Of a stretch of 64,000 nucleotides of DNA, positions 1 through 64,000 are shown in pieces. Under the pieces are notes generated by a model, which was given only the letters and a program-made list of their open reading frames with translations, was not told the origin of the DNA and ran no database searches. Location of the stretch: contig CAWACI010000006.1 in the NCBI GenBank assembly GCA_963780465.1, positions 11,676 through 75,675 of the forward strand, in the 5' to 3' direction. The translations under genes were made by a program, and so were the position numbers. How positions within the stretch are numbered: position 1 is the first letter of the stretch; every line of letters begins with the position of its first letter. This stretch comes from an uncultured Pseudomonadota bacterium. Its GTDB lineage: Bacteria > Pseudomonadota > Alphaproteobacteria > Acetobacterales > Acetobacteraceae.

Positions 1-196
1 TAGGCGCCTCCACCGTCCGCCACGCCGCGCCGCGCTCGCGCTGATGCCGCGCGATCCGCTGCCGCATCTCGTCATCGAATGCCTGGCCGGTCGCGATCAT
101 CACCAGCCGCCCATCCTGACCCGCGGTCTCCGCTTGGGCCTGGGCAAAACCGCTTTTGCCGGAACGCGCGCCGCCGAGGACCAGTGTGAGCGTCAA
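1..196 (-). CDS. cobU: Adenosylcobinamide kinase / cobinamide-phosphate guanylyltransferase, 5' part (runs off window edge)
   Basis: Not in the ORF track. Manual translation from TTG at 196 (GGAGG RBS upstream) gives MTLTLVLGGARSGKSGFAQ...VMIATGQAFDDEMRQRIARHQRERGAAWRTVEAP, matching the CobU/CobP P-loop GGARSGKS and EM..RI..H motifs. Confidence 0.92.
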   Translation of the reverse strand, partial: MTLTLVLGGARSGKSGFAQAQAETAGQDGRLVMIATGQAFDDEMRQRIARHQRERGAAWRTVEAP

Positions 197-244
197 AACA
201 ACCTCCAGATTGACCGTGTCATCCTCTACCCAGTACAGTTCCCG

Positions 245-410
245 GGCGATAGGTTTCTCGAAAGAGGATTAAAACGGGAATTTGGGTGCGATGCCCAGGC
301 TGCCCCCGCAACTGTAAGCGACGAATTCTGGCGCATGCAGGCCACTGGGCACCGCCCCGGGAAGGCGCGCCAGGGTGATGAGCCGCAAGCCAGGAGACCT
401 GCCTGTCGTT
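245..410 (+). promoter_or_regulatory. Cobalamin (AdoCbl) riboswitch
   Basis: B12-box hallmarks: AAAACGGGAA, GCTGCCCCCGCAACTGTAAGC, GCCACTG...GGGAAGGC, GAGCCGCAAGCCAGGAGACCTGCC. Lies upstream of the cob genes. Confidence 0.95.
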
Positions 411-605
411 GTCGTCTTTCATCCGGCCGGGGTGTGCCGTATGAACGGGTGCTTATCCCGGATGGCGATGCGTTTGCCGCGCCGACGCGCGGGCCGACGG
501 TACGCCCGATCCTTGCGGGTTTGACATGTCGCGCCTGCCGGCCGGGGCGGATGGTCGTTCACTGCAGGAGATCGTGATGCGCTGTTTAAAACTCGGTTCC
601 GGCGC

Positions 606-1598
606 ATGAGTGCCCCCGGATATTTGCGCCATGGCGGCCGTATGGGCGAGGCGGCAAAGCTGTTCCCGGATGCGCCTTTGCCGTGGATCGACCTCTCCAC
701 CGGCATCAACCCGCATGCCTGGGACGGCCCGCGCGCGGAGTTTGCTGCCCTGCAACGCCTGCCTGACCCAACCGAAACCGCGGCGTTGGAACAAGCCGCC
801 GCCGCGTCCTTCGGCGTGGATGCCAGCCGCATCGCCGCCGTTCCGGGTGCGGAATCCGGCCTGCGCCTGCTGCCCCACCTCACCGGAGCCGCCAGTGTCG
901 GCATTCTCTCACCCACCTATGGCGGGCACGCCGAAGCCTGGGCCGCGGCCGGGCGCGAGATTCATGTTGCGGCGACGGTCGAGGCGCTTCCCGCCACGGA
1001 AGCCCTCGTCATCGTCAACCCGAACAATCCGGACGGGCGAATCATCCCCGCGGAGACGCTCACCAGCCTTGTCACGGACAGCCGGGTGCTGATCGTCGAT
1101 GAATCCTTCGGCGAAATCACCCCGCATCTCAGCGTGGCGGGGGCGGCCAATGACCGGCTGATCGTGCTGCGCTCCTTCGGTAAGTTCTTTGGCCTCGCCG
1201 GCGTGCGGCTCGGCTTTGTCATCGCCGGCCCCGCCATCATCGCCGGGGTCCGTGCCACCTTCGGCGACTGGCCGGTCTCCGCCGAGGCGCTCGCCGCCGG
1301 CACCGCTGCCTACAGAAATCGCGAATGGGCCGACGCCACCCGCGCCCGGCTGCAGCAGGACGCGGAACGGATGGATGCGATGCTGGCGCAGGCCGGGCTG
1401 GAATTGCTGGGCGGCACCGATCTGTTCCGCCTCTGCGCCACCCCGCATGCCGTAAAATGGTTCGAACATCTCGCCCGGCACGGAATGCTGGTCCGCCCCT
1501 TCGCGCAGCAGCCCAACTGGCTGCGCTTCGGTTTTCCCGGCACCGAGGCCGCCTGGCAGCGCCTGCAGACGGCCTTGCAACAAGGGATCGCTTCGTGA
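606..1598 (+). CDS. cobD: L-threonine-O-3-phosphate decarboxylase (CobD; CobC in P. denitrificans nomenclature)
   Basis: HGG start motif, WIDLSTGINP, NPNNPDG, IVDESF and the PLP-lysine motif LRSFGKFFGLAGVRLGF. Confidence 0.93.
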   Translation: MSAPGYLRHGGRMGEAAKLFPDAPLPWIDLSTGINPHAWDGPRAEFAALQRLPDPTETAALEQAAAASFGVDASRIAAVPGAESGLRLLPHLTGAASVGILSPTYGGHAEAWAAAGREIHVAATVEALPATEALVIVNPNNPDGRIIPAETLTSLVTDSRVLIVDESFGEITPHLSVAGAANDRLIVLRSFGKFFGLAGVRLGFVIAGPAIIAGVRATFGDWPVSAEALAAGTAAYRNREWADATRARLQQDAERMDAMLAQAGLELLGGTDLFRLCATPHAVKWFEHLARHGMLVRPFAQQPNWLRFGFPGTEAAWQRLQTALQQGIAS

Positions 1599-2215
1599 CC
1601 GAGGAGGAGCAGGAAGCCGAACGCAACCGCCTTCATGCCGAGGAGCGCAAGGCGGTCAAAGCCGAGCGCGTGGGGATGATGCAGAGCAAGACGCAAACCG
1701 GCGGCCTGCTCCTGGTGCATACCGGCGAGGGCAAAGGCAAATCCACCGCCGGCTTCGGCATGGTCGCGCGCGCTCTGGGCTGGGGCCAGCGCGTCGGCGT
1801 GGTGCAATACATCAAGGGCAAATGGATCACCGGCGAGCGCCGCTTCTTCGCCCGCTTCCCCGACCAGGTCCGCTTTGAGATCATGGGCGAAGGCTTTACC
1901 TGGGACACGCAGGACCGCGCGCGCGATATCGCCGCGGCCGAGGCCGCCTGGGCGAAATCCGTGGAAATGATCGCCGATCCGGAGCTGGACTTCGTGCTGC
2001 TGGACGAGTTGAACGTGGCGCTGCGCTACGAGTATCTCGACCTCGGCAAAGTTGTCGAAGCGCTGAAAAGCCGCCCGCGCGACAAGCATATCTGCGTCAC
2101 CGGCCGCGACGCCAAGCCCGAGCTGATGGAAATCGCCGAATTGGTGACCGAGATGCGCCTGGTCAAGCACCCGTTCCAGCAGGGCATCAAAGCCCAGCGC
2201 GGGGTTGATTTTTGA
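1595..2215 (+). CDS. cobO: Cob(I)yrinic acid a,c-diamide adenosyltransferase
   Basis: GTG start overlaps the cobD stop. Motifs VHTGEGKGKSTAGFG, VQYIKG, GEGFTWDTQ, LLDELN, VTEM..VKHPF. Confidence 0.95.
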   Translation: MTEEEQEAERNRLHAEERKAVKAERVGMMQSKTQTGGLLLVHTGEGKGKSTAGFGMVARALGWGQRVGVVQYIKGKWITGERRFFARFPDQVRFEIMGEGFTWDTQDRARDIAAAEAAWAKSVEMIADPELDFVLLDELNVALRYEYLDLGKVVEALKSRPRDKHICVTGRDAKPELMEIAELVTEMRLVKHPFQQGIKAQRGVDF

Positions 2216-2396
2216 GTCATGCTGAAGCGAAGGGAAGAAAGCGCTCCTTTTTTGAAAAAAAGAAGCAAAAAACTTTTGCTAAACTGGGCCGTGCTTGTGT
2301 CAGCGCCACCGGCCCAGAGGAATCAAAAGTTTTTTGCGCCGCTTTTTTTCAACAAAACGGCTCCTTCCTGTTTCAACCTAATCCTACCACGCTCTA
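2216..2396. repeat. MITE-like multi-hairpin repeat, copy 1 (right TIR intact)
   Basis: Core GAAGCAAAAAACTTTTG-CTGGGCC...GGCCCAG-AAAAGTTTTTTGCGCCGC. Ends ...CCTACCACGCTCTA, whose reverse complement matches the TAGAGC(C/G)TG TIR of the 20234 copy. Confidence 0.85.
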
Positions 2397-2467
2397 GACA
2401 GGCCATTGATAAGTCATCATTTTTTGATCATTGCATTTTCTGCGTATGCTGATCTAGGGCAGCCACT

Positions 2468-3422
2468 TTGATTTTCGCTCCCACACTCGCCCCCTGGCGG
2501 ACGCTGGCCGTGCTCGTGCTGGAGGCCGGCATCGGCTATCCGGACCGGCTGCACAGCATCATCCCGCACCCGGTCGTGTGGGCCGGGCGCGGGATCGCAA
2601 TGCTGGAACAATACTGGAACCGTCCGGACTGGCCGGAGGCCCGGCGCCGCGTTTTGGGCGTGGTCACCCTGGTTTTGATCGCCGGCGCCGCCGCGCTGAT
2701 CGGCTTTGTCATCGACCATTTTGCGGCGAAAAACCGTTGGACCGTGCTGGCGGCCCTGCTGCTCGCCAGCACCGGCCTCGCGCAGCGCAGCCTCTACACC
2801 CATGTCGCCGCCGTCAGCACGGCGCTGCGGTCCAACAACCTGCCCGCCGCCCGGCTCGCTGTCGGCCGCATCGTCGGCCGCGATGTCGCCGGCCTGAATG
2901 CGGAGGGCGTGGCCGCCGCGGCGCTGGAAAGTCTGGCCGAGAGTTTTTGCGACGGCGTGGTCGCCCCCGCTTTCTGGTTTCTCCTCTTCGGCCTCGCGGG
3001 ATTGTTCGCCTACAAGGCCATCAACACGGCGGACAGCCTGATCGGCCACCGCGAGCCGCGCTGGCGCGCTTTCGGCTGGGCCTCCGCCCGGACCGACGAT
3101 TTTTTTAACCTGATCCCGGCGCGTCTGGCGGGTTGCCTGTTGGCACTCGCGGCGCGTGGCGGCTGGCGCGTCATGCTGCGCGACGCGAAAAAACATGACT
3201 TCGCCCAATGCCGGCTGGCCGGAAGCCGCCATGGCGGGGGGCGCAAAAATTCGCCTCGGCGGGCCCGTGGCCTATGACGGCGTGATGCACATCAAACCCT
3301 GGTTCGGTGACGGCCCCGCCCCGCGCGCCGCCGATCTCGCGCGTGGCCTGCGCCTCTATCTCGGCGGCTGCGCCCTGCTCTGGGCAGTTCTGGCAGTGGG
3401 AGGCCTTGCATGGCGAAACTGA
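2468..3422 (+). pseudogene. cbiB: Adenosylcobinamide-phosphate synthase CbiB (CobD), one +1 frameshift as assembled (probably a sequencing error)
   Basis: Motifs HPVVW, ESLAESFCDG, YKAINTADS.IG. At 3200-3201 (extra T in GAC-T-TCG) the KKH(D)SPNAGWPEAAMAG motif moves to another frame ending at 3422. Confidence 0.88.
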
Positions 3423-4891
3423 TGATCCAGGGCTGCGGCTCGGATGTCGGCAAATCCACTTTGGTCGCCGGGCTGTGCCGCCTGTTCACCAATCATGGCC
3501 TTACCGTCCGCCCGTTCAAGTCGCAAAACATGTCCAACAACGCCGCGGTCACGGCGGATGGCGGGGAGATCGGCCGCGCCCAGGCGCTGCAGGCGCTGGC
3601 CTGCCGTACGCCGGCCAGCGTGCACATGAACCCGGTGCTGCTCAAACCCCAGAGCGAGACCGGCGCGCAGCTGATCGTGCGCGGCCGGATGGAAGGCAAT
3701 TGGCGCGCGGCCGCGTATCAGGAGCGCAAAAAGCTGCTGCTCGGCATCTGCCTGGAGAGTTTCCACAAGCTCGAGGCCGAATGCGACCTCGTGCTGGTGG
3801 AAGGCGCCGGCAGCCCGGCCGAGACCAATCTGCGCCGCGGCGACATCGCCAATATGGGCTTTGCCCGCGCCGCCAATGTCCCGGTCGTGCTGACCGGCGA
3901 TATCGACCGCGGCCATGTCATCGCCTCGCTGGTCGGCGCGCATGCCGTGCTCGACGATGACGACCGGGCGATGATCAAGGGATTCCTGATCAACAAATTC
4001 CGTGGCGACCCCACGCTCTTCTCCAGCGGCCGCGCGGAGATCACGCACCGCACCGGCTGGCGGGATTTCGGCATGGCGCCGTTTCTGCCCGCCGCAAACC
4101 GCCTGCCGGCGGAAGACGCGGTGGTGCTGGACCGGGCACGCGCGGGCAGCGGCGGACGGGTGAAAATCGTCGTGCCCCGGCTCGCGCGCATCGCCAATTT
4201 CGACGATTTCGACCCGCTCCAGCACGAACCCTCGGTCGATTTCAGCTTCATTCAACCGGGCACGGCCCTGCCTGGCGATGCCGATCTCGTCATCCTGCCC
4301 GGCAGCAAGGCCACCCTCGCCGACCTCGCAATGCTGCGCCGGGAGGGATGGGATATCGACATCGCCGCCCATCTCCGCCGCGGCGGCCGCGTGCTTGGCC
4401 TGTGCGGTGGTTATCAAATGCTCGGCCGGCGCATCGCCGACCCCGATGGCCTCGAAGGCCCGCCAGGTGCTGCCGAAGGGCTCGGCCTGCTGGATGTGGA
4501 AACCACGCTCACCGGCAACAAAATTCTTACCCCCACAACCGGCCATCTGTCGGCGGATAACGCCGCGTTCGAAGGCTACGAAATCCATATCGGCCGCACG
4601 CACGGGCCGGACACGGCGCGCCCCTTTCTGCAAACCGGAACCGGGCCGCAGGGGGCAGTTTCCGCCAATGGCCGTATCGCCGGCTGCTATGTCCACGGCC
4701 TGTTCCAACAGGGCACGGCCCGCGCCGCGATCCTAAAAACCCTCGGCGCCGCCTCCACCGTGGCTGATCACGGCACGATCGTGGATGCCGCACTCGACGA
4801 CATCGCCGCCACGCTGGCCAAGTATTTCGACATTAACGGCCTCGCCGAAATCGCCGGCCTGCCCGCAAACATCTTTGGGAGTTCCGCATGA
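3410..4891 (+). CDS. cobQ: Cobyric acid synthase
   Basis: [35 protein letters not shown], glutaminase [21 protein letters not shown]. Confidence 0.96.
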
Positions 4892-5922
4892 CACCGTCCT
4901 TCACCGTCCCCGCTCTGGACCGCAGCCTGGAGCCCGCGCTGCGCGCCAAACTGGACGGCCTGGCCAAACCCCCGGGCTCGCTCGGCCGCATGGAGGCGCT
5001 GAGCCTGCAGCTCGGGCTGATCCAGCAACGGCTCGACCCCGCCGTGCAACGCGCCGTGCTGTTCGTCTTCGCGGGCGATCACGGCCTCACCCAGGAAGGC
5101 GTCTCGAACTACCCGGCAAGCGTGACCATCGCCATGGTACAGAGTTTCCTGGCGCAGCGCGCCAGCGCCAACGCGTTTGCCCGCGCGACCGATACGCAAG
5201 TCCGCGTCGTGGATGCCGGTGTCGCCGCCGATCTGGCGCCGCATCCGGCGCTGCTGGATGCGAAAATCGCCCCCGGAACCCGCAATGCCGCGCGCGAACC
5301 GGCGATGACGCCGGCGCAATGCGAGGCGGCCATCGCACGCGGTGCCGCCATCGCCGCAGATGCGGCGGCGGAAGGGTTCGATGTCATCGCCTTAGGGGAG
5401 ATGGGCATTGGCAACACCTCCTCGGCGGCGCTGATCATGCACCGTCTCGCCCCCGCCCCGCTTGCCTCCTGCGTCGGCGTCGGCACCGGGCATGACGCCG
5501 CGGGCCTCGCGCGCAAGCTGGCCACGCTGGAACGCGCTGCCGCCCGCAGCGCCGCATCCGCGCCGCTGGACGTGCTGGCCGAGTTCGGCGGTTTCGAGAT
5601 CGCCATGATGACCGGCGCCATCCTCGGCGCCGCGCGGGCGAAAACCGCCATCCTGGTCGATGGTTTCATCGCCAGCGCCGCGGCGCTCGCCGCCATCCGG
5701 CTGGCACCCGAGGTTCTTCCCTACTGCATTTTTGCCCATTGCTCGGCGGAGGCCGGCCACCGCCTGATGCTGGAATCGCTCGGCGTGCGGCCGCTGCTCG
5801 ACCTAGAACTGCGCTTAGGGGAAGGCACTGGCGGCCTGCTCTGCGTGCCGCTGCTGCGCGCGGCGGCGAATATCCTCACCGAGATCGCCAGCCTGGACGA
5901 TGTGCTGAGCGGAAAACTCTGA
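4888..5922 (+). CDS. cobT: Nicotinate-nucleotide--dimethylbenzimidazole phosphoribosyltransferase
   Basis: [42 protein letters not shown]. Confidence 0.95.
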
Positions 5923-5923
5923 C

Positions 5924-6688
5924 ATGAGGCGGCAACTGGCGCTGCTGCTCTGCGGCGTACAGTTCCTCACGCGCTTGCCGGTCCCGGCGCTGCCCGGCTT
6001 CCAGCCGGACTGGATCAACCGCAGCGCGCGCTATTTCCCGCTTGTCGGCCAACTCGTCGGCCTGACCTCGGCGCTGGTTCTGATCCTCGCCGCAAGACTC
6101 TGGCCAGGCTGGATTTCCGCCCTGCTCGCCCTCATCACCGCCGCACTGCTCACCGGCGCGCTGCATGAGGATGGGCTGGCCGACACCGCCGATGGCTTGG
6201 GCGGCGGGCGCGATGCGGCGCACCGCCTGGCGATCATGAAAGACAGTGCCATAGGCAGCTACGGCGTGCTCGCTCTGGGGTTTTGCTCGTTGTTAAAACT
6301 CGCCAGCCTCGCCGCCCTGCCGCCCTGGCTCGCCGCCTGCAGCCTGCTCGCCGCACATGGCGTGGCGCGCGCCGCCGCCGTCGTCGTCATGCATGCCCTG
6401 CCCTATGCGGGCGATCCCGCCTCCGCCAAGGTGAGCACGCAAACCCTGCCGCCGACGCGCACCGAAACACTGTTTGCGCTGCTGCTCGCCGCCTGGCCGC
6501 TCTTGCTGCTGCCAGGCGCAAAATCGCTGCTTGGCCTTGGCCTCTGCGCCATCGTCACCTTCGCCCTGGCGCGCATCACACTGCGTCTCATCGGCGGCCA
6601 GCGTGGCGACATTTTAGGCGCCGTCGAGCAACTCTGCGAAGCCGGATTCTTGCTCGGCTGCGCCGCCAAAACCGGGATCGTGCTGTGA
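5924..6688 (+). CDS. cobS: Adenosylcobinamide-GDP ribazoletransferase (cobalamin synthase)
   Basis: QFLTRLP, LTGALHEDGLADTADG, IMKDS.IG.YG, GG..GDILGA; hydrophobic protein. Confidence 0.95.
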   Translation: MRRQLALLLCGVQFLTRLPVPALPGFQPDWINRSARYFPLVGQLVGLTSALVLILAARLWPGWISALLALITAALLTGALHEDGLADTADGLGGGRDAAHRLAIMKDSAIGSYGVLALGFCSLLKLASLAALPPWLAACSLLAAHGVARAAAVVVMHALPYAGDPASAKVSTQTLPPTRTETLFALLLAAWPLLLLPGAKSLLGLGLCAIVTFALARITLRLIGGQRGDILGAVEQLCEAGFLLGCAAKTGIVL

Positions 6689-7197
6689 GGCTGATCATCT
6701 GCCCGCTGGCGCAGCTCGACGCGGCTTTGGCCCTGGCCCCGTCGCATGTGCTCACGCTGCTCGCACCGGGCGCCGAGATACCGTCCTGTCCCACCATCGC
6801 CCTTGCCGGGCGCCTCGTCCTTCGCTTCAACGACATTAACGGGCCCGCAGAAGGCTTAACCCACGCCAGCCGCAAAGATATCGAAACCCTCATCGCCTTC
6901 GCGCAAAGCTGGCGCGGCCCCGCCCCGTTCGTGGCACATTGCTGGGCAGGCATCAGCCGCTCGACCGCCGCTGCCTATATCATCGCCTGCCTGCACCATG
7001 CACCCGGCAACGAGCAGGACCTGGCCCTCCGGTTGCGCCACGCAGCCCCGCAGGCCACGCCCAATCCCTGGATGATCGCGCTGGCCGATGACATTCTTGG
7101 CCGCTCCGGACGCATGACCCAGGCCATCACCAGCATCGGCCGCGGCCGCGAAGCCGGGCTGGGAGAGCTGTTCGCGCTGGAAGTGGCCGCTTTTTGA
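6685..7197 (+). CDS. Predicted protein-tyrosine/dual-specificity phosphatase-fold protein (CX5R)
   Basis: GTG overlaps the cobS stop (GTGA). 170 aa with HCWAGISRS P-loop (6937-6963), LRFNDI acid loop and A.PNP..IALAD motif. Confidence 0.85.
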   Translation: MRLIICPLAQLDAALALAPSHVLTLLAPGAEIPSCPTIALAGRLVLRFNDINGPAEGLTHASRKDIETLIAFAQSWRGPAPFVAHCWAGISRSTAAAYIIACLHHAPGNEQDLALRLRHAAPQATPNPWMIALADDILGRSGRMTQAITSIGRGREAGLGELFALEVAAF

Positions 7198-7315
7198 AAA
7201 AAGCGGCGCAAAAACTTATTGTCCCTATGGGACTTTGGCGCTGAAACAAACACAGCCCAGATTAATAAAGTTTTTTTGCTACTTTTTGTTCACAAAAAGT
7301 AGCCTTACCTCTCTA
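7185..7315. repeat. MITE-like repeat, copy 2 (core only) between convergent genes
   Basis: GCCGCTTTTTGAAAAAAGCGGCGC-AAAAACTT...GCCCAG...AAAGTTTTTTTG-CTACTTTTTGTTCACAAAAAGTAG. Confidence 0.88.
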
Positions 7316-7946
7316 CCAGAAACTCCTCCAACTTCCGGCGGTGCTCCCAGCCCGCCCGCTCAAGCTCCGGCTCCACATGCGTTTCAACCGGCCAGCCCAG
7401 GCAGAGATAGGCGATCAACCGCCACCCCGCCGGCACGTTCAGCACATCGTCGATCCCTTCCGGGTCCAGAATCGACACCCAGCCCATGCCGATGCCCCGT
7501 GCCCGCGCGGCGAGCCAGAGCGTGTGCACCGCCGACACCACGGAATATTCCGCCATCTCGGGCATCGTGCGCTGGCCGAGCCCCCGCCCCGTGCCGCTCG
7601 CGCCGTCGCAGAACACCGCAAGCTGCACGGGGGCATCGTCCAGACCGGATAATTTCAGCTTGGCATAGAGCGCCGCCGCCTCGCCGCTATAGCCGCTGAG
7701 CGCCGCCGCGTTGCAGCGCTCGAAATTCTCCCGCACCGCCGCCCGCGCCGCAGCGCTTTTCACGCGCATGAACCGCCAGGGCTGGCTTAAGCCAACGGAA
7801 GGGGCCAGCTGCGCGACCCGCAACAGGCCCAGCAATTCCTCCTCGGGGATTTCATCCCGGCGAAACCGGCGGACATCGCGCCGCCAGCGAAACAGCTCGA
7901 CCAGTGCTGGAAAAAATTCCGGTGCGGTGAAATCCGGTTCCATCAT
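7305..7946 (-). CDS. bluB: 5,6-dimethylbenzimidazole synthase
   Basis: LFRWRRDVRRF, APSVGLSQPWRF, RTMPEM..YS, LWLAARA.GIGMGWVSI, LE..GW. Confidence 0.95.
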   Translation of the reverse strand: MMEPDFTAPEFFPALVELFRWRRDVRRFRRDEIPEEELLGLLRVAQLAPSVGLSQPWRFMRVKSAAARAAVRENFERCNAAALSGYSGEAAALYAKLKLSGLDDAPVQLAVFCDGASGTGRGLGQRTMPEMAEYSVVSAVHTLWLAARARGIGMGWVSILDPEGIDDVLNVPAGWRLIAYLCLGWPVETHVEPELERAGWEHRRKLEEFLVER

Positions 7947-7953
7947 GTCCCTC

Positions 7954-9275
7954 TCAAAAAATCCCGTCGCCGGTGGCGATGGCGTGGAAGAACGCCCCGC
8001 TCACCCGGCCGCGCCTGCCGCCGGAAGGGCCGAGGCTTCTCCCCGCGGCATCACACAATTCCGCCAGCGGCGCGTCCGTCCCTGGCGTCATCACCGAGGC
8101 ATAATGAAACTCATGCCCCCTGATGCCCGCCCCCGCAGCACCCAGCGAATTATCCGCCAGCAGCCTTGCATGCCGATAGCCCAAATTCATCCGCCGCTTG
8201 GCAAAGCTCGTCTCGTGGCTGAGCAGGCCCGTCATCGGATGCACCATGCCATCGGCACTTTGCAGGCTCTCACCCAGCACCATGTAGCCGCCGCATTCGC
8301 CATGCACCGGCCGCGTCTCGGCGAAGCTGGCGAGGCCTGCGGCGAAATTCCCTGCCGCCGCCAGCCGCCCCGCATGCAGTTCGGGATACCCGCCGGGCAG
8401 CCAGCAACTGTCGCAATCCGCCGGCGGCGCCTGGTCGGCCAGCGGCGAGAAGAACACGATCTCGCACCCCGCCCGGCGCCAGCCTTCCAGCACATGGGCA
8501 TATATGAAACTGAACGCCGCATCCCGCGCCATGGCAATGCGCTGCCCCGGCGGCGGCAGCAGTCCCTCACCTTCAGACGGCGACTCCAGGGGGGCTGCCA
8601 GAGCCAAAATCGCCGGCAGATCCAAATGGCTTTCCGCCAGATCGGCCAGCTTCTCCAGATGTTTCGGCAAATCCGGATGTTCCAGCGCCTGCACCAGGCC
8701 GAGATGCCGCTCCGGCAGTTGGATTGTCTCATCGCGCGGGATCGTGCCCAGAATTTTGATGCCGGCGCGCGCCATCGCCTCGGCCACACCTTGGCGGTGC
8801 CGCTCGCTCGCCACGCGGTTCAGCACCACGCCTGCGATGTTCACGCCGGGCATATGGCCGACAAATCCCCGCGCCACGGCGGCAGCGGTCTGGGAATGGC
8901 CGGACACATCGAGGATCAGCACGACCGGCAGCCCGAGCCGCGCCGCCAGATCCGCCCCCGCCCCGGTGCGCCCCTCCGGCCCGGCCACGCCGTCGAACAG
9001 CCCCATGGAGGATTCGATGACCAGATAGTCCGCCCCCCGGCCGCGTAACCCGCCACCGTGCCGAGCTGTTCTGGCGCCATCGCCCAGCTATCCAGGTTGA
9101 AGCTGGGCCAGCCTGTGGCCGCGGCGTGAAACGCCGGGTCGATGTAATCCGGCCCGGATTTCGTCGCCCGGATGCCGAGCCCGCGCCGCCGCGCCGCCGC
9201 CAGCAGCGCCAAAGTCAGCGTGGTCTTGCCGCTGCCCGAGCGCGGCGCGCCGATAACCAGCCCGCGCGCGCTCAT
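7954..9275 (-). pseudogene. cobB: Hydrogenobyrinate/cobyrinate a,c-diamide synthase, one -1 frameshift as assembled
   Basis: N-terminal GAPRSGSGKTT and GPDYIDP..H in one frame; MGLFDG, ERHLGL, LPGGYPELH, GECGGYM, GHEFHY in another. Switch is at the C6 run 9033-9038. Confidence 0.9.
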
Positions 9276-9280
9276 GCCCT

Positions 9281-10449
9281 ATGCTCCCGGCCATGACAGT
9301 TGCGCCCGCCTTGCGTATACCCACCCTCATGGAGCCTGAACCGTTGCTGCGCCGCGGCTGGACGACCGGCGCTTGCGCGACGGCCGCCGCCAAGGCTGCC
9401 TACGCGGCGCTCCTCACCGGTGTCTTTCCCGATCCTGTCGAGATCACGCTCCCGGGCGGCCAGACTGCCGCATTCGCTTTGGCGGAATGTGAGCTTGCGG
9501 AACACAGCGCCAGCGCCGGCGTGGTCAAGGATGCGGGCGATGACCCGGATGTCACCCATGGCGCGCTGATCCGTGCCACAATCACCCGCGGCGCGCCCGG
9601 CAGCGGCGTTACCTTTCGCGCCGGGCCCGGCGTCGGCACCGTGACGCGGCCGGGCCTGGCCATTCCCCCCGGCGAGCCGGCGATCAACCCCGTCCCGCGC
9701 CAGATGATCCACACCGCCATCGCCGGACTGGCCGCGCGATCACGGTGCTCCCGGCGACGTCGTGGTGGAAATCTCCATCCCCGGCGGCGAGGCATCTGGC
9801 GGAACGCACGCTGAACGGGCGGCTCGGCATCCTCGGCGGCCTGTCGATCCTCGGCACCACCGGTATCGTGATCCCCTATTCCTGCTCGGCCTGGATTCAT
9901 TCCATCCATCGCGGCATCGACGTCGCCCGCGCCAGTGGCGTCACGCATGTCGCCGGCGCCACCGGCAACACGTCTGAAAACGCCATCCGCGCCTTGCACG
10001 CGCTGCCGGATGTCGCGCTGATCGACATGGGCGATTTTGTCGGCGGCATGCTGAAATATCTGAAATCCCATCCCGTGCCGCGCATCACCGTCGCCGGCGG
10101 GGTCGCGAAAATGACCAAGCTGGCGCAGGGAAGGCTCGATCTGCATTCCAAACGCGGCGAGGTGGATCTTTCGCTCCTCGCCACCCTGGCTGATGAAATC
10201 GGCTGCGGACCGGAAATTGCCGCAAAAATCCGGCACGCCAACACGGCGGCCCAGGCTTTCGAGCTGGCGCGCGCGCATGGCACGGCGCTGGGCGACGCGA
10301 TTGCCGCGAAAGCCTGGCACGTCGCCGCCGCAGTACTGGAAGGTTCCGGGACGGAACTCGAAATCGTTCTGTTCGACCGCAACGGCAGGCTGGCCGGGCG
10401 GGCGCCGTTTGCCCCCGTCGGCGCTCATGCGCGGAACCGGCGGGTATAG
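9281..10449 (+). pseudogene. cbiD: Cobalt-precorrin-5B C1-methyltransferase CbiD, two +1 frameshifts as assembled
   Basis: LRRGWTTGACA.AA, VKDAGDDPDVTHG, GVG.VT.PGL, AINPVPR, RTLN.RLGI.GGLSILGTTGIV.P.S. Indels near 9735 and 9792. Start could be 9281, 9293 or 9329. Confidence 0.88.
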
Positions 10450-11178
10450 TCGGGGTCGTAGAGCGCGCTCTCGCGGAAATCCTCCGGCGACATGGCCCGG
10501 CCGATCAAAATCAGCGCCGTGCGCTCCACACCTAGCCCCGCCAGCCGGCCGCAAATATCATCCAGGCGCCCCTGCACCACCTGCTCGTCCGGCCAGCTGA
10601 CCCGCACCATCACCGCCACCGGGCAATCCGCGCCGTAAAACGGCACGACGGTGGCGACGATCTCCGCCAGCCGATGGATCGCCAGATGGATCGCCAGCGT
10701 CGCCCCGGTTGCGGCAAAAGCGGCCAGCGTCTCGCGCGGCGGCATCGCCGAGGCGCGGCCGGAGAGCCTGCGTCAACACCACGCTCTGCGCCACTTCCGG
10801 CACGGTCAGCTCCCGCCCCAGGCTGGCGGCGGCGGCGGCAAAGGCCGGCACGCCCGGTGTGAGCGTATAGGCAATGCCGCGGCGCTGCAGCCGGCGGACC
10901 TGCTCGGCCACCGCGCTGTAGATCGAGAGATCGCCCGAATGCAGCCGGGCGACATCCTGGCCCAATTCGTCCGCGCGCACGAATTCCGCCTCGATCTGGT
11001 CGAGATCGAGCGAGGCCGTATCCACCAGCCGCGCGCCAGGCGGGCAATGCGCCAGCAGTTCCGGCGGCACGATGGACCCGGCGAACAGGCAAACCGGGCA
11101 GCTTTGCAGCAAATCGCGCCCGCGCAGGGTGATAAGATCCGCCGCCCCCGGCCCGGCGCCGATGAAATGCACAGTCAT
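10425..11178 (-). pseudogene. cobM: Precorrin-4 C11-methyltransferase, one +1 frameshift as assembled
   Basis: [40 protein letters not shown]. After an extra base near 10769 it continues ..SAMPPRE.L..FA.TGATL.IHL. Confidence 0.9.
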
Positions 11179-11551
11179 ATTTCTGCTCCTGCCAGCGCGC
11201 ATGTGGCTTTGCCCCGCGAAATGCGGGGAACGAGGAGGCGGCTATCCGCCCCAGCCCCCGCCAATGCGCAGGCCTCGGCGACACTCGCCAGATCCCACCG
11301 CGTCCTCGGCAATGCCGGAGCGCGTCACGCAGCGCGGCTGCGCCTGCTCCAGCGCCGCGCGTTCGCAAAATATCAGCGGCAATTCCAGGCACTCTGCCGC
11401 GTCTTGCAGCGCTATCCGCGTCCGGCCTTGAAATCCGGCGCCGCCAAAATTTGCGCCGCAATTCCCGCCGCGCGTTTCCGCATCCCGCACGAGCGGCGAC
11501 GATATCCTCCGCCGCAACGCCTGAGGAAAATCCGATCCCCGCGACAATCAT
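11175..11551 (-). pseudogene. cobE: CobE/CbiG C-terminal-domain protein, several single-base indels as assembled
   Basis: Reassembled across frames: MIVAGIGFSSG...APDFKA...ALQDAA...[33 protein letters not shown] overlaps with cobL and cobM. Confidence 0.75.
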
Positions 11552-12796
11552 GGTTTCACCGCCGACCATTGCGTCACCGTCATCCCCGGCCGGAAACCAT
11601 GCAACGTGCCGATCTCATCGAGCCGTTCGACCGAGAGCCGCGTCGAGCGTGCCGCCAAATCTTTCCCGCGCCGCGAACAGAGCCGCCTCCGTCTCGATCA
11701 CCACGCCATTCGCGACCATGCGCCCGCCCGGCCGCAACGCCTGCCAGGCCGTCTCGATCACCCCTGGCAGATGCGCCCCGCCGCCCAGAAACACCGCATC
11801 CGGCACCGGCAGGCCAGCAAGAATTTCCGGCGCGCGGCCTTGCACCACGCACAGCCCCGGCACGCCGAGACTCACCGCATTGCGGGCAATCCGCGCCGCG
11901 CGCACGGGGTTGGCCTCAATCCCATAAGCCATGTTGTCAGGATGCCGCAGCATCCATTCAATCGCCACCGATCCGGAGCCGCAGCCGACATCCCACAACA
12001 CTTCGCCCGCACAGGGCGCCAGCGCGGAAAGCGTCACGGCGCGGATCTCGCGCTTGGTGATCTGCCCGTCATGCTCGAACATCGCATCCGCCAGCCCCGC
12101 CGTCAGCGGAATGATTTTTGCCCCCGCCCCGGCCGCCACCTCGATCGCGACGAGGTTAAGCTTATGGCAATCGGCGAGGTCGAAGCCCGCCGCCGTGGTC
12201 ACGCGGATGCGCTCGCGCGGGCCGCCCAAGGCCTCCATCACATGCAGGCGCGACGGCCCGAAACCACGCTCGCGATAAATAAGCGGCCACTGAAGCGGGC
12301 GTTGTCGCATCCGCCGACGAAGCGCCAGAATCTTGCGGCCCGGCTGCAGCAACGGGGCAAGCGGCGCCATCGGCCTGCCGCAAAACGAGATGCTGGCCGT
12401 CTGCCGCATCGCCCAGCCCAGCCGGGAGGCCGCCAGGGAGACCGCCGAGGGTGCGGGCAGGCACAAAAACTCTCCCACCGGCACCAAGGCCGCCAGCATC
12501 GTGCCCACGCCGTCGCAAAACGGATCGCCCGAGGCCAGCACCACCACGGGGTACGGGCGGCGCGCCAGGATCAGCGGCAGCGCCGCCCGCCATCGGGCTC
12601 GGCCATGCCATCGTCTCGCCACGGATCAACGGTGCGGCCAGCGCCAGATGCCGCGCCCCGCCGACGACCAAAGATCGCCGTCGCCCAGCAACGACCGCGC
12701 GGCAGAACTCAGCCCCTCGACACCGTCTTCGCCGATGCCCAGTATGCTCAGCCAGCGCGACGCTGGCGGCGCCTCTTCCAGCCCGGTATGGCTCAC
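11548..12796 (-). pseudogene. cobL: Precorrin-6Y C5,15-methyltransferase (CbiE/CbiT fusion), about six single-base indels as assembled
   Basis: WLSILGIGEDG, GARHLAL, VVLASGDPF, FEHDGQITKREIRA.TL, LWDVGCGSGSVAIEW, PDAVFLGGG. After correction it ends ..MTVTQWSAVKP* overlapping the cobE ATG. Confidence 0.87.
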
Positions 12797-12798
12797 CA

Positions 12799-13591
12799 AT
12801 GCCACCGTTAAAAACCCTCATCCTGGGCGGCACGAGCGAAGCCTCCGCGCTCGCGACGCTGCTGGCCCACGACACCCGCTTCGATGCCACGCTCTCGCTG
12901 GCCGGCCGCACCGCCGCGCCGCGCCTGCCGGAAATCCCCTGGCGCAGCGGCGGTTTTGGCGGCGTTGCAGGACTCACACGCTACCTCGCGGACAATGCCA
13001 TCCAGGCGCTGATCGTCGCCACGCATCCCTTCGCCGTGCAGATGCGCCAAAACGTCGCCGCCACCATGCGGGCGACGCAAACTTCCTGTCCTGATGATCG
13101 AGCGCCCGGCTTGGCGCGCCGAAGCGGGCGATTGCTGGAGCGAGGTGCCGGACATGATCCAGGCCGCCGCAGCACTCGGCGCAACGCCGCGCCGCGTGCT
13201 GCTCACCATCGGCCGCAAGGACCTCGCCCCCTTCATGGCGGCGCCCTGGCACGACTATGTCATCCGCAGCGTCGACGCGCCGCCGCCCGAAAGCCTGCCG
13301 CCGCGTGCAAAAATCATCACCGCGCGCGGTCCGTTCTCGCAGGAGGCCGACCGGCAGATGCTGATCGAAGAGCGCATCGCGGTGATCGTCACGAAAAATT
13401 CCGGCGGCGGTGCCACCGACTCCAAACTGCACGCGGCGCGGGAGCTGGGCCTGCCCGTGATCATGGTCGCCCGCCCGCTTTGGCCGGATGTCAGCGGGCT
13501 GGGCGCCGGCAGGGCGGAGGATGCCACCGGCGCGCTCCGCTGGCTGGAGACCCTGTCTCACCCCGCTTCCCCGGCAAAGCGCGGCGTATAG
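12799..13591 (+). pseudogene. cobK: Precorrin-6A reductase, one +1 frameshift as assembled
   Basis: LILGGTSEA, SLAGRT..P, GGFGG..GL, ATHPFA. An extra A near 13079-13081 shifts to ..ERPAW, LTIGRK, ARGPFS, VTKNSGG. Confidence 0.9.
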
Positions 13592-14319
13592 ACCCAGGGC
13601 GCCTGCCCGGGCCGTTCGATCCGCCTTGTCGCCGCCGTGCCGATCATCACCAGCGTGCGCATATCCGCGCGCGCCGGGTCGGCTTCGCTTAAGGGGAAAA
13701 TATCAATCCGCTCCTCCGGCCGGCTGACGGCGGTGGCGAACACCACCGGTGTCTCCGGCGGCAGAATTTGCCGCAGCATCTCGAACGCCGCGTTCAGCTG
13801 CCAGGGCCGCGCGCGGGAGAGCGGGTTGTACAGCGCCATCACGAACCCCGCCTCGGCCGCCGCGCGCAGGCGAAGCAGCACCAGCTCCCAGGGTTTGAGG
13901 TTATCGGAGAGCGAGATCGCGCAAAAATCATGGCCGAGAAACGCGCCGATCCGCGCCGCCGCGGCGAACATCGCGGACACCCCGGCCACCACCTCGACAT
14001 CGAGCTCCCGCCACGCCGGATCGCCCTTGTCGATCGCCTCGAACACCGCGCTCGCCATGCCGAACACGCCGGCATCGCCGGAGGAGAGCACGGCAACAAC
14101 CCGCCCCTGCGCCGCCATCGTCAACGCGTGGCGCGCCCGCTCAAGCTCTTCCCGGTTGTCCGAGATATGCCTCACCTGCCCGGCCACCGGCGGCGCGCGG
14201 TCGACATAGGGGCCGTACCCGACCAGGTCGGTGGCCTGCGCCAGTGCCGCTGCCGCCTGCGGCGTCTGCACCGAGGCACTGCCCGGGCCCAGCCCGATAA
14301 TCCATAATTTTCCGCTCAT
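13558..14319 (-). CDS. cobJ: Precorrin-3B C17-methyltransferase
   Basis: IIGLGPG, SDNREE.ERA, SSGDAGVFGMA, GHDFCAISLSDNLKPW, YNP.S..RP, YTPR. Confidence 0.95.
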   Translation of the reverse strand: MSGKLWIIGLGPGSASVQTPQAAAALAQATDLVGYGPYVDRAPPVAGQVRHISDNREELERARHALTMAAQGRVVAVLSSGDAGVFGMASAVFEAIDKGDPAWRELDVEVVAGVSAMFAAAARIGAFLGHDFCAISLSDNLKPWELVLLRLRAAAEAGFVMALYNPLSRARPWQLNAAFEMLRQILPPETPVVFATAVSRPEERIDIFPLSEADPARADMRTLVMIGTAATRRIERPGQAPWVYTPRFAGEAG

Positions 14320-15044
14320 CGTGCGCGCTGCCTACCCGGAACAAGCACCATCGAGAAATAGGGCGCCGGCCCGTCCTCCCGCTCCTGCAGCCGCACGATG
14401 CGTTCCCCCTCCATCGTGCCGCGCTCGACATAAATCGCCCGCTCGAACAGCCCCGCCGCCGCCAGCGCCCGGGAAATCTTCGGCAGATTGCGCCCCACTT
14501 TCATGATCACCGCCGCGTCGCAGAGTTTCAGGCGCTGGGCCAGGCTCACCTCGTCCAGCGTACCGGGCAGCACGCTCAAGACATCGTCGCCATGCGTCAT
14601 CGGCAGGCTGGCGCGGCTCCAACAGCCGCTCATGCCGGTGACACCCGGCACCACCTCCGCCGGATAGGCGGTCCGCAGCCGATCAAAAAGATACATGGCG
14701 GACCCATAGAGAAGCGGGTCGCCCTCGCACAGCAAAGCGACACTCAAGCCCGCGCGCAGCCGCGCGGCAAGCCGCGTGGCGCACGCCTCGTAAAACGCCT
14801 CCATCTCGGCAAGATAGCGCGGATCCTCGACCGCGACCTCGGTGGTGAACGGGTATTCGAAGCGCAGCTCCTCCGCCCCCGGCAGCATCTGGCCGTCGAC
14901 GATGCCCCGGGCATGGCCGGTGCGCCCTTGCTTGGCGAAATACGCCACGACGGGGGCGGCGGCGATGATCCGCGCGGCTTTCAGCGTCATCAGCTCAGGA
15001 TCGCCCGGCCCCAGCCCGACGATGAAAAAACTTGCCGGCATCAT
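14316..15044 (-). CDS. cobI: Precorrin-2 C20-methyltransferase
   Basis: VGLGPGDPELMTLKA, LCEGDPL.YGS.MY, VPGV, IMKVGRNL, APYFS. ATGA overlap with the cobH stop. Confidence 0.95.
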   Translation of the reverse strand: MMPASFFIVGLGPGDPELMTLKAARIIAAAPVVAYFAKQGRTGHARGIVDGQMLPGAEELRFEYPFTTEVAVEDPRYLAEMEAFYEACATRLAARLRAGLSVALLCEGDPLLYGSAMYLFDRLRTAYPAEVVPGVTGMSGCWSRASLPMTHGDDVLSVLPGTLDEVSLAQRLKLCDAAVIMKVGRNLPKISRALAAAGLFERAIYVERGTMEGERIVRLQEREDGPAPYFSMVLVPGRQRAR

Positions 15045-15673
15045 TCCGCCTCGCTGGCCAGTGCGTTCACCGCCGCCGCCGCCATAGCACTGCCACCGCG
15101 CCTGCCTTGCACGATCACGAACGGCACGCGCCCGTCGGCGGCGAGGGCCGCCTTGGATTCCGCCGCGCCGACAAAACCGACGGGAATGCCGATGACCGCC
15201 GCCGGGGGCGGCGCACCGGCATCCAGCAGCTCCAGCAGGCGGAACAACGCCGTCGGCGCATTGCCGATCGCCACCACTGCCCCTGCCATCTGCGCGCCCC
15301 AGAGGTCGAGCGCCGCCGCCGAGCGCGTATTGCCGATGCTGGACGCCAATGCGGCTGTTTCCGGGTTGCGCAAGGTGCAGATCACCTTGTTGGCCGCCGG
15401 CAGGCGCGCCCGGGTGATGCCATGGGCGACCATTTCTGAATCGCATAAAATCGGCTTGCCCGCCTGCAGCGCCGCCCGCGCCACGGCGACGAATCCCGGG
15501 CCGAACCTCACGTCGCCGGGCAGGTCGACCATGCCGCAGGCATGGATCATCCGCACCACCACCGTTGCCTCCTCCGGGGAGAACGCGGCAAGATCGGCCT
15601 CGCGCCGGATGGTGGCGAAGGATTCCGCATAAATCGCCGCGCCGTCGCGGATATACTCTCTGGGCTCGCTCAT
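15041..15673 (-). CDS. cobH: Precorrin-8X methylmutase
   Basis: YIRDG.AIY..SFATIR.EA, RMIHACG, TRSAAA, IGNAPTALF, PVGFVGAAESK, RGGSAMA.AAVN. Confidence 0.95.
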   Translation of the reverse strand: MSEPREYIRDGAAIYAESFATIRREADLAAFSPEEATVVVRMIHACGMVDLPGDVRFGPGFVAVARAALQAGKPILCDSEMVAHGITRARLPAANKVICTLRNPETAALASSIGNTRSAAALDLWGAQMAGAVVAIGNAPTALFRLLELLDAGAPPPAAVIGIPVGFVGAAESKAALAADGRVPFVIVQGRRGGSAMAAAAVNALASEAE

Positions 15674-16851
15674 CTGTACAGGCTTTGTTCCGTCATCCAT
15701 TGAATGGCGCCGTTCAATGACAGACCGGCCTGGTCAGGAACATCCCCGGCCCGCTTATCTCGAACGACGTCGTATGTTTCGTCCGCACCGGCGACGAGCG
15801 TCAGCGCCGCGCCGCCCGGTGCGGCGCACCCTTTGGCACAAGCCGAGACATGGAGCACCCCCGCCCCGGCCCAATGCGGCGCCAGCCCGGCCGCCACGGC
15901 GCGGGCATCGGCAAACGCACTGGGGCAGGCAGGCCGCCCCGCGCAAGCCGCGACCCGCAGCCGCACATCGCCGGGCGCAGTGATGAAGCCCGCCGCTTGC
16001 GCCGCCGCCTCGATGCCGCGCGCCTCGCTTATGCCCAGCAGCACCAGGCTGCGCGTGCGCGTGGTGCGCAAAACCCCGTTGCCGAACCGCTCGGCCAGAT
16101 CCGCCGCGCGGCAGATCATCGCCGCATCCTGGACGCCAAAGGCCAGACCCAGCCCGAAGGCGCGCGGCATCGCCCCGACACTGGCGGCGTGCGCCGGATC
16201 GGGCGGCGAAAGAAACTCCGGCCGCAACCCGGCTTCAGCAAACACCGTTTGGGCGCCGAGCTGTTCCAGAAGTTTTTGCATCCGCCTGGGGCTGGGCGTG
16301 GTTTTTGCGGCCAACCGCAAAAACGCATGAGTCAACGCCTGCGTCGCCTCGATCGGCTCGGGGGCGAAAACAGAAAATCCGCCTGGCAGGACCAGAAGCG
16401 ACCCATTCGGCCGGACAAAAATATTGATATCCGCCGCCCCCTCGGCCAGCGCGAAGCCGAATTTCGCCGGCAATGCCGCCAGCCCGGCATCGCGCTCCAG
16501 CCAGTCCTCCAACTGTTGCGCCAGCGCCAGCGCCGCCGGATCGGGCAAGGCGGGGAGCAGAATATTGCGCCGCCGCTCCACCGCCGGATCAGCGCTGGCC
16601 AGCCCCGCCGCCAGCATCGCCGCCGCGAATCCGGGCACTGTCTCAAGCGACAACCCGCGCGCTTGAAAATTCGCCCGGTTGGTGAGCTCGATCCGCCCTG
16701 AACCAAAATTTTGCGCCGCCGCCGCCAGCGCTCGCATTTGCGCCGCGCTGACGCCCGCCGCGCGCGGCTTGACGCGGAGCAAAAATCCGTCGCCCGCCGC
16801 CATCGGCTCGAACAGGCTGGGGCACCAGCCTTTGGTGATCGCGCCGCTCAT
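15670..16851 (-). CDS. cobG: Precorrin-3B synthase (nitrite/sulfite reductase-like)
   Basis: KGWCP....PM..GDG.L.RV, ELTNRAN.Q.RG, LPAKFGF, [4Fe-4S] motifs AC.G.P.C.S and HVS.C.KGCA. Confidence 0.9.
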   Translation of the reverse strand: MSGAITKGWCPSLFEPMAAGDGFLLRVKPRAAGVSAAQMRALAAAAQNFGSGRIELTNRANFQARGLSLETVPGFAAAMLAAGLASADPAVERRRNILLPALPDPAALALAQQLEDWLERDAGLAALPAKFGFALAEGAADINIFVRPNGSLLVLPGGFSVFAPEPIEATQALTHAFLRLAAKTTPSPRRMQKLLEQLGAQTVFAEAGLRPEFLSPPDPAHAASVGAMPRAFGLGLAFGVQDAAMICRAADLAERFGNGVLRTTRTRSLVLLGISEARGIEAAAQAAGFITAPGDVRLRVAACAGRPACPSAFADARAVAAGLAPHWAGAGVLHVSACAKGCAAPGGAALTLVAGADETYDVVRDKRAGDVPDQAGLSLNGAIQWMTEQSLYR

Positions 16852-19800
16852 GGTTCGGCCAGGAATTCGGCGACGCTGTTGCGCCGGCAGCGCCAGAGAT
16901 CGCGTTGCATCGCATTGCGGAATTTCTCCCGCATCGCCCGGTGCGCCGCCGGGTTGGCACGGCGCAGAAACGCCTCCACCTCAGGCTGCCCCAGGGTCGC
17001 CTCGAACAGCAGGTCGAATTGCGCGTCGAACCGGCCCGGCAGCATCGCTGAGAAGGCATACAGCCCGTCCAGCGCACGGGAGATTTCCGCGGCACCGCGA
17101 TAGTCGTGCCGCATCATGCCCGCGATCCATTCCGGGTTGGCCGCCCGGCCGCGCACCACACGCGCGATCTCCTCGCGCAGCAGGCGCACGCGCGGCGCAT
17201 CGTTGCGCGAGGTATCCACATGATAGAGCGCCGGTGCCGCCCCCAGCGCGGCGGCGGCGGCAGCGAACCCGCCTTCGAAGGCCGCAAAATCGGGGCCATC
17301 CAGAATATCGATCTCGGCATGGTCCTGCTGGTGGATGAAGCCATCGGCCCCGGCGACCCGAGCGGCAAAGCCCGGCGCATCGCTGGCGCCGTCCAGCCCC
17401 TGGCCATAGGCATAGGCGGAGGCCGCCAGATAGGCCTCGCCAAGTGCCGCCTTATTCTCAAAGGCTTCGGCGTGAATAAGTCCCGACACCCCGGCGCCAT
17501 AGGCCCCCGGCGCCGCGCCGAAAATCCGGGCCGTGGCGCGGCGCAACGCGTCTCCCTGCAGCCCGCGCGCGGCGGCGGCCAGAGCGTTCCAGTCCGCCGG
17601 TTCATCGCGCGCGGCGATGCTCTGCACCGCCATGTCGAAGATCAGCATCTGCGTCTCGAAGGCATCGCGGAACAGGCCGGAGATGCGCAAGGTCACATCC
17701 ACGCGCGGCCGGTCCAGCGCCGCCAGCGGCAGGATTTCCACGCCGGTGATCCGGTTGGACGCATCGTCCCAGATCGGGGTCACGCCCATGAGGATGAAGG
17801 CGAGCGCCAGATCCTCGCCCCCCGTGCGCAGCGCCGAACTGCCCCATAGGTCGATCACCAGGCTGCGCAGCCAGTCGCCATGCTCCTGCAGATGCCGGCG
17901 CAGAATCGCCTCCGCGGTTTTTCGGGCCAGGATCGCCGCCGCGCGCGTCGGCGTGGTGCGGGGGTCCAGGCTGTACAGGTTGCGCCCGGTCGGCAGCACG
18001 TCGGCACGGCCCCGGCTCGGCGCGCCGGCCGGGCCCGGGGGGACAAACCTTCCGTCCAATGCGGCCAGCAGCCCCGCCGCCTCCCCCGCAGCCGACATAT
18101 CGAGGGCGGCGGCCAAGGCCAGGCGATCCGCGCCGGGCGATGCGGCGTGGATCGCCTGAAGCAGAAGTTCGCGCCGCTCCGGGGCCGGCTGTTGACCAAA
18201 CACATGCAGCCCGTCGCGGATCTGCAGCTCCTTCACGTCGCACAGATACGCGTCCAGCCGGGCCAGCGCGTCATCCGCCGGCATGTCGCGGGCACCGCCG
18301 CTCTCAGCCAACAGCCCCGCCGCCTCGGCGCGGTCCAGAATTTCCGCGCGGAGCATTTCCGTCCGGCGGCGGTCCAGGCCATCCGCAGCCGCGTAATCGT
18401 CGATCAGCTTTTCCAGCTCCGCCGCCGCGCCATGCGCGCCAGCTGATTTCAGCGGCGGGGTCAGATGCCCCAGCACCACAGCGCCCAACCGCCGCCGCGC
18501 CACCGCCGCCTCGCCGGGGTTGTTGACGATGAACGGGTAGATCACCGGCACCCCGCCGCACAAAGCTGCCGGAAAACAGGTTTGCGGGTCCGGCGCCAGG
18601 GCCTTGCCGGGGAGCCATTCCAGCGTGCCATGCGCGCCGAGATGCAGCAGCGCGTGAATGCCCAGGCACTGCCGCAGCCAAAGGTAGAACGCGATATAGG
18701 CGTGCCGCGGCGGCAGATCCGGGTCGTGATACGCCGCCTTGCGGTCCGCCGCCGTCCCCCTGTCCGGCTGCACCGCGACGATGATTTTCTGCACCCGCAC
18801 ATGCGGCAGCGCGAACCAGCCCTGGCACAGGTTCGGGTCTTCCTCCGGCGCGCCCCATGCTGCGCGCACCCGCGTCTGCGCCTCTGCCGGAAGTTCGGCG
18901 AACAGGGTTTGGTAATCGGCCAGGGACAAAAACTCTGTCGGGGCGATGCCGTGGAGCAACGGCGAAATTTCGTCCGCCGGTACGTCATAGCCTTCGGCAT
19001 GCAACAGCCCCGCAATCGCGTCCAGGCTGGCAAAACTGTCCAGGCCTACCGCATGGCCGATCTGCCCCTGCGCTGCGGCGGCCCCCGGATAATCCGACAG
19101 GACGACGGCGATGCGACGCGACGCCGGCTCTGCTGCCGCCAGCCGCACCCAGCCGGCGGCGCGCTCCGCCACCCAGGCGATCTGCTCTGCCGCCGGCTTG
19201 TGGATCGTCCGCGTGTATTCCGGCCCCTCTTCCCGCTCCCCCTCGGTCTTGAAGGAGATCGCGGTGGTCGAGAGGCGCCCATCGCATTCCGGCAACACGA
19301 TCTGCATCGCCATATCCGCCGGCGAGAGGCCGCGCGAAGAGTTTTGCCAGCCCTCCTGCGTCGATCCCGCCAGGATCAGCTGCAGCACCGGGCAACCCGC
19401 CGCGTCCAGCGGCGAGCCCTCGGCAGCCGGGCCGCGCGCGGAAAACGCGGTGGCGTTGAGCACCACAGCCGGGTGCCATTGCCGGAGTGTTGCGACGGTA
19501 AAGGCGGCGGTCTCGGGCGATTTCAGGCTGTCCACATAGAGCGCACGGCAACGCATGCCGCGCGCCTGCAGCGCCTGCGCCAAAGCCTCGATCGGCGCGA
19601 TATCGCCGGAGAGCAGATGCGAGCGGTAGAACACCAGCACCGCCAGCGGCGCGCTTGCATCTTGGGCGTCCGCCCCGGCCAAGGCGTGCACGCCAAAGCG
19701 GGGCATCGGCTCTGGTTTCTGCTCCGGCGGTGCGCAGAGCCCCGCCAGGGACGCGGCGAGTTGCAGCGCGTTGGACCAGTTGGTGGGACCGCCTTCGCGC

Positions 19801-20225
19801 AGATAGTGGTCGAGTGCCGCGAGCGTGGCGGCATTGACGGTCGAGACCTCCTGCAGCCTTGCGTCGCTCTGCCCCTCGCCCGCGACCACAGCCAGGTTTT
19901 TGCCCTGGGCCCGGCACAGCGCCAGCACCTCCTCGCAGCCATAGCGCCAGGACTCCACGCCGCCGAGCAGCCGGATGATCACGGTTTTCGCACCGCTCAA
20001 CACCTGCTCCACGTAGAGATCAACCGAGAGCGGATGACGCAATTGCGCGAGGCTCGCCAGCCGCAATCCCGGCCGCTCCCCCGCCATCCGGCTCCAGGCC
20101 ATCGCCGCCGCCCCCAGATCCGCATCCGAGAAGGACAGCAGCACCAGATCCGCCGGGCTCTGGCCGAGCTCGACGGCAGCGGCGGCCTCATCCAGGTTAC
20201 GCTGCTCGCGGAACAGGATATGCAT
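16848..20225 (-). CDS. cobN: Aerobic cobaltochelatase large subunit
   Basis: Start MHILFREQ at 20225 (the track ORF extension to 20351 reads through the MITE). HLGAHGTLEWLPGK, YPFIVNNPGE, IRDGLHVFG, DVLPTGRN, DVTLRISG.FRD.F, RG.A.NP.WI. Confidence 0.96.
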   Translation of the reverse strand: MHILFREQRNLDEAAAAVELGQSPADLVLLSFSDADLGAAAMAWSRMAGERPGLRLASLAQLRHPLSVDLYVEQVLSGAKTVIIRLLGGVESWRYGCEEVLALCRAQGKNLAVVAGEGQSDARLQEVSTVNAATLAALDHYLREGGPTNWSNALQLAASLAGLCAPPEQKPEPMPRFGVHALAGADAQDASAPLAVLVFYRSHLLSGDIAPIEALAQALQARGMRCRALYVDSLKSPETAAFTVATLRQWHPAVVLNATAFSARGPAAEGSPLDAAGCPVLQLILAGSTQEGWQNSSRGLSPADMAMQIVLPECDGRLSTTAISFKTEGEREEGPEYTRTIHKPAAEQIAWVAERAAGWVRLAAAEPASRRIAVVLSDYPGAAAAQGQIGHAVGLDSFASLDAIAGLLHAEGYDVPADEISPLLHGIAPTEFLSLADYQTLFAELPAEAQTRVRAAWGAPEEDPNLCQGWFALPHVRVQKIIVAVQPDRGTAADRKAAYHDPDLPPRHAYIAFYLWLRQCLGIHALLHLGAHGTLEWLPGKALAPDPQTCFPAALCGGVPVIYPFIVNNPGEAAVARRRLGAVVLGHLTPPLKSAGAHGAAAELEKLIDDYAAADGLDRRRTEMLRAEILDRAEAAGLLAESGGARDMPADDALARLDAYLCDVKELQIRDGLHVFGQQPAPERRELLLQAIHAASPGADRLALAAALDMSAAGEAAGLLAALDGRFVPPGPAGAPSRGRADVLPTGRNLYSLDPRTTPTRAAAILARKTAEAILRRHLQEHGDWLRSLVIDLWGSSALRTGGEDLALAFILMGVTPIWDDASNRITGVEILPLAALDRPRVDVTLRISGLFRDAFETQMLIFDMAVQSIAARDEPADWNALAAAARGLQGDALRRATARIFGAAPGAYGAGVSGLIHAEAFENKAALGEAYLAASAYAYGQGLDGASDAPGFAARVAGADGFIHQQDHAEIDILDGPDFAAFEGGFAAAAAALGAAPALYHVDTSRNDAPRVRLLREEIARVVRGRAANPEWIAGMMRHDYRGAAEISRALDGLYAFSAMLPGRFDAQFDLLFEATLGQPEVEAFLRRANPAAHRAMREKFRNAMQRDLWRCRRNSVAEFLAEP

Positions 20226-20233
20226 GGCGGTGC

Positions 20234-20436
20234 TAGAGCCTGATCGGTTTAAGGGGAAACATAAAAGCAGCCGCTTTTTTGAAAAAAAGCGGCGCAAAAA
20301 ACTTTTGTTTAACTGGGCCCGTGGCGCTGAAACCAGCACGGCCCAGTTCAAAAAAGTTTTTTTGCTTCTTTTTGTTCACCAAAAGAAGTCTTTTGCTCCG
20401 CTTCGACATGGCTTGCCCTAAACCTGTCACGCTCTA
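20234..20436. mobile_element. MITE-like element, full-length copy 3 with 30-bp terminal inverted repeats and TA target duplication
   Basis: Left end TAGAGCCTGATCGGTTTAAGGGGAAACATA vs reverse complement of right end TAGAGCGTGACAGGTTTAGGGCAAGCCATG (21/30 identical). Internal three-hairpin core; no coding capacity. Confidence 0.88.
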
Positions 20437-21474
20437 TCCCGCGATCATTGTCTCGATGCCGGCGCGATCCATCCCCGTACGGCCGATCACCACCAGATGC
20501 CCGTCCCGCGCCTCGCCCGGCGCCCAGGCTCGGGTGAAATCCTGGCGGAAACGCGCGCCGACTCCCTGGATTTCCAGCCGCATCGGCTTGCCGCGCACGG
20601 CGATAAAGCCCTTGATCCGTAAAATATCATGCGCCGCCGCCGCCGCTTCCAGCCGGGCCAGCAGCTCGGCTGGCGTATCCATTTCGGCGATGGGCACGAC
20701 GAAACTCTCGAAATCGTCATGCTCATGCGCGCCATCCTCGGCATCGTGATGCGAGGGCCGCGCCGCCAAGTCATCTTCGGCTGCCGCGGCGAGGCCCAGC
20801 AGCACTTCCAGGTCCAGCCTGCCGTTGCTCGCCGCGACCAGTTTCACCGCGCGCGGCAGTTCCCCGGTGATCATGGCACGGACCCGCGCCAGCTCGTCCG
20901 CGCCCAGCAGGTCGGACTTGTTCAGGATCACGAGATCCGCGGCGCGGAGCTGGTCCTCGTACACTTCCGCCAGCGGGTTATCATGGTCGAGCGAGGGATC
21001 GGCGGCGCGCTGCAGGGCGACCGCCTCCGGGTCGTCCGCGAAGCGCCCGGCCGCCACGGCCGGACCATCCACCACGGCGACGACGCCATCCACGGTGAGG
21101 CGCGAGCGGATGCTCGGCCAGTTGAACGCCTTGATCAGCGGCTTAGGCAGAGCCAGGCCCGAGGTCTCGATGAGAATATGCTCCGGCGGGTTGGGGCGAT
21201 CCATCAGCGCCTCGATGGTCGGCACGAAATCATCCGCGACCGTGCAGCAGAGGCAGCCATTGGCGAGTTCGACGATGTCCGTCTCCGGGCAGTTCTCCAG
21301 CCCGCAGGTCTGCAGAATATCGCCATCAACGCCGCGCGAACCAAACTCGTTGACGATCACCGCCAGCCGCCTGCCGCCGGCATTCTCCAGAATATGCCGC
21401 ACCAAAGTGGTTTTCCCAGCACCGAGAAAGCCGGTGATGATGGTGGCGGGGGTTTTTACAGCCTGCAAGTTCAT
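20434..21474 (-). CDS. cobW: COG0523 GTPase, cobalamin biosynthesis protein CobW
   Basis: ITGFLGAGKTT, VNEFG, ELANGC.CCTV.DDF, ETSGLALPKPL..AF.WP, HHD...HEHDDF. Confidence 0.96.
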   Translation of the reverse strand: MNLQAVKTPATIITGFLGAGKTTLVRHILENAGGRRLAVIVNEFGSRGVDGDILQTCGLENCPETDIVELANGCLCCTVADDFVPTIEALMDRPNPPEHILIETSGLALPKPLIKAFNWPSIRSRLTVDGVVAVVDGPAVAAGRFADDPEAVALQRAADPSLDHDNPLAEVYEDQLRAADLVILNKSDLLGADELARVRAMITGELPRAVKLVAASNGRLDLEVLLGLAAAAEDDLAARPSHHDAEDGAHEHDDFESFVVPIAEMDTPAELLARLEAAAAAHDILRIKGFIAVRGKPMRLEIQGVGARFRQDFTRAWAPGEARDGHLVVIGRTGMDRAGIETMIAG

Positions 21475-21866
21475 GAATTTTCCTTCGGTTCAGTGGCCGG
21501 TTCCAGCCCATAGGCCGGAAAGCGGCTGAGAATGGCATTGGCGAGAGACGCCGCCCGGCGTGACGGCATCACCGCCCCGGTCGCCGAGGCGCCATAGAGG
21601 CGGGCATAATCAAGGATATCGGCGGCATGCTCCGGCGTCAGGCGTCCCAGGAGGTAGCCGAAATGCTTGCCGGGCATAAAAATCGACGCCGTGCATCCGT
21701 GTTCGCACGCCGCAAGGCAGGAGACAGGCCGCAACGCCACCGGCGCCGGGTCCGCCAGCAACGCTTCCAGCGCCGCGTAAAGAAGCTGCCCGGGGCGTTC
21801 CTCGGACTCCATGCCGGCCTTGCAGGTAACGCAAACGTGCAAAACGGCGGATACAGGTTTCGTCAC
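21471..21866 (-). CDS. DUF1636-like small Cys-rich putative metal-binding protein
   Basis: GTG start at 21866 after GGGGAAG. LHVCVTC, VSCLAAC..GCT, YL.G.L, Y.AS..G..P..R. Stop overlaps the cobW ATG. Confidence 0.8.
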   Translation of the reverse strand: MTKPVSAVLHVCVTCKAGMESEERPGQLLYAALEALLADPAPVALRPVSCLAACEHGCTASIFMPGKHFGYLLGRLTPEHAADILDYARLYGASATGAVMPSRRAASLANAILSRFPAYGLEPATEPKENS

Positions 21867-21996
21867 AACTTCCCCAGTGCGCGCATGCAAACGCGTGTCC
21901 GGGGCGCGGACCGACCATAAACGATCATTTGCCGGAATAAATTCCAACAAATGAAGCTGGCCGAGGCGCCCCGCCCGGTCAACGTTGAGACATGAT

Positions 21997-22165
21997 GGCA
22001 GGTCTCCTGGCTTGCGGATCGAACGCACCCGTCAGCCTTCCCGGAGATATTCCAGTGGCTGAGAGACGGGCGCTTTCCGCTTACAGTTGCGGGGGCAGCT
22101 GAGGGATCGAGCCGTTGGCTCTCACCTCATTCCCTATTCACCTTCACAAAAGAAGGACCATCGCC
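21997..22165 (-). promoter_or_regulatory. Cobalamin (AdoCbl) riboswitch
   Basis: Reverse strand reads ...AATAGGGAATGAGG...GCTGCCCCCGCAACTGTAAGCGG...GCCACTGGAA..CCGGGAAGGC...CGCAAGCCAGGAGACCTGCC. Heads the DUF1636-cobW-cobN arm. Confidence 0.95.
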
Positions 22166-22240
22166 GGCTAGGTAATCTGCCGGCGATTGCTCTGTCAACG
22201 AAAGCGCAAAGCGTCTGGCCCTCGGCCGAGGGCCATGGTC

Positions 22241-22990
22241 TCAGCCCGCGAACACCAGCTCGGCCCTGCCGAGGGTCGCGAATTCCACCGCACAACGGTC
22301 GCCAGGCTCGAGATACCGCAACCCGGTCCAGCTGCCTGCAGTGACCCATTGCCCGGCCTTCACGCCGGTGGTGTCGCGCATCATGTTGACGAGCGCGACC
22401 GCGACATGGAGCGGATCACCCGTCGGGTGGCCGCCTTCGCGCTCCAGCACCACCTCGTCGTTGACAAAGAGGGTAACGCGCAAGGAGCGCATGTCGAGAT
22501 GTGACCAGTCGGCGATTTCGGCCCCGGGCACGAACGCGCCATTGGCGGCGCGATCGGCGAGCTGCTCCAGCGGCGGCCTGGCGCGCGGATCGCGATGCCG
22601 GCCAGACACGACCTCGATGGCTGGCAGCGCCACCAGGGAAGCCGCGACCTCCTCACGCGTGTACGGCGTGCCCCGCGCGGGCAGATCGCGCGTAAAGCGG
22701 AACGCGATCTCGCCCTCAACGCCGAGCTGCGGCACCTCAGCCGGGGCAATCCGCGCCGGGCTTGGGCGGATCATGGACGCATAAATCAAACCGCGTGTCG
22801 GCTCAGCCCCTGGCGGCGTGGTCGCTTTGAAGGCGCCCACAACCTCGCCAAGCCGCGCGGCCACGCGGTCCTGGATCACATGCGCCTCAGCGACCGACGC
22901 CGGAACTGCGGGCAGAGCCTCTAATGCCGTCCCGCTGCGCTGCGCCTCGGCGAGCGCCTCAACAGAGGCTGCAATCTCCTGGTCCGTCAT
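22241..22990 (-). CDS. 2-keto-4-pentenoate hydratase-like FAH-family protein
   Basis: VEGEIAFRF..DLP, PAIEVV..R, LAD..ANGAFV.G, GQWVTAGSWTG. Likely start MTDQEI. Confidence 0.82.
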   Translation of the reverse strand: MTDQEIAASVEALAEAQRSGTALEALPAVPASVAEAHVIQDRVAARLGEVVGAFKATTPPGAEPTRGLIYASMIRPSPARIAPAEVPQLGVEGEIAFRFTRDLPARGTPYTREEVAASLVALPAIEVVSGRHRDPRARPPLEQLADRAANGAFVPGAEIADWSHLDMRSLRVTLFVNDEVVLEREGGHPTGDPLHVAVALVNMMRDTTGVKAGQWVTAGSWTGLRYLEPGDRCAVEFATLGRAELVFAG

Positions 22991-23112
22991 AACGAGAGCT
23001 TCCTTCCAACTGGTTGCGCGCAATGCCTCCCGTTCTAACGGCTAGGCTGTTTTTGACAACTTTGCGGGAGCGTTTTCCACCAAGCGCGCGTCGGATCGCG
23101 GTTAGAAGCCGG

Positions 23113-23250
23113 AAAGCAGCCGCTTTTAAAAAAAGCGGCGCAAAAACTTTTGCTCGTTTGGGCCTGTGGCGCTGCAACCAACACGGCCCAAATTACAGAA
23201 GTTTTTTTGCTTCTTTTTGTTCACAAAAAGAAGCCTTTCTCTGCGCTTCA
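23113..23250. repeat. MITE-like repeat, copy 4 (core only)
   Basis: AAAGCAGCCGCTTTTAAAAAAAGCGGCGC-AAAAACTTTTG...TTGGGCC...GGCCCAA...AAGTTTTTTTG-CTTCTTTTTGTTCACAAAAAGAAG. Overlaps the LLM gene stop. Confidence 0.88.
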
Positions 23251-24279
23251 GCCCAGCAAGTCGCGGACCCGTGGCATCACCTGGCTCCCGTAGAGCTCGA
23301 TGCTCCGCATGAGGTTCTCATGCGGCAGCGAGCCGGCGCTGTATTTCAGCTCGAAGCGGGTAATGCCGAGTGCCTTTACCGTCGCAGCGATTTTGCGCGC
23401 GACCGTCTCCGGCGATCCGACATAGAGCGAGCCGTGATCGGCTTCCTGGTCGAATTGCCCCCGTTCCAACGGCGGCCAGCCGCGCCCGGCGCCGATCCGG
23501 TCGAGCATCCGCTTGTAATGCGGCCAGAGTTCCTCACGCGCTTGCGCGTCGGTATCGGCCACATAGCCGGGCGAGTGAACGCCGATGTCCAATACCGGCT
23601 GCCCAAGCTTCTCGAAAGCACGATGATATAATTCGACATAAGGCGCAAAGCGCGCCGGATCGCCGCCGATGATGGCGAGCATCAGGGGCATGCCGTAGCG
23701 TACGGCCCGCAGCACGGAAGTCGGGCTGCCGCCGACGCCGATCCAGGTTTTCAATATTCCCGTCTCGATCGGTGGAAAGACGCGCTGATCCCTCAAAGCC
23801 GGGCGCGTCTTGCCTTCCCAGGTCACGGCCTCCTGCCGGAGCAATGCGGCAAAAAGGTCGAGCTTTTCCTCGAACAATTCCTCGTACTGGGAGAGATCGT
23901 AGCCGAAGAGCGGAAAGGACTCGGTGAAGGAACCGCGGCCGAGAATAACCTCGGCCCGCCCGTTAGAGGCGGCGTCCAACGTTGAGAAGCGCTGGAACAC
24001 GCGGATCGGATCGTCCGAACTGAGGACGGTGACAGCCGAGCCGAGCCGGATGCGGCTGGTGCGCGCCGCGATGGAAGCCAGCACGATCTCGGGCGCGGAG
24101 ACGGCAAAATCCGCCCGGTGATGCTCGCCTATGCCGAAAAAATCGATGCCCAGCCGGTCGGCGAAAACCGCTTCCTCGATCACGTTGCGGATTGCCTGCG
24201 CATGCGGCACCAGGCTGCCATCCGGCCCAGCGGTGACATCGCCGAACGTGTCCAGCCCGAATTCCAGATTATGGGTCAT
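23248..24279 (-). CDS. LLM-class (luciferase-like) flavin-dependent oxidoreductase
   Basis: FGLDTFGD, FGIGEHHR.DFA.SAPE, SAVTVLSSDDPIRVFQRF.TLD, GRGSFTESFPLFG, YVGSPETVA.KI. Confidence 0.92.
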   Translation of the reverse strand: MTHNLEFGLDTFGDVTAGPDGSLVPHAQAIRNVIEEAVFADRLGIDFFGIGEHHRADFAVSAPEIVLASIAARTSRIRLGSAVTVLSSDDPIRVFQRFSTLDAASNGRAEVILGRGSFTESFPLFGYDLSQYEELFEEKLDLFAALLRQEAVTWEGKTRPALRDQRVFPPIETGILKTWIGVGGSPTSVLRAVRYGMPLMLAIIGGDPARFAPYVELYHRAFEKLGQPVLDIGVHSPGYVADTDAQAREELWPHYKRMLDRIGAGRGWPPLERGQFDQEADHGSLYVGSPETVARKIAATVKALGITRFELKYSAGSLPHENLMRSIELYGSQVMPRVRDLLG

Positions 24280-24421
24280 AAGTTCCAGCTCGTTACGGGT
24301 TACTGCGGTCGCGCAGCATGAATTTTTTGCCTCGCATGCGGCCGACCATAGGAATAGTCATAATATTTCGATTTTATCCATCGGCATTGCCGATGGATAG
24401 ACAAGCGGACGCACCGTATTT

Positions 24422-25921
24422 TCAGTCGACCCAGGCGAATGATCGTTGCACCGCCTTCTTCCAGGATTTGTAGTGATGCGCGCGGGTCTCCTGCGCCATG
24501 TTCGGCGTCCAGGTTTTATCGACGCCCCAGTTCGCGCGCAGGTCCTCGCTGTTGCGCCAATAGCCGACGGCGAGCCCGGCCGCGTAGGCGGCGCCAAGTG
24601 CTGTGGTTTCGCTCACTTTCGCGCGTACCACCGGCACATCCAGAATATCCGACTGGAATTGCATCAGGAGCTCGTTGGCAACCATGCCGCCATCGGCCTT
24701 CAACGTGGCCAGCTTGATGCCGCTATCGGCCTGCATCGCCTCCACCACGTCGCGCACCTGATAGGCCGTCGCCTCCAATGCGGCGCGGGCGAGATGCGCG
24801 CGCGTGGCAAAGCGGGTCAGCCCGGCGATCACGCCGCGCGCGTCATCCTTCCAGTACGGCGCGTACAGCCCGGAGAAGGCGGGAACGATGTAGACATCGC
24901 CGTTATCCTCGACGCTGCGGGCCAAGGGTTCGATCTCTGCCGCGACATCGAAAAGCTTCATGTTGTCGCGCAGCCATTGCACCAGCGCGCCGGTGATCGC
25001 GATCGCGCCCTCCAGCGCGTAACGCGGTTTTTCGTTGCCGAACTGATAAGCGAGCGTGGTCAGCAGCCCGGCTTTCGACGGCACCGGCTCGGTACCGGTA
25101 TTCATCAGCATGAACGAGCCGGTGCCGTAGGTGTTCTTGACCTCGCCGGGCGCAAAACAGGTCTGGCCGACCAGGGCGGCCTGCTGGTCGCCCAAAATGC
25201 CGGCGATTTTCGCGCCCGCCAGCGGCGCGGTGGCGATTTCGCCATAGACTGCCGAGGAGGGCATAATTTTCGGCAGGCACGCGGCCGGGATTTCGAACTG
25301 GCGCAGCAGGTCCGCATCCCAATGGCAGGTGGAAAGATCCGTCAGCATGGTGCGGCTGGCATTCGTGACATCGGTCATATGCACGCCGCCATGGATGCCG
25401 CCGGTGAGGTTCCAGGTCAGCCAGGAATCGATGGTGCCGAACAGCGCCTCGCCGCGTTCGGCTTTTTGCCGCGCGCCCTCGATGTTTTCCAGGATCCATA
25501 AGAGCTTCAGGCCGGAGAAATAGGTGGCGAGCGGCAGGCCAGTTTTGGCGCGGAAGCGATCCTGCCCACCATCGAGCATGTAGCGGTGCACCAGAAGGTC
25601 GGTGCGCGTGTCCATCCAGACCAGCGCGTTGCAGAGCGGCTGCCCGGTCTGCCGGTCCCATAGCACGGTGGTTTCACGCTGGTTGGTGATGCCGATGGCG
25701 GCAAGATCGGCGGCGGTAAGATTGGCCCGCGCCAAGGCGGCGCCGATGACCTCGTTGGTGTTGGCGAGAATTTCCCGCGGATCATGCTCGACCCAGCCCG
25801 GCTTGGGGTAGATCTGACGATGTTCCTTCTGCGCGAGGGAAATGATGTTGCCGCGTTTGTCGAACACGATGAAACGCGAGCTTGTGGTGCCCTGGTCGAT
25901 GGCGCCGATATATGCCGTCAT
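24422..25921 (-). CDS. glpK: Glycerol kinase
   Basis: [61 protein letters not shown]. Confidence 0.97.
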
Positions 25922-25950
25922 TTGGTTCCCATTTTTATGGCAGAAGGTGA

Positions 25951-26098
25951 AGGAAGCGGTTCTTTTTTGAAAAAAAGAACCAAAAAACTTTTTATCCCCC
26001 CGGCGGTTGCATGGGGCAATGGCGTAGCCTCAGCCGCTGTCCGGAGTGGTAAAGTTTTTTTGCTTCTTTTTGTTCACAAAAAGAAGCCCTTCCTCCTT
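25951..26098. repeat. MITE-like repeat, copy 5 (diverged centre; overlaps the glpD 3' end)
   Basis: GGTTCTTTTTTGAAAAAAAGAACC-AAAAAACTTTT...AAAGTTTTTTTG-CTTCTTTTTGTTCACAAAAAGAAG. Confidence 0.85.
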
Positions 26099-27598
26099 CA
26101 GGTAAACCGCGAGCCGGGCCGCGGTGTCCGCCGGCATATGCAGCGCCAGTTTGGAGCGGCGCCAGAGAATATCCTCCGGCGCGCGCGCCCATTCCCGCGC
26201 CACCAGATAATCCACCTCCGCCGCGAACAAGCCGCCGCCGAAATCCTCGCCAAGTGCTGCCAGGCTTGTTGCCGCGCCCAGAATGTTCGGCGCGCGGGTG
26301 CCGTAGGCGCGGACCAGCCGGCGCGCCAACGGCAAAGGGAGGAACGGATAGCGGGCGGAAAATTGTGCGAGATAGGCTTCAAAATGAGCGCCCGGCAGAT
26401 CGCCGCCGGGGAGCGCCGCGCCGGCGGTCCAGCCGGGACCAACGGCGCGGCCCAGCAGGGGCAAGAGTTTTTCCAGCGCCTGTTCGGCCAGCCGGCGATA
26501 GGTCGTGATCTTGCCGCCGAACACCGAGAGCAAAGCGGGCTGGCCGGCGCCGCCTTCCACCGCCAGCACGTAATCGCGCGTCACCGCCGAGGCGTTTTGC
26601 GCATGGTCATCATAGAGCGGCCGCACGCCGGAATAGCTGCGCACCACATCCCCCGGGGTGACCCGGATGCGGAAATAGCGGGAGACGCTCTCGCAGAGAT
26701 ACGCGGTTTCCGCGTCTGAGATCTCTACCGAGGCGGGATCGCCGTTGAAGGCAATATCCGTCGTGCCGATCAGCGTGAAATCCCGCTCATAGGGGATGGC
26801 AAACACGATCCGTTTGTCCGGGTTCTGCAAAGTGAAGGCGAGTTCCCCCTCATAGAGCCGGGGCACGATGATGTGGCTGCCTTTCACCAAACGCACGGTT
26901 TTCTGCTCGTCACGCCCGAGTGTGGTGCTGAGGATGTTGCCGACCCAGGGACCGGCGGCATTGACCAGCGCGCGCGCCCTGACCGTTTCGCACCGGCCGG
27001 ATGCCTCCTCGATACGCGCGTGCCACAACGCCCCCTCGGGCCGCGCGGAGATCAGCCGGGTGCGCGTGCGGATATCGGCGCCGCGCTCGGCGGCGTCCAT
27101 GGCGTTCAGCACCACCAGGCGGCTGTCCTCCACCCAGCAATCGGCATAGGTGAACCCCCGGCGGAATTCCGGCTGCAGGATTCCGGCGGCGGGATGCGGG
27201 CCAAAGCGCACGGCGCGCGAGGCCGGCAGAAATTTGCGCCGGGCCAGATGGTCATACAAAAACAGCCCGGCCCGCACCATCCAGGCCGGGCGCTGGCCCC
27301 GCGCGTACGGCAGCACGAAGTCCAGCTTCCAGATGATATGCGGTGCGATGGTGAGCAGCCGCTCGCGCTCCCTCAGCGCCTCGCGCACCAGGCGGAATTC
27401 GCCATATTCCAGGTAACGCAGCCCGCCATGGATGAGCTTGGTGCTGGCCGACGAGGTGTGCGCGGCCAAGTCATGCTGCTCGACCAGCAGCACCGAAAGC
27501 CCGCGGCCGGCAGCATCGCGCGCGATCCCTGCCCCGTTTATACCGCCGCCGACAATCAGAAGATCAACCGGGTTAGCTTGGCCGGAACCGAACATCAT
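26030..27598 (-). CDS. glpD: FAD-dependent glycerol-3-phosphate dehydrogenase
   Basis: IVGGGINGAGIARDAAGRGL, TSSASTKLIHGG.RYLEY, VKGSHI, GGKITTYR.LAE, DILWRRSKL. C-terminal tail is read from the repeat. Confidence 0.96.
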   Translation of the reverse strand: MMFGSGQANPVDLLIVGGGINGAGIARDAAGRGLSVLLVEQHDLAAHTSSASTKLIHGGLRYLEYGEFRLVREALRERERLLTIAPHIIWKLDFVLPYARGQRPAWMVRAGLFLYDHLARRKFLPASRAVRFGPHPAAGILQPEFRRGFTYADCWVEDSRLVVLNAMDAAERGADIRTRTRLISARPEGALWHARIEEASGRCETVRARALVNAAGPWVGNILSTTLGRDEQKTVRLVKGSHIIVPRLYEGELAFTLQNPDKRIVFAIPYERDFTLIGTTDIAFNGDPASVEISDAETAYLCESVSRYFRIRVTPGDVVRSYSGVRPLYDDHAQNASAVTRDYVLAVEGGAGQPALLSVFGGKITTYRRLAEQALEKLLPLLGRAVGPGWTAGAALPGGDLPGAHFEAYLAQFSARYPFLPLPLARRLVRAYGTRAPNILGAATSLAALGEDFGGGLFAAEVDYLVAREWARAPEDILWRRSKLALHMPADTAARLAVYLKEEGLLFVNKKKQKNFTTPDSG

Positions 27599-27660
27599 GA
27601 AGCCGGACTCCGCATGTTTGGTATAAATACCCTATATGCGCCCGCTTGAGATCCGTAAGC

Positions 27661-27793
27661 GAAAAGCAGCCGCTTTTTGAAAAAAGCAGCGCAAAAACTT
27701 TTGCTCCTCTGGGCCGCTGGCAACGAAACCAGCACGGCCCAGATTAATAAAGTTTTTTTGCTACTTTTTGTTCACAAAAAGTAGCCTTCCTCT
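27661..27793. repeat. MITE-like repeat, copy 6 (core only)
   Basis: GAAAAGCAGCCGCTTTTTGAAAAAAGCAGCGC...CTGGGCC...GGCCCAG...CTACTTTTTGTTCACAAAAAGTAG. Confidence 0.88.
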
Positions 27794-27802
27794 TTGGCGC
27801 CA

Positions 27803-29341
27803 TCAAAATTGTGCGTGCAGCCTGAGCAGAAAAACCGAGACCGGCCCGCGCTGGCGGTTATAGGCAGGGTTGTTGAGGAACTGATAATCGGCCGTGAGGT
27901 GCGCGTAGTGCAGCACTGGCACGCTGTAATAGGTCTCGATGATCTGCTCAGGGCCCGCCTCGGGCAATTGTCCGTCGCCGATCAGGATGCCCAGGCCGCC
28001 TGCGGCGAAATACTCCTTGGCCTCGTGCGAGATCGTATTGATGGCGCCCGCGAGACCGAACGTGTCGTTGGGCCTGCCCCAGCCATTGCCCGCGAGCTGC
28101 AATCCGGCCGAGACGGACTGGCTGATATCGGTGTACTCGTCACCCTCAACCCCGCCATTATTGGCGCTCGCCCGCGCGAAGACGCCGAGTGCCGGCGTGA
28201 TCTGCTGCTGGATGTTCACGCCGAACCCAACCTTGCTGCGCTCGCGCCGCACATTGGCGGTCGAGGGCACCCCGCCGGTTTGCGCCGCCAGAGCCAGCGC
28301 GTCGCCATAGCTGCCGAGCATCCCGCGGGAGAGAAAATAGAGCACGCGGATCGCCCCCGGCTGGCCCCAGAGCGTGTGGCGCTCCTCGAGCTCGCCCACA
28401 TACTGCATCTGCTGCCCGAAGCGGTTGTCGAGTTTTTCGCCGTTCGGGATCTGCGACAGATCGAACGCGCCGAGGCGCGCCGTCCAGCGGCCTTGATACC
28501 ATTCGGCCGCGGCCCCGTAGGTGTAGCCCCAGGCGTTCGCGGCGTAGTCGAACGCGCCCATGTCGACTATCGACCAGTTCAGGAAGTCGTTGCGGGGGTC
28601 GTGCGCGTAGTCGTTATTGTCGAAAATGTCTGTGACCGAAAACTTGCCTATGGTGAGCACCAGCCGGTTGGCCGTTTCCGTGCCGCCAAGCTGGTTGAGA
28701 TCCGGATCCACTGTTTCCGTCGCGCCGCCGAGATCGATGGTCTGGCGGAAAAACCCCCGAGGCATCTGGTAATACGGGTATAGCTCGCCCACCTTGCTGG
28801 ATTCGGCATTGATGTAACCCGCGGCGCCGGTCACGTCGCTGAGGCCATAGCCCTGGTCCATCTCCGGGTTGATCCAGATCTCGCCACCCTTCCACGGGCG
28901 GTAACCGAGATAGAGCGTGGTATCGACGGTCTCCCGCCCGTTCGCGGCGGCGCTCAGGCTTTGCGGCCCCTGATAGGGGGAGCGGAAAGCCGGCTGCATC
29001 ATCCAGATGCTCGTCGCCTGGGCGTGGAACGCCCATTGCTGCGGTGCAGGGACCTCGGCTTGGTTGGCTGGCAACGGAAGGGGTGCTGGCTGCGGCGTTG
29101 GGGCGGCCTTCGCCACAAGCTGCGGTGCCGCGACCGTCACCCCTTGCCCCGTTTGACCAGCTTGTTGCCCGGTTTGCTTGGCCAATTGCAGCGGAACGGG
29201 TGCTGGCTGCGGCGTCGGGCCGGCCAACTGCGCCGCGGCGGCGAGAGGCCAGGAGGCAAAGCCGGCCGACAGGAGCGTGGAGAGAACCAGAAATTTCCGA
29301 TGGATGGGCGCGATCGACCGCACGGCAAAACGTGTTTGCAT
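27803..29341 (-). CDS. OprB-family ('carbohydrate') porin resembling the C-terminal barrel of MnoP-type metal porins
   Basis: Signal peptide and P/Q/A-rich linker, then FRSPYQGPQSL, NPEMDQGYGLS...G.AG, GKFS..DIFDNN.YAHDPR.DFLNWS, FDYAANAWGYTYG, GG.GILIGDG.L; C-terminal Phe. Confidence 0.82.
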   Translation of the reverse strand: MQTRFAVRSIAPIHRKFLVLSTLLSAGFASWPLAAAAQLAGPTPQPAPVPLQLAKQTGQQAGQTGQGVTVAAPQLVAKAAPTPQPAPLPLPANQAEVPAPQQWAFHAQATSIWMMQPAFRSPYQGPQSLSAAANGRETVDTTLYLGYRPWKGGEIWINPEMDQGYGLSDVTGAAGYINAESSKVGELYPYYQMPRGFFRQTIDLGGATETVDPDLNQLGGTETANRLVLTIGKFSVTDIFDNNDYAHDPRNDFLNWSIVDMGAFDYAANAWGYTYGAAAEWYQGRWTARLGAFDLSQIPNGEKLDNRFGQQMQYVGELEERHTLWGQPGAIRVLYFLSRGMLGSYGDALALAAQTGGVPSTANVRRERSKVGFGVNIQQQITPALGVFARASANNGGVEGDEYTDISQSVSAGLQLAGNGWGRPNDTFGLAGAINTISHEAKEYFAAGGLGILIGDGQLPEAGPEQIIETYYSVPVLHYAHLTADYQFLNNPAYNRQRGPVSVFLLRLHAQF

Positions 29342-29730
29342 GATAAAAGTCTCGATCAGATAAAAGGGAAGAAATTGGGAACCGGGCGCGGCTCACCGAT
29401 CGCGCCCGGCGCATGCCGGTCGCAGCGAGGACGTCCGCGCGGATCTGAAGTTTAGGCCGAACTTTACCGCAAAAATCGCGTAACATATTGATGTGGAACA
29501 GTTTCATTTGTTGAAACATGCGCCACCTCATTTCGTCGGCAAACTACGGAAATTTCACGCTAAGGTAGTATGCCGCGCCTGTTTTTGTTCGCCAAAGTGG
29601 CTAAACGAGACGATCTTGAGTCTTCGAGCAACTCCTTGTCAAGATTTCGTCTTGCCGAAACATGCCCGCAACGAATGCCAAGATTCGTTATGTTTCAATG
29701 TCTTATTGAAAAAACAGGGTAAAGTTCAGT

Positions 29731-31392
29731 TTAGGAAGCGCCGGTCAGCGCGAGCTCGATGATGCGTGCGATCACGAGACCGCCGGCCAGGAAGAGATAG
29801 CCCCGCAGTGCGGTCATCCAAACCCGCATGGCGGGGGAAAAGCCACCCGGCGGCAGCTGGTCGAGCGGCGGCATCCGCCACGTATCCTGCTGCGAGCGGT
29901 CGATGGGCGCTGCTTTCGGCGCGCCCCGCAAGCGTTTGGCGGCAAACATGCCAAGCGCGACGACCAGGGCCAGGACACAGCCGCCGACGAGGACAACCAT
30001 GATCTGCGTGCCGGTGATGGAGGGATAAACCACCGCGGCGGTGAGAATGACGGAGAGCAGCAGCAGCAGCACGATGACGACGCCGGTGAGCAGATTGATC
30101 CAGCGGCCATTGACCCAGGGGCCAAGCACAGCCTTATCATTGCAAAGCAGGAGCAGGAACACCGTGGCGCTGGGCAGCAGCACGCCGGCCAGGCCCTGCA
30201 CCGCGTTGGTGATAAGGCCAAGCGGCATGCCCGGGGTGAGCACCAGTGCCGCGGCGCCGAGCAGCAGGCCCGCATAGACGACGTAGAACAGCTTCGCGTC
30301 GGTCAGCTTGCGATGCAGAGAGTGTTTGAATTTAAAGACATCGGCGATGGCGTAGGCCGAGGAGAGCGAGACCGCCGAGGCGCCAATGATGCTGGCATCG
30401 ATGAGCGCCAGCGCGAACAGTACGGCGGGCAGCCTTCCGGCATATTTCTGCACCCCTTCGGCGACGCCGAGATCGTCGGTGAAATTGCCGAATTCGGGAT
30501 GATGGGCGAACACCGCAGCCGCTCCCGCCATCAGCGCTACCGCGCCGCCGATGACAATGACGAAGCCGATGGCGAGGTCGACCCGCGAATATTTGATGAA
30601 GCGCGGGGTGATGCGTTTGTCGATCACATAGCTCTGCTGAAAGAAGAGCTGCCAGGGCGCCAGCGTGGTGCCGATAATGCCGATCACCAGCAGCAGCACG
30701 GCGGCCAGGCCGTCCGAGGGCACGTTGGGCATCTGCGGAATGAAGAAGCCATGGGCCACCGGGCCGAGCGGCGGGTGCACCAGCACGAAGAACGGGACCA
30801 GCAGGAAGCTGAAAAAGATCAGGCACATGGCGAAGCGCTCGAAGCGCCGGAAGTCGCCGGTGCTGGCGGCGCCGATGATCACGCAGGCGGCGACGAGCAC
30901 GCCGGCAATCTTCGGCACGCCGAGATATTGCAGGCCGAGATTGACGCCGATGAACTCGGAGACGGTGGTCAGCGCGTTCAGGAGAAAAAGATCGATGACG
31001 CTGAAGGCGCCCCAGAATTTGCCAAAGCGCTCCAGGATGAGCCGGGCATGGCCGACGCCGGTGACGGCACCCAGCCGGATGACCATCTCCTGATTGACAT
31101 AGAGCACCGGCAGCATGAGCAGCAGTGTCCAGAGCAGCGAATAGCCGTAATCCTGCCCGGCCTGGCTGTAGGTGCTGAACGCGCCGGCATCGTTGTCGCC
31201 GGTCATGACGATGAGGCCGGGCCCGACAATGGCGAGCAGCGTCATGAAGCGGGCACGCCAGTTCTTGCGCGGCGCAGTGTCGTGCTGGGTGATGGTGCCG
31301 AACGCACCGCGGATATCGCCCAGATGCGCGTCATCGAGGACAGCGGTGTTGGCTGTGGCGGTGGAGTCAATCTTCGTCAAATGGGTCATCAC
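29731..31392 (-). CDS. NRAMP-related divalent cation transporter of the Mg2+-transporting (NrmT/NRMT) type
   Basis: GPGLIVMTGDNDAG in place of the MntH DPGN motif, and GTTLAPWQLFFQQS in place of GATVMPH. Multiple TM segments. Confidence 0.88.
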   Translation of the reverse strand: MMTHLTKIDSTATANTAVLDDAHLGDIRGAFGTITQHDTAPRKNWRARFMTLLAIVGPGLIVMTGDNDAGAFSTYSQAGQDYGYSLLWTLLLMLPVLYVNQEMVIRLGAVTGVGHARLILERFGKFWGAFSVIDLFLLNALTTVSEFIGVNLGLQYLGVPKIAGVLVAACVIIGAASTGDFRRFERFAMCLIFFSFLLVPFFVLVHPPLGPVAHGFFIPQMPNVPSDGLAAVLLLVIGIIGTTLAPWQLFFQQSYVIDKRITPRFIKYSRVDLAIGFVIVIGGAVALMAGAAAVFAHHPEFGNFTDDLGVAEGVQKYAGRLPAVLFALALIDASIIGASAVSLSSAYAIADVFKFKHSLHRKLTDAKLFYVVYAGLLLGAAALVLTPGMPLGLITNAVQGLAGVLLPSATVFLLLLCNDKAVLGPWVNGRWINLLTGVVIVLLLLLSVILTAAVVYPSITGTQIMVVLVGGCVLALVVALGMFAAKRLRGAPKAAPIDRSQQDTWRMPPLDQLPPGGFSPAMRVWMTALRGYLFLAGGLVIARIIELALTGAS

Positions 31393-31501
31393 TGTCTCTC
31401 GTGGCGCGGCCCTGGCGCATCACAACGCCAACACAACTCGTTGTTTGTTACGGAAGCAGACGATGATCCGCCGGCCGTAGCCGGGGACCGTGCTGTTTCG
31501 G

Positions 31502-31687
31502 TCAGTACGGGGGAGAAACAGGCGATGCCGAGGCGGCAATAACCCAGCGGCAGACCAGATGGCCGCACGCATCCCGCTCCCAGCGCATAACAAGGGCCGG
31601 GCGGGCTTGCCGGGAAACTTTCAGTGAATCTTGGGCGCGCAAGGCGCGCTGCGTAACAGTGCTATCAAACAGGAAAACGGCCATCAT
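31502..31687 (-). CDS. Small hypothetical protein (61 aa) upstream of the transporter
   Basis: Strong SD (GAAGGAGG) 3 nt before tandem ATG ATG. Contains LVMRWERDACGHLVCRW. Confidence 0.55.
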   Translation of the reverse strand: MMAVFLFDSTVTQRALRAQDSLKVSRQARPALVMRWERDACGHLVCRWVIAASASPVSPPY

Positions 31688-31974
31688 GGCCTCCTTCGCT
31701 CAAGGGGTGCTTGAGCCCGGGAGGCTAGGCCGGAGGGTCAGCGCGTCAGCGCAAACCCTTTACGGCCACATGCTCAGCCCGGGCGATGATGGAACCCTCG
31801 GACAGCGTTAGAATAGACGCAAAGCGCCTACTATCGCCTTCCGATGGTTCGGAACTAGATCGCGGGTTCATGTGTCCTCGAATGGAGTGGTAACTAACGA
31901 GTGTTGGCGATGCTTACACCGCGCAACGAGGCGGCGCGTATACCTCTGCCAGTATTCTGTCAATGGCTGACATG

Positions 31975-32497
31975 GCATATCTTCCAGGCTAACGCCCGCA
32001 AGCCGTCGACCGCGCGCTCATATACCTGCACCTGTTCGGCATCGGCATTCCGGCGCAGCCGGGCTGGAACCAGATCCGGATTGAATACAAGACGGCTACG
32101 CCATGCCGCATGGCGTAGCCTCCTATTTCAGCCCCCCATCGCGGCCGAAATATAGCCTTGCCCTCAAGGCCTGGCCGCCGATCGCGGCAGCAACGGAAAC
32201 CACTCGCGTCACCAGGACCATTCCGCTATAAACAAAACGGTCATATTCAATGAACAAAGACCGATGACTACCAAACGGCTGGAGCTTCGGATCAAGCGCA
32301 TGTCGACGCTACCCCAAGGCGATCTCCCAAGGCACGACGAGACCCAAGGCACTTGCCTGGCCGCCAACCTGCGGCCAGTTGCGGGCGCCGGGGGACAACG
32401 TCAACGGGTGCTTCTGAACCTGATTAAAACCCGCCCGAACGTACCGGCCAGGCCCAAACGGTTCCCCTGGCCGACTGACCGGAGGCAGGTCGCTTGA
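31975..32497 (+). pseudogene. Relic of a large AAA-ATPase/GAF/histidine-kinase sensor gene
   Basis: Two recognisable fragments: AVDRALIYLHLFGIGIPAQPGWNQIRIEY (32002-32088, AAA-region-like) and LAANLRPVAGAGGQRQRVLLNLIK (32357-32428, HATPase N-box-like). Abuts the response regulator. Confidence 0.55.
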
Positions 32498-33121
32498 GCG
32501 AGCCGCGCCCCGTCGTTTTCGTCGTCGACGATGATGCATCGGTGCGTGGCGCCGTGGAAAATCTGCTGCGTTCGGTAGGCCTGAACGTCGAGACGTTCGG
32601 ATCGACGCAGGAATTCCTGCAGAGCAAGCGTCCCGACGCGCCGGGATGTCTCGTGCTCGACGTCAGGATGCCGGGGCAAAGCGGTCTGGAGTTCCAACGC
32701 ACCCTGACAACCTCAAGTATTCATCTGCCGATCATATTCATTAGTGCTTACGGCGACATTCCAATGTCGGTTCGGGCCATGAAATCCGGGGCCGTTGAGT
32801 TCCTGACCAAGCCCTTACGTGAACAGGAACTGCTCGATGCCATTCAGCTCGGGATCGAGCGCGATCGTGCCCGGCGCCAGGAGGAAACGGCGAAGGCCGA
32901 ATTGCAAGAACGCCTCGAGTTCGTTGACGGCGCGCGAACGCGAGGTGTTGGCCTTTGTCATCACCGGCCGGTTGAATAAACAGATCGCCGCACAACTCGA
33001 TCTGAGCGAGACCACGGTGAAGGTTCATCGCAGCCAAATCATGCGTAAGATGCACGCGCGGTCTTTGGTCGATCTGGTACGCATGGCAGATACGCTCGGC
33101 GTTTCTGCCGAAAAGTCGTAA
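32494..33121 (+). pseudogene. FixJ/NodW-type response regulator (REC + LuxR HTH), one +1 frameshift as assembled
   Basis: VFVVDDD.SVR, CLVLDVRMPG.SGL, GDIPMSVRAMK.GAVEFLTKP. Extra T at 32920-32921, then LTAREREV...G.LNKQIA..L..SE.TVKVHR. Confidence 0.88.
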
Positions 33122-33283
33122 GTACCTAAACTAAAGTATAATTTCCTCCACCTTCTGGGCGATCCCGCTACCCCTCGCGCACAGGAAAACCTTATGCAGG
33201 TACATAAAAGCGCGCCGCACGCGCAATAGCTCAGAGCCATTTATTGGTTCTAGTCTCAGGCTTCAAATAGGAAGCCGCATGAC

Positions 33284-33673
33284 ATGTCAACGCATCCTGT
33301 GATCTCGATTGTCGATGACGATTTGTCCGTCCGCGAAGCGGCGCTCGACCTTCTCAGAGCCATGGGCTTCACCGCCCAGGCGTTCGAGAGTGCCGAAGAT
33401 TTTCTTGGCTCCGATCATCTTCATAGGACCTCCTGCCTGATCACGGACATGCGTATGTCCGGGATGTCCGGGCTTGAGCTTTACGACCGTCTGGTTGCCG
33501 CAGGCACCTCTATTCCGACGATCCTTATCACCGCTTTCCCGAATGACAGGGACCAGACGCGCGCAATGGCGGCCGGAGTCGCCGGCTACCTGACGAAGCC
33601 CTTCAATAAATCAGAGCTTCTCTCCTGCATCAACGCGTCTCTCAAATCCTCTGGAAACGAAAGGAAGGAATGA
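33284..33673 (+). CDS. Single-domain response regulator (CheY-like receiver)
   Basis: ISIVDDD, CLITDMRM.GMSG, ILITAF, GYLTKPF. Confidence 0.9.
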   Translation: MSTHPVISIVDDDLSVREAALDLLRAMGFTAQAFESAEDFLGSDHLHRTSCLITDMRMSGMSGLELYDRLVAAGTSIPTILITAFPNDRDQTRAMAAGVAGYLTKPFNKSELLSCINASLKSSGNERKE

Positions 33674-34146
33674 AATCGATGTCGATGTCCGCAGCCATGT
33701 GTCAACCGATCCGCCCTGTTGACGCCCCAACCTTGCACCATGCTCCGGGAACGGTGGCGGATACGATCGGGCGCATCATGGGCACCATCCCCATGGCCCA
33801 TACCGGTGGGCTTGCCATCTGGCAGATCCGCCGCGTAATCGCGTTCATCGAGGCCCATCTCGACACCCCGATCAAGGTCAAGAATTTGAGCGCCATCGTA
33901 CAACTCAGCGCATCATACTTCTCCCAGGCATTCAAAAAAAGCTTTGGAGCCGCGCCGCATGCCTATGTGATCCAGCGCCGCCTGGATCGCGCGCGCCACC
34001 TCATGCTCACCAGCGACGCACGGCTGAGCGAGATCGCGCTGACCTGCGGCTTCACCGACCAGGCCCATCTTTGCCGGCAGTTCCGGCAGGCCACCGGCCA
34101 CAGCCCCGCGGCCTGGCGGCAGCGGGCCATCGCCAGATCGGCTTAG
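33670..34146 (+). CDS. AraC-family transcriptional regulator (HTH domain only)
   Basis: GGLA.WQ.RRV..FIE.HL, LSASYFS.AFK.SFG..PH.Y, LSEIAL.CGF.DQAHL.R.FR...G.SP..WR. Confidence 0.9.
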   Translation: MKSMSMSAAMCQPIRPVDAPTLHHAPGTVADTIGRIMGTIPMAHTGGLAIWQIRRVIAFIEAHLDTPIKVKNLSAIVQLSASYFSQAFKKSFGAAPHAYVIQRRLDRARHLMLTSDARLSEIALTCGFTDQAHLCRQFRQATGHSPAAWRQRAIARSA

Positions 34147-34268
34147 GTTAGAAAAAAGCGCAAAATTTTTGCTCCTATGAGACTGCGGCGTTGACACCAG
34201 AACGGCCCAGTTTAAAAAAATTTTTTTGCTTCTTTTTGTTCACAAAAGAAGTCCCGTTCTCCGCTTCG
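34147..34268. repeat. MITE-like repeat, copy 7 (left hairpin truncated) between convergent genes
   Basis: GAAAAAAGCGC-AAAATTTTTG...GGCCCAG...AAAAAATTTTTTTG-CTTCTTTTTGTTCACAAAAGAAG...TCCGCTTCG. Both flanks are stop codons. Confidence 0.85.
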
Positions 34269-35451
34269 CTAGGCGGCAGAACCGGCGGCAAAACCGCTGG
34301 ACCAGGCCCACTGAAAGTTATAGCCACCCAGCCAGCCGGTGACGTCCACCGCCTCGCCGATGACGAACAGGCCGGGCACCTCGGTGGCGCCCATGGTCTG
34401 CGAAGAGAGCCCCGCCGTATCGACGCCGCCAACGGTGACCTCGGCCTTGGCAAATCCCTCGGTACCCGTGGGCAACAGGCGCAAGCAATTGATTTTTTCG
34501 GCGAGTTCCTTGATCTGCTTGTTCGGCATCTCGGCGATCACCTGCTTTTGCCGTTCTTCCGGCAACAGTGCCTGTGCCAGGCGTGCCGGGAAAATTTCCG
34601 CCAGAATGGTTTTCAGCTCCGCCCGGGGCCGTGCCGCCTTGCGCGCCAGCAGCAACTCATAAGCATCGGTCCCGGGCAGCATATTCAGCGTCAACGCCTC
34701 CGCTTCGCGCAGATAGGAGGAGATCTGCAGCACGGCGGGACCAGACAGGCCGCGATGCGTGAACAGCGCATTTTCGCGGAATTCGCGCTTGCCGAAACGC
34801 GCCACGGACTCGAAAGACACGCCGCTCAGCCCCTGCATCCACCCCCAGCCACCTCCTTCGAAACGTAATGGCACCAGGCCAGGTTTTACCGGCGTCACGG
34901 CAAGACCGAACTGCTTGGCGATATCGTAAGTAAACCCCGTCGCGCCGAGCTTGGGGATGGAAAGGCCGCCGGTCGCCAGCACCAGGGACATTGCCTCAAA
35001 CAATTCCCCGCCGGCCTGCACGCTGAACGCGACGCCGCGCGAAATGCCGGTAACGTTTTGCGCAAGACGCAGCTTCACACCGTTTTGCCGGCACAGGCCG
35101 AGGAGCATGCCGAGAATCTCGCGCGCGGAACCGTCACAGAATAGCTGGCCAAGCCGCTTCTCATGATAAGCGATGCCGTGCGCCTCGACCAAATTGATAA
35201 AGTCCCGCGACGAAAATTTGGCCAGTGCCGATTTGACAAAATGCGGATTGCCGGAAAGAAAATTCTCGGCCTTGACAGACAAATTCGTAAAATTACAGCG
35301 TCCGCCACCGGAGATGAGGATTTTTGCGCCCGCTTCCGCCGCATGGTCAAGCACCAGGACTTCGCCGCCCCCGCCGCGCCGCGATGGCAGCGCAGAATAG
35401 TCCCGCCGCTCCTGCGCCGATAACCACCACATCAAACACCGCTTTCGTCAA
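34269..35451 (-). pseudogene. YhiN/HI0933 (BaiN-like) NAD(P)/FAD-dependent oxidoreductase, one +1 frameshift near the 5' end as assembled
   Basis: TTG at 35451 gives MTKAVFDVVVIGAGAAGLFCA. Extra A at 35361-35362, then KILISGGGRCNFTN, ATGGLS.PKLGA, FTHRGLSGPA, AEVT.GGV, GE.VDV.G.LGGYNFQWAWSSG. Confidence 0.9.
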
Positions 35452-35594
35452 AATCTTACTCCGGTCTAGTCACTGCTTGTAGCCCGGGAGTGTTTATGCG
35501 TTTGTCGCCGTTGTGGCAAAGACGTCGCGCCGCGTTTATACGCAACGGCGCGGCTGTCGTCGCCAACAGCGACGAGCCTCTCATCGCGCAAGCC

Positions 35595-35770
35595 TGGAGC
35601 CCGATCGATTTTGGACAAATCATATCGAAGCGAAGAAGAGGAAGGCTTCTTTTTGTGAACAAAAAGAAGCAAAAAAACTTTTCTAAACTGGGCCGTGCTG
35701 ATATCAACGCCACAGGCTCAAAGGAGCAAAAATTTTTGCGCCGCTTTTTTAAAAAGTCGATCTGGCTCTA
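35595..35770. mobile_element. MITE-like element, copy 8, both TIRs recognisable; its terminal TA is the IS630 insertion site
   Basis: Left TGGAGCCCGATCGATTTTGGACAAATCATA and right ...AAAGTCGATCTGGCTCTA (rc TAGAGCCAGATCGAC) both match the TAGAGCCTGATCG TIR. Confidence 0.82.
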
Positions 35771-36895
35771 TTAATCAGTCCATAAATAAGTTCATGCCTA
35801 GGCGGCGTATTTCAGAGAAGGTTTCTGGTAGAAGGAACGAATTTTTTGCGGATTTTTTTGGAGGCTACGCATCGATGAAACCACGTTTCTTTTGAAGTTG
35901 GCCTTGCTCGTCGTGGCCATCCGTCCCACAGTATCGGCTTTCAGGTGTTTCCAAACGAGTTCGTCGGGATTGCGGTCTGGAGAGTAGGGTGGCAGGAAAA
36001 ACAGCTTCAATTTCCCGCCGAGCGTTTCAACAAATGCTGTTGTCTTTTTCGCGCGATGGGCGGGACCATTATCGACGATCAGAAAAATCGTTCGCACAGC
36101 GCCGATCATCAGCCGCTTCAGAAACTCAATGAACACATCGGCGTTCACACCGCCTTTTTCCTTAATCATAAATCGCATCAGGCCTTTCGATGAAATCGCC
36201 GAAATCAGGCTAAGGCTGTGGCGAGCGCCTGTTGTTTCAACGATAGGTGTCTCACCTCGTTTGCCCCATGTCCGTCCCGCGTGATGGTCCGAACGCATGT
36301 GCGCAGCATCGCCAAAATAGATGTCAGCGCCTTGTGCTTGCGCCATTTTCTTGATCTTCGGATATTCACTCTTCAGCCATTTTTGAACCAACGCCTCGTC
36401 ACGCTCAATTGCACGATGCAAAGGTTTCTGGCAGGTGATGCCGAGCTGCGCCAACAAGCGGCCGACGGAGTTTCTGGCCAGCCTGATACCGTATTTTCTC
36501 TTGATCAACTCGGCGACCATCTCCCGCGTCCATAGTGCAAATTCGAACTTGAGCTGCTGCGGAGTTTTCTGCGTCACGGTGTCGTAAATCCACTTCAGCT
36601 TCCTGTCGTCTAACTTCGGCGGACGACCTGCCAAAGGCTTCGCCTTCAGGGCATTCCAACCGCCACCACGGTAATCCGCCAACCATTTATACATAGCCCG
36701 GATCGTTACCCTTAATGTTCGCGCCACAATCTCGGGGCTTTCCCCGTCTTGCACGCTGCGTACCGCGCGCACCCGCAGCGCCTCCAGGGTTGCGTGATCC
36801 AACTTGCGAGCATCATCGTCTCTCATGCCGAAAAGGAATCACAGCCAACCCAACGCGTCAATAAAAAAATGCACTTACTTACGGACTGCTTAATA
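35769..36895 (-). mobile_element. IS630-family insertion sequence (coordinates include flanking TA dinucleotides)
   Basis: IRs TATTAATCAGTCCATAAATAAGT / rc TATTAAGCAGTCCGTAAGTAAGT (20/23); TA at both ends. Confidence 0.93.
35798..36826 (-). CDS. IS630-family transposase, single intact ORF
   Basis: HTH N-terminus (GRPPKL), WT..MV..LI, YFGDAAH, LIVDNGPAH, FLPPYSPDRNPDELVW. Confidence 0.95.
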   Translation of the reverse strand: MRDDDARKLDHATLEALRVRAVRSVQDGESPEIVARTLRVTIRAMYKWLADYRGGGWNALKAKPLAGRPPKLDDRKLKWIYDTVTQKTPQQLKFEFALWTREMVAELIKRKYGIRLARNSVGRLLAQLGITCQKPLHRAIERDEALVQKWLKSEYPKIKKMAQAQGADIYFGDAAHMRSDHHAGRTWGKRGETPIVETTGARHSLSLISAISSKGLMRFMIKEKGGVNADVFIEFLKRLMIGAVRTIFLIVDNGPAHRAKKTTAFVETLGGKLKLFFLPPYSPDRNPDELVWKHLKADTVGRMATTSKANFKRNVVSSMRSLQKNPQKIRSFYQKPSLKYAA

Positions 36896-37739
36896 GATAG
36901 CGTTGACATTCACTTGGTCCAGATGAATGCGCTGACGAGGCACAGGATGGACAGGAATGCCCTTGGTGTTTGGTCGTAGCGTGTTGCGATTCGCCTGAAG
37001 TGTTTGATTTTCAGGAAGAAGCGTTCGACGAGGTTTCGTTCACAGTAAAGGGCAAAATCGCAGGGCACCTGTGGCGATGTTTTTCTCGGCGGAATCACTG
37101 GCACGGCATCCTGGTTCACGATGGTTTCACGCAGTGCCTTTAAATCATATCCCTTGTCGGCCAGGACATGACCCGCGGGCAGCTCGGCGATCAGTTCCTC
37201 GGCCTGGGTAATGTCGTTGACTTGGCCAGGAGTAAGGATGAAGCGTAGTGGATTGCCTAAAGCATCGACGACGGCATGGATTTTGGTGCTCATTCCACCG
37301 CGCGAGCGTCCGATCGCGCGAGCTTCAGGCCCCCTTTTTTGCCCGCCGCATGTTGATGCGCACGGACTATGGTGGAATCGATCATGACGTACTCAAAGTC
37401 GGGGAAATCCGCCATGGCGGCAAAAAGCCGGTCCCAGACCCCGTTCTTCGACCAGCGCGAAAAGCGGACGAAGACGCTGTTCCAGTTGCCGAAAAAGGCT
37501 GGCAGATCGCGCCACGGCGAGCCCGTACGGGCTAACCAGAGCACAGCTTCAATAAACAGCCGGTTGTCCGCACCGGTCCTGCCGGGATCGCTGCTCTTGC
37601 CCGGCAAATGAGGCTCCATCCGCGCCCATTGATGATCTTTTAATATCAGCCGAACCCCAGTCATTCAAAACTCCTCGCGAACAAGGAGGGTGAATCACAT
37701 TTGCGGCCGAGCCGGAATCCTGAATGTCAACGCAATCTA
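36894..37739 (-). mobile_element. IS5-family (IS427-like) insertion sequence, two ORFs joined by -1 frameshift
   Basis: IRs TAGATAGCGTTGACATTCA / rc TAGATTGCGTTGACATTCA (18/19). orfA 37290-37664 (RTGSPWRDLP..FGNWNSV..RF.RW..GVW, MIDST.VRAHQHAAG); orfB 36910-37293 (TKIHA.VD, LADKGYD, Y.ERN.VER.F..IKHFRRIATRYD). AAAAAAG slippery site at 37334-37340. Confidence 0.92.
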
Positions 37740-37772
37740 GGCCATGGCCGCCGATGCGCTTGAGGGAGGCGC

Positions 37773-39191
37773 CTAAAACTCCTCGTCCGCAACATAGCTG
37801 CCGATGCGCTGCACCAGGTCCGGAGACCGGTTGGCAAGGACCGCGCCGTAAACCAGCGACAACACCAGCAACGCCAGAACAAGGTAGGGATAAATATTGA
37901 ACGGATATGGCTGGCCGGGCTGCACGAGGCCCCAAAGTGGAAACAGCATCAGGATCGTGCCCAGAACCGGCACCACTAAATGCTTCAACGGGCGGAACTC
38001 CGCTTTATGATATTTCAACATATAAACGGGGAGTGCGAGATTGGTGACGAGATAGGTGACGATCACGGGGATGGTGCCGAGCGTGCCGGTATCGCCGAAC
38101 AACGTCACCGGATCGATCGAATAGATATAACCAAAAACAATCACGATCGCCAGCGCGACGAGAATATACGTCCACATCGCCGCATGCGGTGTCTTGTGCT
38201 GCGGATGGATCTTGCCAAAAAACACCGGCAGCAAGCCTTCGCGGCTGGAGTTGAACAGAATCCGCGCCTGCGAATTCGTTAGACCGATCAGACAGGAGAA
38301 AATGCTGGTCAGGCCCGCGATATAGGCGACGATGAGCAAGCCCGCGGCAGACGCCTTAAACGCATCGACGAAGGGGATCGCCGAGTTCCCGATCGCCTTC
38401 GCATCGTTATGAAAGGCGATTTCTGTGGCGTAAGCGAGGAAAATATAAGTCACGCCGATCGCGAGCGTCCCGGTGAGGAGCGCGCGTGGCACGTTGCGCC
38501 GCGGATTTTTCGTCTCCTCCGCCAGCGTCGCCGAGTTTTCCCAGCCGATGAAAAGATAGATGGCCAATGGGAATCCCAGGCCCACACCTTTCAGCCCGCC
38601 GGAGATGCTCGATGGCAATAACGGCGCGGCGGTGATGGCATGACGATTGACGACCAGCATGATGACGGCGCCGATAAGCAGCAGGACCAATTCGAAATAG
38701 AAAAAGATCGCGGCCCACGTGGTGGACAGGCTGATGCCGCGGGCAACCAGAAAACCGACGATGGCGGTTGCAACAATGCTCAGCAACTGCCAGGGGATAT
38801 TTATACCAAGGAACAACTGCAGCGTGCTCTGCGCCCAGCCGCCGGAGATGACCACAACAGAACTTGCGGCAATGCAATAGCCAACCACGACGAAGATCGA
38901 TGCGCTCGCCCCGGCAACCGGGCCCAATGCCATGCCGATAAAGGTCACAAAGGAGCCCGTGCTCGGCCGGTATTTTGAAAATTCTGATAGCGTATTGGCG
39001 AGAAACAAAACGACCAGCATCGCGAACAAAATCGTCAATGGCGCGCCAACCCCGGCGCCCGTGACGATCAGTCCAAAACCAAAAAAGAAACTCATGGCCG
39101 GCGCGATGTTTGCCAAGGTCGAGGCGATAATTTGCGACAATCCAAGACTGCCCCGCTGCAAACGATGCGCCGTCCGTGCTGGTGCGGTCAT
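37773..39191 (-). CDS. APC-family amino acid permease
   Basis: About 12 TM segments; NIAPA, F.GWE..A.LAEE.KNPRR.VP, ARILF...REG.LP..F.KIHP...TP. Confidence 0.9.
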   Translation of the reverse strand: MTAPARTAHRLQRGSLGLSQIIASTLANIAPAMSFFFGFGLIVTGAGVGAPLTILFAMLVVLFLANTLSEFSKYRPSTGSFVTFIGMALGPVAGASASIFVVVGYCIAASSVVVISGGWAQSTLQLFLGINIPWQLLSIVATAIVGFLVARGISLSTTWAAIFFYFELVLLLIGAVIMLVVNRHAITAAPLLPSSISGGLKGVGLGFPLAIYLFIGWENSATLAEETKNPRRNVPRALLTGTLAIGVTYIFLAYATEIAFHNDAKAIGNSAIPFVDAFKASAAGLLIVAYIAGLTSIFSCLIGLTNSQARILFNSSREGLLPVFFGKIHPQHKTPHAAMWTYILVALAIVIVFGYIYSIDPVTLFGDTGTLGTIPVIVTYLVTNLALPVYMLKYHKAEFRPLKHLVVPVLGTILMLFPLWGLVQPGQPYPFNIYPYLVLALLVLSLVYGAVLANRSPDLVQRIGSYVADEEF

Positions 39192-39280
39192 CTTCGCTTC
39201 TCCATCTGTTTATTTTTTATATGTAAATACCTAGCAATAAAGATTTTTTAGCATTTCAGCAAGTTTTGTCTGGCAGCAAC

Positions 39281-42200
39281 CTAACCGAGCATCATCAGGC
39301 TCGCATTCCCGCCCGCCGCCGCCGTATTGACGGAGACGACCCGCTCGGTGAACAGCCAGGCGGGATTATATTGCGCACCGGCGGCAAGCGCCGGGGTGTC
39401 GAGCGCCTGGAAGGGGATGATCGGGCCGGGCCGGGCCGCCAGGCCGGTATGAAAGGCCAAGACCTCATCCGCATCACCCTCGAACAAAACCGCATCGAAT
39501 GGCTGATCGGCGGCAGAACTCGCAAGGCAGAAGCCGGCATTGACGGCGGCAAACTGCGCCCGCCGGCCCGCCTCTGTTTTGGCGCGGCACAGCACAATTC
39601 CGCAGGGACGCAGCTCATAGCGGTTCCGCTCCCCGGCCGGGCCCACGAGCTCCCGCGATGGCGGCAGGAATGGCGGCGCGTACGCCAGCAGGCGGTGCAG
39701 ATAGAGTGGGCCACCTGCTTTCGGCCCGGTGCCGGAGAGCCCATGGCCGCCGAAAGGCTGCACACCCACGACCGCACCGACCATGTTGCGGTTGACGTAA
39801 ATATTGCCGGCGGCGGCTTTGGCCGTCACGCGCGCGATCACGTCTTCGATGCGGCTATGCACGCCGAATGTCAGCCCATAGCCGGTCGCGTTGATCGCCG
39901 CGAGCAACGCGTTCAACCCGCTCCGGGGAAAGTGCAAAACATGCAGAACCGGGCCGAACACCTCCCCGCGCAGCACCTCAATTCCGGGAATTTCGATCAG
40001 CGTCGGCGGCACGAAATGATCACCATCAGCGGCACGGAATTGCGTTACGCGATACCCCGCCCCGTGCATCGCCGCGATATGCGCCATGACCGCCTCCTGC
40101 GCGGCGGCGGAAATCATCGGGCCGATATCGATGGCGAGGCGCTCGGGCGCGCCCTGGCGCAGCTCCGCCATTGCATCGCGCAGGAGCGGCAGGATGCGGC
40201 CGGCAACGTCGTCCTGCAGACAGAGCACACGCAGCGCCGAACAGCGTTGACCCGCCGAATTGAAGGCGGAATACAGCGCATCCGTGACGACCTGCTCCGG
40301 CAGGGCGGAGGAATCGACGATCATCGCGTTCTGTCCGCCGGTTTCGGCGATCAACGGGATCGGGCGCGCATGCCGGTCGGTGCGCGCCGCGAGCTGCTGA
40401 TTGATATGCCGGGCAACCGCGGTCGAACCGGTGAAGACCACGCCATCGCAACGCGGATCGGCCACCAGCGCCGCGCCGACCGCGCCATCGCCTTGCAGGC
40501 ATTGCAGTCGCGCCGGGGGCACGCCGGCCTCGTGCAGAAATGCCACGGCCAGCGCTGCGGTATACGGGGTCTCCTCGGCCGGCTTGGCCAGAACGCCGTT
40601 GCCGGCGGCAAGTGCCGCGGCAACCTGGCCGGCAAAAATCGCCAGCGGAAAATTCCACGGGCTGATGCAGAGGACGGTGCCGAGCGGGCGGTGCGTAGCC
40701 TCGTCCCATCCCTCCGTCTGCGCCGTGTAATAACGCAAAAAATCCACTGCTTCGCGGATTTCGGCGATGGCATCCGGCAAGGTTTTTCGTCCCTCCACGA
40801 CGAGCCGCTCCAACAGCCGGCAGCGATTGGCCTCGAATATCTCCGCCGCATTTTTGAGCGCGACCTGCCGCTCTCGCACCGGCCATGGCGGCAGATCCTG
40901 CGCGCGGGAGAAGGCCGTCTCGATCTCGCGGCTGCCGGCCGAACGCGGGGGTTCTTGCATAAACACTGTTGCCGCCAGTGTTTCGGCAAGGCGGCGCAGT
41001 TCGGCCTCATTGCCAAAGTCGAACCCGTTGGAATTTTTTCTCTCCGGCTCAAAGAGTTTCGGCGGCAGCGCGATCTGTTCATGCGGCGCCCCCAGCTTCT
41101 GGTGGGACACCACCTGCGCCACGGGATCGGCGAGCAGTTCGTCGAGCGGCACGGATACATCGCCCAGGCGATTGACGAAGGACGTGTTGGCGCCATTTTC
41201 CAGCAGCCGGCGCACGAGATAAGCGAGCAATGTCTCATGCGTGCCGACCGGCGCATAGATTCGGCAGGGCGCGGCCAGATGGTTCGCCAATGCGGCCTCG
41301 TAAAGCGCCTCGCCCATGCCGTGCAGACACTGAAACTCATACCGGCTGGAGGGATAATCCGCCGCCAGCGTGGCGACGCTGGCAATCGTCAGCGCGTTAT
41401 GGGTGGCGAATTGCGGGAATATTTGCGCTCCCGCCGCCAGCAGTTTTTTCGCGCAGGCAAGGTAGGACAGGTCGGTATGCGCCTTGCGCGTAAACACCGG
41501 GAAATCGGCGAGCCCCTCGCTTTGCGTGCGCTTGATTTCCGCATCCCAATAGGCACCTTTGACCAGCCGCAGCATCAACCGATGGCCGCTGCGGCGCGCG
41601 AGATCGATACAGTGGTCAAGCACGAACGTGGCGCGCTTCTGATAGGCCTGTACGGCGAGGCCGATGCCGTGCCAGCCTGCAAATGCCGGATCCAGGCAGA
41701 TTGCCTCGAGAAGGTCGAGCGAGAGATCCAGCCGATCGGCCTCCTCCGCATCGATGCTCAGGCCGATATCGTTGTCTCGCGCCAGCATTGCCAGGTCACG
41801 CAGGCGCGGCAGCAATTCCGCCAGCACCCGGCCGCGTTGCGAACGCGTGTAACGGGGATGCAGTGCCGAAAGCTTGATGGAAATACCGGGGCGATCATCC
41901 ACGCCCTGCCCCGTCGCGGCGGCGCCGATGGCAAGGATCGCCTGGCGGTACGCCGCGCCATAGCGTGCCGCGTCGTCCTGCGTCAGGGCGGCCTCACCCA
42001 GCATGTCGTAGGAATAACGAAACCCCTTGGTCTCCCACACCCGCGCCCGCAACAGCGCCTGACCGATCGTCTTGCCGAGCACGAACTGCTCGCCGAGCCG
42101 GTGCATCGCCAGATCCACCGCCTTGCGGATCACCGTCTCGCCGCCTTTGCGCAGCTTGCGCATCAGCGCCCGCTCCGCCTCCGGCGCCGCATCGAGCAAC

Positions 42201-42625
42201 CGGCCCGACATCATCAGCCCCCAGGTGGCGGCATTGACGAAGCGCGACGGGCTATGGCCGAGATGGCGCCGCCAATCGCCTGCACAAAGCTTGTCGCGGA
42301 TCAGCGCGTCGCGGGTCTCGGTGTCGGGGATGCGCAGCAACGCCTCGGCGAGGCACATGAGCGCGATGCCCTCGGCGCTGGACAAAGCGTATTCGCGGAG
42401 CAGTGCCTCGACACCGTTCGGCTGATGCCTCTCGCGCAATACCGTCACGATCTTCGTGGCCGCTTCCCGTGCCGCCGCCGCCTGCGCCGGCGTCAGCCGG
42501 GCCGTGCCGAGCAATGCGGCCACGCAATCAGCCTCCGGGCGCCGGTAGGCTTCGGTGATCGCCCGCCGCAACCCAGTCTGAATGGTCGTTTCCGCCAGCA
42601 GCGCGGCGAAAGGACGGTTGTGCAT
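39281..42625 (-). CDS. putA: Bifunctional proline dehydrogenase / L-glutamate-semialdehyde (P5C) dehydrogenase
   Basis: LR.AIT.AYRRPE, ALMCLAEALLRIPD, SYDMLGEAA, RLVKGAYWD.EIK, FATHNA, EFQCLHGMG, YLVRRLLENGANTSF, AETGGQN, SAGQRCSALR. Confidence 0.95.
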   Translation of the reverse strand: MHNRPFAALLAETTIQTGLRRAITEAYRRPEADCVAALLGTARLTPAQAAAAREAATKIVTVLRERHQPNGVEALLREYALSSAEGIALMCLAEALLRIPDTETRDALIRDKLCAGDWRRHLGHSPSRFVNAATWGLMMSGRLLDAAPEAERALMRKLRKGGETVIRKAVDLAMHRLGEQFVLGKTIGQALLRARVWETKGFRYSYDMLGEAALTQDDAARYGAAYRQAILAIGAAATGQGVDDRPGISIKLSALHPRYTRSQRGRVLAELLPRLRDLAMLARDNDIGLSIDAEEADRLDLSLDLLEAICLDPAFAGWHGIGLAVQAYQKRATFVLDHCIDLARRSGHRLMLRLVKGAYWDAEIKRTQSEGLADFPVFTRKAHTDLSYLACAKKLLAAGAQIFPQFATHNALTIASVATLAADYPSSRYEFQCLHGMGEALYEAALANHLAAPCRIYAPVGTHETLLAYLVRRLLENGANTSFVNRLGDVSVPLDELLADPVAQVVSHQKLGAPHEQIALPPKLFEPERKNSNGFDFGNEAELRRLAETLAATVFMQEPPRSAGSREIETAFSRAQDLPPWPVRERQVALKNAAEIFEANRCRLLERLVVEGRKTLPDAIAEIREAVDFLRYYTAQTEGWDEATHRPLGTVLCISPWNFPLAIFAGQVAAALAAGNGVLAKPAEETPYTAALAVAFLHEAGVPPARLQCLQGDGAVGAALVADPRCDGVVFTGSTAVARHINQQLAARTDRHARPIPLIAETGGQNAMIVDSSALPEQVVTDALYSAFNSAGQRCSALRVLCLQDDVAGRILPLLRDAMAELRQGAPERLAIDIGPMISAAAQEAVMAHIAAMHGAGYRVTQFRAADGDHFVPPTLIEIPGIEVLRGEVFGPVLHVLHFPRSGLNALLAAINATGYGLTFGVHSRIEDVIARVTAKAAAGNIYVNRNMVGAVVGVQPFGGHGLSGTGPKAGGPLYLHRLLAYAPPFLPPSRELVGPAGERNRYELRPCGIVLCRAKTEAGRRAQFAAVNAGFCLASSAADQPFDAVLFEGDADEVLAFHTGLAARPGPIIPFQALDTPALAAGAQYNPAWLFTERVVSVNTAAAGGNASLMMLG

Positions 42626-42666
42626 AGAGCCGAGATAGGTCCGGCGCGCCGGCACTTCCAGGCATT

Positions 42667-43131
42667 TCACGCCTCCGCGATCAGCCGGCCGCTTTCCTCG
42701 ACGCCGAACGCCTGCAAGCTGCGAAGCGCCGCGTTCACCCCCCGGTTCAACTGCTGGGCGCGGCGGTTGGCGACGACCGAGCGCTTCGAGAAGCGTGCCA
42801 GCGCGGCGCGCAACGCTTCCGCGAGGCCGGCGGCGTCCTCCTCCTCGATCCGCCGAAGCTGGGCCGCCGCGGCGGCGAGGTTTCTGGCGCCGAGCCGGCT
42901 CATGGTCTCGGCGACCTCGGCGAAAGCCGGAGAGGCTGCCTGCAACGCGGCTTCGACGGAGGCGGCGGTAGCGGAGATCTCCTTCGGGCGGCCGGTGAGG
43001 AGCAGGTCATCGAGGTGCTGCAACTTTTGGCTGAGATCCTCGACCAAGACGAGTCCCTGGCGCAGAACGTCGGCAACCGGCGGCTCTGAGCTGGGGTCAG
43101 TGACGGGACGAAACGGCCCGGTCATACCCAT
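42667..43131 (-). CDS. flgN: FlgN-like flagellar export chaperone
   Basis: Helical 154 aa protein directly downstream of flgM; ends ..N.R..QQL..G.....RSL, FlgN-like. Assignment rests mostly on context. Confidence 0.6.
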   Translation of the reverse strand: MGMTGPFRPVTDPSSEPPVADVLRQGLVLVEDLSQKLQHLDDLLLTGRPKEISATAASVEAALQAASPAFAEVAETMSRLGARNLAAAAAQLRRIEEEDAAGLAEALRAALARFSKRSVVANRRAQQLNRGVNAALRSLQAFGVEESGRLIAEA

Positions 43132-43430
43132 CAGCGTGACTCTTTCACGACGGTGAGGATGGCTTGGGCCAGGTCCTCGGGTGCCACGTTGTAATTGCCG
43201 CTTTGCAGCGCCGTGCGGGTCTGCTGCACCGCGGCGTGGTCAACCCCGCCGGCATTGCGGGCACTGGCCAGCAGTTGCGTGTTTGTCTGCGCCGCCGTGC
43301 TCAACGTCACCGCCTCGCTGGCCGGCAACGTCCCGGCCGCGGGGAGCGACGCGCCTGGCGGCAATTTTCCGGCGCCGTTCTGCTCTCCCGGCAAAGCGGG
43401 CGATGCCAGGGGCGGGATCGTGTTGCTCAT
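43131..43430 (-). CDS. flgM: Anti-sigma-28 factor FlgM
   Basis: About 99 aa with disordered N-terminus and the FlgM core EAVTLS....VD..AVQQ.R.ALQSG.Y.V.PE.LAQAI. Confidence 0.78.
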   Translation of the reverse strand: MSNTIPPLASPALPGEQNGAGKLPPGASLPAAGTLPASEAVTLSTAAQTNTQLLASARNAGGVDHAAVQQTRTALQSGNYNVAPEDLAQAILTVVKESR

Positions 43431-43819
43431 GCGGCCTCCGCATTGCGAACCGGCCCGATCATCTCGCAATCGAGCAGCGCCAGGGCCGCTTCAAAATCAT
43501 CCAGAGCGGCCATGGAATTCTCCACATTCGCCCGCAACAGCATGTAGCGTAAAGCGGTGTAGATGGTCATCAAAGCCGGTCCCAGCGTGGTGCCGGCATC
43601 CGTATCAAGAATGCCTGTCATCAACGTCAGCAATTCGTCCGCATGGGCAATCATCGCGACTTTGCTTTTGCTATCGCCTGCCTCAATCGCCGCCCTGGCG
43701 CGCCGGCCATAAAAACGCAGCGCGCGCCAGCCTGGGCGCAGCCAGGCGATGTCTGGTTTTCCGTCGAACATGCCGGAACGGTAACCTGTTGTCATTTTGG
43801 ATGTCATGCTGTTACCCAT
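43427..43819 (-). CDS. fliS: Flagellin chaperone FliS-like protein
   Basis: RA..AIE.GD...K...I..A..LL..M.GILD.D.G..LG.AL..IY......LL.AN; directly downstream of fliD. Confidence 0.75.
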   Translation of the reverse strand: MGNSMTSKMTTGYRSGMFDGKPDIAWLRPGWRALRFYGRRARAAIEAGDSKSKVAMIAHADELLTLMTGILDTDAGTTLGPALMTIYTALRYMLLRANVENSMAALDDFEAALALLDCEMIGPVRNAEAA

Positions 43820-45146
43820 TGCCAGTGCCCGATGCAGAATTGGTAAAGATGCTGAGATAGCTCTGCGCGACCTGTTCCGCGGTCGAGGCGCTCTCCGCCA
43901 CGGTGTATTGCTGAATCAGGGTCTGCAACTGGTCATTATTGCTTTTGCTGATCTGCGTGACCTGATTTTCGAGCGACGTGATCATCCCTTGCAGCGACGT
44001 CGTCTGCGCGCCGACCGAACCGCTGGAATGCGTGGCGCCGCTGGTTGTCCCGATCGCGCCTGTGCTGACATTGTCGAGACTTTGGTAGATCTGCGTGATG
44101 AGCGCCTGGACCGCCGCGGGGTTTTTAACATAGGCGGCGGAAAAGCTGGTGCTGTCGAACGAGACGGCGCCGGCGCTGCTGACCTTGAAACCGATCGCCG
44201 CCGCGCTGAGGCCGCTGGCCGCCGCGGCGCTGACCGCCGTCAGCAACTGGTTTTGCAGGTTGGTGGCGGTGAAATTGCCGAGCAGCGGTCCGCTTTTCGT
44301 GGTGCTGGAGGCGGACGATGAGCTGGGCGGCACGTAGGCGGTCTCTTTGGCGATCATCGACAGCGCCGCATTCAGGTTGCTCGCCACCGATGACACGGCG
44401 GCGGACAGGCCCGACATGGAGGAGCTGACGGACAGGGTGGTATTCCCGGAGCCGGCGAGCGAAATCGTCAGGCCGGACACCGCGCTGCCGAGTTGGTTGG
44501 TGCTGCTGGTCACCGGCACGCCATTGATGTTAAGTATGGCATTTGCGGCCGACTGGCCCAGTTTTTCGCTGCCGCTCGAGCCGGGGCTGTAGCTGAATTT
44601 TGCCAGTGCCCCGGTCCCGGCGACCGAAAACGCCTGGGAACTCCCGGTCGAACTGCTCTGAAACACCAGCCGCGCCCCGGCGCTGGTGCTGACCACATTG
44701 GCCTGCACGCCGCCGCCCACCTTGTTGATCGCCGCCGCGGCACCGCTCAAGGTGAGGCTGCCGGAGCCGACCGCCACTTGCTCGGTCTTGCCCGGTGCTC
44801 CCGCCGAGCCTTGCAGCGCCGAATAGATTTCCTGCGCTTTCGCCAGGACCACATTGGTGAGGTTGAACGTGTCGATCGGCGCGCCGATCGCCGCCGTCGC
44901 GGTGGCGACCGCATTGGTCGAGGAGGTGACGGCGCGGTTGTTGATGCTGCCCAGGTCGGAAATCCCCGCCAGCGAATTCGACAGCGTGGACATCGCCCCG
45001 CTGCTCGCGCCCCAGGCGGATATCTCCGCCTTGTCGCCGGTGACCTGGTTGTCGAGATTAGTGATCGGTGCCTGCAACCGCGTTTCGACCTGACTGATTT
45101 CGCTGGAGACCTGGCTGGACCCGAGACTGCTGACGGTAGACATCAC
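43812..45146 (-). CDS. fliD: Flagellar filament cap protein (HAP2)
   Basis: SSLGS...SEI, KAEISAWG...LSNSL..ISD, A.INK.G.GVQA.VV, G+.VTSSTNQ...A+SG+TI.L; Ser/Thr/Gly/Ala-rich. AGGAGG RBS. Confidence 0.8.
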   Translation of the reverse strand: MMSTVSSLGSSQVSSEISQVETRLQAPITNLDNQVTGDKAEISAWGASSGAMSTLSNSLAGISDLGSINNRAVTSSTNAVATATAAIGAPIDTFNLTNVVLAKAQEIYSALQGSAGAPGKTEQVAVGSGSLTLSGAAAAINKVGGGVQANVVSTSAGARLVFQSSSTGSSQAFSVAGTGALAKFSYSPGSSGSEKLGQSAANAILNINGVPVTSSTNQLGSAVSGLTISLAGSGNTTLSVSSSMSGLSAAVSSVASNLNAALSMIAKETAYVPPSSSSASSTTKSGPLLGNFTATNLQNQLLTAVSAAAASGLSAAAIGFKVSSAGAVSFDSTSFSAAYVKNPAAVQALITQIYQSLDNVSTGAIGTTSGATHSSGSVGAQTTSLQGMITSLENQVTQISKSNNDQLQTLIQQYTVAESASTAEQVAQSYLSIFTNSASGTGNG

Positions 45147-45208
45147 GCCTCCTGCTGGTTACGAAACTGCCGGCCGGAGCGAACGCCCCCGGCCGGCAAC
45201 GTTTGGGC

Positions 45209-45360
45209 TTAGGGCAGCAGCGCCAGATTGGATTGCTGCAGCGTGGTCGAGGATTTGAGCGCCGCCACGCCGGACTGCGCCTGGATCTGCGCCTCGACCA
45301 GCTTGTTGCTCACCGCCGGGATGTTGGCGTCCTGCACGCCCCCCAGCGCACCAGCGGCAG
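45209..45360 (-). pseudogene. fliC: Flagellin C-terminal fragment (5' part missing)
   Basis: Reads LGGVQDANIPAVSNKLVEAQIQAQSGVAALKSSTTLQQSNLALLP*, matching the flagellin D0 pattern (DAD.A....L...QI..Q.G.A.L...N...Q..L.LL). In-frame stop just upstream, no start codon. Followed by a GC hairpin at 45168-45198. Confidence 0.72.
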
Positions 45361-45426
45361 CGATTTTAACAGCATGTTCCTATGGAACATCGCTGAAAAT
45401 GATTTCGCGTCCTACGACAGAAAAAT

Positions 45427-46922
45427 GCCTCTTTTGAAATCCGAGTGGGTTGAGGCTGCCGGTCTGGCGGCCTGACGACGAACCCGCATCCATCCCTTTG
45501 TTCGACCAGGGAGACCATCCCTTCGCTCCCGACCTGCCTTCCTCAGGGCAAGGCGGCGGTCGGCGGTCAAGGATGGCCATCGGCCACCGCGCAGCGGCGC
45601 GGAGCGTCCTTGAGGGCCGACCGCCGTTTTGCCATGCTGGGTGCAGGTGGGGCTCGGAAGGAGCGTGCGCAGATGCAGAACCAACTCTTTGAAGCGGCCT
45701 TGGGCATTGCCAAGCCGTGGTACGTCAACGGTGTCGATTTCGACGCAGCCAAGAAGACGCTGACGATCAACGTGGATTTCGTCGCGGGAACGCGGTTTCC
45801 GGTACCCGCCGTGGCAGGCGTGCATCCGGTTCACGACACCCAGATCAAGCGCCTGCGGCACCTCAATTTCTTCCAGCACGAATGCTTCCTGGAAGTCAGG
45901 ACACCGCGGGTGAAGCTGCCGGACGGAAAGGTCGTCCTGTTCGAGCCCGACTGGTTCGGCAAGCTCCCCGGGTTCACTTTGTTGTTCGAGGCGCTGGTGC
46001 TGGCCATGGCTCAGCAGATGACCTTTGCCGCCGTGGCCAAGCTGGTTGGCAAATCCTGGCATCGCGTCCACGCGATCTGTTCGCGCTATGTCGATCTTGC
46101 CCTGGCCGAGGCCGATTTGTCGGCAGTGACCGCCGTAGCGATCGACGAGACGTCGTGTCGGCGCGGCCATAATTACCTGACCATCGCCGCCGACATGGAC
46201 AAACGCAAGGTGGTGTTCGTCACCGAAGGCAAGGACGCCAAAACCATCATCGGCTTCGCCGAATACCTAGCCGCGCACAAGGCCACGCCCGAGCAGGTCG
46301 CCTCGGTGAGCATCGACATGTCGCCCGCCTTCATCAAGGGCGTCGCCGACAGCCTGCCGAACGCGCGCGTCACGTTCGACAAGTTCCACGTCGTCGCCCA
46401 TGCCTCCACCGCCGTCGATGAGACGCGTCGCCTCGAACAGCGCACCGACCCGAGCCTCAAGGGGCTGCGCTGGACGCTGCTGAAGGATCGCGACCGCCTC
46501 TCCGACCAAGGCCGCGCCGACCTCGACGCGCTCATCGCCAAGGCCGCCACCAAGCGTACCGCCCGCGCCTGGCTCTACCGCGAGCATCTGCGCGAAATCC
46601 TCGACCGCAAGCAGATCAACGTCGTCTCCGCCATGCTCACGCAATGGTGCACCAATGTTCTGCGCTCCAAGGTCGAGCCGATGAAAGACGTCGCAAGAAT
46701 GATCCGCAAGCACTTCGAGGGCATCGTCGCCTGGACACAGACACGCCAGACCAACGGCTTCATCGAGGCCCTCAACGGCCTCTTCCAGGCCGCCAAACGC
46801 AAGGCCCGGGGCTATACGCGCTTTGCCACCATGCGAACCGTCCTCTTCCTCATCGCGGGAAAACTCGACTTCACCCGGATCAACCCGCATGCCGCATAGC
46901 CCACTCAAAATTCAAAAGAGCC
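45427..46922 (+). mobile_element. ISL3-family insertion sequence
   Basis: IRs GCCTCTTTTGAAATCCGAGTGGG / rc GGCTCTTTTGAATTTTGAGTGGG (19/23); 8-bp TSD AGAAAAAT at 45419-45426 and 46923-46930. Confidence 0.94.
45673..46899 (+). CDS. ISL3-family transposase
   Basis: HLNFFQH.C.L..RTPRV, AIDETS.RRGH.Y.T, SIDMSPAF.KG, TFDKFHV, TNG..E..N...Q.AKR.ARGY. Confidence 0.95.
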   Translation: MQNQLFEAALGIAKPWYVNGVDFDAAKKTLTINVDFVAGTRFPVPAVAGVHPVHDTQIKRLRHLNFFQHECFLEVRTPRVKLPDGKVVLFEPDWFGKLPGFTLLFEALVLAMAQQMTFAAVAKLVGKSWHRVHAICSRYVDLALAEADLSAVTAVAIDETSCRRGHNYLTIAADMDKRKVVFVTEGKDAKTIIGFAEYLAAHKATPEQVASVSIDMSPAFIKGVADSLPNARVTFDKFHVVAHASTAVDETRRLEQRTDPSLKGLRWTLLKDRDRLSDQGRADLDALIAKAATKRTARAWLYREHLREILDRKQINVVSAMLTQWCTNVLRSKVEPMKDVARMIRKHFEGIVAWTQTRQTNGFIEALNGLFQAAKRKARGYTRFATMRTVLFLIAGKLDFTRINPHAA

Positions 46923-47252
46923 AGAAAAATAGCTGATGCGGCATCGCATCAAATCGGCGGAACGACAGCCGGCTTGCCACCCGCTCCCGTTGAACCACGG
47001 CCGCCTTCCAACCCGCTACCACATCCATCATCCGTCGATAATGCTGGCCCCATCCCTGAAGCCAGTCCGCCCCCCAGCTCTCTGGTCGCGCAAGCCACAA
47101 AATTTGCGGCGCAAATCTGGCCGCAAATCTCTGCCGCCGCACAAGCTCTTGGCGTGCCCAAAGTCGCCGTTCTGGCACAAACAGCGCTGGAGACGGGCTG
47201 GGGCAACGCCACTGCGGGAAACAATCTATTCGGCATCAAAGCTTCCGTAAAT

Positions 47253-48446
47253 CAGGGCGATTCATTAAACTGCTGCGATCATTTGTGTGGCTCGGCTTCG
47301 GTTGTCCTGGAAATGCTCGATTGCCCTTGTGGGTGACCGTGAAACCGAGCGCATGACTTTGAGAGCGAAGCTGGTGAGCGAGAAGACATTACGGGGTGCG
47401 TTGTCGAGCCGGTTGGTGTAGCCATCTTCTCCGAGCATGACGTCTTTGTTTCGATGCATGATCTCGATACCCCAATGCTTGCGGTTGAGGTTGAGAAGGT
47501 ATTCAGCCGATGCTTCGTCTTTGGTCAGGCTGGTGATGAGATAGGCAATTTCCTGTTGCTCCTGCCACACGCCCTTCACCCTGCGTTGGCGTGAGCGGGT
47601 CACACGGCATATCTGGCTGACGGTTGGCCATTCCTGCGTGATGTCTGCGGCTTGGGCCGGCAACACTTCGATCTTGCGCCGTTCGATACGTCCATGCGCC
47701 TTGGTGGCGCCGCTATCGAAAGTTGCGAGGGGGAAAAACCGGCTCCGCGAAGGCCGTTTCAATATTTTTTCGCAATGTCTTTTGGTTGTTTTTGACGGGA
47801 AGAAGGTAGTCTCCGCCAGCGTCCACCACGGTCTGTGCAATGGCCCTCTGGCAGAAGATCGCATCACCGGTGACAATCCGGTCGCGCAAATCAAGCCGGG
47901 CGAGTAACTTCAGTGCATCAGGAATTTCCAGCCCCTTGCCGCGTGACGCCTCATGCGAAAGGATCGTCTGCAGACCTCCACAAAAAGCTGACAGCACGTG
48001 CTCGGCGCGGCCATCTCCATCCTTGCTTGCCCGCAGTGTCTTGCCGTCTATGGCAATATGACGGTCATCACTGTTATCCGCCAGCACGACCGCGCCCAGG
48101 ATATCGGCAACGGCCTGGGCATCGAGGATGCGCAGCGTTTCGGTCAGCGTCGCGTGACAGGGGGTATGGCCACGCATAAAACCCAATTGCCGTTTTTGCA
48201 CGTGCGTCAGACTTCGCCCCAGAAGAAACGCTGCCTTCATGCCCCGCCGCCCACAAAGCATGGAAACCAAAATCAGACCGAGGATCGACCAAAGCCTGTA
48301 ATCCCGTCCTTGCCGACCACGCGGATCGGGGATCCGTTCCAAAACCTTCTTCAACTCCATCGCCCAAACCTCAAAATCAGAGGTACTACCAAATCATATA
48401 AAATCGCGTCGGATCAATAGGATATGGACTTCAACAAATTGCCCTG
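47253..48446 (-). mobile_element. ISAs1-family insertion sequence; transposase in two overlapping ORFs (47713-48360, 47265-47894)
   Basis: IRs CAGGGCGATTCATTAAA / rc CAGGGCAATTTGTTGAA (13/17); 9-bp TSD TCCGTAAAT at 47244-47252 and 48447-48455. Motifs IPDPR...G..Y, IAIDGKTLR, VTGDA.FCQ, K.NQ.TL, HGR.E.R, HW.IE..H...DV...ED. T5C5 junction at 47729-47738. Confidence 0.92.
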
Positions 48447-48721
48447 TCCGTAAATGAGCCGGGCTTGACGCAGCCTACCCATGAAGTCGTCAACAGCGTT
48501 CTGGTGCCGCAAGTGGCGTCGTTTTGTAATTACGCCGCCCCCGCGCAGAGCATTTCTGATTACGTCGACACGGTGCAGACAATTTTTTTTTGGCGCAAAA
48601 AACCAGCGCAAGGTGAATGGATTCGCCGAGGCTTTACAAAATTCCGGCTACGCAACGGATGCGAATTATGCCCAGAAACTCATTAATCTCGCCCAGTCTC
48701 CGCTGATGAGCCAAGTTCTGA

Positions 48722-49963
48722 TGCGCCCGGTGTCGGAATCTGACTCTCTGGTGATTCAATCCGATTTCAATGAGGTCGCCCCCAATACCGCGCCCTGCGC
48801 CGACGGTGCGTGACCTTTAAATTCCCTGGGAGCGGTTCATGTGATTCGCTCTCTGTGCACTCGATTCGGGGAGGTTAGCATGGGGACGGCGATCCAGATC
48901 ACACGGATCGATTTCGACGCTGTGGGGCTTCGGCGCGAAGCGCGGTGTACAAAGGACGTGGCGGCTTCTCGGCGTATGCTTGCGCTCGCTTTAGTTCTGG
49001 AAGGCGCATCGCGCGCGGATGCCGCCAAGGCGGCGGGGATGGACCGCCAGACATTGCGGGACTGGGTGCATCGGTTCAACGAGCAGGGCCTCGCGGGTCT
49101 GTCCGACAAGACGGGCAATGTCGGCCCCAAGCCATTGCTGTCGGCCGAACAGGAAAGAGAAGTTGCCGAGTGGGTACGGCGCGGACCCGACCTGACCGAG
49201 CATGGCGTGATACGCTGGCGCCGGGCGGACCTCGCGCGGGCGATCGCGGCGAAGTTCGGTGTGGTGCTGGCCGAGCGCAGCATGAGTGACGTGCTCCGGC
49301 GAATGGGCTTCCGCCGGCTGGTGGCCAGGCCACGCCATCCCGGCCACGACGCCGCAGCGCAAGCGTCTTTCAAGGCAACTTCGCCGCCCTCGTAGATGAA
49401 GCGCTACCAGAGCATGCCCGCGGCAAGCCGCTTGAGCTCTGGTGGCAGGACGAGGCCCGCATCGGTCAGCAGGGAACCCTGACCCGGGTCTGGGCCGAGC
49501 GCGGCTCGCGGCCCTCGGCCCCCCGCGATCAGCGCTACGACTGGGCCTATATCTTCGGCGCGATCTGCCCGGCCCGCGGCATCGGAGCCGCGCTGGTTCT
49601 GCCGTTCGCCAACGCTGAGATGATGAATCTGCACCTCGCGGAGATCAGCACGAATGTCGCCCCCGGAGCGCACGCCGTGCTCACAATCGACGGCGCAGGC
49701 TGGCACCAGAAAGGCGACAAGCTCCGCGTCCCCGACAACATCACCCTCCTGCACTTGCCGCCCTACAGTCCCGAACTCAATCCCGTCGAGAACGTCTTGG
49801 CCTACCTGCGCAGCAACAAACTCAGCAACCGCGTCTTCGAAACCTACGAGGATATCGTTGATGCCTGCTGCGATGCATGGCGATGGTTCACATCCCAACC
49901 CGACCACATCACGTCAATCGGAACACGCCTTTGGGCATGCGTCAGTTAATGACACCGAGCGTA
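48722..49963 (+). mobile_element. IS630-family insertion sequence; transposase in two frames (48880-49395 and about 49370-49949)
   Basis: IRs TGCGCCCGGTGTCGGAATCTGAC / rc TACGCTCGGTGTCATTAACTGAC (17/23). GMDRQTLRDWVHRFN, WQDEARIGQ, DGAGWH, LPPYSPELNPVEN. Confidence 0.85.
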
Positions 49964-49992
49964 TGAGCGCCCTGGGAGAACCCGTAGCGCCA

Positions 49993-50022
49993 TAAAAAAG
50001 GCGGGATCACGATCCCGCCTTT
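49993..50022 (-). terminator. Intrinsic terminator downstream of the FAH gene
   Basis: AAAGGCGGGATC-AC-GATCCCGCCTTT perfect stem followed by a T-run on the minus strand. Confidence 0.8.
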
Positions 50023-50047
50023 CCCGCAAGAGTTTTTGGATGAGTGA

Positions 50048-50734
50048 TTACACCAAGCGCGTCGTCACCTTGCCAACACCCTCGATTTCGCCCTCAAGCA
50101 CGTCACCGCGGGTGACGGCCGCGACACCTTCCGGCGTGCCGGTGAAGATGAGATCGCCCGGCGCCAGCGCCACAAGCTTGGACAACGCGGCGATGATATC
50201 CGGCACCGGCCAGATCTGATCGGCCAGGTCGCCAGCCTGCCGGCTCGCGCCGTTCACGTTGAGAGCAATGCGGCCGGCCGCCGGATGGCCGCTGGTGGTG
50301 GCCGGGGTGATCTCGCCGATGGGCGCCGAGGCATCGAAGCCTTTGCTCATATCCCAGGGGCGGCGCATCGCTTTCGCCTCGTCCTGCAAATCGCGACGGG
50401 TCAGATCGAGCCCGGCCGCATAGCCGTACACATGCGCCAGCGCCTCGGCAGCGGCAATATCCTTGCCGCCTTTGCCGATGGCCACGACCAGCTCCATCTC
50501 ATGGTGCAGGTTCGCGGTGGCAGTCGGATACGGCGCATCGGCGCCCTTCGTCACCAGCGCATCGGCGGGTTTGGTGAAGAAAAACGGCGGTTCGCGGTTC
50601 GGGTCGTTGCCCATCTCGCGCGCATGCGCCGCGTAATTGCGCCCGACGCAGAAGACGCGCCGGACCGGGAAGAGTTTACCGCCCGCAACAGGAACCGCCA
50701 CAACCGGCGGCGGCGTGATCACGTAATCGCTCAT
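50048..50734 (-). CDS. Fumarylacetoacetate hydrolase-family protein (acylpyruvate hydrolase-like)
   Basis: FPVRRVFCVGRNYAAHAREMG, FF.KP, HHE.ELVV, K.FD.SAP, GDLIFTGTPEGV. Confidence 0.92.
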   Translation of the reverse strand: MSDYVITPPPVVAVPVAGGKLFPVRRVFCVGRNYAAHAREMGNDPNREPPFFFTKPADALVTKGADAPYPTATANLHHEMELVVAIGKGGKDIAAAEALAHVYGYAAGLDLTRRDLQDEAKAMRRPWDMSKGFDASAPIGEITPATTSGHPAAGRIALNVNGASRQAGDLADQIWPVPDIIAALSKLVALAPGDLIFTGTPEGVAAVTRGDVLEGEIEGVGKVTTRLV

Positions 50735-50747
50735 ACCGTCTTGCTCC

Positions 50748-51677
50748 TCAAAACCGTGCGCGGGCGTCATGCCGCGCGACCCGGCTCAGCAGATAATCGA
50801 TTTCCTGTCGCGCCGCCATGCTCAGCCCCGCACCCGGCTTGCGCTGCGCGTCATGGGCGATGGCGCCGCGCTTCTGCAGCACATATTTGCGTACCGCCAA
50901 GCCAACGCCCTGTTGTTGCTCATAACGGACCAGCGGCAAATGCGCATCGAACAGGTCATGCGCCGCATCGCGCCGCCCGGCCTTTGAGTGGGCCACCACA
51001 TCGACCAGCATGTCCGGAAAGGCGTAGCCGGTCATCGCGCCATCAGCACCGCGCTCCATCTCGAAATCCAGGAACAACCCGCCATTGCCGGTGAGAATGG
51101 AGAGCGGCCGCAGCGAACCTTCCTTCTGGAAGTTGCGCAGCGTGGAAATCTTTTCCAGCCCCGGCCAGTCCTCATGCTTCAGCATCACGCAGGACGGATT
51201 GTCCATGACGATCTGCCGGATCACTTTCGGCGTCATCACCACGCTTAACGTGAGCGGGTAATCCTGGATGACCACCGGTGTGTCAGCCCCCACCGCCTCG
51301 ATCGCTTGGCTGTAATAGGTGAGGATCTGCTCGTCGGTCCGCAATGAGGGCACCGGCGCGATCATCACGCCGGCGGCGCCATCATCCATGACGCCGCGCG
51401 CCAAAGCCCGCATCGCCGCAAAGCCTGGCGCGGACACACCAACGATCACCGGCACCTGGGATTTGCGGATCACCTGCCGGGCGATGGCGCGGGACTCCGC
51501 GGCCTCCAGTTTCGGCGCCTCGCCCATGATGCCGAGGATCGTCAGCCCGGTGACCCCGCAGCGGTGATAAAAATCCACCATCATATCGATGGATGTTTCA
51601 TCAACCGCACCCTCCGGGGTGAACGGCGTGGGGGCGATGGCGTAAACGCCGCTGGCGGTATGATCAATGCGCATCAA
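50748..51677 (-). CDS. DapA/NanA-family class I aldolase/dehydratase
   Basis: IAPTPF, LGIMGE, IQDYP, Schiff-base lysine in MLKHED, GNGGLF..FE..RGADGAMTG. Confidence 0.88.
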   Translation of the reverse strand: MMRIDHTASGVYAIAPTPFTPEGAVDETSIDMMVDFYHRCGVTGLTILGIMGEAPKLEAAESRAIARQVIRKSQVPVIVGVSAPGFAAMRALARGVMDDGAAGVMIAPVPSLRTDEQILTYYSQAIEAVGADTPVVIQDYPLTLSVVMTPKVIRQIVMDNPSCVMLKHEDWPGLEKISTLRNFQKEGSLRPLSILTGNGGLFLDFEMERGADGAMTGYAFPDMLVDVVAHSKAGRRDAAHDLFDAHLPLVRYEQQQGVGLAVRKYVLQKRGAIAHDAQRKPGAGLSMAARQEIDYLLSRVARHDARARF

Positions 51678-52657
51678 ACTTTATCCATCTGCTTGCGTGC
51701 CGGAACCGGCGTTTCCGCCACCGGCGTCAGCGGCCCCTTGCCTTCGAACCAGGAGATCACGTTATCGATGACCAATTGCGCCATCAACCCGCGCGTATGA
51801 TGCGTGGCCGTGCCGATATGCGGCAACAGCACCACATTCTCCATCTGCTTCAGCGCGTCGGGCACATGCGGCTCCTTGGCGAACACGTCGAGGCCCGCGG
51901 CCAGGATCTTGCCGGTTTGCAGCGCTTCGATCAGCGCCGCCTCATCAACCACCGATCCGCGCGCCACGTTGATAAGAATCCCATTCGGCCCGAGTGCGGC
52001 AAGAATTTCCGCGTCGACGACGTTTTGCGTCTGCGGACCGCCCGGCAGCACCACGATCAGAACATCGACCGCTTCCGCCAGGCTCTTCAGCGTCGCGTGG
52101 TACGGGTAGCGCAGATCCGGCTGCGGGCGGCGCATGAACACCGAGACCGGAATGTCGAAACCGTCGAGCCGCTTGGCAATGACCTTGCCGATGCGCCCCA
52201 TGCCGGCGATGCCCACCTTGCGGCCGCGCAGCGAGGCGCCGAGCGGAAACGCCTCGCTCTTTTCCCACTGGCCCGAGCGTACGAAACGGTCCGCCTGCGG
52301 AAAGCTGCGGATGGTCGTCAGCATCAACCCCACGGTGAAATCCGCCATCTCGTCGTTCAGCACATCCGGCGTATTGGTCACCACCACGCCGTGCTTCGCG
52401 GCGGCGGCCACATCCACGGAATCATAGCCGACGCCGAAATTGCTGACGATTTGCAGGTTCGGCAGGCGTTCGATCAGTTCCGCGGTGGTGCGAATCCGGC
52501 CGCGGGTCACCAGGCCCACAATGTCCTTGCCATGTTCGGCAATGATGTTGTCCAGCCCCAGAACATCGTCACGAAAAACCTCGTAACGTTCGGCCAGGGC
52601 CGCATCGACCCGCTTGTCCATCGCGCCAATGCTCAGAATTTTAATACGATTGCTCAT
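51674..52657 (-). CDS. D-isomer-specific 2-hydroxyacid dehydrogenase
   Basis: FGVGYD.VD, TNTPDVL, G.AGMGRIG, LINVARGSVVDE, AGLDVF..EP, LLPHIG.AT. Confidence 0.93.
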   Translation of the reverse strand: MSNRIKILSIGAMDKRVDAALAERYEVFRDDVLGLDNIIAEHGKDIVGLVTRGRIRTTAELIERLPNLQIVSNFGVGYDSVDVAAAAKHGVVVTNTPDVLNDEMADFTVGLMLTTIRSFPQADRFVRSGQWEKSEAFPLGASLRGRKVGIAGMGRIGKVIAKRLDGFDIPVSVFMRRPQPDLRYPYHATLKSLAEAVDVLIVVLPGGPQTQNVVDAEILAALGPNGILINVARGSVVDEAALIEALQTGKILAAGLDVFAKEPHVPDALKQMENVVLLPHIGTATHHTRGLMAQLVIDNVISWFEGKGPLTPVAETPVPARKQMDKV

Positions 52658-52707
52658 TGAATATTTCAGGCTCCCGTCGCTTGCGGTTCAAATATCAGAA
52701 GATCAGA

Positions 52708-54429
52708 TCAGGCCTTGTTCTCTGCGCCGCCATCGCGCAGCAGAAAATCAAAATCGCAGCCCTGGTTGGCCTGCAATACGCTGTCCTCGTACAGCTTCGC
52801 GTAGCCGCGCTTGGCCATCTCGCGATGCGGCTTCTGCGTCTTCCAGATCTCCAGCCGGCGCTGCAATTCCGCATCGTCGATCAGCAACTCGATCTGCCGC
52901 GCTTCCACATCCAAAGTGATCCGGTCACCCGTCTGCACCACCGCCAGCGGTCCGCCGACGGCCGCCTCCGGCGCAATATGCAATACGATGGTGCCGAACG
53001 CCGTGCCGCTCATGCGCGCATCGGAGATGCGCACCATGTCCTTCACCCCCTGCCGCGCCAGCTTCAGCGGAATCGGCAGATAGCCGGCTTCCGGCATGCC
53101 CGGCGCGCCCTTCGGCCCGGCATTGCGCAGCACCAGAATATCGTCGGCATTCACATCGAGATCCGGCAGGTCGATGCGGTTGGTCAGATCCTCCACGGAC
53201 TCGAACACCACGGCACGGCCGGTATGTTTGAGCAGTGCCGGCGAGGCGGCCGAGTGTTTGATGACCGCGCCATCCGGGGCCAGATTGCCCTGCAGGATCG
53301 CCATCGCGCCTTCCTGCTTCAGCGGCGAGGCAAAGCTGTAGATCACGTTCTGGTTCGGCACCGTCTCCGCCGCGGCGATGGCATCGCCCAGCGTGCCGCC
53401 GGAAACACTCGGCGCGTTCAGGTCGAGGAACGGCGTCAGCTCGCGCATCAGCGCCGGCAGACCACCCGCGTAATGGAAATGCTCCATATAATGCTGGCCG
53501 GACGGCTTCAGATTCAACAGCACCGGAATTTCACGCCCCAGCTTGTCGAACGCGTCCATATCCACCTTCACGCCGGCGCGGCCCGCCATGGCGGTGAGAT
53601 GGATCAGGCCGTTGGTCGAACCGCCGATCGCCTGCAGTACGATCATCGCGTTGCGCACGGAAGACTCCGTGATCAGCTCAGCCGGCGTCGGCGAACCCGA
53701 CACGGCCATTTCCGCGGCGCGCTTGCCGCTCAGCTCCGCGATCCGCCGGCGGTCGGCATGGGTGGCGGGGGCTGCGGCGCTGTTCGGCAGCGCCATGCCC
53801 AAGGCTTCGACCACGCAGGCCATGGTGCTGGCGGTGCCCATCACCATGCAGGTGCCGACGGAGGGCGCCAGACGGCCGCTGATCACCTTGATCTCGGCCT
53901 CGTCGATCGTGCCCGCGCGATGCTGCCCCCAGAGCCGGCGGCAATCGGTGCAGGCGCCCAGAACTTCGCCCTTATGGTGACCCACCACCATCGGTCCGGT
54001 CTGCACGACGATGGTCGGCAGATCCATGCTCGCCGCCGCCATCACCTGCGCCGGCAAGGTCTTGTCGCAGCCGCCGATCACCACGACCGCATCCATCGGC
54101 TGCGCGCGCATCATTTCTTCCGTGTCCATCGCCATCAGATTGCGCAGGAACATCGAGGTGGGATGCGCAAAGCTCTCGCCGATCGAAATCGTCGGGAACA
54201 CCATCGGCAGGCCACCGGCCAGCATCACGCCGCGCTTCACGCTCTCGATCAGATCGGGCACATTGCCGTGGCAGGGATTATAATCGCTGAAAGTATCGGT
54301 GATGCCGATGATCGGCCGCTCCAGCGCATCGTCCGAAAACCCCATCGCCTTGATGAAGGCCGTACGCAAAAACAAGGAAAATCCGGCATCTCCGTAGCTG
54401 GTGAGCCCTTTGCGTAGACCTTTTGTCAT
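52708..54429 (-). CDS. IlvD/Edd-family dehydratase (probably a sugar-acid dehydratase)
   Basis: NPCH, GGCDKT.PA, GACTDCRR, GTCMVMGTASTM, GGSTN, GPKGAPGMPE, SDARMSGT.FG..VLH.APEA. Confidence 0.92.
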   Translation of the reverse strand: MTKGLRKGLTSYGDAGFSLFLRTAFIKAMGFSDDALERPIIGITDTFSDYNPCHGNVPDLIESVKRGVMLAGGLPMVFPTISIGESFAHPTSMFLRNLMAMDTEEMMRAQPMDAVVVIGGCDKTLPAQVMAAASMDLPTIVVQTGPMVVGHHKGEVLGACTDCRRLWGQHRAGTIDEAEIKVISGRLAPSVGTCMVMGTASTMACVVEALGMALPNSAAAPATHADRRRIAELSGKRAAEMAVSGSPTPAELITESSVRNAMIVLQAIGGSTNGLIHLTAMAGRAGVKVDMDAFDKLGREIPVLLNLKPSGQHYMEHFHYAGGLPALMRELTPFLDLNAPSVSGGTLGDAIAAAETVPNQNVIYSFASPLKQEGAMAILQGNLAPDGAVIKHSAASPALLKHTGRAVVFESVEDLTNRIDLPDLDVNADDILVLRNAGPKGAPGMPEAGYLPIPLKLARQGVKDMVRISDARMSGTAFGTIVLHIAPEAAVGGPLAVVQTGDRITLDVEARQIELLIDDAELQRRLEIWKTQKPHREMAKRGYAKLYEDSVLQANQGCDFDFLLRDGGAENKA

Positions 54430-54554
54430 ATCTCGTTCCCTCTAAAAATCGCGCCCCGGCTCAGCCCGCCGGGCATTAGGCATGGGACAATATAAGAGCA
54501 CCTCCGAAAAAAAATATAGATTCCGGTATGATTAGACCATATATTTTCTTTTCA

Positions 54555-55433
54555 ATGGATACTGAATTTTTAGATAGCTTCGTCATGGTGGTCGAGCATG
54601 GCTCGGTGGCCGAGGCGGCACGGCAACTCAACCTCACAGCCGCCGCCGTCACGCAGCGGATCCGCGCGTTAGAGAGGGAAATTGGCACGGCGTTAGTATC
54701 GCGCTCAGGCCGCAACATGCGCCCGACCGAAGCCGGCGCCGCCGTGCTCTCCCAGGCACAACAGCTGTTGCGCGGCGTGCGCGACCTGCGCACCATGGCG
54801 AACGAGCAGAATTTCGCCGGCGAGCTCAGCCTTGGCGCGATCTCCAGCGCCCTCACCGGTATTCTGCCGCCGATCCTGGCAAGGCTGGCGCAAAAACATC
54901 CGCTCATGACGCTCTATATACACCCTGGCACCTCGGCGGATCTGTACCGGAAGCTCGCCGATGGCGAGCTCGATGCCGCGGTCATCGTTGAACCGCAATT
55001 CGCCCTGCCGAAAACCTGCGGCTGGACGACCTGGCGCGAAGAGCCGCTGGTGCTGCTGGCCCATCGCGGGATCAAGGAACGTGACGTGCACAAGATCCTC
55101 GCGACCGAACCGTTCATTCGCTACGACCGCAAGCAATGGGGCGGGCGCCTGGCGGAAACCTATCTGCAGCAGACGGGTATCCGCCCGCACGACCATTACG
55201 AGTTGGATTCACTCGACGCGATTGCTGTTCTGGTCGACCAGGAGCTTGGCGTCGCGTTAGTGCCAGACTGGGCGCCGCCCTGGCCGGCGGGCTTGAACCT
55301 CACCAAGCTTCCCGTACCGATCCCGTTTCAGAACCGCCGGATCGGCGTGCTCTGGCGTCGCGCCTCCGCACGGCTGCAACTCGTTCAGGCGCTCCTGAAC
55401 GAGTCAGAGCAGCCACGGGCCATACTCGGTTAA
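54555..55433 (+). CDS. LysR-family transcriptional regulator
   Basis: L.SF..V.E.GS.A.AA..LN.T..AV.QRIR.LE..IG..L..R; C-terminal substrate domain. Divergent from the dehydratase. Confidence 0.94.
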   Translation: MDTEFLDSFVMVVEHGSVAEAARQLNLTAAAVTQRIRALEREIGTALVSRSGRNMRPTEAGAAVLSQAQQLLRGVRDLRTMANEQNFAGELSLGAISSALTGILPPILARLAQKHPLMTLYIHPGTSADLYRKLADGELDAAVIVEPQFALPKTCGWTTWREEPLVLLAHRGIKERDVHKILATEPFIRYDRKQWGGRLAETYLQQTGIRPHDHYELDSLDAIAVLVDQELGVALVPDWAPPWPAGLNLTKLPVPIPFQNRRIGVLWRRASARLQLVQALLNESEQPRAILG

Positions 55434-55455
55434 AAACCGAGGAAGTTACAAGTTC

Positions 55456-55597
55456 GAGTAGAAAGACTTCTTTTTGTGAACAAAAAGAAGCAAAAAAACT
55501 TCTGTAAACTGGGCCGTGCCGGTTTCAACGCCACGGGCCCAGTTAAACAAAAGTTTTTTTGCGCCGCTTTTTTTCAAAAAAGCGGCTGCTTCCTCCC
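55456..55597. repeat. MITE-like repeat, copy 9 (core) between convergent genes
   Basis: GACTTCTTTTTGTGAACAAAAAGAAG-CAAAAAAACTT...CTGGGCC...GGGCCCAG...AAAAGTTTTTTT-GCGCCGCTTTTTTTCAAAAAAGCGGCTGC. Confidence 0.9.
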
Positions 55598-55609
55598 TTT
55601 TCTTGTACC

Positions 55610-56920
55610 TTAGCGATTGACCAGCTTCGCCGGGACAAAGGCCAAGATCAGCCCCGCCGACAACACGAGACAGGCTGCGACGAGCAACAGACCGGAATTC
55701 AAGGTCCCTGTGTAATCCTTCAGGAGCCCGATGATCGCGGGGCTAAAAAATCCCGCAAGATTGCCAGTGCAGTTCACCAGCGCAATCCCCGCCGCCGCCG
55801 CGGCGCCACCAAGGAACGAGGTCGGCAGCGCCCAGAACATCGGCAGCGCGGTGACAACGCCCACCACCGCCATGATCAGGCCGATCATCGCGATCACCGT
55901 GCTGCTGCCCGCCTGTGTGCACAACACGAAGCCACAGGCCGCCACGAGCTGGGGCACCACCACATGCCAGCGGCGCTCGCGCCATTTATCCGCATGCCGT
56001 CCGACCAGAATCATCGAAATCAAGGCCGCCGTGTAGGGAATCATCGTCAACAGGCCGATCACGAAGGAATCCTTGATCCCGGTCTGACGGATGATCGTCG
56101 GCTGCCAGAAGCCGAGCGCATAGGACCCCATGACGATGCCGAACAGGATCGTGCACATCAGCCAGACCCGGGCGCTGACAAACACCGACAGCACCGTATG
56201 ATGGGTTTTGACGCTGGCTTCCTGGTTGATTTCGGCGACGACAATCGCCTTCTCTTCCGCGCTGAGCCATTTCGCCTCGCTCACCCGGTTATCGAGATAG
56301 AACAGAATGATGATGCCGAGCACCACCGCCGGCGCGGCCTCGATCAGGAACAGCCACTGCCAGCCCGCCACACCATGGGCGCCACCCATGCTATGCAGAA
56401 TATAGCCCGATAGCGGGCCGCCGAGAATGCCGGAGACCGGGTTACCGGCCATCAGCATGGCGATCATTTTCGCGCGGCGGTGCGAGGGAAACCAGTAGGT
56501 GAGATACAACACCATGCCGGGGAAGAACCCCGCCTCCGCGACGCCGAGCAGAAACCGGACAGTGTAGAATTCCCAAGGCGTGGTAACGAACGCCGTGCAG
56601 GCCGAGACCAGCCCCCAGACCACCAGCACACGGCAGATCCACACCCGCGCGCCGACTTTGTGCAAGATCACGTTGCTTGGCACTTCGAAAATGAAATAGC
56701 CGATGAAAAACACGCCGGCGCCGAAGCCGTAGACCGCGTTGCTGAAGTGCAGCGCATCCAGCATCTGCAGCTTGGCGAAGCCGACATTCACCCGGTCCAG
56801 ATAGGCAATGATGTAGCCAATGAAGAGGATTGGCATAATCCGCCAGGCGATTTTGCTATAAAGCGCATCACCGGCGCTGACCGCCTCGATCTCGGACCCG
56901 GCATAGCCTATTTGCGACAT
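55610..56920 (-). CDS. MFS transporter, anion:cation symporter family (aldarate/tartrate-like)
   Basis: YIIAYLDRVN.GFAKL.M, YFIFEVPSN.IL.KVGAR.W, RFLLG.AEAGFFPG..LYLTYWFP, GWQWLF..EA.PA. Confidence 0.92.
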   Translation of the reverse strand: MSQIGYAGSEIEAVSAGDALYSKIAWRIMPILFIGYIIAYLDRVNVGFAKLQMLDALHFSNAVYGFGAGVFFIGYFIFEVPSNVILHKVGARVWICRVLVVWGLVSACTAFVTTPWEFYTVRFLLGVAEAGFFPGMVLYLTYWFPSHRRAKMIAMLMAGNPVSGILGGPLSGYILHSMGGAHGVAGWQWLFLIEAAPAVVLGIIILFYLDNRVSEAKWLSAEEKAIVVAEINQEASVKTHHTVLSVFVSARVWLMCTILFGIVMGSYALGFWQPTIIRQTGIKDSFVIGLLTMIPYTAALISMILVGRHADKWRERRWHVVVPQLVAACGFVLCTQAGSSTVIAMIGLIMAVVGVVTALPMFWALPTSFLGGAAAAAGIALVNCTGNLAGFFSPAIIGLLKDYTGTLNSGLLLVAACLVLSAGLILAFVPAKLVNR

Positions 56921-57007
56921 CTGTTCTATTCCCCAAAGCATTGTTTTTATAGCAAAACGGCGGCTCTATATTTCCAGCCGCCGTGAAGTCGTCGGACGAA
57001 AATTCAG

Positions 57008-57853
57008 CTACTGATCTGCAAACTGCGCGATCGGCACCGGCCTGTCGCGGGAATAGTCGATCCCGCAATAGCCCCCGCCCTGATAACGCTCGACGACCGG
57101 GTTACCACTGGTCTTGCCATCCAGCTCCGGCGTGTAGGAATCAACGCTGTCGGTCGGCTCCCAGCCGATGACCTTGCGCCCATCCTTGCGCCACCAGGTC
57201 ATGCGCTTGTTCTTGGACGCACCCCAGATCACGAGGCAGCCGGCCTCTCCGGTGGTCGGCGCCAGCGTGCTGCGCTCCACCAGCCGCAACAAATCGCCGT
57301 AGGAAAACCAGGTCGCCAGCATCCGGTCATCGACCGGCTTGGGCGTGCAGGAGCCGATGCGCAGAAAGACGCTCTCCACACCATGCTTGTCCCAGTACAA
57401 GCGCCCCATCAATTCGCCATAGGCTTTCGACAGGCCATAATACCCGTCGGGACGCAGATAGCTGTCGTCATCGACAACTTCGCCGCGCTCATGGAAGCCG
57501 ATCGTATGGTTCGACGAAGCGAACACCATGCGCGCATTCTCGCGCCGCGCCGCCTCATAGGCATGATACAGCCCCCTAATGTTCGGACCGATCACCGTCT
57601 CGAACGGGTGCTCGACCGAAATGCCGCCGAAATGCAGAATCGTTCCGCAGCCTTCGGCGAGGCGCAGAATCATCGCCCCGTCGTTCAGATCGGCCAGGGT
57701 GAAACTGGCACCTTCGGGAACGCTCCCGGGAAATGGCGCACGATCCGTCAGGCGCAGCTTCCAGCCGCGGCCTGCCAGCTCGCGCGCCAGCATCTGGCCC
57801 AGCGCGCCAGAAGCGCCTGTCAACAAAACGGGTTTCCCGGGAACGTCCATCAC
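57008..57853 (-). CDS. udh: NAD-dependent uronate dehydrogenase-like extended SDR
   Basis: TGASG.LG, HFGG.S.E..F..V..PNI.G, FASSNH.IGF, PDG.YGLSK.YGE..G..Y.DK.G.ES..LRIGSC, RML.TW.S..DL: the Udh pattern. Confidence 0.8.
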   Translation of the reverse strand: MMDVPGKPVLLTGASGALGQMLARELAGRGWKLRLTDRAPFPGSVPEGASFTLADLNDGAMILRLAEGCGTILHFGGISVEHPFETVIGPNIRGLYHAYEAARRENARMVFASSNHTIGFHERGEVVDDDSYLRPDGYYGLSKAYGELMGRLYWDKHGVESVFLRIGSCTPKPVDDRMLATWFSYGDLLRLVERSTLAPTTGEAGCLVIWGASKNKRMTWWRKDGRKVIGWEPTDSVDSYTPELDGKTSGNPVVERYQGGGYCGIDYSRDRPVPIAQFADQ

Positions 57854-57874
57854 TGTCTCCTTATACCAAGTCCA

Positions 57875-59173
57875 TCAGGCTGGGCCGTGCCCGTGCGCCG
57901 CCGCCAGCGTCGCCACGCGGGCGCCCGGCTTCTTCACGAACACCGCCATGGCCAACACGCCGGCCACGGCAAGCGCGGAAGCAATCGCAAATGCGCTGCT
58001 ATATCCACCGAAATACTGCACCGCGAAGCCGGTCGCGGTCGGCCCGATGATGCCCGAAATATTGCTGAGCAGATGGATGAAGCCGCTCACACCGCCAACC
58101 CGCGTCTCCGGCACGATTTCATGAATCGTTGCCCAGCAGGATTGCACCGAGCTGGTCAGCATCATCACGGCCACCGCGATCAGCGTCACGGCGACCATCG
58201 CATTCGGTGCAGCATTGACCGCGATCAAGGCAACGGCGGCAAGCGCCAAAGGCAGGATGGTCGTCAACTTGCGTGCCGTCAGCCGCGTGCGCATATGGCG
58301 ATACGCGAAATCGGCGATGATGCCGCCGCCGACATATCCCACGAAGCCGCAAGCCCAGGGAATGGCCGCCACGAAGGCCATCTTTTTCACGTCCATGTGC
58401 AGCGCCGTGGTCAGGTAGGTCGGCAGCCAGGACAGGAAGATGTACAGCGTGTAGTTCACGGCAAACATGCCGAGGCCGAGCGACAACGTGCTGGCACGGC
58501 CGAGATAGGCGCGCAGCGGCAAGGCCCGGTCTTCCGCCGTGACGATCGTCGCCGCGCGGCTGGTGGCCACCAGCTCGATTTCGCCGGCGCCGACGCGGCG
58601 GTTCTGCTTCGGCAGATCAGTGACGAAATACAGCCACGCCACAACCCAAAGCAGGCCGAGCGCGCCAATGGCAAAAAACGCAATGCGCCAGCCATAGGCG
58701 ATGGCGAGCAGCCCGACGATGGGCGCGGCGATGGCGCTGCCAACCGTCTGGCCGGAAAAGGTAAAACCGATCGTCCGCGACGTTTCCTCGCGCGGGAACC
58801 AATTGGTGATGGTCCGGTTGGTCGTTGAATTCATCGGACCTTCGGCGAAACCGAACAACGCCCGCACGATGAACAGCGACGCGAAACCGGTCACGGCACC
58901 GGTTAAGGCGCACAGAATCGACCACGCTGTCGCCGACCAGGTATAAACCGCGCGCGGGCCGTATTTGTCGGCAAGCTGACCGCCGACAAAGGCGAAAATC
59001 GCATAGCCAAAAAAGAACGTACTGAAGATGATGCCCAAGGCCGAAGGCGACAGGCCCAGATCCTTCTGGACAAACGGCGCCGCGACGCCAAGCGCGGCAC
59101 GATCCATGTAATTGATGATTCCTGCTATGAACAGCAGAAACGCGACAACGAAGCGGTATTTCCCGGACTTCAT
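57875..59173 (-). CDS. MFS transporter, ExuT-like hexuronate/ACS family
   Basis: INYMDRA.L.VA.P...DLGLS....G.IFS.FF.GYA, R.LFG.AEGP, WFP..E.....G, Y.F.SWLPTYL. Likely start MKSGKY at 59173. Confidence 0.88.
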   Translation of the reverse strand: MKSGKYRFVVAFLLFIAGIINYMDRAALGVAAPFVQKDLGLSPSALGIIFSTFFFGYAIFAFVGGQLADKYGPRAVYTWSATAWSILCALTGAVTGFASLFIVRALFGFAEGPMNSTTNRTITNWFPREETSRTIGFTFSGQTVGSAIAAPIVGLLAIAYGWRIAFFAIGALGLLWVVAWLYFVTDLPKQNRRVGAGEIELVATSRAATIVTAEDRALPLRAYLGRASTLSLGLGMFAVNYTLYIFLSWLPTYLTTALHMDVKKMAFVAAIPWACGFVGYVGGGIIADFAYRHMRTRLTARKLTTILPLALAAVALIAVNAAPNAMVAVTLIAVAVMMLTSSVQSCWATIHEIVPETRVGGVSGFIHLLSNISGIIGPTATGFAVQYFGGYSSAFAIASALAVAGVLAMAVFVKKPGARVATLAAAHGHGPA

Positions 59174-59273
59174 TCGTATCCTCCTATTATCGCACCTGTG
59201 CGGCGCTACGGTATTATGTTCCCGTCTAGAACAAGGTCCGCCTCCCTGAAAGTGGTCTTTTCTAAAACAAAAA

Positions 59274-60380
59274 TCAGATAAACGTGATCGTGCACGGGCT
59301 GGCACTCGGGAGAGCATCACCAACTTGCGTGAGGTTACCATCAATTTTTGAAATCGCGAATTGCACGATGCTATCCCCTTGTTCGGCCGCCACGATCAGC
59401 CGGTCGCCTTCGGGAGTCAACGTCATGAAACGCGGGTCGCGGCCATTGGCCGGCGTCCAGCCCGAGACCGCCAACCTCCCCGCCGCGGCGTCGAAAGCGA
59501 GGCGGGTGATACCGTCCTGCCCGCGGTTCGACACGTAAACATGCCGGCCATCTTGCGTGATGACGATCGCCGCCGTGGTGCTGGCGCCAAAAAAATCCGG
59601 TGGCAGCGCTGCGGCCAGATGCAGCGGCTCCAGCACGCCGGTTTTTGCGTGCCAGCGGCAGGTCGCCACGGTCGAATCGAGCTCGTTGACGACGAAGGCG
59701 AAAGGCAAGGTCGGGTGGAACACCATATGCCGCGGCCCAGACCCAGGGCGCATCATTGTATGGCTCACCAGCGAAAGTTTGGCCGAAGCGGCATCGAGGC
59801 GCAGCACGAAAACCCGGTCCACGCCTTTATCGGGAATGAGGATGAACGCTCCGCTCGGGTCGAACACCACATGATGCGGATGCGCGATGGTCTGCTCGGT
59901 GCGGTGCGGGCCCGGTTCACCCGGAAGCTCCAGCAACTGAACCACATCGCCCAGCGCGCCATCCGGCCGCACCGGCAGCAGCGCCACCGAGCCGCTGGCG
60001 TAATTGGCCACGACGAGAAATTGACCCGTCGGGTCGAGTGCCTGGTGCACCCCGTTCATGCCGCCGCTGGCAGCCTTGCTGATCGGCCGGAGTGCGGCGT
60101 TCTCGACATCAATGGCAAACGCCGAGACATAATCGGCATCGCCATGCACGGCATACAGCACGCGGCGCGTCTTGTCGGCGACCAGAAACGACGGATTGAC
60201 AAGATCACCGACATGGCCGGCCGGCGACCAGGCGCCGGAGGTGGGATCGATGGTGTAGATATCGATCCCCTTGCCCCGCGCCTTGCGCCGTTCCGTGGTA
60301 AAGCAGCCGACAAAGGCAAGCCTTGCCATGCCGGCCGCGTGCGGCGATGACGTTGCCAGATCCGTCGCGTCCAACGTCAT
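59274..60380 (-). CDS. Lactonase, YbhE/Pgl beta-propeller family
   Basis: NPSFL, LVVANY.SGSV, AHPH....DP.G....PDKG.D, GSGPRH..FHP, YVSNRG.D, PR...L.P.G. Confidence 0.9.
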   Translation of the reverse strand: MTLDATDLATSSPHAAGMARLAFVGCFTTERRKARGKGIDIYTIDPTSGAWSPAGHVGDLVNPSFLVADKTRRVLYAVHGDADYVSAFAIDVENAALRPISKAASGGMNGVHQALDPTGQFLVVANYASGSVALLPVRPDGALGDVVQLLELPGEPGPHRTEQTIAHPHHVVFDPSGAFILIPDKGVDRVFVLRLDAASAKLSLVSHTMMRPGSGPRHMVFHPTLPFAFVVNELDSTVATCRWHAKTGVLEPLHLAAALPPDFFGASTTAAIVITQDGRHVYVSNRGQDGITRLAFDAAAGRLAVSGWTPANGRDPRFMTLTPEGDRLIVAAEQGDSIVQFAISKIDGNLTQVGDALPSASPCTITFI

Positions 60381-60392
60381 CGCCCGCTCTCC

Positions 60393-61109
60393 TTATTCCG
60401 CGGCCTTGGCCTGGGCGCGATGCGCCTCATAGCGCGCCTTGTTCTCGGCATTCGGCGGATACAGGCCCGGCAGCGACGCGCCATTCTTCACTTCGTTGTA
60501 GATCCAGGATTCCTGATGCTCCTGCTCCACGGCGGCGGCCACCACCTCCTCGAGCAGCGCAGCCGGAATCACCACCGCGCCATCGTCATCGACGACAATC
60601 ACGTCATCGGGGAACACCGCGACGCCGCCGCAGCCGATCGGCTGCTGCCAGTTCACGAAGGTGAGGCCGGCGACCGATGGCGGGGCGGCAGCACCCTGGC
60701 ACCAGACGGGCAGGTCGGTGGCGAGAACACCCGCCACGTCGCGCACCACGCCATCGGTGATCAGCGCGGCGACGCCACGCACCTTCATGCGCTCGCAGAG
60801 AATATCGCCGAAAATGCCGGCATCGGTGACGCCCATCGCATCGACCACGGCGATGCAGCCTTCCGGCATGGCTTCGATCGCCGCACGGGTGGAGATCGGC
60901 GAGCTCCAGGAGGCCGGCGTTGCCAAGTCCTCGCGGGCCGGCACGAAGCGCAGCGTGAAGGCCGGGCCCACCAGACGTTTTTGGCCCGGCTTCAGCGGCT
61001 TGGTGCCGCGCAACCACACATTGCGCAGGCCCTTCTTCAGCAACACGGTGGTCAGCGTCGCGGTCGCCACGCCGGAGAGTGCATCAATAATCTTCTGGTC
61101 CAATGCCAT
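60393..61109 (-). CDS. RraA/HMG-aldolase-family protein
   Basis: ATATLT..L.K.G.RN.W, GPAFTLRF.PAREDLA, G.FGDILC.R..VRG.A.L.TDGV.RD, PIGCGGVAVFP.D..V.D.DG.V.IP. Confidence 0.88.
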   Translation of the reverse strand: MALDQKIIDALSGVATATLTTVLLKKGLRNVWLRGTKPLKPGQKRLVGPAFTLRFVPAREDLATPASWSSPISTRAAIEAMPEGCIAVVDAMGVTDAGIFGDILCERMKVRGVAALITDGVVRDVAGVLATDLPVWCQGAAAPPSVAGLTFVNWQQPIGCGGVAVFPDDVIVVDDDGAVVIPAALLEEVVAAAVEQEHQESWIYNEVKNGASLPGLYPPNAENKARYEAHRAQAKAAE

Positions 61110-61149
61110 TTCAAAAGTCCTGTAAATGGTTGCTGTTGATGAAATTGTC

Positions 61150-61935
61150 TTACACGCTGGCGATCAGGCCGCCATCGACACGGATCACCGAGCCGGTGAG
61201 ATACGCGGCGCGCTCGCTCGCCAGAAAGGCGACCACATCGCCGTATTCCTCGGGCTTGCCATAACGGCCGACCGGAATGCTGCCGGTGCTCTCGGCGGAG
61301 ACCTCCTCCACGCTCCGCCCCTCGCGCTTGGCCTTCGCCTCGTCGAGGAATTTGATGCGATCCGTGGCGATGCGCCCGGGCAGGATGATGTTCGCGGTCA
61401 CGCCATCACGGCCGACTTCGCGCGCCAAAGTCTTCGACCAGCCGACCAGCGAAAGGCGCAGCGCGTTGGAGATGCCGAGATTCGGGATCGGCGCGACCAC
61501 GCCCGACGAGGTGCTGGTGATGATCCGGCCCCATTTGCGCGCGCGCATGCCGGGCAGCACCGCATCGGTGATGGCGATCACCGACACCACCATCGACTGG
61601 AAGAATTTCGTCCACACTTCCGGGTCCTGGCCGCTGGCCGGGGTCGGCGGCGGGCCGCCGGTATTATTGACCAGAATATCAACCGGCCCGAGCTCGCTCT
61701 CGATTTTTTGGATATGCCCAGGGATCAGCGACAAATCCGCCAGATCCCAGACCAGACCGCAGCTCTTCGCGCCCGCCGCCGCCACGGCGGCCTGGGTCGC
61801 CTCGATCGCCTTCGGGTCGATATCACCGACGGCGATGTTCACGCCCTCGGCCGCCAGCGACGTCGCAATCGCCCGGCCTAGACCACCGCCGCCGCCAAGC
61901 ACCAGAGCGGTTTTACCTTTTAATTTAAAATCCAT
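61150..61935 (-). CDS. Short-chain dehydrogenase/reductase
   Basis: LGGGGGLG.AIA, VNNTGGP, NLGISN.LR..L.GW.KTLA.EV, N.ILPGRI.T.R, P.GR.G.PEE, G..IRVDGG. Confidence 0.92.
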   Translation of the reverse strand: MDFKLKGKTALVLGGGGGLGRAIATSLAAEGVNIAVGDIDPKAIEATQAAVAAAGAKSCGLVWDLADLSLIPGHIQKIESELGPVDILVNNTGGPPPTPASGQDPEVWTKFFQSMVVSVIAITDAVLPGMRARKWGRIITSTSSGVVAPIPNLGISNALRLSLVGWSKTLAREVGRDGVTANIILPGRIATDRIKFLDEAKAKREGRSVEEVSAESTGSIPVGRYGKPEEYGDVVAFLASERAAYLTGSVIRVDGGLIASV

Positions 61936-62135
61936 TCCTCGTTCCCATCTGCGCGAAAATGCCGCGCCTTGTCGATTGTCGGTGAACGCGGATGATAAGA
62001 GAAGCCATAAATTAGAAAATATAGCTTTCTATTCGTTCACACCAAAGTTTTGCTATCTTCAGCCTGAGCATGCCAAGGATACGGGGACGCGCAGCGCCCC
62101 CGGTATGTCTGGCCTCACCCCATCGCTGTTGCCGC

Positions 62136-63257
62136 CTATTGCCACGCCTCCGCCTGGAAGCGGGCGATGGCTTTTTCGTCAAAACTGTATCCCAGCCCCG
62201 GCCCGGTCGGCAGCGCCACCCCGCCCGGGCGGAGTTCCAGCTGCCGGTCGATAATCTCGCGGAAATTGAACACCTTGCCATCGGGAAAAAACTCCACGAA
62301 CTGGCCGTTCGACGCGGCGCCGACCAGATGCACATGCAGATCATGGAACCAATGCGGGCACAATGTCACGCCGTAGCAATCGGCCAGCGCGGAAATCCGC
62401 CGGTACTCCGTGATGCCGCCGCAGACCGCCGCATCGGTCTGCAGGATCGCCGCCGCCTGTTTGTCGAGCAGTTCCTTGAACCGCCAGCGCCCCGCCTCGA
62501 TCTCGCCGGTCACCACCGGCACATGCGTCGCTGCCGCCAGCCTGGCATGGTTGTCGATCTGGTCCGGGCTGAACGGCTCCTCGATCCAATACGGGTCATA
62601 CGGGGCGAAGCGGTCCATATACCGCAAGGCCGTCGGCACATCTGACCAGGCGTTATTGGCGTCCAGCATCAGCAGCACATCCGGCCCGATCGCCTTGCGT
62701 GCCGCGGCGATCCGCGCCTCCTCCGATTTCAGGTCGCCGCGCCCCACTTTCATCTTCACGGCGTTCAGGCCCAGCGCTACATAGCCGGCCATTTCCTCGC
62801 CCAGCATCTCCGGCGTCTTGCCTTCGAGATAATACCCGCCGCTGCCATAGGCCGGCACCATCTCCTCATGCGCCGCCCCCAGATACCGGTAGAGCGGCAG
62901 ATTGGCCGCGCGCGCATTGCGGTCCCACAGCGCGTTATCGAGAATGCTCAGGGCGCGCATCACCGAGCCGGCGCGGCCATGCAGCAGCACCTCCTGATAC
63001 ATCATCTGCCAGAGCCGCTCGGTGGAGGTCGAGTCCTCGCCGAGCAGCAACGGCGCCAGCATTTCGCGCACCGCCAGCGTCACCACCTTGCCGCCCGAAT
63101 GCCCGGCATAACAATGGCCGATGCCCTCCAGCCCGTCATCCGTGCGGATTTTGACGAGGCTGTATTCGCGCGCCGTCACGCTCCGCCGCGCGAAGGCGGT
63201 CGCGTGTTGCAAGGGGATGCGCACCGTCCGTGCCTGGACAGAGGTGATCTTGGCCAT
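62136..63257 (-). CDS. Mandelate racemase/muconate lactonizing enzyme (enolase superfamily) protein
   Basis: LS..D.ALWD..AR...LPLY..LG, KMKVG, MLDAN.AW, WIEEP, TGE.E, LQ.DA..CGGITE, HWFHDLH, VEFF. Confidence 0.92.
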   Translation of the reverse strand: MAKITSVQARTVRIPLQHATAFARRSVTAREYSLVKIRTDDGLEGIGHCYAGHSGGKVVTLAVREMLAPLLLGEDSTSTERLWQMMYQEVLLHGRAGSVMRALSILDNALWDRNARAANLPLYRYLGAAHEEMVPAYGSGGYYLEGKTPEMLGEEMAGYVALGLNAVKMKVGRGDLKSEEARIAAARKAIGPDVLLMLDANNAWSDVPTALRYMDRFAPYDPYWIEEPFSPDQIDNHARLAAATHVPVVTGEIEAGRWRFKELLDKQAAAILQTDAAVCGGITEYRRISALADCYGVTLCPHWFHDLHVHLVGAASNGQFVEFFPDGKVFNFREIIDRQLELRPGGVALPTGPGLGYSFDEKAIARFQAEAWQ

Positions 63258-63360
63258 GTTTTTTCTCCCGACGAGGTGCTCGCGCACCCGGTTTTTACAC
63301 GTTGCTTTGGCGGCGTTGTAACCGCTTACACTGAGAGGCTAGGAGATCCCCGGAGGGGTG

Positions 63361-64000
63361 TCAAACCACCCCCGGGCGACGCAACAACACCTGTTGCGTC
63401 GCCCGCTGCACGGCGCCGGTCGCCGCCCGCCGGTAGTTCCAGAGCGCGCCCTCCGGCGGCGCGTTGATCGCCATCGTCGCGTTCGTTTCAAACAGCAACA
63501 CCGATCCATCCGGCGACAACGCAAAATCGGCGCCGGCGAAATCGAGCGCCAGATTGCCGCATAACGCTTGCAGCGCCGTCATCGCCCGAGCGCCCAGCAC
63601 GCCCGGCATATCGTCCAGAAACCGGCGCTCCTCCTCACGGAACGCGGCATTCGCCTGCATCGCCGCGGTAAAATAATGCACCTTCCAATCGGGCGAAATC
63701 GCCAGATGCCAGGGATAGACCTGCCCTTCGATGAACATGACCCGGTATTTCCGCACCATGCCATCCGCCGCTCGCACAGCAAAATATTCGATCATGAACA
63801 ACTCGTCGCCAGGCAACTGCGCGATCATCCCGGCCAGGGACGCACGCGACTCGACCAGAACAAAATGCTGCCCGGTATGCAGCCCGGGCGTGCGCAGCAG
63901 GAACGGAAACGGCAAATGTTTGCCGGCCAAAATATCGTCACGCCGCGCCAGGCGCACCTGCGGCACAACCAGCCCCTCGATCCCGGCGCCAAGCCGGCCC
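63361..64000 (-). CDS. C-terminal part of a hypothetical protein with ATP-grasp/glutathione-synthetase-like tail (5' part outside window)
   Basis: FP.LLR.PG.HTGQHF..VE, DG..RKYRVMFI.G..YP.HLAIS..WKVHYFTA.M, LD.AG.DF....DG..L.FE.NATM. Frame is open to the window edge. Confidence 0.7.
   Translation of the reverse strand, partial: GRLGAGIEGLVVPQVRLARRDDILAGKHLPFPFLLRTPGLHTGQHFVLVESRASLAGMIAQLPGDELFMIEYFAVRAADGMVRKYRVMFIEGQVYPWHLAISPDWKVHYFTAAMQANAAFREEERRFLDDMPGVLGARAMTALQALCGNLALDFAGADFALSPDGSVLLFETNATMAINAPPEGALWNYRRAATGAVQRATQQVLLRRPGVV

Follow-up and report, generated by a model that had tools for sequence, protein, structure and literature searches.

How is the last phosphate removed during assembly of the cobalamin nucleotide loop in a bacterium whose cob cluster contains no CobC? 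In Salmonella enterica this step belongs to CobC, a histidine phosphatase (TIGR03162/PF00300) that acts on adenosylcobalamin-5'-phosphate (AdoCbl-5'-P) and alpha-ribazole-5'-phosphate (alpha-ribazole-5'-P; EC 3.1.3.73). No other step of the B12 pathway is annotated as poorly as this phosphatase: CobC-type enzymes are easily confused with further histidine phosphatases, and for some B12 producers no phosphatase candidate exists at all. The stretch analyzed here (the window, 64,000 nucleotides from an uncultured member of the Acetobacteraceae) carries a cob operon that ends, directly after cobS, in a gene for a small protein with a cysteine phosphatase motif. The operon and the convergent one facing it comprise the following features.

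234..420, + strand: cobalamin riboswitch heading the (+) operon (RF00174, 121.4 bits, gathering threshold 31.5, full model 1-189)
606..1598, + strand: cobD, L-threonine-O-3-phosphate decarboxylase (TIGR01140, 313.8 bits, above the cut-off of 290.55)
1598..2215 (start approximate), + strand: cobO/cobA, corrinoid adenosyltransferase (TIGR00708, 229 bits, above 167.75; PF02572; the ORF as listed is 1325-2215, with the TIGR00708 match on residues 126-296)
2468..3422, + strand: cbiB, adenosylcobinamide-phosphate synthase (PF03186; alignment with intact relatives)
3410..4891, + strand: cobQ, cobyric acid synthase (NF001989, 600.9 bits, above the curated cut-off)
4888..5922, + strand: cobT, NaMN:DMB phosphoribosyltransferase, product alpha-ribazole-5'-P (TIGR03160, 408 bits, above 319.3; PF02277)
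5924..6688, + strand: cobS, adenosylcobinamide-GDP ribazoletransferase, product AdoCbl-5'-P (TIGR00317, 125.7 bits, above 110; PF02654, 173.7 bits)
6685..7197, + strand: candidate AdoCbl-5'-P/alpha-ribazole-5'-P phosphatase with a predicted dual-specificity phosphatase (DSP) fold, 170 aa (translation, cobS overlap, family alignment, AF2, Foldseek, synteny, tree)
7305..7946, - strand: bluB, 5,6-dimethylbenzimidazole synthase, terminal gene of the convergent (-) cob operon (TIGR02476, 275.5 bits, above 150)
7954..9275, - strand: cobB, (hydrogeno)byrinic acid a,c-diamide synthase (NF002204, 375.5 bits, profile positions 89-419; frame translations)
21980..22177, - strand: second cobalamin riboswitch (RF00174, 126.7 bits; Pfam matches of the downstream ORFs)

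The second riboswitch heads a (-) operon that begins with DUF1636-cobW-cobN and ends with cobB-bluB. CobU is encoded just upstream of the cobT/cobS operon, in the left flank of the contig together with prpC, prpD and unrelated genes, so the nucleotide-loop enzymes are all accounted for except a phosphatase; none was found in that flank. Several genes of the cluster are split in the assembly. The cbiB gene lies in two frames (PF03186 positions 4-228 in ORF 2468-3277 and 219-282 in ORF 3156-3422), with an apparent 1-base indel near 3195-3205; the N-terminal part of cobB is in a different frame, as judged by frame translations, and cbiD is split as well. We rejected pseudogenization of the cob cluster, since rpoB and rpoC are also split, which marks the assembly as indel-prone. 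Among relatives, a riboswitch ahead of the operon was seen at locus L011 when 8-kb flanks were searched; the flanks of L010 yielded none, and at the other loci the operon began at the edge of the locus or outside it.

The candidate gene starts with GTG at 6685, shares the four letters GTGA with the stop of cobS and ends with TGA at 7195-7197. That the ORF is real is shown by more than 1300 full-length homologs, the nearest of them 66-90% identical. Its P-loop, HCWAGISRST at residues 85-94 (H85-C86-W-A-G-I-S-R92-S93-T94), carries the C-X5-R-(S/T) signature, which is unchanged in alignments of 20 and of 80 homologs, and H85, C86, R92, S93, T94 and D50 are invariant among the 80 aligned sequences. 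The alignment also identifies D50 (in RFNDI), 36 residues before C86, as the putative general acid. An AF2 model (pLDDT 93.1, pTM 0.91) gives the loop after D50 a lower pLDDT of 77, as expected of a mobile loop. The top 50 Foldseek matches are DSP/PTP-fold phosphatases, with PDB matches at probability 1.0 and TM scores of 0.55-0.61, the best being DUSP8, DUSP22 and DUSP15 (TM about 0.6 to DUSP22 and DUSP15) at 13-20% identity. Public databases name the homologs predicted protein tyrosine phosphatase, but the protein falls below the curated Pfam cut-offs of PF14566 (18.1 bits, cut-off 27), PF00102 (14.2, cut-off 20.9), PF22785 (12.7, cut-off 27) and PF00782 (11.6, cut-off 33.5), and an NCBIfam profile search returned no match. 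We confidently assign it, on the predicted structure, to a divergent DSP fold in an uncurated subfamily. It matches neither PF00300 nor TIGR03162 and stands outside the CobC family, as a functional analogue at most. An earlier note on this DNA had described a 170-aa HCWAGISRS frame overlapping the cobS stop and closing a riboswitch-led cobD-cobO-cbiB-cobQ-cobT-cobS operon; translation and coordinates confirm the frame and its overlap, and the RF00174 match with a family profile for each gene confirms the operon. Its observation that the cluster has no histidine phosphatase extends to the whole 80-kb contig holding the window, on which PF00300 and TIGR03162 found none.

Elsewhere in the genome, a search with the same two models confined histidine phosphatases to contigs C8, C12 and C16. 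None scored above the cut-off for a canonical cobC; the best TIGR03162 match, a C8 protein, reaches 81 bits against a cut-off of 162.9. Its gene neighbors are an ABC transporter and unrelated genes, without cob context, and it had no tblastn match (E<1e-6) to the cobS-adjacent CobC-like loci of G034 and G272. This protein could still be the real B12 phosphatase of the genome. As for a cobC elsewhere, which the earlier note had named as evidence that would count against its proposal, a canonical gene is absent, but this weak match is present.

To place the gene in a wider context, we used a fixed set of 301 alphaproteobacterial genomes, 137 of which have cobS. In at least 56 of these 137, a histidine phosphatase resembling TIGR03162 (102-172 bits) is encoded no more than 3 kb from cobS; in at least 48, a CobC-like gene lies directly 3' of cobS on the same strand at less than 200 bp. 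The curated TIGR03162 cut-off is passed in just two of the 301 genomes, and many cobS-negative genomes beat the window's genome on this model, among them G021 (7e-30) and G024 (8e-31). In the window's genome and in G025 the slot after cobS is instead taken by the PTP-fold gene, which overall occupies it in the window's genome and at least 16 others. Among 12 genomes with a cobS-PTP arrangement, none has a CobC-like gene adjoining cobS, which bears out, for this slot, the anticorrelation with cobC that the earlier note had proposed as a check. Six of the 12 have no CobC-like gene, their best TIGR03162 matches (42-52 bits) spanning just the first ~105 of 176 model positions; the other six, the window's genome included, encode histidine phosphatases of 81-106 bits elsewhere, which could carry out the B12 step there.

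The association with cobS is conserved across distant lineages. We examined the neighborhoods of the 80 best genome loci from tblastn and found the order cobT-cobS-PTP at 15, to which the window's own lineage adds a sixteenth; G025 has it too. An NTGA start/stop overlap is present at 15 of the 16 cobS-PTP junctions (the window counting as the sixteenth), and three further metagenome homologs (54-62% identity) lie in a cbiB-cobQ-cobT-cobS-PTP arrangement with a 4-nt overlap. The overlap-bearing junctions span at least three orders at 45-66% protein identity, and retention of the overlap despite this divergence argues for selection on co-expression. The tree places every cobS-linked copy in a single clade (support 99/91) that spans Acidocella, Brevundimonas, Caulobacter and one Rhodospirillaceae genome; Phenylobacterium, also of the Caulobacteraceae, carries the other type. 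The window's CobT and CobS show 51-85% identity to their counterparts in the cobS-PTP clade and 33-42% to those of the same-family genomes G034 and G297, which indicates that the operon, including the PTP gene, travels as a unit. At Caulobacter loci without a detected cobQ, the PTP gene is still found with a minimal nucleotide-loop/salvage set of cobD, cobO, cbiB, cobT and cobS.

Most of the family, by contrast with this clade, lives in another context. A YfbR-like HD hydrolase of the 5'-nucleotidase type (PF12917) is encoded upstream at 59 of the 80 family loci, about half of which also have the NAD regulator gene nadQ downstream. These relatives, annotated as tyrosine phosphatase family protein, form a separate clade, often in genomes without cobS, and yet are clearly of the same family: they are 41-53% identical to the candidate over residues 1-168, including the ATPNP and IGRG motifs and the invariant columns. 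A close family member occurs in 25 of the 301 genomes, 11 of which have no cobS, and within this sample the family is not enriched in cobS-positive genomes (14/25 vs 123/276, p=0.3). The earlier note had expected homologs to be linked to cobS and cobT and had counted unlinked homologs against its proposal. The linkage is real within one clade (the 16 loci, G025 and metagenome contigs), but the remaining loci lie in the HD-hydrolase/NadQ setting; since most homologs are not cob-linked, a family-wide B12 role is counted against.

Several observations concern how the two types relate. Both clades have the same catalytic and other invariant residues; no residue separates them at strict thresholds and seven positions do so weakly at loose ones, so nothing points to a new specificity. 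Each genome has one family copy, and in Brevundimonas, Caulobacter and G011 the HD and nadQ genes adjoin, with the PTP gene gone from between them. Single copies and this adjacency suggest that the two types are interchangeable, with some common activity outside B12. In the window's genome the PTP gene follows cobS rather than standing between HD and nadQ; a search found no HD homolog, and the nadQ homolog adjoins nadA-nadB on contig C16. No sign was seen of control of the HD-PTP genes by NadQ, whose operator is ATRCTC-N5-GAGYAT (PMC5343134): boxes were found downstream of nadQ and none before HD. Replacement of CobC in trans by HD-linked copies was considered and rejected, as depletion of cobS-adjacent CobC was not significant (2/12 vs 54/123, p=0.12); in ten cobS-positive genomes that carry an HD-linked copy, cobT and cobS are transcribed divergently and no phosphatase-like gene comes after cobS. 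None of the papers found in a literature search links the family, or 'COG5350', to cobalamin.

From what is read directly here, namely the gene, its motifs and predicted fold, operon position, conserved overlap, monophyly and the lack of a CobC-like gene in half of the carriers, we infer a substrate and a mechanism. In our judgment the cobS-linked protein is probably an AdoCbl-5'-P/alpha-ribazole-5'-P phosphatase recruited in place of CobC. One lineage of the alphaproteobacterial 'predicted protein tyrosine phosphatase' family would have joined cobT-cobS at its 3' end, where its translation would be coupled to that of cobS. The captured enzyme would perform the final phosphatase step, taking the 5'-phosphate off AdoCbl-5'-P, the product of CobS, and/or alpha-ribazole-5'-P, the product of CobT, and so would stand in for CobC, which many other Alphaproteobacteria encode in this position. 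By analogy with the PTP superfamily, the Cys86 thiolate would attack the phosphate bound by Arg92 and the P-loop, a proton for the ribose 5'-O leaving group would come from Asp50, and the phospho-cysteine intermediate would then be hydrolyzed with the assistance of Ser93/Thr94. Replacement of CobC, as the earlier note had proposed it, is well supported by sequence comparison for the cobS-linked clade and does not generalize: the family as a whole, with its HD/NadQ members and cobS-less carriers, is not B12-specific.

One alternative is a passenger gene. The protein could have a single B12-independent housekeeping activity, the same as beside HD and NadQ, and its gene could have landed after cobS in a single operon that went on to spread, leaving the B12 step to the C8 histidine phosphatase or to an unspecific phosphatase. 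The predominance of the HD/NadQ context, the cobS-less carriers, the lack of clade-specific residues, the single copies with their HD-NadQ 'scar' and the weak CobC-like protein in the window's genome all fit such a history, as does G011, which has a cob-clade copy and no detected cobS, although this genome, a MAG, may lack some sequence. Nevertheless, we consider it unlikely: a passenger would hardly be expected to keep its overlap with cobS at nearly every junction across orders, to sit in exactly the position that CobC-like genes hold in at least 48 other genomes, or to occur in six genomes without any CobC-like candidate.

A different small metabolite is less probable again. NaMN, NMN or another 5'-phosphoribosyl N-glycoside might be drained or balanced by the enzyme, an activity useful beside both NadQ/HD and CobT/CobS; the YfbR-like and NadQ neighbors point that way, as do the ribosyl-phosphate that CobT takes from NaMN and the identity of the catalytic residues in both clades. 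However, the position of the NadQ boxes leaves the HD-PTP pair without a regulatory tie to NAD genes, hydrolysis of NaMN beside CobT would waste the substrate of CobT, and the replacement of CobC in the same slot would go unexplained. Regulation of a phosphoprotein, possibly a cob enzyme, by a true tyrosine or dual-specificity protein phosphatase agrees with the database name and with the nearest solved folds, which are DUSP-type protein phosphatases, but we regard it as very improbable: neither a kinase nor a phosphoprotein partner occurs in any of the conserved neighborhoods examined, the two conserved contexts concern metabolism, and the protein scores under every Pfam PTP/DSP gathering cut-off and is remote in sequence from the DUSPs.

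An enzyme replacing CobC in this way would share with the Salmonella protein its proposed reaction and pathway step, and with the CobC-like genes of Alphaproteobacteria its position, but not its fold or mechanism: CobC forms a phospho-histidine intermediate and has an RHG motif, whereas the candidate has a CX5R cysteine P-loop. There is a precedent for an unrelated family filling this step in CobZ, an alternative to CobC in Methanosarcina mazei and an archaeal non-orthologous replacement (PMC7617358); by its description CobZ is of another family, and no Pfam match of the candidate points to it. The atypical DUSPs (DUSP22, DUSP15 and DUSP8; PDB 7c8s, 1yz4 and 4jmk) match in fold and have in common the CX5R-S/T P-loop and an Asp about 36 residues upstream; the candidate differs from them in being bacterial, in lying in metabolic operons and in an extra conserved C-terminal helical part that bears the ATPNP and IGRG motifs. 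PTP-like phytases (PF14566; PDB 3f41 and 1u24) provide the best Pfam-profile and PDB-sequence match, in the P-loop region, and show that a PTP-fold enzyme can have small phosphorylated metabolites as substrates, although the match spans just ~55 residues around the P-loop and phytases are far larger and bind inositol polyphosphates.

If replacement of CobC by the PTP-fold protein is correct, the missing phosphatase of Acidocella-like Acetobacterales, Brevundimonas, Caulobacter and some Rhodospirillales would be accounted for, and producers and salvagers of B12 could be predicted better from their genomes. A widespread family now mislabeled as protein tyrosine phosphatase would gain its first assigned function, and the replacement would offer a clean case of in situ non-orthologous gene displacement. 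We hold more tentatively a wider reading, in which the cobS-linked clade would be a third, PTP-fold class of B12 phosphatase beside CobC and CobZ, and the whole family, HD/NadQ-linked members included, would be a group of cysteine phosphatases not recognized before, acting on 5'-phosphoribosyl N-glycosides, which are nucleotide-like metabolites, rather than on proteins. Such a shared activity would account for the sufficiency of one copy per genome and for the catalytic residues common to both clades.

The phosphatase gene closes a riboswitch-led cobalamin operon running from cobD to cobS and converges on bluB. The features of the locus are as follows.

234-420, + strand: cobalamin riboswitch, ahead of cobD
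Upstream of the phosphatase ORF, + strand: cobD (TIGR01140), cobO (TIGR00708), cobQ and cobT (TIGR03160), all called by curated models
2468-3422, + strand: cbiB (PF03186), split over two frames
Directly upstream of the phosphatase ORF, + strand: cobS (TIGR00317, curated model)
6685-7197, + strand: phosphatase ORF, 170 codons, GTG start overlapping the cobS stop as GTGA; P-loop motif HCWAGISRST at residues 85-94 of the product
Convergent with the phosphatase gene, - strand: bluB (TIGR02476), end of a second riboswitch-led operon
7954-9275, - strand: cobB, split over two frames
9281-10449: cbiD, split over two frames
21471-22028, - strand: DUF1636 gene, first after the second cobalamin riboswitch, before cobW and cobN
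Just left of the window, same contig: CobU

The ORF, its motif, the curated-model gene calls and the riboswitch match bear out the earlier note's description of a GTGA-overlapping HCWAGISRS ORF ending a riboswitch-led cob operon. Together with CobU, the genes called by curated models place all nucleotide-loop enzymes except a phosphatase at this locus. The cluster was also said to lack a histidine-phosphatase cobC, and a whole-genome search with PF00300 (histidine phosphatases) and TIGR03162 (the curated CobC model, cut-off 162.9 bits) agreed, finding no histidine phosphatase on the window's contig and matches only on other contigs. Apparent single-base indels break the reading frames of cbiB, cobB and cbiD, and probably of other cob genes; the essential rpoB (614-aa frame) and rpoC (1164-aa frame) are likewise split (contig C15 of the same genome, 402376-408440), indicating that an indel-prone assembly, rather than pathway decay or pseudogenization of the cob cluster, is the likely cause. 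The phosphatase ORF shows no such break, and its homologs align with it over the full length.

Pfam PTP/DSP matches to the product all fell below threshold, and NCBIfam gave none. In the PDB, the P-loop region of a 20-homolog profile matched DUSPs and PTP-like phytases, and the AlphaFold2 model built from the 20-homolog alignment (pLDDT 93.1, pTM 0.91) had as its top Foldseek matches exclusively dual-specificity or PTP-fold phosphatases (TM ~0.6, identity 13-20%). The family alignment shows no variation at C86, R92, S93, T94, H85 or D50, and D50 lies 36 residues upstream of the catalytic Cys86; a spacing of about 36 residues is usual for the general acid in DSPs. Given the confident DSP/PTP-fold model and the invariant catalytic residues, the product is a divergent cysteine phosphatase that is probably active. 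It has more than 1300 homologs in public databases, labeled, where named, "predicted protein tyrosine phosphatase." A second, remoter group (80-120 bits, positions 2-150 only, without the C-terminal part) occurs in G025 (C1:1663684-1664133) and about 30 other genomes of our alphaproteobacterial sample, at times beside the close family.

We searched this fixed sample of 301 genomes for the PTP family, CobS and CobC. In at least 56 of the 137 genomes with cobS, a histidine phosphatase of the CobC-like kind (102-172 bits, TIGR03162) lies no more than 3 kb from cobS, and in at least 48 it is directly downstream on the same strand, both counts being lower bounds from the best 150 TIGR03162 matches. 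G034, from the window's own family, is one of the 56 but not of the 48, because its CobC-like gene, 92 bp from cobS, is on the opposite strand. The PTP-fold gene occupies exactly this cobS-downstream position in the window's genome and G025. The anticorrelation with cobC that the earlier note proposed as a check holds at the cobS-downstream position: of the 12 cobS-PTP genomes examined, not one carries a CobC-like gene close to cobS. In six of them (four Brevundimonas, an uncultured relative and G011), the best TIGR03162 match reaches only 42-52 bits and spans no more than about the first 105 positions of the 176-position model. The window genome's best match (81 bits) sits among an ABC transporter and unrelated genes, and is outscored by many cobS-negative genomes. 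Taken together, the occupied slot, the missing cobS-adjacent CobC-like gene and the weak matches add up to what one would expect if CobC had undergone in-situ non-orthologous displacement. Only 2 of the 301 genomes have matches above the TIGR03162 cut-off; given the 48 or more cobS-downstream genes, most CobC candidates of Alphaproteobacteria thus escape this equivalog cut-off.

Linkage of homologs to cobT and cobS, also proposed as a check, held for part of the family. Among the 80 best loci, drawn from one-genome-per-species contigs, 15 have the order cobT-cobS-PTP (Acidocella, an uncultured relative, Brevundimonas, in which one contig ends at the PTP gene, Caulobacter and one Rhodospirillaceae genome), but 59 have a YfbR-like HD hydrolase (PF12917) directly upstream, and about half of these 59 a NadQ-type NAD regulator (NrtR winged-helix domain; PMC2330246, PMC5343134) directly downstream. 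In a maximum-likelihood tree, a single clade (support 99/91) takes in every cobS-linked copy, along with two orphans and an HD-linked sequence on a long branch. This clade crosses the species tree, Phenylobacterium having the HD type and Caulobacter and Brevundimonas the cob type. An ATGA, GTGA or TTGA overlap joins 15 of 16 cobS-PTP junctions, the window's included, and three metagenome homologs (54-62% identity) share both the overlap and the order cbiB-cobQ-cobT-cobS-PTP. The window's CobT and CobS are 51-85% identical to those of the cobS-linked clade versus only 33-42% for two genomes of its own family. By these comparisons, the cob operon with its phosphatase acts as a single unit, whether inherited or transferred.

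The HD-PTP-NadQ trio is co-directional with short gaps (L012-L089, 59 loci; e.g., L024:7236-9498) and kept across Alphaproteobacteria, with Tag, YgfZ and dihydroorotase frequent upstream. NadQ operators were not found ahead of HD-PTP; boxes lie downstream of nadQ instead. The window's genome has no detected HD-hydrolase homolog, and its NadQ homolog (302 aa) immediately precedes nadA and nadB, with all three genes on one strand (C16:81945-85486, outside the window), which is the classic NadQ-nadABC layout.

The PTP family at large has no tie to B12. Close members occur without cobS in 11 of 25 carrier genomes, the 301-genome sample shows no family enrichment in cobS-positive genomes, and two genomes combine an HD-linked copy with a cobS-adjacent CobC. 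The proposal of a CobC replacement thus does not extend to the whole family but is well supported as a hypothesis for the cobS-linked clade, given the slot, the overlap and the 0 of 12. If the gene were a passenger whose housekeeping function has nothing to do with B12, that would fit the cobS-less carriers, and also G011, which has a cob-clade copy and no detected cobS; set against the conserved slot and overlapping junctions, we consider this unlikely. Each genome has one copy only, and HD directly adjoins NadQ with no PTP gene between them in a Brevundimonas, a Caulobacter and a Caulobacteraceae MAG (L095 in G003, L096 in G009, L098 in G011) whose sole copy is of the cob-clade type, as though an HD-linked copy had no longer been needed once the cob-linked one was present. 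We found no residues in the alignment that cleanly separate the clades. Single copies, the missing gene between HD and NadQ, the lack of clade-separating residues and the cobS-less carriers suggest that the family shares a single conserved activity, directed at some small phosphate ester, which the cob operon would have recruited rather than evolving a new one.

A nucleotide or pyridine-nucleotide phosphatase useful in both contexts would fit the catalytic residues shared by both clades and the NadQ neighborhood, but would not account for the CobC slot, and we regard it as improbable; a true protein phosphatase, in keeping with the database label and DUSP-like fold, seems very improbable beside the two metabolic neighborhoods. 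We moderately favor a role for the gene, within the cobS-linked clade, as the source of the AdoCbl-5'-P/alpha-ribazole-5'-P phosphatase, working by conventional PTP chemistry: Cys86 would form a phospho-Cys86 intermediate, Arg92 would bind the phosphate and Asp50 would act as general acid. Enzymes known for this step are CobC and archaeal CobZ (PMC7617358), and our literature search found no paper tying the PTP family to cobalamin. If correct, a known reaction would gain a structurally unrelated third solution, and a widespread "tyrosine phosphatase family protein" would gain its first function.

The spacer 3' of the phosphatase gene (window 7197-7310) contains an A/T-rich palindrome (gctactttttgt...acaaaaagtagc). 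Closely similar stretches translating as "KKxFLLLF" recur in other intergenic regions (e.g., C8:~12350-13700 and, on the window's own contig, C6:~11240) and so may belong to a dispersed, repetitive palindromic element.

What the first reader, a model, noticed from the sequence alone, without database searches (positions are those of the whole stretch)
20216..20445. Empty-site reconstruction: removing the MITE restores a tight cobW-cobN junction, and the element supplies the cobW stop
Seen: deleting 20234-20436 and keeping one TA gives, on the minus strand, ...GCG GGA TAG CACCGCC ATG..., i.e. the cobW stop 7 nt before the cobN start. With the insertion, the cobW TAG is formed by the target TA plus the first G of the TIR. 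Inference: this is a real transposition event with 2-bp duplication that put three strong hairpins inside a riboswitch-controlled B12 operon, possibly tuning cobN-and-downstream expression or mRNA stability.
Basis: partly seen in the sequence, partly recalled or inferred. Interest (0 to 1): 0.62.

Follow-up and report, generated by a model that had tools for sequence, protein, structure and literature searches.

The report
MITE inserted at cobW stop codon
A 199-bp non-autonomous transposon, one of about 750 related copies in this Acidocella-like genome, landed in the TA of the cobW stop codon inside the vitamin B12 operon; close relatives still have the empty 7-nt cobW-cobN junction, and the element carries an open frame that ends on the old stop codon, which may be how this repeat family sits inside operons without breaking them.

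Summary
On the minus strand, cobW ends GGA-TAG, where TA is the target and G is the first base of the element. A 199-bp element with 21-nt imperfect terminal inverted repeats follows. A second TA comes next, then G-CACCGCC-ATG of cobN.

Acidocella aquatica and four other genus members have cobW-TAG, 5-7 nt, then the cobN ATG. 67 of 78 Acetobacteraceae loci have spacers of -1 to 14 nt.

The element belongs to a family of 749 loci (3.1% of the genome, 85 full length). It is absent from Rfam, and I found no description in the literature searched.

New family-level findings:
- One third of intact termini supply a gene's stop codon.
- About 125 copies sit in tight stop-to-start junctions.
- In this genome those copies are orientation-biased (86:39).
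- Copies that precede a start codon keep an element-spanning open frame more often (45% against 23%).

In the cob copy this frame has 58 codons and ends on the ancestral TAG, 7 nt before cobN.

The event itself is an ordinary MITE insertion.

The parts
21980..22177 (-). Cobalamin riboswitch at the head of the operon
   Evidence: Rfam RF00174, 126.7 bits against a gathering score of 31.5
21471..21812 (-). DUF1636 gene; its end overlaps the cobW start
   Evidence: PF07845, 68 bits; codon-score gene call
20434..21474 (-). cobW; the stop TAG at 20436-20434 is the target TA plus the first G of the element
   Evidence: TIGR02475, 534 bits; sequence
20435..20436 (.). Left copy of the duplicated target TA
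   Evidence: Relatives have a single TA at this site
20236..20434 (-). The element proper, 199 bp. With one TA it is 201 bp = 67 codons, so the reading frame is preserved across it.
   Evidence: Full-length match to the family HMM, positions 2-200, 206 bits; 85 full-length copies in the genome
20416..20434 (-). Left terminal inverted repeat (GAGCGTGACAGGTTTAGGG)
   Evidence: the repeat finder pair I3; same terminus in 51 near-full-length copies
20236..20254 (-). Right terminal inverted repeat (CCTTAAACCGATCAGGCTC)
   Evidence: the repeat finder pair I3
20365..20388 (-). Hairpin 1 (CTTCTTTT / AAAAAGAAG)
   Evidence: Inverted repeat I10; two-sided changes across copies at HMM pairs 51-70 and 58-63
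20296..20362 (-). Central long hairpin with a G+C-rich inner stem (about 20313-20346) flanked by A/T runs
   Evidence: Inverted repeats I1 and I7; MFE structure
20260..20293 (-). Hairpin 3 (GCCGCTTTTTT / AAAAAAGCGGC) plus the tail TGCTTTTATG; terminator-like in the sense direction
   Evidence: Inverted repeat I6, 100% complementary; the only terminator-like site in 19900-20800
20233..20409 (-). Element-spanning open frame of 58 codons. AGGG lies 6 nt before the ATG at 20409-20407. It is in frame with cobW and ends on the ancestral TAG (20235-20233).
   Evidence: translate; equivalent frames in the cob-junction elements of G166 and G200; no Pfam match
20234..20235 (.). Right copy of the duplicated TA
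20226..20232 (-). The original 7-nt cobW-cobN spacer, CACCGCC
   Evidence: relatives have CAACGCG or CGGCGCG
16848..20225 (-). cobN, intact, 1125 aa
   Evidence: NF008973, 1512 bits

Best explanation
SHOWN. A non-autonomous transposon (MITE) of 199 bp, with TA duplication and 21-nt imperfect TIRs, inserted into the TA of the cobW TAG stop codon. This split a tightly coupled cobW-cobN junction that had 7 nt between stop and start. Both ends of the family read TA|GAG. An insertion into a TAA or TAG stop therefore always regenerates TAG for the upstream gene, and CobW is unchanged.

The element plus one TA is 201 nt (67 codons), and that frame contains no stop. As a result, the ancestral TAG, still 7 nt before the cobN ATG, now terminates an element-borne frame.

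INFERRED (about 45%). The operon transcript reads through the element. Ribosomes that finish cobW restart just inside it, at the GTG 3 nt after the stop or at AGGG-N6-ATG 24 nt after it. They translate across it, which melts the three hairpins and leaves no long untranslated stretch. They then terminate on the old TAG and restart at cobN as before. On this reading the insertion is nearly neutral for operon expression.

The event itself I hold at more than 95%.
For: Event:
- Empty sites in five genus members and tight junctions in 67 of 78 family loci.
- TIRs and TA.
- 749 family loci.
- Target preference Y-TA-R.

Stop supply is general:
- 24 of 58 clean termini form the stop of a long high-GC3 ORF, against 5 and 2 in the control frames.
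- 62 of 194 TA termini are called stop codons, against a 5.5% baseline, p = 1.6e-30.

Operon tolerance:
- About 125 copies lie between a stop within 12 nt and a start within 40 nt.
- cobN is intact.
- The G166 and G200 orthologous cob-junction copies are 87.6% identical with no indel, against 76% identity at flanking third codon positions.

Relay:
- Orientation bias next to downstream starts is 86:39 in tight junctions and 153:71 overall, p = 4e-8. It reverses to 157:225 where no start follows. There is no bias relative to the GC-skew strand.
- An element-spanning ORF is present in 62 of 137 copies followed by a start against 102 of 443 without one (OR 2.8, p = 1.3e-6). This holds only in the favoured orientation and in all three HMM-score tertiles.
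- The frame ends exactly on the right TA in 14 of 28 copies near a start against 7 of 83 elsewhere (p = 8e-6). The ATG is kept in 24 of 28 against 43 of 83.
- All three full-length cob-junction elements keep the frame.
- A similar enrichment appears in a second genus: 14 of 43 against 18 of 123, p = 0.014.

Reinitiation efficiency is expected to fall as the distance between stop and restart codon grows (PMC6728339).
Against:
- Only 45% of favourably placed copies have the frame.
- SD-like motifs before the frame's start are not enriched (10 of 62 against 27 of 102).
- The AGG variant of the right TIR is not enriched next to starts.
- The short-form elements at the same cobW-cobN junction in Roseomonas/Pseudoroseomonas lack such a frame.
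- The orientation bias did not replicate in genome G114 (32:30). There the ORF enrichment fell in the other HMM-labelled orientation.
- The peptide is not conserved between the G166 and G200 orthologues.
- Gene calls were home-made (2845 genes, 75% coverage).
- Subfamily history could mimic selection.
Confidence: 0.45

Rival explanations
1. Passive passenger. This is the same MITE insertion, but it is simply tolerated. RNA polymerase reads through, cobN is translated by independent initiation, and the open frame is an inherited property of one subfamily with no role.
For: - The family consensus itself is open in this frame, so young copies have the frame by descent.
- No SD enrichment.
- Short-form elements without such a frame occupy the same junction in other genera.
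- Orientation bias is absent in G114.
- The peptide is not conserved.
Against: - The ORF enrichment next to starts is restricted to one orientation.
- It is independent of the HMM score per nt, which does not differ between contexts (0.872 against 0.875, p = 0.69).
- The orientation bias flips with context.
- The orthologous G166 and G200 copies evolve more slowly than flanking third codon positions.
Confidence: 0.33
2. Attenuator or processing site. The hairpins act as a partial intrinsic terminator, an RNase III/RNase E target or a ribosome-stalling structure right at the cobW stop. This would lower cobN-and-downstream expression, or CobW itself, relative to the ancestral operon.
For: - Hairpin 3 plus TGCTTTTATG is the one terminator-like site in the region, on the sense strand.
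- The family is strongly enriched between convergent genes: 122 of the tightly flanked copies, while convergent pairs make up only 15% of gene pairs.
- The TIR stem starts at the stop codon.
- Correia elements are reported to be RNase III targets (PMC2229807).
- From my own recall: REP hairpins within 15 nt of a stop have been reported to stall ribosomes (Liang, Rudd and Deutscher 2015). This paper was not found in the library.
Against: - Terminator-like hairpin-plus-T tails are about equally frequent in both orientations (280 against 269 of 580), so they do not explain the orientation bias.
- About 125 copies sit inside tight operon junctions.
- cobN and the downstream cob genes are intact.
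- The insertion has been retained since the G166/G200 split.
Confidence: 0.17
3. History rival: one ancient insertion in the common ancestor followed by several precise excisions, rather than repeated insertion into the same TA.
For: - The window, G166 and G200 carry full-length copies at the identical TA in the same orientation.
- Support for the window's exact position in the tree is weak (66 and 42).
Against: - The cobW+cobN tree puts the window outside the G180/G166/G200/G186 clade (bootstrap 100).
- Empty-site taxa (G186, G187, the aquatica clade) are interleaved, so one gain would need at least three precise losses against two gains.
- G180 carries a different short-form element.
- 32% of family termini sit on stop codons anyway.
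Confidence: 0.25

Closest known systems
Correia / NEMIS elements of Neisseria
   Same: About 100-150-bp TIR-bounded, TA-duplicating, high-copy, non-autonomous elements. They are co-transcribed with neighbouring genes, and their RNA folds by pairing the 5' end with the 3' end (PMC2229807).
   Different: There is no sequence relation. Correia elements have an IHF site and outward promoters, and RNase III processing is their proposed function. This family has three internal hairpins with A/T-run stems and termini TA|GAG that regenerate TAG. A context-dependent open frame has not been reported for the 155-bp Correia form, which has stops in all frames (PMC2229807).
RUP of Streptococcus pneumoniae (IS630-Spn1-derived MITE)
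   Same: A 107-bp MITE with TA target duplication (PMC2229807). This is the best-documented IS630-type bacterial MITE.
   Different: The RUP TIRs match a resident IS630-Spn1. Here none of the resident IS630-family elements whose ends I could delimit, out of 31 DDE_3 loci, has similar TIRs. Copy number is about seven times higher.
ERIC / IRU (127-bp enterobacterial repeat)
   Same: From my own recall (De Gregorio et al. 2005): TA-flanked imperfect palindromes, often inside operons, with orientation-dependent effects on neighbouring mRNA. Delihas reports that they carry ORFs and occur intragenically (PMC2759123, abstract only).
   Different: There is no sequence relation. The proposed ERIC effect is on mRNA stability through RNase E, not translation across the element. 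Stop-codon regeneration and a frame ending on the duplicated target have not been described there, as far as I know.
REP / BIME / REPIN elements
   Same: Hundreds of intergenic hairpin repeats located just after stop codons and enriched between convergent genes. The roughly 140-nt core-only copies of this family (about 200 loci with no trace of the outer shell and several hundred more with partial shells, no sharp TA ends) look like this.
   Different: REPs are 20-40-nt palindromes with GTAG or CGTC heads, are mobilised by RAYT and have no TSD. CGTC repeats are reported missing from Acetobacteraceae (PMC3733652). The cob copy has TIRs and a proven TA duplication. Only two partial Y1_Tnp fragments exist in the genome.

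Membership tests
MITE (generic non-autonomous DNA transposon) | Small size with no transposase gene | tested here: met
   199 bp; the only ORF has 58 codons and no Pfam match
MITE (generic non-autonomous DNA transposon) | Terminal inverted repeats | tested here: met
   21 nt, 81% complementary; conserved termini in 51 near-full-length BLAST copies; 85 full-length loci by HMM
MITE (generic non-autonomous DNA transposon) | Target-site duplication proven by an empty site | tested here: met
   A single TA at the orthologous site in A. aquatica, G167, G172 and G186 (G187 has TGA there); TA on both sides here
MITE (generic non-autonomous DNA transposon) | Multiple dispersed copies | tested here: met
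   749 loci = 110.6 kb = 3.1% of the genome; nine copies in the window
IS630 / Tc1-mariner-derived MITE | TA duplication with an NTAN (CTAG-like) target | tested here: met
   Position -1 is C/T in 83% and position +1 is A/G in 93% of clean copies
IS630 / Tc1-mariner-derived MITE | TIRs shared with an autonomous IS630-family element | tested here: not met
   No TIR pair 600-2500 bp apart encloses a transposase. The 31 DDE_3 loci have other termini (TTAATCAGTCC, GTGCCGCG, GTGGATA, TATACC and others). Only this draft genome was searched.
REP / REPIN | Short palindrome with a GTAG/CGTC head, no TSD, and an associated RAYT | tested here: not met
   The cob copy has TIRs and a TSD. Only two partial Y1_Tnp fragments were found; their neighbourhood was not examined.
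Rfam RNA families | Match at the gathering score | tested here: not met
   Only the two B12 riboswitches pass in the 64-kb window, despite nine element copies. The best sub-threshold hit scores 22.8 bits.
Intrinsic terminator | G+C-rich hairpin followed by a U tract, with 3' ends mapped there | tested here: inconclusive
   The pattern is present at 20260-20293. It occurs equally in both orientations across the family. No transcript data were available.

The most novel reading that the evidence does not exclude
The family is a translation-transparent MITE. Its TA|G ends regenerate a stop codon on whichever side a gene reads in. Its length keeps the frame. An internal open frame carries ribosomes from the upstream stop to the duplicated ancestral stop, so translational coupling and protection from polarity survive a 200-nt structured insertion. 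Selection would then keep orientation and frame specifically in operon junctions, which would explain how a genome carries about 125 such insertions inside operons.
Probability: 0.4. Interest if true: 0.75.

Novelty: new member of a known kind. Interest (0 to 1): 0.5.

Why it matters
The insertion itself is a textbook MITE event, now documented with filled and empty sites.

The family is apparently undescribed, fills 3% of a bacterial genome and is found in about a quarter of sampled Acetobacteraceae genera. It shows three regularities that can be tested directly:
- insertion into stop-codon TAs with automatic stop regeneration;
- context-dependent orientation;
- context-dependent retention of an element-spanning reading frame.

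If the relay idea holds, it would be a new way for mobile DNA to be harmless inside operons. It would also be a ready-made part for linking genes translationally.

In practice, these elements create spurious small ORFs and long apparent intergenic gaps in annotation. They may also shift stop-codon usage towards TAG.

Tried and rejected
2. Autonomous partner. TIR-pair scans found only pairs of separate MITEs flanking ordinary genes. Resident IS630 and IS5 elements have unrelated ends.
3. Composite hypothesis (a core repeat inserted into an older, roughly 74-bp shell MITE): no shell-only copy exists.
4. Copy-specific complementarity of the flanks of core-only copies: not significant (p = 0.07). 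The flanks are simply purine-rich on the 5' side and pyrimidine-rich on the 3' side.
5. The AGG in the right TIR acting as an SD for the downstream gene: not enriched near starts.
6. Orientation-specific terminators as the cause of the orientation bias: terminator-like sites are symmetric.
7. Replication-strand bias: none (308:325).
8. RNAalifold on 120 copies gave no useful consensus. Pair counts on the consensus MFE show mostly invariant stems, with two covarying pairs.
9. Replication in a second genus (2.8 Mb of G114): the orientation bias was not reproduced, and the ORF enrichment was reproduced only when both orientations were pooled or in the other label.
10. Plasmid collection: no match.
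11. Literature: no paper in the library describes this repeat or a MITE-borne coupling frame.
The Y1_Tnp neighbourhoods and a third genome were therefore not examined.
Full report
**What is there.**
On the minus strand the window carries a B12 operon:
- a cobalamin riboswitch (21980-22177, 126.7 bits);
- a DUF1636 gene (21471-21812);
- cobW (20434-21474);
- cobN (16848-20225);
- cobG and further cob genes.

All of these junctions overlap or are a few nt long, except cobW-cobN, which is 208 nt. The sequence there reads GGA TAG AGCGTGACAGG...GATCAGGCTC TA GCACCGCC ATG. The arms 20234-20254 and 20416-20436 are 21-nt inverted repeats, 81% complementary, with TA at both outer ends. The RNA folds at -97.3 kcal/mol with z = -7.2.

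**The empty site exists.**
A CobW search of one genome per species returned 80 loci, 78 of them with both genes.
- The closest named relative, Acidocella aquatica, and a MAG read GCGGGATAG-CAACGCG-ATG. That is one TA and 7 nt, against the reconstructed GCGGGATAG-CACCGCC-ATG.
- 67 of the 78 loci have spacers of -1 to 14 nt.
- A genus-level search with the reconstructed empty site added further empty sites: G172 (7 nt), G186 (6 nt) and G187 (5 nt).

This is a true insertion with a 2-bp TA duplication. A 3-bp TAG duplication is excluded, because the base after the right TA is A in 55% of clean copies.

**The same TA is occupied elsewhere.**
- G166 and G200 carry a full-length family member at the identical TA, in the same orientation (207-nt spacers).
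- G180 carries a different short-form member.
- On a cobW+cobN tree the window lies outside the G180/G166/G200/G186 clade (bootstrap 100), and empty-site taxa are interleaved. Two or more independent insertions are therefore more parsimonious than one gain with three precise losses. This is a single-locus tree, so I keep the rival at 0.25.
- Four Roseomonas/Pseudoroseomonas species have a core-type element directly after the cobW stop.

**The family.**
- BLAST and a profile HMM find 749 loci in this 3.55-Mb genome: 110.6 kb, or 3.1%. 85 are full length and nine lie in the window.
- A core of about 130 nt with three hairpins is present in nearly all copies. The outer shell with the TIRs is present in only a subset.
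- No shell-only copy and no autonomous partner were found.
- The core occurs in 36 of 151 sampled Acetobacteraceae genomes, often in hundreds of copies.
- It is not in Rfam or in the plasmid collection. I found no description in the literature.

**Stop-codon supply is a family property.**
The target preference is Y-TA-R. Of 194 termini that end in TA, 62 coincide with the stop codon of a gene called by my codon-score gene finder. The baseline is 5.5% of non-genic TA dinucleotides (p = 1.6e-30). Both ends read TA|G, so a gene reading in from either side receives a TAG.

**Context.**
- Copies lie between convergent genes far more often than expected. They are rare between divergent genes.
- About 125 copies nevertheless sit in tight stop-to-start junctions like cobW-cobN. 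Many of these sit at former TAATG-type overlaps.
- Next to a downstream start the orientation is biased: 86:39 in tight junctions, 18:3 for full-length copies and 153:71 overall.
- Where no start follows, the bias reverses to 157:225.
- There is no bias relative to the GC-skew strand.
- The cob copy is in the favoured orientation.

**The open frame.**
- In that orientation the element plus one TA is 201 nt, and the frame set by the upstream stop stays open: IAG*SVTGLGQAMSKRS...KPIRL*.
- In the cob copy an ATG (20409-20407) is preceded by AGGG at 6 nt and opens 58 codons. These end on the right-hand TAG (20235-20233), which is the ancestral cobW stop, 7 nt before the cobN ATG.
- The G166 and G200 cob-junction elements keep equivalent frames, although the peptides differ.
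- Genome-wide, such element-spanning frames occur in 62 of 137 favoured-orientation copies followed by a start, against 102 of 443 without one (OR 2.8, p = 1.3e-6). There is no enrichment in the other orientation. The effect is the same in all three HMM-score tertiles.
- Termination exactly on the right TA occurs in 14 of 28 copies near a start against 7 of 83 elsewhere (p = 8e-6).
- In 2.8 Mb of a genome from another genus (G114, 216 short-form loci), the pooled enrichment recurs: 14 of 43 against 18 of 123 (p = 0.014). The orientation bias does not recur.

**Interpretation.**
The event is certain. For its function I favour a translational relay, at about 45%.
1. Ribosomes ending cobW restart inside the element.
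2. They translate through it.
3. They stop on the old TAG.
4. They restart at cobN.

This would preserve coupling. Coupling is expected to weaken as the distance between stop and restart codon grows (PMC6728339).

Several results count against the relay:
- no SD enrichment;
- frames in only 45% of the relevant copies;
- frame-less elements at the same junction in other genera;
- incomplete replication in G114;
- home-made gene calls;

The passive-passenger reading (0.33) and the attenuator or processing-site reading (0.17) remain open. Terminator-like hairpin-plus-T tails exist, but they are symmetric between orientations.

**Comparison and verdict.**
The element works like Correia, RUP and ERIC elements: TA-duplicating, co-transcribed MITEs (PMC2229807). 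It meets every generic MITE criterion. It fails the one specific test for an IS630 derivative, which is a matching autonomous element. It is a new member of a known kind. The stop-regenerating, frame-keeping design is the part worth an experiment.

Noticed in passing
L076:4036-4862 (Roseomonas acroporae): The same cobW-cobN junction holds an 827-nt insert encoding a VapB antitoxin (PF09957, 54 bits) and a PIN-domain VapC (PF01850, 46 bits). A toxin-antitoxin pair sits inside the B12 operon.
   Followed up: partly
L091, L093, L097 (Commensalibacter spp.), cobW-cobN spacers of 558-599 nt: An AT-rich insert with a small ORF lies between cobW and cobN in three species. L109 has a 128-nt, near-perfect long G+C-rich palindrome at the same junction. 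About 10 of 78 loci have something inserted here.
   Followed up: no
window 35596-37739: A family copy truncated at its right end (HMM 2-160) abuts an IS630-type element (TIR TTAATCAGTCCATAAATAAG). That element abuts an IS5-type element (TIR GATAGCGTTGACATTCA), and each shares a TA with its neighbour. Neither IS has TIRs like the MITE.
   Followed up: partly
whole genome G000: The genome is very IS-rich: 31 DDE_3 (IS630-type) and 58 DDE_Tnp_1 (IS4/IS5-type) loci. Two partial Y1_Tnp fragments lie at C12:469025-469213 and C12:508987-509157. Whether they relate to the core-only repeats was not examined.
   Followed up: no
whole genome G000 (rough gene calls): Stop-codon usage is TGA 1499, TAA 709 and TAG 637. 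TAG at 22% seems high for a 63% G+C alphaproteobacterium. Conversion of TAA to TAG by element insertion could contribute; this was not tested.
   Followed up: no
G166 and G200 cobW-cobN elements (L131, L132): The orthologous copies differ at 26 of 210 positions with no indel. That is slower than the flanking third codon positions (76% identity), which hints at constraint or gene conversion on the element.
   Followed up: partly
window 20259-20402 (-): A sub-threshold Rfam match to Brucella sRNA CI27 (RF02600, 22 bits against a gathering score of 59.8, E = 0.009). It is probably chance, but the Brucella sRNA might itself derive from a repeat.
   Followed up: no
family alignment, HMM pairs 51-70 and 58-63 (hairpin 1): Two stem positions change on both sides between subfamilies (TA/AT and GC/TA) and stay 96-97% paired, against 51-64% after shuffling. 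Across genera the hairpin 3 stem is GCCGC/GCGGC in Acidocella and GTTC/GAAC in Roseomonas and G114.
   Followed up: partly

Follow-up and report, generated by a model that had tools for sequence, protein, structure and literature searches.

A TA-targeting three-hairpin element abundant at gene ends in an Acidocella genome appears to be an undescribed MITE

Introduction

Is the hairpin-rich spacer between the cobW and cobN genes of an Acidocella genome a mobile element, a structured RNA, or a gene-end module that the host maintains for its own use? The question arises because the spacer has several relatives in the 64-kb window (the whole stretch of DNA that was analysed, 64,000 nucleotides), and a sequence-only reading of that window had interpreted them as short, non-autonomous, TA-targeting elements of an unnamed family. 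The genome under study (G000) comprises 3.55 Mb with 63% G+C, and its host is from acid soil.

Short repeats of this general kind include the Correia or NEMIS elements of Neisseria, which are ~100–155 bp long and non-coding, carry terminal inverted repeats, and insert at and duplicate TA. They are present in hundreds of copies that make up a few percent of the genome, lie near genes with which they are co-transcribed, and can fold over their whole length as a long hairpin. They are marked by a terminal repeat of 26 bp and an IHF site in the interior, and they are restricted to Neisseria; we know of no cognate transposase.

Results

Anatomy of the focal copy

The focal copy is 203 bp long (20234–20436, plus strand) and matches positions 1–199 of a profile HMM with 204 bits. 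This HMM was trained on 38 full copies and used to search both the window and the genome. The copy makes up the whole spacer from the stop codon of cobW, identified by Pfam domains PF02492/PF07683, to 8 nt upstream of the cobN start. It is flanked by the two TA dinucleotides of a target-site duplication, the left one (20234–20235) corresponding to a single TA in the empty site of the related genome G052 and the right one (20435–20436) combining with position 20434 to give, on the minus strand, the TAG at which cobW stops. In an end-to-end alignment of the 38 full copies, homology ends sharply at TAGAGC... and ...GCTCTA, and the same alignment defines the left terminal inverted repeat TAGAGCCTGATCGGTTTAAG (20234–20253, plus strand) and the right terminal inverted repeat (20417–20436, minus strand), which ends in ...CCTAAACCTGTCACGCTCTA and has the reverse complement TAGAGCGTGACAGGTTTAGG. 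Terminal repeats of 30 bp had been proposed from the sequence alone; the match at 21 of 30 positions and the TA at both ends stand, but conservation across copies is limited to roughly the first 20 bp. The full form of ~200 bp thus consists of 20-bp terminal inverted repeats (TAGAGCSTGATMGGTTTARG), TA flanks, and a ~130-bp three-hairpin core. Allowing up to two mismatches, the terminal repeat has 113 matches in the genome compared to 0 for a control pattern.

Within the core, sequence reading and folding identify hairpin 1 (GCCGC-T6-G-A7-GCGGC; 20270–20293), a central long hairpin with a variable loop (20296–20363), and hairpin 3 (GCTTCTTTTTGTTCACCAAAAGAAG, GCTTC-T5-GTTCACC-A4-GAAG; 20364–20388), which is almost unchanged between genera. 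The central hairpin has an A/T outer stem (20296–20306 with 20350–20363) and an inner stem CTGGGCC/GGCCCAG (20313–20319 with 20340–20346), as had been described. The consensus is predicted to fold into a four-way junction of −77.9 kcal/mol (calculated as RNA) compared to −51.0 ± 4.1 kcal/mol for shuffled sequences (z = −6.5). The element lacks coding capacity, and in copies of 120–203 bp the A/T-rich hairpins leave no space for a transposase gene.

Copies in the window and in the genome

The profile search of the window returned exactly the nine related elements that had been recognized from the sequence alone, and the hairpin 3 motif is present at seven window loci compared to 0 expected from 100 shuffles. 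Two of the copies have kept one arm and lost part of the other, consistent with the terminal-repeat remnants noted earlier: the copy at 2214–2396 (minus strand), within the cob operon, retains its left arm intact but only part of its right arm and is missing from G016, G052, and G054, and the copy at 35596–35769 (minus strand; profile match 35596–35757) has its right arm and a truncated left arm and immediately adjoins an IS630-family insertion sequence. Apart from the focal copy, the others are core copies. An armless core (7178–7316, plus strand) lies between convergent genes, at a site that is empty in G054, holds hairpin 1 alone in G052, and is occupied by a flipped core in G016. The core copy at 23103–23254 (plus strand) lies between same-strand genes, and its edge holds the stop codon of the gene at 23248–24279 (minus strand); likewise, the ORF at 26030–27598 (minus strand) terminates within a diverged core copy (25945–26097, plus strand). 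Hairpin 3 has the variant form GCTAC...GTAGC in the core copy at 27657–27796 (plus strand). Finally, the core copy at 34148–34269 (plus strand) fills the convergent gap between gene stops at 34146 and 34269, and the core copy at 55455–55604 (minus strand) lies in the convergent gap between genes at 54555–55433 (plus strand) and 55610–56920 (minus strand).

Across the 3.55-Mb genome, the profile search detected 746 loci that together cover 112,232 bp or 3.2% of the sequence. The element is, therefore, not confined to a handful of copies; at ~1 locus per 4.8 kb, its genome-wide abundance was rightly predicted and in fact understated by the earlier estimate of ~1 per 7 kb. Approximately 62% of the complete cores lack terminal repeats, with 381 core-only loci compared to 26 arm-only loci. 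Based on crude gene calls from a codon-usage finder that cover 77% of the genome, 248 copies lie in convergent gaps (458 gaps, 54% occupied), 343 between same-strand genes (17% of these gaps occupied), 40 in divergent gaps, and nine within genes. By the same calls, copies follow the upstream stop codon at a median distance of 2–3 nt, 47% of the genes abutting a copy have a TAG stop compared to 23% of all genes, and ~570 genes terminate at or within a copy. Because the outermost bases of the element are TA followed by G, a copy that inserts at the TA of a TAA or TAG stop restores TAG and leaves the gene intact; we suggest that copies are crowded flush on gene 3′ ends in this 63% G+C genome partly because stop codons are rebuilt in this way.

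Insertion polymorphism and loss of arms

The cobW–cobN site is filled in G016, G067, and G046 and empty in G052, G054, G022, G014, and G017. In G052, the empty site reads CATgccggccTAtccggtg, and the window reads CATggcggtgcTA[GAGCC...CGCTC]TAtcccgcg, documenting that TA was duplicated. A second clean TA duplication was found at C11:302641 by comparison with the empty orthologous site in G016. Thus, the mobility and TA targeting that had been proposed are borne out by relatives in which empty sites contain the single TA that is doubled around the element. Presence of the element is also polymorphic between G000 and its nearest relative G016, with 27 of 91 G000 sites empty in G016 and 8 of 68 G016 sites empty in G000.

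Of note, 17 of 31 armed copies but only 10 of 60 armless copies are absent from G016 (Fisher p = 2.6e-4). Arms mark younger copies, and older copies shed their arms by internal deletion while the core is kept; an arm deletion in situ is visible at a site where G016 reads TAGAGCA|GAAAGAAAGGCTTC and G000 retains the full arm. When copies are ordered by core similarity, armed and armless copies are interspersed (nearest-neighbour concordance 0.60 compared to 0.53 at random). Excepting a duplicated contig region, no pair of copies in G000 exceeds 96.5% identity, and the median identity to the nearest neighbour is 91%. Clean target duplications were also sought for armless copies and could not be defined, the junctions being blurred at such divergence.

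Proposed separate histories of the core and the terminal repeats

The core is not specific to the genome under study. It is also present in 10 of 47 sampled Acetobacteraceae genera, including Acidiphilium, without these terminal repeats. Conversely, the terminal repeats TAGAGCSTGATCGNTTKARG with their TA flanks also border an unrelated MITE of 105–127 bp in G014, G017, G019, G070, and G222; its 105-bp form occurs in the sibling Acidocella species G014, G017, G019, G002, and G049. The interior of this apparently unnamed MITE is wholly different from that of the element and the three-hairpin core is absent. G014 contains at least 52 copies of this MITE that are ~91–100% identical, which points to probable recent activity there, and G000 almost lacks it (three weak matches). 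Because the same terminal repeats border an unrelated 105-bp element, the 200-bp form is best described as a chimera, and we infer that an Acetobacteraceae three-hairpin module came to lie between the ends of a separate Acidocella MITE family and was then spread by these ends. The chimera may have arisen by nesting at an internal TA or by simple cargo exchange; among armed copies, an internal TA is found at positions 17–18 in just 55% and at positions 183–184 in just 37%. The combination of a family-wide hairpin module with genus-level terminal repeats would be a tangible example of small mobile repeats exchanging modules.

Search for a cognate transposase

Because TA is duplicated, an IS630/Tc1-mariner type enzyme is the most likely transposase. 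An autonomous insertion sequence with TAGAGC-type ends, as suggested in the sequence-only reading, was sought and not found in G000, and ~1.4 Mb of sequence from relatives likewise yielded no autonomous element that carries these repeats; such elements are often lost from metagenome assemblies. In G000, terminal repeats that lie 0.2–4 kb apart as inverted pairs all proved to be two separate copies around ordinary genes (rplO-like and NifU-like). Among the insertion sequences of G000, IS5-family (PF13586) and IS630-family (PF13358) elements were considered as partners and rejected, their derived ends being unlike the repeat of the element. G000 has 31 matches to IS630-type transposases, and the ends of at least seven IS630-family types are unrelated to the element, agreeing with its repeat at 7 of 18 positions or fewer. 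Similarly, the terminal repeat was not found in IS630 fragments and contigs of G014 and G019.

Discussion

We consider it probable that the element is a MITE, a non-autonomous DNA transposon of the cut-and-paste type, and it appears to be a real and undescribed member of the TA-duplicating kind. In the mechanism that we propose, a DDE transposase acting in trans would recognize the terminal repeats. Insertion at TA duplicates the TA and rebuilds the stop codon when the target lies in TAA or TAG. Later, internal deletions remove the arms and leave the terminal TAGAG, with its stop codon, and the ~130-bp core. The core would persist either because it does little damage where genes end or because its hairpins have an effect on the transcripts or the DNA at these places. 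With 3.2% of the genome and half of the convergent gaps involved, such an element influences how genes end, how operon genes are spaced, and how the genome is annotated automatically, and it exemplifies how a G+C-rich genome can be saturated cheaply by an element that targets TA, lands in stop codons, and restores them. The dense, polymorphic copies could also serve to mark Acidocella strains in acidic soils and peat.

A possible but on balance doubtful alternative is that the core is mainly a gene-end module kept by the host, with transposition only distributing copies that selection then retains. Such a module could stop transcription from both directions, serve as a signal protecting mRNA 3′ ends, or bind a host protein. 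Consistent with this idea, the hairpin stems fit the consensus in 96–99% of ~580 copies compared to ~75% for the arms, the AT-rich hairpin arms are nearly invariant over seven genera (39 invariant columns), cores outlast arms as seen in the excess of core-only over arm-only loci, and more than half of the convergent gaps are occupied. Moreover, in a consensus scan of a region with 16 terminator-like sites, compared to 9.3 ± 3.4 in shuffled sequences, hairpin 1 on the minus strand and hairpin 3 on the plus strand are terminator-like in three of the four copies in that stretch. However, the hairpin tails are C/U-rich with mixed C/T (TGCTTTTATG, CTTTCTCTGC) rather than true U tracts. Also, a canonical terminator lies directly upstream of several copies, and the focal copy lies within the riboswitch-led cobW–cobN operon, which would be harmed if transcription stopped there. 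Copies show only a slight preference for one orientation with respect to the gene upstream (201 compared to 142), and among 587 aligned copies covariation was detected in the single stem pair 132/150, the other pairs being nearly invariant and, therefore, uninformative. A comparison of G000 with G016 had no power to reveal selection, element-free intergenic DNA being ~85% identical, the same as the elements.

We next consider a different account of the copies at shared sites, namely that most of them are not inherited but result from repeated independent insertion at shared hot-spot TAs or from continual replacement of resident copies; if so, the family would be far younger and more active than its divergence implies. 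Simple descent does not predict whole-copy flips, yet these were observed at 16 of the 41 sites shared with G016, and this proportion of positional orthologues flipped with their arms included (39%) is not significantly different from the 50% that independent insertions would give (p = 0.21). In the same vein, positional orthologues in G000 and G016 are no more alike than random paralogues (84% compared to 83% identity), hairpin 3 has changed on both sides at shared sites (GCTAC/GTAGC compared to GCTTC/GAAGC), and one site has four states in four species. Arguing against this account, 60 of 68 G016 sites are filled in G000, for which independence would require ~85% saturation of permissive sites, and copies actually fill no more than 54% of convergent gaps and 17% of those between same-strand genes. 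Several same-orientation pairs have identical junctions and long identical stretches, and near-identical copies are absent within G000. We regard the account as unlikely, and the flips pose a testable question of turnover or in-place inversion.

A composite of these ideas is that the core is a gene-end module of the Acetobacteraceae that selection keeps, that unrelated TA-transposons have recaptured and re-spread it, that it gives or abuts the stop codons of approximately a fifth of the genes, and that it can invert in place between the terminal repeats. We view this composite as speculative and rather improbable. If true, the core would be a domesticated, portable form of gene-end punctuation and more than mere selfish DNA.

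Returning to the MITE interpretation, we compared the element with known repeat systems. It resembles Correia elements in TA duplication, possession of terminal repeats, copy number, proximity to genes and probable co-transcription with them, the capacity of the whole element to fold as a long hairpin, non-coding nature, and the absence of a known cognate transposase. It differs from them in its terminal repeats TAGAGCSTGATMGG, which are unrelated to the Correia repeat, and in having three internal hairpins with A/T-tract stems, no IHF-like site that we could see, and a host from another bacterial class. RUP of Streptococcus pneumoniae and Nezha of cyanobacteria are likewise short, non-autonomous, and TA-duplicating with terminal repeats, and they derive from IS630 elements, whose transposases presumably move them in trans; in the case of the element, no IS630 type in G000 shares its repeats, and such a parent–offspring link is missing. 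ERIC/IRU and RU-1/RU-2, the small mobile sequences of enterobacteria that are the subject of work by Delihas (PMC2229807, PMC2759123), differ from the element in the lack of sequence similarity, a different host family, far fewer copies, and the absence of its gain and loss of arms. Shared by both sides are an imperfect palindrome of ~127 bp, modular length variants, and a location in transcribed intergenic regions, in operons and beside stop codons.

The element also resembles REP, BIME, and REPIN sequences in being palindromic and extragenic, lying at gene 3′ ends, and consisting of mosaic hairpin units in hundreds of copies. Two inverted hairpin units give the core the form of an imperfect palindrome, and these units could in principle form a mobile doublet moved by a RAYT. 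We find this highly improbable: the hairpins are A/T-rich, unlike the G+C-rich palindromes of 20–40 bp that are typical of REPs, terminal inverted repeats and TA duplication are present whereas REPs have neither, and the element lacks a GTAG or CGTC tag. Nor was a RAYT found. The Y1 transposases of G000 are represented only by two frameshifted IS200-like fragments without flanking copies. Among 61 genomes of the genus, just four encode a Y1 transposase (PF01797), and the high-copy genomes G016, G004, G052, G046, and G067 all lack one. According to Di Nocera et al. (PMC3733652), CGTC-type REPs are missing in Acetobacteraceae.

The proposal that the copies are non-mobile small RNA genes or cis-regulatory RNAs is scarcely tenable, for despite the strong predicted structure and weak Rfam matches under threshold (Plastid-psbA-2, 30.5 compared to 55.8 bits; Brucella sRNA CI27, 22 compared to 59.8 bits), no Rfam family reached its gathering score, copies face either way with respect to the adjacent genes, covariation is nearly absent, and the element has terminal repeats and insertion polymorphism with TA duplication.

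In agreement with the earlier impression that the element matches no named family, a literature search found no paper describing it. A phage collection gave no match, with the caveat that the low-complexity filter of BLAST may mask matches to A/T runs, and neither the terminal repeat nor the whole element had a Blastn match in a plasmid collection. The core consensus had a sole, partial match among plasmids, on pACMV3 of Acidiphilium multivorum, where the core again lacks these terminal repeats. In the annotation of the Acidiphilium plasmid, a spurious "hypothetical protein" has been drawn over a copy.

Anatomy and abundance of the element

The element at window positions 20234-20436 begins with TAGAGCCTGATCGGTTTAAG and ends with CCTAAACCTGTCACGCTCTA, and its ends, hairpins and stems read as the sequence-only reading had described them: hairpin 1 (GCCGC-T6-G-A7-GCGGC) at 20270-20293, a central long hairpin with an A/T outer stem (20296-20306 and 20350-20363) and a CTGGGCC/GGCCCAG inner stem (20313-20319 and 20340-20346), and hairpin 3 at 20364-20388, whose motif occurs at seven loci in the window versus none in 100 shuffles. 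We aligned 38 end-to-end copies, which break off sharply in homology at TAGAGC... and ...GCTCTA, and used them as the basis of a profile HMM. The 30-bp terminal inverted repeats (21/30 identity) proposed earlier hold for the focal copy, but beyond ~20 positions there is no conservation across copies, and the repeat common to both ends is ~20 bp long (TAGAGCSTGATMGGTTTARG). The consensus folds into a four-way junction consisting of an outer stem from the two ends and three hairpins (-77.9 kcal/mol as RNA vs -51.0 +/- 4.1 for shuffles, z = -6.5; z = -6.0 as DNA). Mean consensus frequency is 0.96 in hairpin 1, 0.91 in hairpin 3, 0.85-0.90 in the A/T stems, 0.85-0.93 in the inner stem, 0.83 in the central loop and 0.75-0.78 in the arms. 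Covariation was seen in one stem pair only, positions 132/150 (TA in 432 copies, AT in 96, GC in 9), which is paired in 96% of copies (64% if the two positions were independent); the remaining stem pairs hardly vary and are therefore uninformative for or against structure.

In the assembly of the genome under study (G000; 3.55 Mb, 18 contigs, ~63% G+C, estimated contamination of the bin 4.5%; the window is C6:11676-75675), BLAST with the 203-bp copy gave 983 matches at 713 loci, and the profile HMM gave 746 loci covering 112,232 bp (3.2%), or ~1 per 4.8 kb. The genome-wide abundance suggested before was thus, if anything, understated, and within the window the HMM recovers exactly the nine copies already recognized. 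Both terminal arms and the core are present at 67 loci, left arm and core at 105, core and right arm at 51, and the core only at 381, the remaining 142 being partial; by a stricter alignment-based count, the 587 complete cores comprise 365 armless ones, 95 with just the left arm, 54 with just the right and 73 with both. Four copies are 98.7-100% identical, in mirrored order, between contigs C1 (~42.9-49.3 kb) and C14 (~41.4-47.8 kb), which suggests a duplication or a redundant assembly of this region.

As anticipated, the element could not be matched to a named family: no Rfam family reached threshold, and a literature search found no published description. It behaves like other bacterial MITEs that duplicate TA (Correia/NEMIS, RUP, Nezha and ERIC), and of the features that define a MITE it lacks only a known parent insertion sequence. 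Unlike REP/REPIN elements, it has a target duplication and neither a RAYT nor a GTAG or CGTC tag, and we rejected that identity on these grounds; CGTC-type REPs have been reported missing in Acetobacteraceae (PMC3733652). We conclude that the element is real, that it is very abundant, and that it is an apparently undescribed member of the TA-duplicating MITE kind, with three notable features: rebuilding of stop codons genome-wide, an origin that seems chimeric, and flips at shared sites.

The element is mobile and duplicates TA

The focal copy takes up the entire spacer between two minus-strand genes confirmed with Pfam, cobW (20434-21474) and cobN (16848-20225). These genes have a cobalamin riboswitch upstream (RF00174, 126.7 bits; 21980-22177, minus strand), which places the element inside a riboswitch-controlled operon. 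The orthologous junction, sought in 61 genomes of the genus, is occupied in G016, G067 and G046 and empty in G052, G054, G022, G014 and G017, the alignments of G014 and G017 breaking at most 2 nt from the element's ends. The empty site in G052 reads CATgccggccTAtccggtg and the window CATggcggtgcTA[GAGCC...CGCTC]TAtcccgcg; the lone TA of the empty site is that of the cobW TAG stop, which is rebuilt after insertion by the element's terminal G. In G016 the cobW copy sits at that TA too, with its orientation unchanged. A second site with a clean comparison is C11:302641 (occupied, ...cgcttTA[GAGC...GCTC]TAgcccttgacg; empty in G016, ...cggttTAagctttgacg). These two sites bear out the proposal of a TA-duplicating element with empty orthologous sites: the element is mobile and duplicates TA.

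The cobN frame is open for 126 nt into the element (20226-20351, minus strand), up to a TTG codon, which makes a CobN with an extended N terminus, or a bridging frame, conceivable. In the insert at 2214-2466, ~70 nt extra follow the element copy, and a TTTGA repeat stands on either side of the insert as a whole. This TTTGA is where the two cob genes of three relatives overlap (stop TGA, start TTG), and its duplication appears to have kept both the stop and the start.

Copies abut and rebuild stop codons

Gene context was assigned with our own crude codon-usage finder (2,968 genes, 77% coverage). Among 641 well-scoring copies, 248 lie in convergent gaps (458 such gaps in the genome, 54% occupied), 343 between same-strand genes (2,031 gaps), 40 in divergent gaps (461 gaps) and nine inside genes. 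Copies lie a median of 2-3 nt from the upstream stop codon. TAG ends 47% of copy-abutting genes vs 23% of all genes, TGA 28% vs 52%, and TAA 25% of both. Approximately 570 genes end at or inside a copy, with the stop within the element envelope in 372 of them. Measured from the stop to hairpin 1, distances peak at 33, 26 and 17 nt, which correspond to the triplets TAG, TGA and TAA in the consensus of the left arm; many reading frames thus enter the arm and terminate there.

Arm loss and flips at shared sites

G016 (MFD04434.bin.1.116), whose contig C4 is syntenic with C11 of the genome under study, is ~85% identical to it both in the flanks of copies and in element-free intergenic DNA. A copy is present in the same gap of G000 for 60 of the 68 mappable G016 copies, and 64 of the 91 mappable G000 copies have a G016 counterpart; absent from G016 are 17/31 armed vs 10/60 armless G000 copies (Fisher p = 2.6e-4). 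G016 itself is nearly armless, 100 of its 102 copies reaching neither element end by nhmmer hit boundaries. Grouped by similarity of the core, copies with and without arms intermingle, so the arms were lost many times. At one shared site, G016 has TAGAGCA joined directly to GAAAGAAAGGCTTC, the intervening 31 bases being kept in G000, and the terminal TAGAG, which serves as the stop codon, outlasts the arm deletion. Median nearest-neighbor identity among G000 copies is 91%, and we saw no very recent burst there, no pair exceeding 96.5% identity except in the duplicated C1/C14 region.

Among 41 positional orthologue pairs with complete cores (C11 vs G016 C4), the whole element including the arms is reverse-complemented in 16, between flanks that align normally. 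Identity is 84% in same-orientation pairs, 85% in flipped pairs after re-orientation and 83% among random paralogues; because orthologues and paralogues are thus about equally similar, identity does not separate descent from re-insertion. The flips may reflect recurrent insertion at one small set of permissive TA sites or, alternatively, in-place inversion via recombination or template switching between the terminal repeats. The convergent gene gap at 7178-7316 has four states in four species: the core in plus orientation in G000, the core in minus orientation in G016, hairpin 1 alone followed by a G+C-rich hairpin in G052, and no element in G054.

Candidates for the mobilizing enzyme

In G000, we found no autonomous partner with the element's terminal repeats, the kind of insertion sequence that the sequence-only reading had proposed to look for; inverted pairs of the repeat at insertion-sequence spacing enclose ordinary genes only. 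This genome is unusually rich in TA-targeting insertion sequences, with 31 IS630-family (DDE_3) hits, at least seven IS630 types and several IS5-family types, and the ends of its IS5- and IS630-family elements are unrelated to the repeat. Adjoining the copy at 35596-35769, two insertion sequences are stacked on shared TA dinucleotides (35770-37739), an IS630-family element of ~1,123 bp (ends TTAATCAGTCC...) and an IS5-family element of 847 bp (ends GATWGCGTTGACATTCA, target CTAG), both with several near-identical copies elsewhere in the genome; their ends are unrelated too. The terminal repeat was not found at the IS630 fragments of G014 and G019. High-copy genomes contained no Y1/RAYT transposases; two frameshifted or truncated IS200/IS605-type TnpA (Y1) remnants of G000 (C12:469025-469213 and C12:508987-509157) are not associated with the repeat. 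Because TA is duplicated, our best guess is that an IS630/Tc1-mariner-type enzyme would act on the element in trans.

A family-wide core between genus-level terminal repeats

When one genome per species was scanned for the exact hairpin 1 pattern, the hits were Acidocella sp. records and a few metagenome bins. The core consensus, searched against 151 genomes of the order, had matches in 24, which belong to 10 of the 47 genera sampled in this family; candidate word matches to the core in a first look numbered up to 1,826 in one genome. With this consensus, no copy was recovered from a phage collection. Copies from seven genera share the plan of an A/T-tract hairpin, AAAAAACTTTTG, a variable central hairpin, CAAAAGTTTTTTT and a second A/T-tract hairpin, with 39 invariant columns in the core alignment and a hairpin 1 base pair that alternates between GC and CG.

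Such strict conservation of the A/T-tract hairpins across genera, together with the preferential survival of cores, would fit a host function of the core, a reading that we consider possible but rather unlikely. An obligatory terminator is argued against: hairpin 1 (minus strand) and hairpin 3 (plus strand) were terminator-like in a consensus scan, with C/T tails and no U tracts, but several copies directly follow canonical terminators, the focal copy lies inside an operon, and the orientation bias is mild.

Of 63 genomes from the genus, 39 have the terminal repeat with at most two mismatches (control pattern, 0-1 matches). Some of these 39 have no whole-element match, and in them the repeat encloses an unrelated element of 105-127 bp with a TA at either end. 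This MITE of sibling species has at least 52 copies in G014 (~91-100% identity) and 80 matches in G049, and only 2-3 weak hits in G000. Because the core occurs family-wide without these repeats and the repeats surround another element, the 200-bp form would be chimeric, and from these comparisons we regard it as a family-wide three-hairpin module bounded by terminal repeats that belong to a TA-inserting MITE of the genus. It may have arisen via nesting at an internal TA or via cargo exchange. Recent activity of the 105-bp sibling family suggests that a mobilizing enzyme exists, or did recently, in the genus.

In G014, G019 and G017, one end of the 105-127-bp MITE is a 35-bp palindrome of two back-to-back terminal repeats, and in G014 copies also occur in tandem. 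The Acidiphilium multivorum plasmid pACMV3 (NC_015179.1, 12234-12380) carries a core copy between two ABC-transporter genes; the RefSeq "hypothetical protein" ACMV_RS21045, annotated across this copy, is probably a spurious gene call.

Follow-up and report, generated by a model that had tools for sequence, protein, structure and literature searches.

Do an NRAMP-family transporter gene and the OprB-family porin gene that follows it on the same strand form an uptake route for Mg2+, or for another divalent cation, across both membranes? Mg2+ is assumed to pass the outer membrane via general porins, and to our knowledge no outer-membrane channel dedicated to it has been described. The question was raised by a locus in a 64,000-nucleotide (nt) stretch of DNA (the window), for which the initial annotation had suggested a two-membrane uptake system. 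We put the probability at roughly 0.55 that the NRMT-type transporter and the MnoP-like porin downstream of it together form an optional module of two genes for the uptake of Mg2+ and probably also of Mn2+. MnoP (blr0095) of Bradyrhizobium japonicum is an outer-membrane Mn2+ channel co-regulated with MntH (Hohle et al. 2011, as cited in PMC9334652 and PMC6011978). The features of the locus are listed in Table 1.

Table 1. Features of the transporter-porin locus, in window coordinates
Feature	Position	Strand	Evidence
glpK	24422-25921	minus	Pfam FGGY
glpD	26030-27598	minus	Pfam DAO/DAO_C
Abundant MITE directly after the porin stop codon	27655..27802		about 750 blastn matches in the genome
Terminator-like hairpin inside the MITE	27690-27669		terminator scan
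OprB-family MnoP-like outer-membrane porin, 512 aa	27803..29341	minus	PF04966, E 8.7e-46
Native transporter-porin spacer, ~110 nt	29342..29450	minus	aligns with the spacer of G016
Recent repeat insertion, ~280 nt, at the transporter stop codon	29451..29730		10 genome copies, 97-99% identity
NRMT-type NRAMP-family transporter, 553 aa	29731..31392	minus	PF01566, E 4.8e-78; best PDB match EleNRMT 7QIA
Small ORF, 61 aa, starting at the putatively sequestered ribosome-binding site	31502..31687	minus	motif RPxLxxxWxxxxxG(R/H)LxCxW
Conserved structured leader	31662..31921	minus	upstream of 43 aligned NRMT orthologs
Possible upstream ORF in the leader, 41 codons	31871-31746	minus	predicted

The transporter carries MTGDNDAGAF in TM1 and GTTLAPWQLFF in TM6. 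When it was aligned with the canonical MntH that is also encoded in this genome, DPGN was found to be replaced by DAGA and ATIMPH by TTLAPW, confirming the altered motifs that had been reported against the DPGN and MPH of MntH. A phmmer search of the PDB returned EleNRMT (7QIA), which transports both Mg2+ and Mn2+, as the top match (181 bits, E 3.5e-52), with DMT and MntH chains at 80 bits or less, showing that the sequence is closer to characterized NRMTs than to canonical NRAMP/MntH proteins. NRMTs, the NRAMP-related Mg2+ transporters, are defined by DxxG plus TxxA/T (PMC8806188). The helix-6 signature TxxA is present as TTLA in the transporter and as TT[VIL]APW in 44 of 44 orthologs. On helix 1, the Asn of DxxN is lost and Ala stands where the published NRMT signature has Gly; 40 orthologs share this DAGA and 4 have DAGG. 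The helix-10 Gln aligns with Gln379 of EleNRMT, a residue important for transport, while Thr224 of that protein is required for Mg2+ (PMC8806188). The earlier assignment to the NRMT type was thus upheld, with DxxA instead of DxxG on helix 1.

The porin comprises a signal peptide, a Pro/Ala/Gln-rich linker, and a beta-barrel at about residues 100 to 512. No PDB chain was matched by phmmer. The best fold match of the AF2 model (pLDDT 82) was OprB of Pseudomonas putida (4GEY; Foldseek E 6e-21, TM 0.61/0.73, 16% identity). NCBIfam offers no specific name for either of the two porin clades considered below. JGI applies a KEGG-derived name, 'high affinity Mn2+ porin', to most of the top 120 homologs, whose identity is 57-91%. 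By this naming the porin falls in the putative MnoP-like clade to which it had been assigned; identity to Bradyrhizobium proteins was 52-58% (B. betae has two OprB-family genes).

Porin, glpD, and glpK lie on one strand, and the initial annotation had offered as an alternative that the porin serves the two downstream genes in glycerol or glycerol-3-phosphate uptake, adjoining the transporter by accident. The Pfam family is named after carbohydrate-selective porins, and the native porin-glpD gap, with the MITE removed, is about 55 nt, so that read-through into glpD is conceivable. Against this, a terminator-like hairpin is located between porin and glpD, and the porin is only 16% identical to OprB, a sugar porin. 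No conserved sugar-uptake genes were found near the porin at the porin loci examined, and neither glpD nor glpK turned up at the other porin and NRMT loci examined, including those of the closest relatives G016 and L090. Since the adjacency is not conserved, glpD-glpK was rejected as the partner of the porin; the two genes appear to lie outside the module, as neighbors peculiar to this genome, and we regard a role of the porin in their service as very improbable.

The distance between transporter and porin, previously given as 390 nt on the same strand, was measured as 389-390 nt. About 280 nt of it belongs to a repeat that was inserted recently. The congener G016 lacks this stretch in its orthologous spacer, and the native gap is therefore about 110 nt; gaps of -28, 35, 86, and 223 nt were found in other genomes. 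The repeat may uncouple the two genes here, although we would expect them to be cotranscribed despite it.

An NRAMP-family gene alone recurred as a neighbor in 31 porin loci, and the same held for about 150 porin neighborhoods. Seen from the transporter, an OprB-family porin was located within 5 kb of 10 of the 44 NRMT orthologs, and these porins belong to two deeply separated clades. Seen from the porin, an NRAMP-family neighbor was present at 10 of the 80 top-ranking porin loci of GTDB genomes. Among 400 Alphaproteobacteria (a class-level tally that takes in G561), both families were present in 22, and the genes were side by side in 5 of these, versus a roughly estimated chance expectation of about 0.1 adjacent pairs. 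NRAMP-porin adjacency is in excess of chance. On the porin tree, NRMT adjacency required at least 4 changes and NRAMP-family linkage at least 13 changes of state. The pair is retained in G016 and G081, with different flanking genes. These data show that OprB-family porins have become linked to NRMT-type and to other NRAMP-family genes repeatedly and independently.

Most partners nevertheless live apart: 34 of the 44 NRMT orthologs have no porin nearby, and 107 of 131 porins of the clade lack an NRAMP-family partner. The pair is therefore an optional module and not an obligate system. These unpaired genes, together with the absence of any other OprB-family gene from the 3.55-Mb assembly, would also fit a general diffusion channel whose proximity to NRAMP-family genes is the product of joint horizontal transfer or of neutral gene order and not of a common function. 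Such an origin would have to account for a linkage that spans two deep clades among the porins and three or more among the NRAMP proteins, that nearly always places the genes on one strand with short gaps, and that is shared by no other gene family beside the porin. We consider it unlikely, and functional pairing remains our preferred reading.

Which ion would such a pair carry? Several observations point to Mg2+. A gene for MgtC lies beside six NRMT orthologs. Of 300 genomes of Acetobacteraceae, those with an NRMT ortholog comprised 22 with and 34 without CorA, whereas the others comprised 198 with and 46 without, an inverse association (odds ratio 0.15, Fisher p 1.7e-9) that is uncorrected for phylogeny. 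MgtE is rare in this family (11 of 140 genomes), and none of CorA, MgtE, and MgtA was found in the present assembly, which is 97% complete. Two further NRMT-like paralogs in the same genome could supply Mg2+ instead.

A pair devoted to Mn2+ is the competing reading, with an MnoP-like porin and an NRMT-like protein that would supplement MntH as an Mn2+ importer of lower affinity. It would suit the KEGG-derived naming of the near homologs of the porin and the Mn2+ transport by EleNRMT (Km 119 uM; PMC8806188). Porins of the same clade are located beside canonical MntH in L030, L034, L095, L099, and L124, and in G016 the canonical mntH is divergent from the transporter-porin pair. Because of this pairing with MntH, some role for Mn2+ has to be allowed for. 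On the other side, the genome already encodes a canonical MntH, and the MgtC neighbors and the inverse CorA association favor Mg2+. The Met that in NRAMPs lets trace Mn2+ be selected against abundant alkaline-earth ions (PMC8806188) is, moreover, Ala in the transporter. We judge an Mn2+ route in place of an Mg2+ route to be possible but rather unlikely. The two-membrane proposal thus stands in part: the NRMT-like transporter, the porin clade, and the recurrent pairing speak for it, whereas the pairing is not obligate and the clade also occurs beside MntH.

The locus further contains a conserved leader upstream of the transporter. NrmT was first recognized through an upstream M-box riboswitch (PMC4072509). 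Between positions 23000 and 36000, which include the leader, no Rfam family, and thus no M-box, was matched at E values up to 1. The leader begins with CACATGAACCCGCGATCTA (31874-31856), and in its terminal hairpin GCCTCC (31725-31720) pairs with the Shine-Dalgarno sequence GGAGGC (31694-31689). For the 47 proposed pairs, 88% of the cells were paired, versus 33-49% when the partners were slid. Compensatory change was detected in 27 pairs, versus 11.4 in shuffles, a value reached by 0 of 500 shuffles. Covariation thus shows a conserved leader that is predicted to sequester the ribosome-binding site. It was present in every NRMT ortholog checked and was not found upstream of transporter-less porins among the loci examined. 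Downstream of a second copy, located on contig C7, there are only a small ORF and a malate synthase gene in convergent orientation. The motif of the 61-aa small ORF recurs in at least 20 orthologous loci; the ORF matched no Pfam family, and in six loci its ATG is the start codon of the transporter itself.

In the module that we propose, the porin would let the cation cross the outer membrane in hydrated form, the transporter would carry Mg2+, and probably Mn2+, over the inner membrane, and the leader would free or sequester the ribosome-binding site on a cation-related signal, thereby switching translation. The recurrent pairing across Alphaproteobacteria points to a route, so far undescribed, by which Mg2+ and probably also Mn2+ would be taken up across both membranes. 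More tentatively, some Gram-negative bacteria may possess an outer-membrane channel dedicated to Mg2+, in the form of an OprB-family porin that was recruited to NRMTs on several occasions. In Acetobacteraceae, the whole unit would then be under the control of a leader RNA of an undescribed type that responds to a cation and, with its short ORF, takes the place of the M-box. Porins and NrmT both go unmentioned in a 2026 review on the Mg2+ transporters of bacteria, and no paper containing both 'NRMT' and 'porin' was found in the literature searched. If the module exists, it would be the main Mg2+ supply route in genomes without CorA, MgtE, and MgtA, would account for the acquisition of Mg2+ by Acetobacteraceae that lack CorA or MgtE, and would carry the MnoP/MntH idea from Mn2+ over to Mg2+. 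Its pieces are readily testable, as the two-gene unit occurs in cultivable acidophiles and the leader is compact.

Compared with known systems, the transporter shares with EleNRMT of Eggerthella lenta and CabNRMT (NrmT) of Clostridium acetobutylicum the TTxAPW of helix 6, in which Thr replaces Ala and Ala replaces Met, together with the Asp of helix 1 and the Gln of helix 10. It differs in having DAGA in 40 of 44 orthologs where those proteins have DAGG, in its length (553 aa versus 438 aa) with two extra C-terminal helices, in its Gram-negative host, in a different conserved leader in place of the M-box, and in its frequent linkage to a porin, MgtC, or EipB-like gene. With MnoP/MntH of B. japonicum, the pair shares the combination of an OprB-family porin and an NRAMP-family importer, a functional pairing there, and the KEGG name mnoP on near homologs of the porin. 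In contrast, the two genes are adjacent here and the partner is NRMT-type, not MntH; no NRAMP neighbor was present at the Bradyrhizobium porin loci examined. The glucose porin OprB of P. putida, also PF04966, is the best structural match to the predicted barrel, but at a low sequence identity, and the present porin has a long Pro/Ala-rich N-terminal linker. Finally, the Salmonella mgtA and mgtCBR leaders (with mgtL and mgtP) are Mg2+-responsive leader RNAs with short ORFs. They resemble the leader described here in architecture, though not evidently in sequence: both have a long 5' leader, a short Pro/Arg-containing ORF (predicted here), alternative helices, and an Mg2+-related transporter downstream, but the output is transcription termination in Salmonella and would be sequestration of the ribosome-binding site here.

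Four consecutive genes on the minus strand of the window are an NRAMP-family gene, an OprB-family porin gene, glpD and glpK (see the table). The assembly of this genome (G000; 3.55 Mb, 18 contigs, 97% complete) contains four NRAMP-family genes, namely three NRMT-like paralogs (contigs C6, C9 and C11) and a canonical mntH (C10), along with one MgtC gene (C15:250120) and a single OprB-family porin gene, that of the window.

Coordinates of the features in the window
Feature	Position	Strand	Remarks
glpK	24422-25921	minus	
MITE copy in glpD-glpK spacer	25940-26010	-	~200 blastn hits
glpD	26030-27598	minus	
Abundant MITE	27655-27802	-	~750 blastn hits in G000; first ~145 nt past porin stop
OprB-family porin gene	27803-29341	minus	512 aa, PF04966, E 8.7e-46
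Repeat element, ~280 nt	29451-29730	-	10 copies in G000, 97-99% identity
NRAMP-family gene	29731-31392	minus	553 aa, PF01566, E 4.8e-78
Leader RNA and small ORF	31502-31921	minus	covariation-supported, conserved upstream of all NRMT orthologs checked
Overlapping response-regulator ORFs	32494-33121	plus	
Second, stand-alone receiver gene	33284-33673		

The transporter contains the motifs GDNDAGAF and GTTLAPWQLFF. When it was aligned to the canonical MntH of G000, DPGN was replaced by DAGA and ATIMPH by TTLAPW, confirming the altered NRAMP motifs described in the initial annotation. Its best solved relative was EleNRMT (7QIA; E 3.5e-52, 181 bits), while all MntH/DMT structures scored 80 bits or less. 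The defining NRMT signature is DxxG in helix 1 together with TxxA/T in helix 6; EleNRMT transports Mn2+ (Km 119 uM) and Mg2+, its Thr224 is required for Mg2+, and its Gln379 matters for transport (Ramanadane et al., PMC8806188). Compared with this signature, the window transporter retains the Thr and the aligned Gln and has Ala instead of the Met. In helix 1 the Asn of canonical NRAMPs is lost, but its place is taken by Ala and not by the Gly of the signature; the orthologs carry DAGA (n = 40) or DAGG (n = 4). We class the protein as NRMT-like, with one deviating signature position; Mg2+ transport is predicted. Orthologs were found in approximately 56 of 300 Acetobacteraceae genomes; they share 55-67% identity along their entire length, the two extra C-terminal helices included. 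Among the congeners, G016 alone has an ortholog.

Among the 120 best homologs of the porin (57-91% identity), the JGI name is mostly "high affinity Mn2+ porin", which is the KEGG name of mnoP, and identity to Bradyrhizobium proteins is 52-58%. We class the porin as MnoP-like and as a possible ortholog of blr0095. Its AlphaFold2 model (pLDDT 82) shows a barrel (residues 100-512, mostly >90) preceded by disordered residues 1-91. The best structural match was Pseudomonas putida OprB (4GEY; E 6e-21, TM 0.61/0.73), which is similar in fold, yet only 16% identical; phmmer detected no matching PDB chains.

The transporter and the porin had been proposed to form a two-membrane Mg2+ uptake system, and their linkage recurs in other genomes. 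In 31 family-level porin neighbourhoods, NRAMP was the only gene family recurring beside the porin, always directly upstream and on the same strand. NRMT-type neighbours were those of the window, G016 and G081; those of G108 and G174 were MntH-type. Conversely, an OprB-family porin was located within 5 kb in 10 of 44 transporter-ortholog neighbourhoods; three of these porins belong to the clade of the window porin and seven to another clade, split from it by a deep divergence, in which homologs bear just the name "porin" or "carbohydrate porin". Among 400 Alphaproteobacteria, 22 genomes contained both families, which were adjacent in five; in three of these pairs the NRAMP gene belongs to yet another clade, whose motifs are DPSG and TTISPY, i.e., DxxG plus Txx(S). 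Members of this clade adjoin MnoP-like porins at L079, L080, L081 and L106; these loci come from other Alphaproteobacteria, among them a Caulobacteraceae MAG. GTDB-wide, 10 of the best 80 porin loci had an NRAMP-family neighbour, the NRMT-type pairs including those of an Acetobacteraceae MAG, a close relative of G000, and a Xanthobacteraceae MAG. When mapped onto a tree of 131 porin rows, the presence of an adjacent NRAMP gene of any type required at least 13 state changes, and that of an adjacent NRMT-type gene at least four.

An alternative was that the porin serves glpD-glpK. Both genes were missing from every other porin or transporter locus examined, which argues against this reading. In G016 the pair is kept with both flanks different: a canonical mntH lies divergently upstream, and a transglycosylase gene occupies the place of glpD. 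Relative to G000, each module gene of G016 has one single-base insertion (L006, ~10600 and ~11450), which could reflect real decay or sequencing or assembly errors.

The intergenic distances around the four genes are inflated by mobile repeats. The ~280-nt repeat is apparently a different element from the abundant MITE of ~145-200 nt. It has inserted at the TAA that ends the transporter gene and makes up the first ~280 nt of the spacer to the porin. It is absent from the equivalent spacer of G016, where the gap is ~110 nt; gaps in other genomes were -28, 35, 86 and 223 nt. Without the MITE, which harbours a terminator-like hairpin (27690-27669) 3' of the porin, the native porin-glpD gap is ~55 nt.

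Several points favour Mg2+ as the ion carried by the pair: MgtC genes adjoin six transporter orthologs, MgtE is rare (11/140 genomes), and CorA, MgtE and MgtA gave no hits above the cut-off in G000, nor did tblastn of G000 with CorA of two congeners at E <1. CorA was present in 23 of 30 congeners. Of the 300 Acetobacteraceae genomes, those having an NRMT ortholog comprised 22 with and 34 without CorA (17 of the latter at least 96% complete), and those lacking the ortholog 198 and 46, respectively (odds ratio 0.15, Fisher p 1.7e-9, genomes counted without phylogenetic correction). G016, which shares the pair, has two CorA genes. Since G000 has two further NRMT-like paralogs, the window transporter need not be its sole Mg2+ route. 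Mn2+ as the substrate is suggested by the KEGG-derived name of the porin clade, by the occurrence of this clade beside MntH in several genomes, and by Mn2+ transport by EleNRMT itself.

A conserved leader was present 200-580 nt upstream of every ortholog examined and had no Rfam match. In the proposed 47-pair structure, 88% of positions were paired (33-49% in slid controls), and 27 pairs showed compensatory change versus 11.4 in shuffles, none of 500 shuffles reaching the observed value. In the last hairpin, GCCTCC pairs with the Shine-Dalgarno motif that precedes the next ATG and would sequester this predicted ribosome-binding site; alternatively, an upstream GCCCGGG can pair with CCCGGGC, with CG-to-UA covariation. 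This ATG is the transporter's own start in six loci. Elsewhere, including the window, it is the start codon of a small ORF in which the motif RPxLxxxWxxxxxG(R/H)LxCxW is conserved. Another, putative ORF further upstream (MNPRSSSQPTE...; 41-46 codons, 41 in the window) overlaps the structured part of the leader. Among the loci examined, porins without the transporter had no such leader in front of them. A second, orphan copy (L077, ~6900-7290; contig C7 of G000, ~51900-52290, minus strand) has no transporter gene after it; all that follows is a small ORF of 57 aa, which shares the W...G...W motif, and then a convergent malate synthase G gene.

Other neighbours were also noted. In 8 of 44 loci (L038, L041, L047, L049, L052, L067, L069 and L071), the gene immediately 3' of the transporter encodes an EipB-like periplasmic protein (PF08904, assigned by Pfam scan of one representative). 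In five (L031, L039, L055, L056 and L074), a gene for a metal-sensing repressor of the CsoR/RcnR family (PF02583) lies upstream of the transporter and is divergent from it; one of these loci, in G081, also has the porin pair. In the window, the overlapping ORFs look like two pieces of a FixJ/NarL-like response regulator, its receiver domain and its LuxR-type HTH, suggesting a frameshift near 32900; the stand-alone receiver gene follows.

In the papers searched, we found no mention of an NRMT together with a porin, and a 2026 review of Mg2+ transporters covers neither porins nor NrmT. The closest described counterpart is the MnoP-MntH system of Bradyrhizobium, which is Mn2+-specific and encoded by unlinked genes, whereas the transporter and porin genes of the window are adjacent.
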